From: Kofleriaceae bacterium
GTDB lineage: Bacteria > Myxococcota_A > Polyangia > Haliangiales > Haliangiaceae
DNA: 19,824 bases
Direction: 5' to 3'
NCBI GenBank assembly: GCA_046597055.1
Contig: JBKJLC010000207.1
Span: 1 to 19,824 of the forward strand
A program made the translations under genes and the position numbers. Positions 1 to 19,824 of this stretch are shown here, in pieces. Within the stretch, counting starts at the first letter, position 1. Each line of letters begins with the position of its first letter. Under the pieces are notes generated by a model. That model saw only the letters and a program-made list of their open reading frames with translations. It ran no database searches and was not told the origin of the DNA.

Positions 1-107
1 GTGGCACGGGCCGTGCGCGGCGCGCGGCGAAGGCGCCCCCCAGCCCCCCGGCAGGCGCCGGCAGGCATGCCTCGCTCCAGAAGCCAGTCACCCATAGAAC
101 CGGGCCT

Positions 108-169
108 GCCGCTGCCGCTCGCTGCTGCCGCTCGCGCTGCTGCCGCTGCTGCTCGCGCTGCTGCTGCTG
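108..169. repeat. Low-complexity GCT/GCCGCT/GCTCGC tandem tract downstream of the SUKH-TPR gene
   Basis: Seen directly: gccgctgccgctcgctgctgccgctcgcgctgctgccgctgctgctcgcgctgctgctgctg. No convincing gene covers it. Confidence 0.6.
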
Positions 170-197
170 GCGACCCGCGTCGCCGCGTCGCGCGAGC

Positions 198-1184
198 CTA
201 GCTCTGCTGGGACTTCTTGGCGTCGTCGATCCGACGGGCCAGATCGAGGACGGCCAGGTCGCGCGGTGCGAGCGTGCGGGCGAGCCCGATCAGGTGAGCG
301 GCGGCGTCGAGCTCGTCGGCGGTGAGGCGGTCCTCGGCGCCGGTCACCTGGGCGCGGACCAGGCCGGGATCGAGCGCGAGCGCCTGCTGGGCCAGCCCGG
401 CGCGGCGCGGCTCGTCGCCGGCGGCGGCGGCCAGGCGCGCGGCCTCGGCCAGAAAGTACGGGCGCTGCTCGTGCTTCGGGTCGGCATCGGCCGCGGCGAT
501 CGCCTCGTCGAGCGCGCCCGGCAGATCGCCGAGGCGCTCGGAGATGCGCGCGAGATCGAGCCATGCCCACGGCAGGGTCGGCGCCTGGGTGACGACCTCC
601 TCGAGCTCGCGGCGGGCGCCGGTGAGATCGTCGCCCGCGGCGAGCAGGCGGGCCAGCCGCCAGCGGGGCCCGGGCGCGCGGCCGTCGCGCTTGACCTGCG
701 ACCGGACCCGGGCCAGCGCGGTCTCGTCCGTGAGCTCGCCGTCCTCGGTGAAGGCGGCCTCGGCGTACTCGCCGTCGTCGTCGAACAGCAGCGCGGTCGC
801 GTCGACCGCACCGTGCAGCCAGCGATCGAAGCTGGTGCCGTCGACGATGCGCTCGCCGGTGTCGGGGTCCTCGCGCCAGACCCGGCCCTTGGTGTCGAAC
901 CAGATCGGCTCGCCGTCGATCTCGCCGAACTCGTAGCGACCGTCGTCGCCGGGCGCGCCGACCTCGGCCGGTGGCTTGAGGACCAGCGCATCACCGAACA
1001 TGCGGGCGCCGCCCATCGCCAGGTAGACGTCCATCACCGACGGCGGCCACGCGGTCGGCAGGTCGATCGTCGGCTCGCCGAGATCGTGCATGCCCGCGGG
1101 CCAGCGCTCGAGCGCCGTGATGATGCGATCGACCGCCGAGTCGTCCTCGTCGCTTCCGCGACGACCACCGTACCGCGGGCTCAT
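198..1184 (-). CDS. SMI1/KNR4 (SUKH)-like domain plus C-terminal TPR-like repeats, 328 aa
   Basis: Start MSPRYGG overlaps the upstream stop (ATGA at 1181-1184). The N-half LPTAWPPSVMDVYLAMGG...FGEIDGEPIWFDTKGRVWREDPDTGERIVDGTSFDRWL follows the SUKH pattern. The C-half has TPR-like helices (RWRLARLLAAGDDLTGARRELEEVVTQAP; AWLDLARISERLGDLPGALDE). Confidence 0.75.
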   Translation of the reverse strand: MSPRYGGRRGSDEDDSAVDRIITALERWPAGMHDLGEPTIDLPTAWPPSVMDVYLAMGGARMFGDALVLKPPAEVGAPGDDGRYEFGEIDGEPIWFDTKGRVWREDPDTGERIVDGTSFDRWLHGAVDATALLFDDDGEYAEAAFTEDGELTDETALARVRSQVKRDGRAPGPRWRLARLLAAGDDLTGARRELEEVVTQAPTLPWAWLDLARISERLGDLPGALDEAIAAADADPKHEQRPYFLAEAARLAAAAGDEPRRAGLAQQALALDPGLVRAQVTGAEDRLTADELDAAAHLIGLARTLAPRDLAVLDLARRIDDAKKSQQS

Positions 1185-2602
1185 GGCACCAGGTCGAGCA
1201 CGCCGGCGGCGACCACCGGCTCGCCGCTGCCATCGATGCCACGGAACGACGCGACCACGCGCCGGGCGCCGGCGGGCGGCGCCGCGCTCGCGATCACCGC
1301 GCCGTCCGCGCCGGCCGCGACCTCGACGGTCTGGAACGCCGTGCGAACCCCGGCCGCGTCCTCGCCCAGGAGGGTCAGCGTGCCCTTGCCGAGCGGGGTG
1401 CCGTGGACGGTGACCGAGACCGGGGCGCCATCGCCAGCGGTCAGGCGGAGGTCGCCGCGGAACAGCCAGCGCAGCAGGCCCGCCTCGTACGCGGCCGCGA
1501 TCGGCAGCAGCGCGGCGGCCTGCTCGAGCAGGCACTCGTCGTCGAGCCACCAGCTCAGCCGGCCGTGGTCGACGCCGTAGCGCGCCAGGCACACACCGTC
1601 GGGATCGCGCAGCGTGGCGCCGCCGGGCTGGCCGGCGGCCATGAGGTTCAGGCGGCGCGGCACGGTCGGGGCCGGCCGGGTCAACGCCTGCGCGAGCACG
1701 GCCGACAGATCCTCACGCCGAGTGGTGCCGACGTCGACCGCGCGCGGCAGCGTGCCGGTCGAGAAGAAGCGCGACGCGGTCATCGGCGCGAGGCCGGGCT
1801 GCGCCGGGTCGGTGCCGACGAAGAACCCGCGCCAGGTCGGCATCGACACCCGGGCCGCGGCCGCGGGCACGCCGAGCCGGCCCCAGCCGATCGCGGCGAG
1901 CCGCTCGAACCGCGCGCCGCGGTCGCTCGCGTCGGGGCCGAGCTCGGCGTCGTGGGCGGCGGCGTCGCCGCGGACCCGCGACGGGCAGGCCATGTCGCCG
2001 AGGACGTGGAGGATCGCGCCCGCCGCGACCAGCGCGCCGGCCAGGTGCCGGCTCCGCTCGCCGGGCGTGGCGCCGCGCAGCGCCTTCTCGTACTGCTCGA
2101 GGAAGCCGGCCAGCCCGAGCGGGTTGGCCGGGCTCTCGACCCAGTCGGGCGCCGGGACGCCGCGGCCGGGCAGGGCCACCGCGCTGCGGGTCCGCGCCTT
2201 CAGCCCGCCGAGCAAGCCGGCGCCGGGCGCGCGCCAGCCGGTCGCGGTGCGCGGATCGAAGAAGTGATTGGCGGCCCACGCCGCGCTGGAGTCGGCGAGG
2301 GCGGCGCCGGCCAGCAGCCACGACAGCGCGTACTGGCGGCCGCGGGCGTCGGGGGTGTAGCCGTGGCTGGGGCTGTGACGCGCGAGCGCGGTCATCAGCT
2401 CCTTGGCGTCGGCCGGCGGGATGGTGAGCGGCTCGAACAACCCGCCCCCGACGCCGAGCGCGCGCAGGTGGCTGTCGAGCTCGGCGGCCAGCGCGGCCTG
2501 CTCGGCGAGGCCGGTGTGGGTCGAGGTCTCCCAGGCGCGGGCCGGCAGCGGCGCGGCGAAGAGCGCGGCGGCGAGCGCGGCGGCGATCACGCGTGTTCTC
2601 AT
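1181..2602 (-). CDS. Secreted Zn-dependent phospholipase C / S1-P1 nuclease-like protein, 473 aa
   Basis: Start MRTRVIAAALAAALFAAPLPARA is a signal peptide and overlaps the upstream stop (ATGA at 2599-2602). The mature N-terminus W-ETST-H, then GAALAD, NHFFDP, GAILHVLGDMACP and RFE, matches the W/H/D/H/H-x3-D/E metal-ligand order of this fold. Confidence 0.7.
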   Translation of the reverse strand: MRTRVIAAALAAALFAAPLPARAWETSTHTGLAEQAALAAELDSHLRALGVGGGLFEPLTIPPADAKELMTALARHSPSHGYTPDARGRQYALSWLLAGAALADSSAAWAANHFFDPRTATGWRAPGAGLLGGLKARTRSAVALPGRGVPAPDWVESPANPLGLAGFLEQYEKALRGATPGERSRHLAGALVAAGAILHVLGDMACPSRVRGDAAAHDAELGPDASDRGARFERLAAIGWGRLGVPAAAARVSMPTWRGFFVGTDPAQPGLAPMTASRFFSTGTLPRAVDVGTTRREDLSAVLAQALTRPAPTVPRRLNLMAAGQPGGATLRDPDGVCLARYGVDHGRLSWWLDDECLLEQAAALLPIAAAYEAGLLRWLFRGDLRLTAGDGAPVSVTVHGTPLGKGTLTLLGEDAAGVRTAFQTVEVAAGADGAVIASAAPPAGARRVVASFRGIDGSGEPVVAAGVLDLVP

Positions 2603-3678
2603 GGCGAGCCTCCGCCGGCGCCGCGGTCGAGCGGCCACAGCTCCTTGATGCGGCGGTGGATGATCTGGCCGAGCGCGGCGACGTCGTCGGTCGACGAGCA
2701 CTGGCTCTTGCCGCAGGTGATCAAAACGACCAGCCCGCGCTGGCCGTCGAGGAAGGAGACGCCGTAGATCTCGTTCTCGATCGCGCGCAGCGAGCGCGAT
2801 GCCATCTCGTCGCGCTCCTCGACGCCAGGCAGGCCGGTGCGGAGCTCCTCGTAGCGCTCGAGCGCGGCGCCCGGATCGAGGCGCCACAGCCGGAGCGCGA
2901 TGTCCCAGCTCTCGTTGCGGCCGAGCGCCTTGAAGTGCTGCGACGAGTAGGTCGCGGTGTCGGGCTCGTCGCCGAGCGGACCGGTCTCGAAGCTGCCGTC
3001 GTACTTGGTGCGGCCCTTGATGTCGTCGGGCGCCAGCAGCTGAGCCGCGACGATGTAGGGCCCCTGGCCCGCGACCGGCAGGCCAGGGCCGGGGCCCTTG
3101 GTCGGATCGAGCTCGGCGATCGCCGCCTCGCCCTCCCACGCGGTCACCGCCGCCACCGCAGCGCCACCACCGACGAACCGGACGTGGCGGGCGTGCGAGT
3201 ACTCGGGGCGCCATCGCTCGAGCTCGACCTGGTTCTCGCGCTGGGCGAAGTCGCGACGAGCCCCGAAGTCGGCGAAGCGCCGGTCGCTGCGGTAGGCGAC
3301 GAAGCTGCGCTTGTAGATGACGAGCTGGAAGTCGACGACCCGTGCGCCGGCCTTGACGGCCGGCATGGCCGGGATGAGATAGCGACCGGAGGCGTCGGTG
3401 GAGGCGACCGCCTCGGCGTACCCGGCGGCGACCCCGAACGAGCCGGCATCCTGGAGCGTCCAGGTCGCGTAGATCATCGCGCCGGCGACCGGTGACCGGT
3501 TGGCCGCGTCGAGCACGCGGCCGGTGAAGGGACCCCGCAGGTCACCCGGCGACACGGCGTCGGGGCGGCTGCGGAAGGGCGCCGTGCGAGGAGCCACGGC
3601 GAGCGGACGGCAGCCAGCCACCAGCACCAGGAGGGCGATGGCGGCCAGGAGCCGAGAGGTGGCGGGGAGCGCGGTCAT
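2599..3678 (-). CDS. Lipoprotein with a carboxypeptidase-regulatory-like (prealbumin-fold) N-domain, 359 aa
   Basis: MTALPATSRLLAAIALLVLVAG-C lipobox; FTGRVLDAANRSPVAGAMI...STDASGRYLI is typical of this domain. C-terminal domain not recognised. Confidence 0.75.
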   Translation of the reverse strand: MTALPATSRLLAAIALLVLVAGCRPLAVAPRTAPFRSRPDAVSPGDLRGPFTGRVLDAANRSPVAGAMIYATWTLQDAGSFGVAAGYAEAVASTDASGRYLIPAMPAVKAGARVVDFQLVIYKRSFVAYRSDRRFADFGARRDFAQRENQVELERWRPEYSHARHVRFVGGGAAVAAVTAWEGEAAIAELDPTKGPGPGLPVAGQGPYIVAAQLLAPDDIKGRTKYDGSFETGPLGDEPDTATYSSQHFKALGRNESWDIALRLWRLDPGAALERYEELRTGLPGVEERDEMASRSLRAIENEIYGVSFLDGQRGLVVLITCGKSQCSSTDDVAALGQIIHRRIKELWPLDRGAGGGSP

Positions 3679-3850
3679 TCGACGGTGGGGCGCGGTCTTA
3701 TCAGGACCGTCGGCAGCATGCAAACGACCCGGGACTGCCCGGACGCCCAGATCGGCGCGGGCGCGCCGGATCAATGTCGAGGTCCATGTCGAAGGACCGC
3801 ACGTGCGCTTCATTCGGACGCAGGCCTGGTCTACCGTGGGTGTGGTCGCG

Positions 3851-5215
3851 ATGCGCTGCTCGAAGTGTGGTCACGATAATCCGCCGGGCTCGAGCTTCTG
3901 CTTGCAGTGCGGAACGTCGCTGATGGCGCCCATGGGCTATCCGGGACAGACTCCCGGCGCTGCGCCGGGGTTGCCCGCGACGTGTCCCACCTGCCGCACC
4001 GACAACCCGCCGGGCATGCGGTTCTGCCGCAACTGCGGCACGGTGCTCGGGGGCGCACAGGGGCCGGGAACCCCGCCGCCGTACGGCCCACCGCCTGGGG
4101 TCGTGGCCGGCTCGATCGGCGGCAGCCCGGGCTCCGCGCCGGTGCCGCTGGGCTATCCGATCGGGCCCCCGCCGATGGGGCCCCCGATGGGCCCGCCGCC
4201 GATGGGCCATGGGATGCCCCCGATGGGCGGTCCGCTCGGCCCGCCGCCGCCGATGGGCCCGCCCGTTGGCACCGGCCCCGGCATGGGCCAGGTGGGCGGC
4301 TACGGGGCGATCGGGTCGCCGCCGCCCGGCATGCCGGCGGTGTGCCCGCGCTGCAACGCGCCGACCCAGGCCGGCTTCGCGTTCTGCCAACAGTGTGGGT
4401 TCCGCCTGACCGCCGGCGCACCGCCCGCGCCGGGCAACCACGTCGACGCCCAGGGCGCGACCCTGGCCGCGCCCAACCTGGCCGCCGCGCAGCTGCGCCC
4501 GGCCGCCGCGCCGGTGGCGTCGGCGTCGACGCCGCCGTCAGGGCCCGCGACCGCACCATCGCCCAGCTGGGGTGTCGCGGTCTCGGTCAACCGCGACGGC
4601 ACCGATGGTGAACGCTTCCCGCTCGCCGCCGAGTACGTGGTGGTCGGGCGCGCCGGCGCTGACATCGCGTTCGATCAAGACCGGTTCCTCGCCCGCCAGC
4701 ACGCCCGCCTCGAGCTCGCCCCCGACGGCACCTGCCGGGTGGTGCCGATCGACACGCTGAACGGCGTGTTCCGCAAGCTCGACGCGCCGATCGACCTGCC
4801 CGCGGGCTCGATCCTGCTCATCGGTCGCGAGGTGCTGCGGTTCGAGCTGGTCGAGGCCGACGAGCGGGTCGGTGAACCCCTGGTCCGCCACGGGGTCGCC
4901 CTGTTCGGCTCGCCGCCGCGCGCGCCGTGGGGACGCCTGCTCCAGCTGCTACCCTCGGGGGGCGTGCGCGACGTCCGCCACCTGTGGGACGACGAGATCA
5001 CGGTCGGCCGCGAGGAGGGCGATCTGGTCTACTCCGACGACGCGTTCCTGTCGCGCCGACACTGCACGATCGGCTGGGACGGGAGCCGCGCCGTGATCAC
5101 CGACCTCGGCAGCTCGAACGGCACGTTCATTCGCCTCGCCGGGCCCGCGCCGGTGCGATCCGGCGAGCACGTCCGCATGGGCGACCAGCTGTTCCGGATC
5201 GAGCTCCGTCGCTGA
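3851..5215 (+). CDS. Triple zinc-ribbon, Pro-rich, double-FHA protein, 454 aa
   Basis: ATG at 3851. Three CxxC-x9-FCxxCG ribbons (CSKC/FCLQCG, CPTC/FCRNCG, CPRC/FCQQCG). Two FHA domains (VGRAG...ARQH...NGVF; VGREE...SRRH...SSNGTF). Confidence 0.9.
   Translation: MRCSKCGHDNPPGSSFCLQCGTSLMAPMGYPGQTPGAAPGLPATCPTCRTDNPPGMRFCRNCGTVLGGAQGPGTPPPYGPPPGVVAGSIGGSPGSAPVPLGYPIGPPPMGPPMGPPPMGHGMPPMGGPLGPPPPMGPPVGTGPGMGQVGGYGAIGSPPPGMPAVCPRCNAPTQAGFAFCQQCGFRLTAGAPPAPGNHVDAQGATLAAPNLAAAQLRPAAAPVASASTPPSGPATAPSPSWGVAVSVNRDGTDGERFPLAAEYVVVGRAGADIAFDQDRFLARQHARLELAPDGTCRVVPIDTLNGVFRKLDAPIDLPAGSILLIGREVLRFELVEADERVGEPLVRHGVALFGSPPRAPWGRLLQLLPSGGVRDVRHLWDDEITVGREEGDLVYSDDAFLSRRHCTIGWDGSRAVITDLGSSNGTFIRLAGPAPVRSGEHVRMGDQLFRIELRR
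4160..4265 (+). repeat. PPMG coding repeats inside the FHA protein
   Basis: ccgatggg recurs, encoding GPPPMGPPMGPPPMGHGMPPMGGPLGPPPPMGPP (five PPMG units). Confidence 0.75.
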
Positions 5216-5220
5216 CAGCT

Positions 5221-6342
5221 GTGCGTCGGGCCGTGGTCCACGCCTCGTCCCACATCGGTCGCGTCCGCGACCGGAACGAGGACGCGTTCCTGATCGGCGA
5301 CCTCGACAGCGGCGATCCGTGGGAGGGCGGTGCCGAGCTGACCTGCGAGGGCGCGCGCGGCCCGTTCGCGGTCGTGTGCGACGGGATGGGCGGCGCCGCT
5401 GGCGGCGAGGTCGCGTCCGACCTGGCCGTGCGCACCACCTGGCGCGAGATGCGCGAGGCCCACGCCACCGACGATCCCGAGGTGTTCGCGCGGATCCTGC
5501 GCCGCGCGGTCCGCGCCGCCAACCAGCGCGTGCACGACGAGAGCGAGCGCGAGCCGACCCTGCGCGGCATGGGCACGACGCTATCGGCGGCGGGCGTAGC
5601 CGGGCACCACCTGGTCCTCGCGCAGGTCGGCGACTCGCGGGTCTACCTCCACCGCGCCGGCGTCCTCACCCAGGTCACGCGCGATCAGACGCTGGCCCAG
5701 GCGCTGGTCAACGCCGGCCGCATGAGCGAGGCCGAGGCCGAGGCCAGCGTCGGCGCCGCGACCATCCTGCAGGCGCTCGGGGTCGGACCCGACGTCGAGC
5801 CCTCGTTGTCGCTGGTCGCGCTGCGCCAGGGCGACCGGGTGCTGCTGTGCTCGGACGGGCTCTACAACCAGCTGGGCCCGTCGACGATCCAGGCGATCGT
5901 CGACGGCCGCCGCGGGCCGAGCGCGCTGGCGCAGGCGCTGTGCGACGCCGCGTGCGCCGCCGGGGGCCACGACAACATCACCGCGGTCGTGATGTTCCTC
6001 GACGGCGACGCGCTGCCGGCGCCGGCCAGCACCGACGAGGCGCCGCGGTTCGTCGAGTTCGACCCGCGCGAGGAGGGCGAGCGCGCCCTCACCTCGACCT
6101 CGTACGTCGCGCGCCGGCTGGCGGCGCGCGCCGGCGTCGGCAACGATCCGGGCCCGCCGGTGCTGCCGGCCACCGGCCAGCACGCGATCATCCCGCGCGG
6201 GCGGCTCGCGCCCGGCGTCTCGATGACGGACCTGGCCGGGCCCGCGTCGCGTCAGATATCCGCCAGCCGGACCCATCTCCTCTGGTTGGTCGTCGCGGTG
6301 GTCATCGCCGCCGCGATCGGCTGGTGGCTGGCCGGTCACTGA
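5221..6342 (+). CDS. PP2C (PPM)-family Ser/Thr protein phosphatase with C-terminal TM anchor, about 373 aa
   Basis: GRVRDRNED, VCDGMGG, QVGDSRVY, LLCSDGL and GGHDNIT motifs; ends LLWLVVAVVIAAAIGWWLAGH. Start taken as GTG 5221, 5 nt after the previous stop (uncertain by a few codons). Confidence 0.93.
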   Translation: MRRAVVHASSHIGRVRDRNEDAFLIGDLDSGDPWEGGAELTCEGARGPFAVVCDGMGGAAGGEVASDLAVRTTWREMREAHATDDPEVFARILRRAVRAANQRVHDESEREPTLRGMGTTLSAAGVAGHHLVLAQVGDSRVYLHRAGVLTQVTRDQTLAQALVNAGRMSEAEAEASVGAATILQALGVGPDVEPSLSLVALRQGDRVLLCSDGLYNQLGPSTIQAIVDGRRGPSALAQALCDAACAAGGHDNITAVVMFLDGDALPAPASTDEAPRFVEFDPREEGERALTSTSYVARRLAARAGVGNDPGPPVLPATGQHAIIPRGRLAPGVSMTDLAGPASRQISASRTHLLWLVVAVVIAAAIGWWLAGH

Positions 6343-6367
6343 CCGGGGGGCCGCGCGGGCCCGCGGG

Positions 6368-6370
<3 letters not shown>
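6340..6370. terminator. Imperfect hairpin between convergent PP2C and kinase genes
   Basis: TGACC...GGGCC-gcgcg-GGCCC...GGTCA spans both stop codons; no U tract. Confidence 0.35.
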
Positions 6371-7918
<1,548 letters not shown>

Positions 7919-7966
7919 CCGATTGGATTCTCTCCCAACTCTGTGCCGTGCGCACCTGTTACCCGG

Positions 7967-8431
7967 TCAAAGCGCCAGCGTCACCGCCACGATCAGCCCG
8001 ACGATGACAGCGAAAGCGATCACGGCGAGCACGCGCCACCTCGGTGCGCTGCGGCGCGGAGCGTCGAGGACCGGGGCCGGCAGCGCCTGGGCAGCGGCGG
8101 CGTCGCCGACGAACAGCCGGATGCGCGGACCGCCAGCGCCGAACTCGACGACGATCGGGGTCGCCAGCGCCACCGTGGTCTCGGTGATCCGGTGGCCGTC
8201 GACGAAGGTGCCGTTCGAGCTGCCGACGTCGACCAGCAGCCAGCCGTCCTCGGTCCGCCGCAGCTCGGCGTGGCGCGACGACGCGTCGATGTCGCGGTGG
8301 GCGTCGAACGACACCTCGCAGTCAGGGTGACGGCCGAAGCGCACCTTGCGCTCGGCCGACAGCTCCTGGCGCTGCCCGCGCCGGGAGCCGGCCAGGTGAT
8401 CGACGATCACGGTGAGGGACTCGCCCGCCAC
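7967..8431 (-). CDS. Small FHA-domain protein with C-terminal TM anchor, about 154 aa
   Basis: FGRHPDC...ASSRHAEL...DVGSSNGTFVDG; ends WRVLAVIAFAVIVGLIVAVTLAL. Start is GTG 8431 (TACCCT 9 nt upstream) or GTG 8449. Confidence 0.9.
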   Translation of the reverse strand: MAGESLTVIVDHLAGSRRGQRQELSAERKVRFGRHPDCEVSFDAHRDIDASSRHAELRRTEDGWLLVDVGSSNGTFVDGHRITETTVALATPIVVEFGAGGPRIRLFVGDAAAAQALPAPVLDAPRRSAPRWRVLAVIAFAVIVGLIVAVTLAL

Positions 8432-8458
8432 GGGTGGGTCAGGGTACACGCGGCTCGA

Positions 8459-10162
8459 TCATGGCGCCAGCGCCGCGCGGACGCCGGCCTCGAGCCCGGG
8501 GTCGTCGGCGCCGAGCTCGAGCCAGCGCCGCCAGGCGGCCTCCATCGCCGCGCGATCGCCGCGGGCCTCGGCGAACGCGCCGCTCTGCACCAGCGCCTCG
8601 GGCAGGCTGGGTGCGTCGGTCAGCGCGCGCGCGACGTGCTCGAGCGCCCGCGGACGATCGCCGGGCCAGGCGGCGCGCGCCCGTCGCAGCGAGGCCCGCG
8701 CCGCGCGCACCGCGGCGACCTGCTGGACGTCGGCGGTCGGATCGGCCGGGATGTCGGCCGGCGGGATCGGTCGATCGCCCTCGCCGAGCAGCTCGTGGCG
8801 CAGATCGAACGCGCGCATGCGCGCGCCGGCGCCGGGGCCGTCGGCGACCCACATCGCCAGCGAGGCCGGATCGAACAGCACGACGTGGACCGCGCTGGCG
8901 TCGTCGAGCGCCGCGCGATGTCCGAGCGGCAGGCCTTCGTCGCTGGTGCTGCGCCGATCGCGGAGCACCGCGGCCGCCGCGGCGGCGTCGACCGGCGGCG
9001 TGCGCACCAGCTGCTCGGCGCGCGCGACCCGGGCCAGCGTGGTCGAGATCCGGCGGGTGCGATCGTTTTCGGGATCGTCGGCGAACGCCGGCGACATCAG
9101 CACGTCGCCGACCGCCCGCTCGGGCGGATCGCGGCGGACGCCGACCTTGGTCGGGCTGCGCTCGACGACGGCCCACCGGCCGCGCGCGCCGTCGACGAGC
9201 ACGAACGCGGCCGCGCCCAGGGTCGGCGTGGCCTCGATCAGCTTGATCGCGGCGTCGAGATCCTCGGCCAGCTCCAGCACGTCGCGCGCGAGCAGCGCGG
9301 CCGGGCGCGCCGCCACCGTCGTCCGCACGTCGCGGGTCGCGGTCGGGTGCACGGTCACCACCAGGCCACGCGCGTTGATGCCGGTGACCACGCCGGCCAG
9401 GCCAGCCCAGCCGACCCCGGCCCACGCGATCCGGCCGGTCGGCCGCACCAGGCTGATCACCGGCCGGGCCTCGGCGTCGCCGCCGTCGCCGAGGCCGGGC
9501 AGGGCCAGCGCGTGGCCTGCCCACAGGCGGCCGGGCGTGGCCTGGGGCGCGACCCAGGTCAGGCTGCGCGCCAGCCGGCGGCTGTGCGCCTCGGCGGTCC
9601 ACCGCGCCGGCACGCCGACGTCGAGCACCGCGGCCTGGCGGATCAGATCCTGGAACGAGCTGGCCACGCCGCTGGCGCCCGCGCCGCGGACCGTGCCGGC
9701 GATCGCGCGCCGATGGCCATCGGGCACGCCGTCGTCGACGAACCGCAGGCGCCAGTCGAGGCGCATGCGGCGGGTCCATCCGAACCAGGCCCCGCTGCCG
9801 GCGACGCCATCGATGGTGGGCCGGAACGCCTGCGCGACCGCGGGCAACCGCTCGGCGAGCAGGCGGCCATGCGCGGCGCCGATCGCGAACGGCTCGCCGC
9901 TGGCCCGCACCACCGCCAGGTCGCCGGCCATCGCCAACGACGCGTCGCCCCAGCGCAGCCGCGGGGCGGCGCCCGGGGTCGGCTGGTCGAGCACGATCGC
10001 CGCGCGCGCCGGCTCGCCGCCGGGCACGTCGTAGACGACCGAGCGCCGGTAGATGAACCACGCCACGACAAACGCCGTGACCACCAGCACGACGAGCATG
10101 AACACCGCGCGCAGGGCGCGCTGCGGCGAGTGGCGCTTGCCGCCGATCACGAGATCCGCCAT
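8459..10162 (-). CDS. Membrane-anchored peptidase C45 / acyltransferase-like Ntn-hydrolase homologue with a C-terminal TPR; catalytic motifs atypical, 567 aa
   Basis: N-terminal TM; SGEPFAIGAAHGRLL, VGWAGLAGVVTGINARGLVV, LLARDVLE...AIKLI, HVVLFDPASLAMWV resemble C45 proteins; C-terminal ALTDAPSLPEALVQSG...WRRWLEL is TPR-like. Confidence 0.8.
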   Translation of the reverse strand: MADLVIGGKRHSPQRALRAVFMLVVLVVTAFVVAWFIYRRSVVYDVPGGEPARAAIVLDQPTPGAAPRLRWGDASLAMAGDLAVVRASGEPFAIGAAHGRLLAERLPAVAQAFRPTIDGVAGSGAWFGWTRRMRLDWRLRFVDDGVPDGHRRAIAGTVRGAGASGVASSFQDLIRQAAVLDVGVPARWTAEAHSRRLARSLTWVAPQATPGRLWAGHALALPGLGDGGDAEARPVISLVRPTGRIAWAGVGWAGLAGVVTGINARGLVVTVHPTATRDVRTTVAARPAALLARDVLELAEDLDAAIKLIEATPTLGAAAFVLVDGARGRWAVVERSPTKVGVRRDPPERAVGDVLMSPAFADDPENDRTRRISTTLARVARAEQLVRTPPVDAAAAAAVLRDRRSTSDEGLPLGHRAALDDASAVHVVLFDPASLAMWVADGPGAGARMRAFDLRHELLGEGDRPIPPADIPADPTADVQQVAAVRAARASLRRARAAWPGDRPRALEHVARALTDAPSLPEALVQSGAFAEARGDRAAMEAAWRRWLELGADDPGLEAGVRAALAP

Positions 10163-10301
10163 GAGCGCGCGGAGCCTACGCCGGTGACGCCCGCCCGGCT
10201 ACCTCGGCAAGACGGTGTCGGTCGGTGTCGGTGCGAGCGTGCGTCGGGTCATGGTCGCGATGCCGCGCCGCCGGGAGTGCGGTGACACCCTGACGAGAGC
10301 G

Positions 10302-10331
10302 TTGCTCGCGAACGGCGCGGTTTGGTAGCGT
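10302..10331 (+). promoter_or_regulatory. Putative sigma70-type promoter
   Basis: TTGCTC-18 nt-TAGCGT with extended -10 TG at 10323-10324; favours ATG 10360 over GTG 10330 as the start. Confidence 0.5.
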
Positions 10332-10359
10332 GGGTGACGCGCGCTGGCGCGGACGACGT

Positions 10360-10965
10360 ATGGTCCTGGCTACCCAGATCGCGAACGCCGGCGCCGGCGC
10401 GCTCGACCTCGCGAGATGGGGGCTCGGCGGCGCGCTCGTGCTGCTCGCGGCCGGGCTGACCGCGCTGGTCGTGGTGTTGACCCGGCGGCAACGCAAGCCG
10501 GCGCCACCGCCGCCGGCGCCGGTCGAGGTGCGCCCGGTCGTGCGGCGCCCGACGCCACCGCCGCGGCCGGCACCGACCCGGCCGCCGGTCGCGTTCGGCG
10601 GGGGTGGGCTCGCGGTGGCGAGCTCGGGCCTGGTGTGCCCGACCTGTCGCACCGAGTACAGCGGCGTGACCTACTGCCCGCGCGACGCGCGCCGGCTGGT
10701 CGCCGCCGAGGAGATGCTCGCGGGTGCCCGCAGCGCCGGCGGCATGTGCATGTCGTGTGGTCGCGCGTTCGAGCCTGGGCTCCGGCGCTGCCCGCACGAC
10801 GGCGCCGAGATCGTGCTGGCCGCGCTGTACCTCGCTTCGCGGCGGCGGCGCGACGCGGCCCCGACCGGCGTCATGGCCAAGGTGTGTCCGGTCTGTCGCG
10901 ACCAGGCCGATCTGTCGGCGCGGTTCTGCGGGCGCGACGGTCACGAGCTGGTCGTCGTGAACTGA
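10360..10965 (+). CDS. Single-TM protein with Pro-rich linker and three zinc-ribbon-like motifs, 201 aa
   Basis: TM WGLGGALVLLAAGLTALVVVL followed by RRQRK; CPTC-x9-CPRD, CMSC-x9-CPHDG, CPVC-x9-CGRDG. Confidence 0.8.
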   Translation: MVLATQIANAGAGALDLARWGLGGALVLLAAGLTALVVVLTRRQRKPAPPPPAPVEVRPVVRRPTPPPRPAPTRPPVAFGGGGLAVASSGLVCPTCRTEYSGVTYCPRDARRLVAAEEMLAGARSAGGMCMSCGRAFEPGLRRCPHDGAEIVLAALYLASRRRRDAAPTGVMAKVCPVCRDQADLSARFCGRDGHELVVVN

Positions 10966-11039
10966 GCGACACCGGTTGAGCTCGCAGATGTGATGTGCGC
11001 ACGCGGCCGTCAGCCGACGACCGCTGTATGATCCTCAGA

Positions 11040-11675
11040 ATGCGCCCAGGCCTGCCGCTCGTGATCGCCGCGTCGCTCGTCCCTGCCGTCGCCTCCGCCG
11101 ACGTGCTCAGCCTGCGGGTCGAGGCGCAGGGTGGCGGCTCGGGCGGGGTCGGCCTGGCGGGCGATCGCAAGGACGACGCGTTCTCCGAGGGCGCGCGCGG
11201 ACCGGCATACGGCGCGCTGCTCGGGGCCGAGATCCTGTTCATCGACGCGTGGATCGAGCATCGCCAGACCCGGGTCGACGGCGCGGTCGCGACCTGGACC
11301 CAGTTCATGACCGGCCTCGATCTCGACATCCCGCTGGGCACGCCCGACCAGGCGCCCGACGCCACCTCCGCGCCGCGGCCGCGTGGCTACGCCGAGCTCG
11401 GGCTTGGATTTGGCTTCGGCGTCGGCACCGGCCAGCAGGTCGTGCTGCCGCTCGACAACGGCGAGATCACCGACAAGGGCTTCCTCGCCGAGGCCCGGCT
11501 CGGCGCCGGCATCCATCTCGGTCCGGTGCTGTCGCTCGGCGTGGTGGTGCCGGTCAGCGCCGGTTACTACTTCAAGAGCGGCGCCGGCGTGGCCGCCAAC
11601 GACCTCGGCACCCACTATCAGGCGATCCAGGCGGCCGCGCTGGTGAACCTGCGCTTCCGGATCAAGGTCAAGTAG
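11040..11675 (+). CDS. Exported protein, probable outer-membrane beta-barrel, 211 aa
   Basis: Signal peptide MRPGLPLVIAASLVPAVASA; alternating amphipathic strands (GYAELGLGFGFG, GFLAEARLGAGIHLG, ALVNLRFRIK). TATGAT lies 7 nt before ATG 11040. Confidence 0.65.
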   Translation: MRPGLPLVIAASLVPAVASADVLSLRVEAQGGGSGGVGLAGDRKDDAFSEGARGPAYGALLGAEILFIDAWIEHRQTRVDGAVATWTQFMTGLDLDIPLGTPDQAPDATSAPRPRGYAELGLGFGFGVGTGQQVVLPLDNGEITDKGFLAEARLGAGIHLGPVLSLGVVVPVSAGYYFKSGAGVAANDLGTHYQAIQAAALVNLRFRIKVK

Positions 11676-11685
11676 CGCACCGACC

Positions 11686-11712
11686 CGCGCGCTCGACCGG
11701 CGTCAGCGCGCG
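11686..11712. terminator. Hairpin between convergent genes
   Basis: CGCGCGCT(c)GAC-cggc-GTC-AGCGCGCG; no U tract. Confidence 0.45.
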
Positions 11713-12324
11713 CTACCGGGCACCGTCGTCGTAGATCGTGATGATGTCGTAGCCGCGCGGCGTGTCGCGCTGGCTGTAGACCAGCGCCAGGCTGCCCCGA
11801 CCGCCCGCGCAGCGGATCGCGACGACGCCGCCGCGCGCAAGCTCGGCGTTGATCTGCACCCGCAGCGGCTCGTAGGCCTCGTGGCCGGGCGGCAGCGGCT
11901 CGAACGCCAAGCCCAGCCGCTGGTTGTACTTCCAGCGCGGCGGGCCGGCGGTGCAACCGCCGGTGCCGACCGTGCGCTGGGCGAGCAGCTGATAGAACCG
12001 CGACACGTTGCGGCGCTCGCGCTCGGCCGGGTAGGGCGTGCCGTCGTCGCGCTCGAGGTCGGCCCGCTCTTCGTCGGTGAGGTCGGTCAGGCGGCCGAGC
12101 AGATCGTAGCGACGCAGCAGGATCTCGAACCCGCCCACGGTGGCGAAGTCGAACAGCTCGACCCACGCCGCCTGGCTGGCGAGCGTCGTGGTCTCGAAGT
12201 CGTACACGACCTGCGCGGGCAGCGCGGCCGGCCGCGGCGCGCGCGCCGGTGCCTTGGGCCCGCAGGCGGTCAGCGCCGCCAGCAGCGCCAGCCCGGCGAC
12301 TCGGCGCACACCGCCCCGCCGCAT
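11713..12324 (-). CDS. Lipoprotein of unknown function, 203 aa
   Basis: MRRGGVRRVAGLALLAALTA-C lipobox; start overlaps the ferritin-like gene stop (TGATG at 12322-12326); two further Cys. Confidence 0.8.
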   Translation of the reverse strand: MRRGGVRRVAGLALLAALTACGPKAPARAPRPAALPAQVVYDFETTTLASQAAWVELFDFATVGGFEILLRRYDLLGRLTDLTDEERADLERDDGTPYPAERERRNVSRFYQLLAQRTVGTGGCTAGPPRWKYNQRLGLAFEPLPPGHEAYEPLRVQINAELARGGVVAIRCAGGRGSLALVYSQRDTPRGYDIITIYDDGAR

Positions 12325-13223
12325 CAGGCCTCCGCCGCCGCCATCCACGCGTCGCCGTACTCATCGGCGACGTCGCCACACGGGATGCCGAGCGCCTCGA
12401 AGCCGGGCACCAGCACCTCGCGCACGCACGCCGCGAAGATCACGCGCTCCTCGGCCGGCGTCATCAGGCCGTGACCGCGCACGGCCTCGGTGACCTCGCC
12501 CACCGGTCGCTCGCGCTCGACCACGTTGGCGTTGCCGCGCAGCGCGATCGGCACCATCTTGGCGGCCGCCTCGATCGCGCCGGCGCCACCGACGTCGATC
12601 GCGTGGCGCAGGTACGACCAGCCGAGCCGGGCGTGCATGACCTCGTCGGAGTAGATCGACGTCAGCACCTCCCGGGCGGCCGGATCGAGCGTCAGATCGC
12701 GGGTCGCGGTCAGCACCGTGGTCGCGTACGTCTCGCTCACGCACGACACCAGCAGGGTGTTGGCGACCGCCTGGTGCAGCCTGGGCCGGGTCGGCTCGTC
12801 GGGCAGGCTCGACATGCCCGACGGCGGCTGGATGCGGCGGCCGCTGTAGATCTCGACCATGCGCAGGCACAGCTCGGCGTGGCGGACCTCGTCGATGCCG
12901 GCGCGCATGCACAGCGACAGCACGTCGGCCGGCGCGCCGGCGGCGACCAGATCGATCGCGAGCACCGCGAACGTCGACACCGCGAGGTACTCGGCGGCGG
13001 CCCGGCGCTCCCAGGTGCCGGCCAGCCGCTTCCGTTCGTCGGCCGTCAGCGCGGCGGCGGTGCTGCGCTCCCACGGAATCGGGACCTGGCGGCGGCGCAT
13101 CAGCCGCTGGTGCTCGGCCTCGAGCGGGGTGCCCGACAGCCACCAGGCGCTGACCGGCTCGAACACGTCGTCGACGATGTCGGCGACCGCGGCGGAGGAG
13201 ACAGCCTGATCGTTCATGACCAT
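12324..13223 (-). CDS. Ferritin-like di-metal (di-iron) carboxylate protein, 299 aa
   Basis: Ligand order E (AAAEY)...DEVRH...E (SCVSET)...DEVMH; no signal peptide; start overlaps the upstream stop (TGATG at 13221-13225). Confidence 0.88.
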   Translation of the reverse strand: MVMNDQAVSSAAVADIVDDVFEPVSAWWLSGTPLEAEHQRLMRRRQVPIPWERSTAAALTADERKRLAGTWERRAAAEYLAVSTFAVLAIDLVAAGAPADVLSLCMRAGIDEVRHAELCLRMVEIYSGRRIQPPSGMSSLPDEPTRPRLHQAVANTLLVSCVSETYATTVLTATRDLTLDPAAREVLTSIYSDEVMHARLGWSYLRHAIDVGGAGAIEAAAKMVPIALRGNANVVERERPVGEVTEAVRGHGLMTPAEERVIFAACVREVLVPGFEALGIPCGDVADEYGDAWMAAAEA

Positions 13224-13903
13224 CAGCTCAGGATGAAGCCGCGACCGGTGGCGCGGACCTTCTGGACCCGTGGGCGCGGCGCCGGCTGGATGATCGACGT
13301 CACCGCGAGCACCTGTGAGGTACGCGTCTTGTCAGCGCCGACGAACTTGATCGTCAGCGCCTTGCTGGTCGCGCCGACCTTGGCCGGCGCGGTGAACACG
13401 GCCTTGATGAGGCCCTTGCCGCCGGCCGGGATCGCCTGCTTGGGCGGGGTCGCGACCAGGCAGGCGCACGAGCTCGTGATCATCTTGCGATCGATCGTCA
13501 CCGGGGCCGTGGTGGCGTTGGTGAAGGTGAACTCGACGGTCTTCTTGCTACCGGCGACCACCGTCCCGAGATCGAGCTCGGGCTGATCGAACGTCACCGG
13601 CGGCGTGAGTGGCCGCGGCACCGGGGGCCCGGGTGGCGGCGCCGGCTTGCGGGCAGCGCCTCCGGCCTGGGCGACCCGGAGCGGCCGGCCGATCGCCGCG
13701 GCGACCTCGGCCGCTGTGGTCGCGGTGGGCGAGCTCGCGATGGGCGGCTCAGCGTAGGGTCCGGCCAGCGCCGGCCGCGCCACGTACGTGGATCCCAGCA
13801 TCGCACCGGCGACGACGACGGTGCGCCAGGTCCGCCGGTTGGCGGCGCTGGAGAGCTCGACGGAATCGGACAGGAAGCGAGCGAGCGCGGTGCGTTGCGA
13901 CAT
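13223..13903 (-). CDS. Exported DUF1573-like (Ig-fold) protein with a TGRGFILS C-terminus, 226 aa
   Basis: GGGGA before ATG 13903; signal-like NRRTWRTVVVAGAMLGSTYVARPALA; DLGTV...FTFTNATTAPVTI...SSCAC...IPAGGKG matches the DUF1573 pattern; ends RPRVQKVRATGRGFILS. Confidence 0.8.
   Translation of the reverse strand: MSQRTALARFLSDSVELSSAANRRTWRTVVVAGAMLGSTYVARPALAGPYAEPPIASSPTATTAAEVAAAIGRPLRVAQAGGAARKPAPPPGPPVPRPLTPPVTFDQPELDLGTVVAGSKKTVEFTFTNATTAPVTIDRKMITSSCACLVATPPKQAIPAGGKGLIKAVFTAPAKVGATSKALTIKFVGADKTRTSQVLAVTSIIQPAPRPRVQKVRATGRGFILS
13229..13250. repeat. 22-bp exact repeat, copy 1 (in the TGRGFILS tail)
   Basis: caggatgaagccgcgaccggtg is identical at 14057-14078. Confidence 0.95.
13797..13812. 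repeat. 16-bp exact repeat, copy 1 (in the AGAML signal motif)
   Basis: agcatcgcaccggcga is identical at 14265-14280. Confidence 0.9.
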
Positions 13904-13932
13904 GGTCCCCCGGAGTCGGACGTGCGACGACG

Positions 13933-13961
13933 CCGCGCGACCAGGCCCCTGGTCGGCGCGG
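13933..13961 (-). other. Intergenic stem-loop between the two TGRGFILS genes
   Basis: CCGCGC-GACCAG-gccc-CTGGTC-(g)-GCGCGG. Confidence 0.55.
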
Positions 13962-14050
13962 ACGATCGAATGAGATGGCTGACGGCGCCCATGACGTGAC
14001 ACGCCGGGCCGCCCCAGCAACCCGGTCGACGTCAGCTCCGCAGCCGTGAA

Positions 14051-14329
14051 TCAGGACAGGATGAAGCCGCGACCGGTGCTGCCTTCGTCGCTCACACCAC
14101 GCGCGCGGCCACACGGGTCGGCACACGGATCGGCGTCCTGCGAGGGGCTGCACGGGTTGACCTGCTGGTCGGGGCCGCACGGGTCCTGCTCGGTCGGGGC
14201 CGTGACCTCGGCCGGCTCGGGGGTCGTCGTGACCGGCGCCGTCTTGGAGGCGCAGGCGCTGCCGAGCATCGCACCGGCGAACACGACGGTCTTCCAGATG
14301 GTCTGCGTTGCTTCGCGACGAAGGTTCAT
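14051..14329 (-). CDS. Small probable lipoprotein or precursor peptide with four [DN]PC repeats and a TGRGFILS C-terminus, 92 aa
   Basis: MNLRREATQTIWKTVVFAGAMLGSA-C; Pro/Thr linker; DPCG, NPCS, DPCA, DPCG; ends RARGVSDEGSTGRGFILS. Both termini are homologous to the neighbouring gene, and a clear promoter precedes it. Confidence 0.85.
   Translation of the reverse strand: MNLRREATQTIWKTVVFAGAMLGSACASKTAPVTTTPEPAEVTAPTEQDPCGPDQQVNPCSPSQDADPCADPCGRARGVSDEGSTGRGFILS
14057..14078. repeat. 22-bp exact repeat, copy 2
   Basis: Identical to 13229-13250. Confidence 0.95.
14265..14280. repeat. 16-bp exact repeat, copy 2
   Basis: Identical to 13797-13812. Confidence 0.9.
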
Positions 14330-14335
14330 GAAAGC

Positions 14336-14364
14336 AGATTACGAGCGTGGTGGGGTCGGTTCAA
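14336..14364 (-). promoter_or_regulatory. Sigma70-type promoter giving a leaderless mRNA for the 92-aa gene
   Basis: Minus strand reads TTGAAC-17 nt-TAATCT-6 nt-ATG. Confidence 0.75.
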
Positions 14365-14422
14365 GCCCCAAGCCACGATCAGCGGCTGTGCTTCTTTCGA
14401 ATCTCACCCTCCCTTCGATCGG

Positions 14423-14450
14423 TCGGGCGCGGCCCGGAGGCCGCGCCCGA
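14423..14450 (-). terminator. Perfect 12-bp GC hairpin downstream of the Fe-S/cNMP gene
   Basis: Minus strand TCGGGCGCGGCC-TCCG-GGCCGCGCCCGA, a C(UCCG)G UNCG-type tetraloop; no U tract, so it could instead be REP-like or an mRNA stabiliser. Confidence 0.6.
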
Positions 14451-14486
14451 TCTGTACGGAACGAGAGCCGCCTCGCTTCGCTCGGC

Positions 14487-17354
14487 TCAGCGCGGCGGCG
14501 CGGCCGGCCACGTGCTCGAGGCACCGGCCGTGGTCGACGCGAGCATCATGCCGCGCATGCGCTTGACAAGCTCGGCGATGATCACCTGCGACATCTCGGG
14601 GCGCTGATCGAGCAGCGCCTTGAAGTCGTCGCCGGGCAGTACCAGCGTGCGGGTCCGCTCGACCGCGCGGACCGTCGCCGACCGAGGCGCGGCATCGAAC
14701 ACCGCCATCTCGCCGATGCACGCGCCGGGGCCGAGCTCGGACAGGATGCGCTCGGGCCGGTCGCCGGAGCCACCGGTGAACACTTTCACGCGGCCCTTCA
14801 CCATCAGGAACACGGCGTCGCCGGCGTCGCCCTCCGCGCACAGATCCTGGCCCTCGGTGAAGTGGCGCTCGACCACGACCTCGGCCAGCTCCTCGAGATC
14901 GTCGGGGGCCAGCCCGGCGAACATCGGGACCTGCCGGATCAGCATGAGCTTCTCGATCTCGCTCAGGGTCTCGACCCGCGCGTTGGCGTCGAGGGTCGCG
15001 AACACCCCGGCGTTACCCACGCCCTTGACGGTCTGGGCCATCGCGCCGGCGTCGCTGGCCGGGTGTTCGCCGGTGCTGCCCCGGGCGACCGCGCGCACCG
15101 CCGCCGAGCGCACCCGGGGCTCCTTGTCGGCCAGCGCCTTCTGCATCAGCTCGCGGGTCAGCCGCGAGCGTGCACCGAGCGCGCGGACCGCGGCCTGGCG
15201 CACGTTGCCGTCGACGTCGTCCATCGCCGCTACCAGCGCCGCGCGCGAGCCGTCGTCGTCGAAGCGCGACAGCACGATCGCGACCGCCGCCCGCAGGTAG
15301 CGCGAGCCGTCGCCGGCGACCGCGAGGAACGGCGCCGGCTCGAACGGCGCCGCGGCGTGGCCCCACAGCCGCTCGAGCGCGGCGTGGAGCGCGCGCACCA
15401 GCTCGTCGGGCGCGGTGCCGCGCAGCGCGTGGACCTGGGCGACCGCGGTGCGCGGCCGGGCCGTGATCGCCTCGCGGGCCCGCTCGATCTCGTCGCGCTG
15501 GGCGATCGCGCCGAGCAGGCCGAGCGCGCGGCCGGTGTGCTGGGTGCCGCGCCAGCGCGCGACGTGCGCGACGAAGCCGAGCGTCGCCGACTCGTGGCCG
15601 GTCGGATCGTCGACATGGGCCGCCCGCGCCACCGCGGCCAGCCGCTCGATCGCGGCGATCTCTGCCTTCGCGAACGCCACCACCGGCCCGTCGGGGCCGA
15701 GCAGGCGGGCCGACTCGGCGGCGTGCTCGTCGTCGCCCACGCCGTACTCGGCGCGCAGCGCAGCGACCGCCGCGGCCGAGGCCGCGGCGCCGGTGCGGCC
15801 GGCGTCGACCACCAGCCGCTCGAGCTCCTTGCGGTACTGCTGACCCTTGAGCCGCTGCTCGACCGAGCCCTGGTAGGCCGGATCGAACAGCTGCTTCTCC
15901 TCGGCCGACAGCTCGCCGACCAGCTTCTGGTGGTCCTTGTCGGTGATCCCGAGCTGCGCGCGCAGGCTGTCGAGGATCACCAGCTCGGCCCGGGTGATCA
16001 AGCCGTCGGCGACCAGCTCGCGCACGGTCTCCTTGTAGGCGCGCAGCCGGGCCTCGCGCTGCTTGGTGCGCTCGGTGTGCAGCAGGTAGATGTCCGACAG
16101 GTCGTCGGACGGGGGCGCGTCGCCCCACTCCCAGCGCTTGAGGATCTTCTGCGCGAACTTCTCCTGGACGTACTCGGCCTCCTTGCGCCGGAACCGGCGG
16201 AAGAAGATCGCGGCCGACGCGAACACGACCGCCACGCTCCAGCCCTGGACCGCCCAGCCCGGCAGCCGTTGCAGACTCGGCTGGCCGGCGAAGAAGTAGA
16301 AGCAGTTGAACGCGACGAAGCCGGCGACCACCAGCAGCTGGTGGCGCAGACGGTTGCGAGCCTCGACCCCGGCCTGCGCGGTCGGGTCGAGCCCCTTGCC
16401 GACGCGCCGCCACGCCAGCCGCTCGACCCCCGTGAACAGCGCGAACGAGATCGCGCCGGCGCCGACCAGGGTCAGCGGTGCCGCCACCACCCGCGGGATC
16501 GCCGGCGCGAAGTGAAAGCCCGGGTCGAGCCAGGTCGACGGCTGGGTGGTCTCGTACGCCCACGCCCCCGAGAAGTAGTAGTCCCAGCTGCCGGCGTAGA
16601 GCCAGTAGTAGACGTAGAACGCGACCACCACGCCCGGCCACGCGAAATAGACCAGCCGGCGGCCGCGCTCAGGCATCTCTTTCCAGTAGCCCTGCTCGAG
16701 ATCGATGTCGGGGCAGTGCTTCTTGCACGCGACGCACGGCGCGCACTGCGACGTCTGCTCGTTCGCTGCCGAGCCACGCGCGGGCTCGGTGTATATCTTC
16801 TCGACGAGCCCGACCGGGCACAGGAAGTTGCACCACGTCTTGCCGCCGAACACGAAGCTCGTGACGATCGCCGCGAGGATCACGACACCGAGGAAGCCGG
16901 CGAGCCACACGTCGCTACCGTTGGTCGCCACGAGCCGCAGCGTGAGCGCGACGAGCATGAAGCCGAGCTGAACGAGCACGTAGTTCTTGCTCATCCAGTC
17001 GCCCATCTTCCGCGTGCCCGGCCGGCCGAACAGACGGCCGAGCTGGCCCATCACCGCGAGCGGACACAGCCGCCGCCACAGGTGATAGCCAAACGTCATC
17101 CAGAAGAACGGCAGCGCCGCGATCGCGACCGTCCACAGCAGCCGATTGCCGTGGCGGAAGCCGAGGATTGTCGGGATGGTCGCCGCGAACGCCAGCACCA
17201 GCACGATGCGCGAAGCGGTCGCCCACTTCGGTGCGGTGCCGCCGTCGGTGAACGCTGCCCAGCCGCCGGCCCGCGCCTTCTCTGCCTTGCCCGCGGGCTT
17301 GCCGTCCGCGATCGGGAGCTTCTTCTTCTCGGGCTTGGCGGGTGCGGCGCTCAT
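14487..17354 (-). CDS. Membrane Fe-S (NapH/RdxA-like) protein fused to HEAT repeats and a C-terminal cNMP-binding domain, 955 aa
   Basis: About 8 TM segments with WRRLCP, WCNFLCPVG and CAPCVACKKHCP; HEAT-like DVDGNVRQAAVRALG and DKEPRVRSAAVRAVA; cNMP domain EGDAGDAVFLMVKGRVKV...IGEMAVFDAAPRSATVRA. Confidence 0.88.
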   Translation of the reverse strand: MSAAPAKPEKKKLPIADGKPAGKAEKARAGGWAAFTDGGTAPKWATASRIVLVLAFAATIPTILGFRHGNRLLWTVAIAALPFFWMTFGYHLWRRLCPLAVMGQLGRLFGRPGTRKMGDWMSKNYVLVQLGFMLVALTLRLVATNGSDVWLAGFLGVVILAAIVTSFVFGGKTWCNFLCPVGLVEKIYTEPARGSAANEQTSQCAPCVACKKHCPDIDLEQGYWKEMPERGRRLVYFAWPGVVVAFYVYYWLYAGSWDYYFSGAWAYETTQPSTWLDPGFHFAPAIPRVVAAPLTLVGAGAISFALFTGVERLAWRRVGKGLDPTAQAGVEARNRLRHQLLVVAGFVAFNCFYFFAGQPSLQRLPGWAVQGWSVAVVFASAAIFFRRFRRKEAEYVQEKFAQKILKRWEWGDAPPSDDLSDIYLLHTERTKQREARLRAYKETVRELVADGLITRAELVILDSLRAQLGITDKDHQKLVGELSAEEKQLFDPAYQGSVEQRLKGQQYRKELERLVVDAGRTGAAASAAAVAALRAEYGVGDDEHAAESARLLGPDGPVVAFAKAEIAAIERLAAVARAAHVDDPTGHESATLGFVAHVARWRGTQHTGRALGLLGAIAQRDEIERAREAITARPRTAVAQVHALRGTAPDELVRALHAALERLWGHAAAPFEPAPFLAVAGDGSRYLRAAVAIVLSRFDDDGSRAALVAAMDDVDGNVRQAAVRALGARSRLTRELMQKALADKEPRVRSAAVRAVARGSTGEHPASDAGAMAQTVKGVGNAGVFATLDANARVETLSEIEKLMLIRQVPMFAGLAPDDLEELAEVVVERHFTEGQDLCAEGDAGDAVFLMVKGRVKVFTGGSGDRPERILSELGPGACIGEMAVFDAAPRSATVRAVERTRTLVLPGDDFKALLDQRPEMSQVIIAELVKRMRGMMLASTTAGASSTWPAAPPR

Positions 17355-17355
17355 C

Positions 17356-19128
17356 CTAATTTGTAAACGGGCAGGTCAGTCCCTTCGCCGCATCCGCGGT
17401 GAGGAACTGCGCGTAGTTCAGTTTTGCCCGGCACTCCTGGTGCTTGAGGAACTCGAGCGTGAACTCCTCCCAGTGCGTCGACGGGACGATCTGGAAGTTG
17501 AGCGTGGCGATCTTCTTGTTCGGGTTCCTCGGAACGCCCTTGGTCGGATCGGTATTCGACGGATCGGAGTAGTCGTGCATGCCGAAGTTGCGGATGTGGC
17601 ACTGCGAGCAAGTCATGCCGTTCTCTTCACCGACGTCGCGGCGGCCGTCCTCGAGCGCGAGGTTCGCGACCATGAACTTGGTCTTGTGCTCGATGTAGAG
17701 GTGGTTGGAGTCGATCCGGCCGCCCTTGACCTTGTCCCCGGTCAGGTCCGGCAGATCGACGAAGCCGAGCGTCTTGCGACACAGGATCTCGTGGCCCGGT
17801 GCGAGCTGCTTGTCGCCCTTGGTCCACCGCGGTCCGCAGGTGGGAACCCAGGCCTTCTTGTCCTCGGACGGCACCGTGTGCGTCCAGAAGCCGGGGATGA
17901 TCACGTTGGTGTACTGCTGCGTCGTGCCCTCGGACGTGATGAACGGCTTCTGCGCGCTCCAGCCCCAGCCATCGCCGTGCTTGTACGTGCCGTCAGGATT
18001 ACGCGCGGAACCTCCGCCCATGCGTGCCTCGAGCGCGATGCCGATCGCGAACGTCTTGAGGTACGGCGCGGTCTTCGTGTCGTCGTACGCCATCAGCTCG
18101 GTCATGAACGCGCCGACTGCCTTGCTGTGCTGGGCCTGATTCTTGAGAAACTTTTCGCTCGGTGCGCCGTTGTCGAGGAGGTGCTTCGCAACGAGGCCGA
18201 GGAACACCTTGTTGTTCGCGGTGCGCTCCTCGGCGGGACGTGGCAGTGCGGGCACGAACTCCGTGACCGGACGGATCCGGAACATCGCGAACACCGGTTC
18301 GGGAGCCTTGATCGCCTGATAGACGACGCGAAGCTCGGTCCACGCGCGATCGATCCGCGGCCGGATCGTCACGATCTTCCACGCCTTCGGATCGCCGAAC
18401 ACGGCCTTGTCGAACTCGGGCGCCTTGGGATCGAGTCGCGGGTTGCCGTGCGTCTGCGCGAACGCGGACAGGAAGCCGTCGAACAGCACGGCCTTGTCGA
18501 GCTTGCCGGTCAGCGCCGCCGCCTTGTCCGCGGCGAACTGCGGTTTGAAGCCTTCCGCGGCGACGAGCAGCAGCCTGTCGAGCGGCCAGTCCTTGTTGAC
18601 CTGCTCGAGCCGCTTGGTCTGCCGGATCATCAACACCGTCTCGATCACCGCAGACTTCTGCTCGGCGACCGGTACGGGCTGCTTTTTCGGGGTGACCTCG
18701 AACGTCCAGGTCACGGACTCCGAGCCTTTGCGTGCGGGCTGGGTGACGAACAGCGTGAAGTCCGCGCTCGGCATGTCCGCCTTGGTCGGCGTCCACGTCA
18801 CCGTCTGCGTGATCGCATCGAACTTCGCGGACGCTGGCATCTTCGTCACTTCGACGCGCGTGTCGTCGAGGTCTTGATCGATCGCGGTCGTCGCGAAGCT
18901 GATCGTCTGGCCCACGCCGACCTTCTTGATCTGGGGCTCGAACAGCTCGGGCGGCCGATCCGCGGCGGCCGGCGGCTCAGGCGTCGGCGGCTCGGGCGGC
19001 GTGAGCAGCGTGGCGGTGTCGGAGCCCGCGGATCCGGGACCGGGCGGCGGTGCCGGCGTCTTGCCGCCACACGCGTGGGTCGTCAGCGAAACCAAGCCGA
19101 GCAGAACGAAGCCTCTAGCATTCCCCAT
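17356..19128 (-). CDS. Lipoprotein with an Ig/cadherin-like domain and one CxxCH motif (putative c-type cytochrome), 590 aa
   Basis: [20 protein letters not shown], Pro-rich tether, [15 protein letters not shown]...[18 protein letters not shown] near the C-terminus; stop is 1 nt from the next start. Confidence 0.75.
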
Positions 19129-19137
19129 GCGTCGGGC

Positions 19138-19158
19138 ATCGTACCACCATGCTAGCTT
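19138..19158. promoter_or_regulatory. Back-to-back extended -10 elements in a 40-bp divergent gap
   Basis: Minus strand TG-G-TACGAT is 9 nt before ATG 19128; plus strand TG-C-TAGCTT is 10 nt before ATG 19169. Confidence 0.6.
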
Positions 19159-19168
19159 CCGCTCGCCG

Positions 19169-19824
19169 ATGACGACCGACCTTCCGACGCTCGCGATCAA
19201 CACGATCCGTACGCTGGCGATCGATGCCATCCAGAAGGCGAACTCGGGTCACCCGGGATTGCCACTCGGCTGCGCACCGATGGCGTACACGCTGTGGCAA
19301 CGCCACCACAAACACGATCCGAAATCGCCGCACTGGTTCGATCGCGATCGGTTCGTGCTGTCCGCCGGTCACGGCTCGATGTTGCTCTACTCGCTCCTCC
19401 ATCTCACCGGATACGAGCTCTCGCTCGAAGAGATCAAGAACTTCCGGCAGTGGGGCAGCAAGACACCGGGCCACCCCGAGTGGCAGCAGGGCGACCATCC
19501 CGGCGCTGCGCACGAGACGCCCGGCGTCGAGGCGACCACCGGTCCGCTCGGTCAGGGCGCGGCAAACGCGGTCGGCATGGCGATCGCCGAGAAGTACCTC
19601 GCGAAGCACTTCAACCGGCCCGGCCACGACGTGATCGATCACTTCACCTACGCCCTCGTCTCCGACGGCGACGTCATGGAAGGCGTCGCGTGCGAGGCCG
19701 CCAGCATCGCGGGCCACCTCGGGCTCGGCAAGCTGATCTATCTGTACGACGCGAACCAGGTCACGCTCGACGGTCCCCTGTCGCTCGTGATGTCCGAGGA
19801 TGTCGGCGCCCGCTACGCCGCTTC
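19169..19824 (+). CDS. tkt: Transketolase, 5' part (runs off the window; absent from the ORF track)
   Basis: Hand translation: [34 protein letters not shown]...[25 protein letters not shown]...TPGHPE...TTGPLGQG...SDGDVMEG...[15 protein letters not shown]. Confidence 0.97.

Follow-up and report, generated by a model that had tools for sequence, protein, structure and literature searches.

The PEP-CTERM, MYXO-CTERM and GlyGly-CTERM signals are portable C-terminal tags found on unrelated exported proteins and served by a dedicated processing enzyme. Borosins depend on SAM-dependent backbone N-methyltransferases that have no export signal and occur both fused to their substrate and split from it. 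Ferritin-like di-iron oxygenases (FDOs), such as PaaA/C, aldehyde-deformylating oxygenase, R2lox, AurF/CmlI and MMOH, have as substrates small molecules, groups bound to carriers or acyl chains, and are not known to act on tagged ribosomal proteins. The DAG-RiPPs (DybA/DybH; MelA1/MelH) combine a TIM-barrel MNIO (DUF692) enzyme with a CPxCGxG motif (PMC13056109). In bufferins and oxazolins, a Sec signal peptide replaces the leader, and the authors suggest that the modifying complex masks the signal peptide until modification is done; an MNIO and a DUF2063/RRE partner act on cysteines (PMC11626156, PMC12452194). The logic proposed below has precedents (PMC13056109, PMC12452194).

The locus described here lies in a stretch of 19,824 nucleotides from a Kofleriaceae bacterium (the window) and suggests that proteins are chemically finished, ahead of export, by a route that has not been described. 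Its features are as follows.

14487..17354, minus strand: membrane 4Fe-4S / HEAT / cNMP protein (Pfam), directly upstream of the unit
14336..14364, minus strand: probable leaderless promoter, TTGAAC (14359-14364), 17-nt spacer, TAATCT (14336-14341), 6 nt 5' of the ATG of A
14051..14329, minus strand: precursor A, a 92 aa lipoprotein with a signal-peptide leader, a lipobox (Cys26), a core of [DN]PC repeats and a RAR-x7-TGRGFILS tail
14261..14299, minus strand: residues 11-23 of A, the leader motif, predicted to be the main helix that docks on enzyme C
14054..14077, minus strand: TGRGFILS tail of A (sequence pattern)
13223..13903, minus strand: precursor B, 226 aa, with leader, Pro-rich linker, DUF1573 Ig-like domain (residues 103-192) and RPR-x6-TGRGFILS tail
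12324..13223, minus strand: enzyme C, ferritin-like di-iron protein of 297-299 aa without signal peptide
11713..12324, minus strand: lipoprotein D, 203 aa, lipoprotein-like, with a distant NTF2-like alpha+beta model
11686..11712, no strand assigned: GC hairpin without U-tract between D and a convergent gene, a possible terminator (z -1.64)

By analogy, the system appears to work like the MNIO DAG-RiPPs and the bufferins, and it is a member of neither. It shares with the DAG-RiPPs a lipoprotein or secretion signal, a short conserved C-terminal motif on a variable core, cargos up to protein size and a signal-less non-heme iron enzyme that would act before export. A lipobox cysteine is likewise present in A-type precursors (C26, 48/48), but not in B. 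On the contrary, neither a DUF692 TIM barrel nor a cysteine core motif is found: the enzyme is a ferritin-like four-helix, putatively di-iron protein with an all-helical model, the tail is Cys-free, the signal peptide itself is strongly conserved and a dedicated partner lipoprotein is present. The words "ferritin" and "diiron" do not occur in the main text of PMC13056109. Compared to bufferins, it is the enzyme itself that is predicted to bind the signal peptide. C has the fold and the E/ExxH/E/ExxH ligands of FDOs, but is only 9-18% identical in sequence to its top oxygenase matches, and its proposed substrate is a tagged ribosomal protein. Similarly to borosins, the C family comprises both enzyme-substrate fusions and split enzymes with a precursor, although the folds are unrelated. 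As with CTERM signals, exported proteins that are otherwise unrelated carry a transferable tag at their C-terminus, together with a dedicated enzyme; however, the motif is preceded by basic residues, is not followed by a transmembrane helix and basic cluster, and is matched by an N-terminal tag, and the partner is a cytoplasmic-type metalloenzyme instead of a membrane protease. Literature searches retrieved no description of the system, no paper containing GRGFILS and none on an FDO modifying a ribosomal peptide.

A sequence-only reading of the window had noticed two tagged genes next to a ferritin-like enzyme. Indeed, A ends in RxR-x7 and B in RxR-x6, each followed by TGRGFILS and the stop, and both carry W[RK]TVV[VF]AGAMLGS. 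The coupling it described is also present, with TGATG overlaps at the B-C and C-D junctions. A and B are separated by 147 nt, so that the co-transcription of these two is conjectural. A consensus scan of the locus called no promoter and no terminator, but TTGAAC-17-TAATCT located 6 nt from the ATG of A, together with a TAnnnT element that 52 of 94 precursor genes have 5-10 nt 5' of their start codon, fits a leaderless promoter, which is probable on this sequence evidence. Of the hairpins claimed at the two ends, the upstream one was rejected as a feature of the unit, since it is part of a dispersed repeat (14375-14500) with copies on many contigs; the downstream one is weak (z -1.64, no U-tract).

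Ninety-four distinct precursors exhibit the leader IW[RK]TVVxAGAML and the tail RxR-x(7-10)-GRGF[IV]L[SA]-stop. Between both tags, the cores are unrelated and of at least five types, including DPC repeats, DUF1573, PEGA and Ala-rich or Gly/Ser-rich stretches. Unrelated cargos carry a conserved signal peptide and an RxR-spacer-GRGF[IV]L[SA] tail that co-occur with C and D. RxR, which played no part in the selection of precursors, is present in 92 of them, at a variable Gly-rich distance of 7-10 residues from GRGF. Among 48 aligned A-type precursors, I11, V15, V16, G19-G23, C26, R75, G86-F89 and L91 are all invariant. A lipobox-type cysteine, judged by sequence pattern, follows the leader within 14 residues in 79/94 precursors, and the 15 without it keep both tags. 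The tail is located 60-200 residues from the leader, and the protein stops three residues past the Phe. Neither A nor B nor any of the 48 aligned precursors matched an NCBIfam model of the PEP-CTERM or MYXO-CTERM type. A has no Pfam or NCBIfam family, and B matches DUF1573 in Pfam (E 2e-17), which bears out the proposed Ig domain. Other genomes encode relatives of the same architecture at places apart from the enzyme gene (L032, L033, L045, L046). The leader might have been read as a twin-arginine (Tat) signal, but this was set aside, many precursors lacking RR (MNGATKTIW, MKATKTIW, MARNVTNDIW).

The two-tag system belongs to a group of uncultured myxobacteria and extends well past the window. 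In this genome (94% complete, 7.55% contaminated), GRGF[IV]L[SA]-stop ends exactly 4 of 111,557 stop-bounded six-frame segments, all adjoining this type of enzyme, so that the match is not due to chance. The identical four segments rank top with matrices built without this genome, both for the leader (44-66 bits, next 17) and for the tail (30, next 12). Among 61 genomes, the relatives of which are not independent, the tail, the ferritin-like orthologue (E<1e-90) and lipoprotein D occur in one and the same set of 22; the tail pattern is found at 41 places in these and nowhere in the 39 enzyme-free genomes. In these 61 genomes, the tail is thus neither restricted to two genes nor found without the enzyme, either of which the earlier reader would have taken as a refutation. 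A tagged gene lies within 400 bp directly upstream of the enzyme in 47/50 loci. Two loci (L062, L089) have C and D without an adjoining tagged gene, which speaks against a strict link. Tagged genes also occur in trans; of the tail genes in trans or at a distance, 14 could be evaluated, and 13 of these encode the leader. In a 351-genome sample of the phylum, five tail hits were obtained outside close relatives versus five control hits, none with the leader, and in the samples examined the strict system is confined to one order. Outside this order but in the same class, locus L113 encodes a 37%-identical enzyme, and the lipoprotein encoded upstream of it still has RPR, RGF and a variant of the leader; the tagged proteins of L113 and of locus L048 run on past the motif. 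The second copy in this genome (C166) was not taken for a separate duplication event, given that it falls in another clade, that its synteny with C52 takes in housekeeping neighbours and that the assembly is contaminated.

These observations leave little room for the tail being a duplicated DNA remnant carried in one clade without functional link, as the confinement to one order and the nearly identical DNA of the A and B tails might suggest: synonymous variation of the tail codons (Ser and others), tags persisting on trans genes with unrelated domains and RPR and RGF beside a 37%-identical enzyme largely refute it, and we regard it as highly improbable.

The full ligand set recognized early in the signal-less enzyme is confirmed, as E76, D109-E110xxH113, E162 and D191-E192xxH195 are invariant in 26/26 aligned orthologues, the putative di-iron ligands being E76, E110, H113, E162, E192 and H195. 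The model of C (pLDDT 84) has an FDO fold, closest to 4mud (Z 18.9, rmsd 2.6, 208 aligned), PaaA (Z 17.4) and MMOH (Z 17.3), with the Mn/Fe protein R2lox also among its structural neighbours, which are lipid or acyl-CoA enzymes. By sequence, C has nothing near cut-off in Pfam or NCBIfam, no DUF692 match in Pfam and no close solved homologue (best natural match E 0.2); Foldseek gave no match at E<=0.001 for C or D, and ESM Atlas leads for C are mostly unnamed Myxococcota clusters. A role as encapsulin cargo is unsupported (TIGR04535, 13.1 bits versus a cut-off of 125), and the Family 1 encapsulin shell PF04454 was not found in this 94% complete genome.

The complex of C with precursor A was predicted with a score of 0.74 versus 0.40 for the best control, the pass mark being reached by 116/157 solved pairs and 2/215 mismatched pairs. 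The prediction thus supports the recognition of tagged proteins proposed from the sequence. At least 31% of the contacts are common to the runs, and confidence in the fold of the precursor is low (pLDDT 44-52). In the model, the leader occupies a groove formed by T163, T166, T167, V193, A196, R197, W200, V268 and G272, and the lowest-error contacts involve residues 11-20 of A, making the signal peptide the likely main docking site. Residues 87-92 of A (RGFILS) touch C with an expected error under 8 A, and the contact list of C includes ligands E76, E110, H113, E162 and E192; from both, we infer that the tail probably enters the di-iron pocket. The strongest predicted pairs all involve the leader, with no tail-ligand pair among the 25 listed. 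Hydrophobic signal helices are sticky, and one control complex scored 0.40.

Among 70 long homologues of C, 66 are fused, with an N-terminal cargo, GR[PA][FYLV] and then the enzyme, so that the tail resembles, in trans, a motif that these proteins carry in cis. From this motif to the first Glu there are 47-79 residues (mostly 49-53). Since hhalign pairs C's own G29-T-P-L with the GRPF of fused homologues, the motif may be structural. The superfamily comprises about 8,000 clusters at 50% identity and is commonest in Myxococcota. The interpretation given in the sequence-only reading is partly supported, modification or cleavage of the tail by the enzyme being hypothetical; it missed these fused homologues, the trans substrates and the likely docking on the signal peptide.

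D is a dedicated third component, as it lies downstream of the enzyme in 54/54 loci and occurs in the identical 22 of 61 genomes; it is absent beside more distant split enzymes. It has no Pfam or NCBIfam family, only sub-0.9 leads in ESM Atlas and a weak fold match (best structural Z 6.5; MlaC-type E 0.04, Z 5.5-6.5). The 4Fe-4S / HEAT / cNMP protein is encoded upstream in 40/47 loci and present in 20/22 enzyme-bearing genomes versus 2/39 others; in the three genomes of other families, its gene and the enzyme are on different contigs. It may be an electron donor or a regulator, or merely reflect shared ancestry.

The explanation we favour, and consider rather probable, is a RiPP-like maturation with a portable two-part address, in which C would attach to the signal peptide and either oxidise G-R-G-F or cut at it before export. 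The signal-less enzyme would bind the signal peptide in its predicted groove and hence hold the precursor back from export, with RGFILS probably entering the pocket. The di-iron centre would then activate O2, possibly with electrons from the upstream 4Fe-4S protein, and oxidise G-R-G-F. The backbone could be cut oxidatively at Gly-Arg, so that the cargo ends in a modified and probably amidated residue, or a retained Arg or Phe side chain could be oxidised; these options are about evenly balanced. We lean to scission as Gly-Arg alone recurs in the fused homologues, whose cargo would be released from the enzyme domain by such a cut. A reaction at the C-terminal carboxylate (decarboxylation or amidation of the final residue) was given less weight in view of the extended proteins of L113 and L048 and the internal position of the fused motif. 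The precursor would afterwards be released, exported and mostly lipidated, and D may receive or anchor the modified end outside the inner membrane. That the bufferin signal peptide is dispensable for modification on overexpression (PMC11626156) counts against this explanation. More tentatively, the whole superfamily could consist of oxidative protein-processing modules, with fused members cutting themselves at G-R-P-[FYL] and split members docking on the signal peptide to cut or oxidise G-R-G-F in trans; this would amount to an O2-dependent, protease-free pathway of C-terminal maturation and sorting, the product of which is received by a dedicated envelope lipoprotein.

Helical chaperones that bind signal peptides exist, e.g., TorD/DmsD, and C could similarly be an export chaperone or structural partner, the tail completing or regulating the enzyme in trans in place of the fused GRPF while the cargo stays chemically unchanged. 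The best-supported contacts being those of leader and enzyme, and the fixed distance of the fused GRPF from the domain and its alignment with GTPL, would suit this option. Yet it appears unlikely, all six metal ligands being invariant, two [DE]ExxH motifs being kept in 62/66 fused homologues and the tail being borne 60-200 residues from the leader by unrelated cargos.

We consider it somewhat less likely still that GRGF[IV]LS is a follower (docking) peptide, the chemistry taking place on the upstream RxR, e.g., Arg hydroxylation or N-oxygenation. The HDO SznF is a known case of Arg hydroxylation by a di-iron enzyme (PMC13108848), and the near-universal RxR with its variable Gly-rich spacing speaks in the same sense; however, residues 75-77 of A lie outside the confident contacts, and fused homologues have CC[YF] instead of RxR at the corresponding distance.

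Equally doubtful is a tail that D or a protease would recognise outside the cytoplasm as a signal for sorting or anchoring. C would then have a lipid or small molecule as its substrate, like ADO, R2lox and desaturases, and this might be the acyl chains or anchor of lipoproteins. The lipid and acyl-CoA enzymes structurally close to C and the resemblance of D to the phospholipid carrier MlaC (E 0.04) are in line with it, but this resemblance is weak (Z 5.5-6.5), D is missing beside more distant split enzymes, the precursor is predicted to bind C and 15/94 precursors retain both tags without a lipobox cysteine.

If the maturation we favour is true, ferritin-like di-iron oxygenases would be added as a new enzyme superfamily in ribosomal peptide and protein modification, on a Cys-free motif, and the leader with its short tail, which serves cargos as different as Ig, PEGA, helical and disordered ones, would form a portable tag for site-specific C-terminal chemistry. 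The system would also provide a model for delaying export until modification, a question raised in PMC12452194, and would give the thousands of hypothetical myxobacterial "ferritin-like domain-containing proteins" a function that can be tested.

The cassette lies on the minus strand, with two tagged precursor genes followed by the genes of an enzyme and a lipoprotein:

14051-14329, minus strand: gene A, tagged precursor of 92 aa
13223-13903, minus strand: gene B, tagged precursor of 226 aa
12324-13223, minus strand: gene C, ferritin-like di-iron enzyme
11713-12324, minus strand: gene D, lipoprotein-like protein

The TGATG overlaps claimed by the sequence-only reading are present in the sequence at B-C and C-D, and A and B do share their ends, namely a leader (signal-peptide motif W[RK]TVV[VF]AGAMLGS) and a tail (RxR-x(6-7)-TGRGFILS-stop). 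The DUF1573 core proposed for B matches Pfam (E 2e-17); in the same database A and D have no family match and C has weak ones (best E 0.013). The promoter attributed to the unit was missed by a consensus scan, but TTGAAC-17-TAATCT-6-ATG upstream of the cassette is likely a leaderless promoter, and 52 of 94 precursor genes have a TAnnnT element 5-10 nt upstream of the start codon. As for the two hairpins thought to bound the unit, the downstream one exists but is weak, and the upstream one belongs to a dispersed repeat. This intergenic palindromic, REP-like repeat occupies positions 14375-14500, with copies 85-94% identical on many contigs of the genome, and a second repeat (1-167) has copies on contigs C125 and C140.

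The system formed by tagged precursors, C and D is real and conserved. Among 61 genomes (the source genome, G000, and 60 relatives), close C orthologues (E<1e-90) were found in 22, which are kin from three families of one order, so that co-occurrence is not a statistical test; D is present in the same 22. The tail GRGF[IV]L[SA] extends well beyond the window, with 41 places, all in these 22 genomes (one ending in TGG instead of a stop), and none in the 39 genomes without a close C orthologue, the reversed-tail control giving 10 scattered matches in the 61 genomes. In a 351-genome sample of the phylum, close C orthologues occur only in G000 and G015, and five other tail matches, as many as the control matches, all lack the leader. 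We further fetched 56 loci from genome_contigs, which overlap the previous set and for the most part carry titles of Kofleriaceae, Myxococcales or Deltaproteobacteria MAGs. The expected adjacency was borne out, a tail lying at most 400 bp upstream of the enzyme in 47 of the 50 loci with more than 600 bp upstream, and D lies downstream in all 54 with more than 500 bp downstream. The exceptions are L069, which has a GRGVALS tail variant, and L062 and L089, where inspection found no tagged gene adjoining the enzyme. Seventeen fetched tail places are not directly beside an enzyme: the leader is present in 13, three are cut short by the contig end, and one without a leader (L040) looks chimeric.

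Within the source genome, the tail closes only 4 of 111,557 stop-bounded segments, A and B in the window and two on contig C166, where they adjoin genes for a D homologue and an enzyme of 79% identity. Leader and tail matrices derived from 90 precursors outside this genome each put the same four first, well ahead of any further match. The second copy (G000:C166:35380-43384, locus L001) is syntenic with the window region over about 8 kb at 66-75% DNA identity. Since its enzyme falls in another clade, its synteny extends to housekeeping neighbours and the assembly is 7.55% contaminated, this copy may be contamination.

Both tag patterns served to pick 94 distinct precursors, whose leader and tail logos are thus partly circular; RxR, which was no selection criterion, recurs in 92 of them, as a rule 7-10 residues ahead of the tail, and 79 have a cysteine shortly after the leader. 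Cores include DPC repeats, DUF1573, PEGA (4/4 tested), Ala/Lys/Glu-rich stretches and Gly/Ser repeats. In L015/L107 and L069, apparent frameshifts, probably assembly errors in repeats, part leader from tail in Gly/Ser-repeat precursor genes.

The model of C (pLDDT 84) is closest to a PaaC-like protein (Z 18.9, rmsd 2.6, 208 aligned), then to PaaA (Z 17.4), MMOH (17.3), R2lox (16.3), aldehyde-deformylating oxygenase (15.8) and AurF (12.0), with 9-18% identity to these ferritin-like di-iron oxygenases (FDOs), a common fold being no proof of function; sequence search found no close solved relative. Its ligands E76, D109-E110xxH113, E162 and D191-E192xxH195 are invariant (26/26 sequences). The model of D (pLDDT 92) gave weak fold matches, to NTF2-like proteins (best Z 6.5) and MlaC-type ones (E 0.04). 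The recognition of tagged proteins by the enzyme found support in a predicted complex of C residues 15-297 (26-row alignment), two Fe and A (48-row alignment), which scored 0.74 vs 0.40 for the best control, a mark that 116 of 157 solved pairs and 2 of 215 mismatched ones attain, although these rates apply only roughly here. Contact agreement between runs was at least 31% and partner pLDDT at least 44. Most of A residues 3-21, plus 87-92, are confident, and all 25 lowest-error pairs join the leader to C residues 163-167, 193-201 and 267-275. The contacts of C also include ligands 76, 110, 113, 162 and 192, which would meet the tail of A. The 48 non-ligand interface residues have a mean conservation of 0.90 vs 0.74 for the other 213, in the same alignment as fed to the model.

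A profile of C retrieved 7,999 clusters at E<=0.001. Among the best 149 new matches, 70 have at least 340 aa, and 66 of these carry GR[PA][FYLV] ahead of the domain, mostly 49-53 residues before the first Glu; cargo, motif and enzyme are fused in these proteins. Two [DE]ExxH motifs are found in 62 of the 66 and a lipobox-like pattern in 37, some being fragments; a fused paralogue also exists in the source genome (contig C264). The consensus is G-R-P-F-L-V in fused forms vs G-R-G-F-I-L in tails, and hhalign aligned G29-T-P-L of the split enzyme to the fused GRPF, which fits an Arg lost in cis and supplied in trans, and also a structural role. Outside the order but in the same class, locus L113 encodes a 37%-identical enzyme, preceded by a lipoprotein gene whose product has VVRSVVMGAAM, RPR, and TRGF followed by ten more residues. 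Directly upstream of this precursor, a radical SAM/SPASM-like gene (L113:43-1116) was noticed by eye, which suggests a second modifying enzyme in this variant. More distant ferritin-like paralogues (G000 C239, C60, C65, C264; L024, L026, L027, L029, L030, L114, L121, L137) each follow, by eye, a small lipoprotein-like gene that has a distinctive motif (CCWATTCD, CNPPPP, DGFPLVGN, PRIG repeats, CTPWGPP, AMVLIL, [KR]VG repeats, YAQIAY repeats, EGPLAPP) or are fused via GRPL; together these would be candidate precursor classes of one family.

Co-occurrence and tag anatomy are direct observations, and we consider it fairly probable that they reflect the following mechanism. C would dock on the signal peptide of the precursor, as the complex predicts, holding back export until it has used O2 to oxidise the GRGF motif; the precursor, mostly lipidated, would then be exported and its modified end received by D. 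Since Gly-Arg is common to split and fused forms and the motif can also lie away from the terminus, we lean slightly, the choice being nearly even, towards backbone scission over side-chain oxidation. That C serves instead as a chaperone or structural partner appears unlikely, the predicted leader contacts speaking for it and the invariant ligands against it. It is more doubtful that the widespread RxR is the core and the tail a follower, and just as doubtful that the tail is read by D, with C acting on lipid. That tail and C, adjacent in most loci, have no link is hardly credible.

Upstream of the cassette, on the minus strand, lie genes for a 955-aa 4Fe-4S/HEAT/cNMP membrane protein (14487-17354) and a 624-aa Ig-domain lipoprotein-like product with a CxxCH motif (17356-19230), a pair conserved in this position (40/47 and 19/47 loci, respectively) and possibly a redox or sensing module. 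The 4Fe-4S/HEAT/cNMP gene is present in 20 of 22 enzyme-bearing genomes vs 2 of 39 others, and its product could be a reductase for C, a role weakened by the fact that in broken-up cassettes the gene accompanies the DPC-type precursor rather than the enzyme, and that the three genomes from other families have it on separate contigs. On the other side, a convergent 226-aa gene (10995-11675, plus strand) with an outer-membrane beta-barrel look and no family match is conserved after D at some of the loci. By eye, positions 198-10162 hold FHA-domain, PP2C phosphatase and Ser/Thr kinase-like genes clustered with neighbouring lipoproteins.

The working logic resembles that of DAG-RiPPs, as outlined in passages of PMC13056109, although membership fails on enzyme fold and Cys motif; similarly, bufferins as presented in parts of PMC11626156 and PMC12452194 are alike in logic and differ in the same two features. 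The fused/split pattern is reminiscent of borosins. A review keeps HDOs apart from FDOs and, in the passages concerned, mentions ribosomal peptide modification for HDOs only (PMC13108848). No description of a tag/di-iron enzyme system was found in the literature searched, subscription journals being mostly outside the search, and the system is apparently undescribed so far. It would represent a known biosynthetic logic run by another enzyme superfamily and applied to a motif of a new kind.
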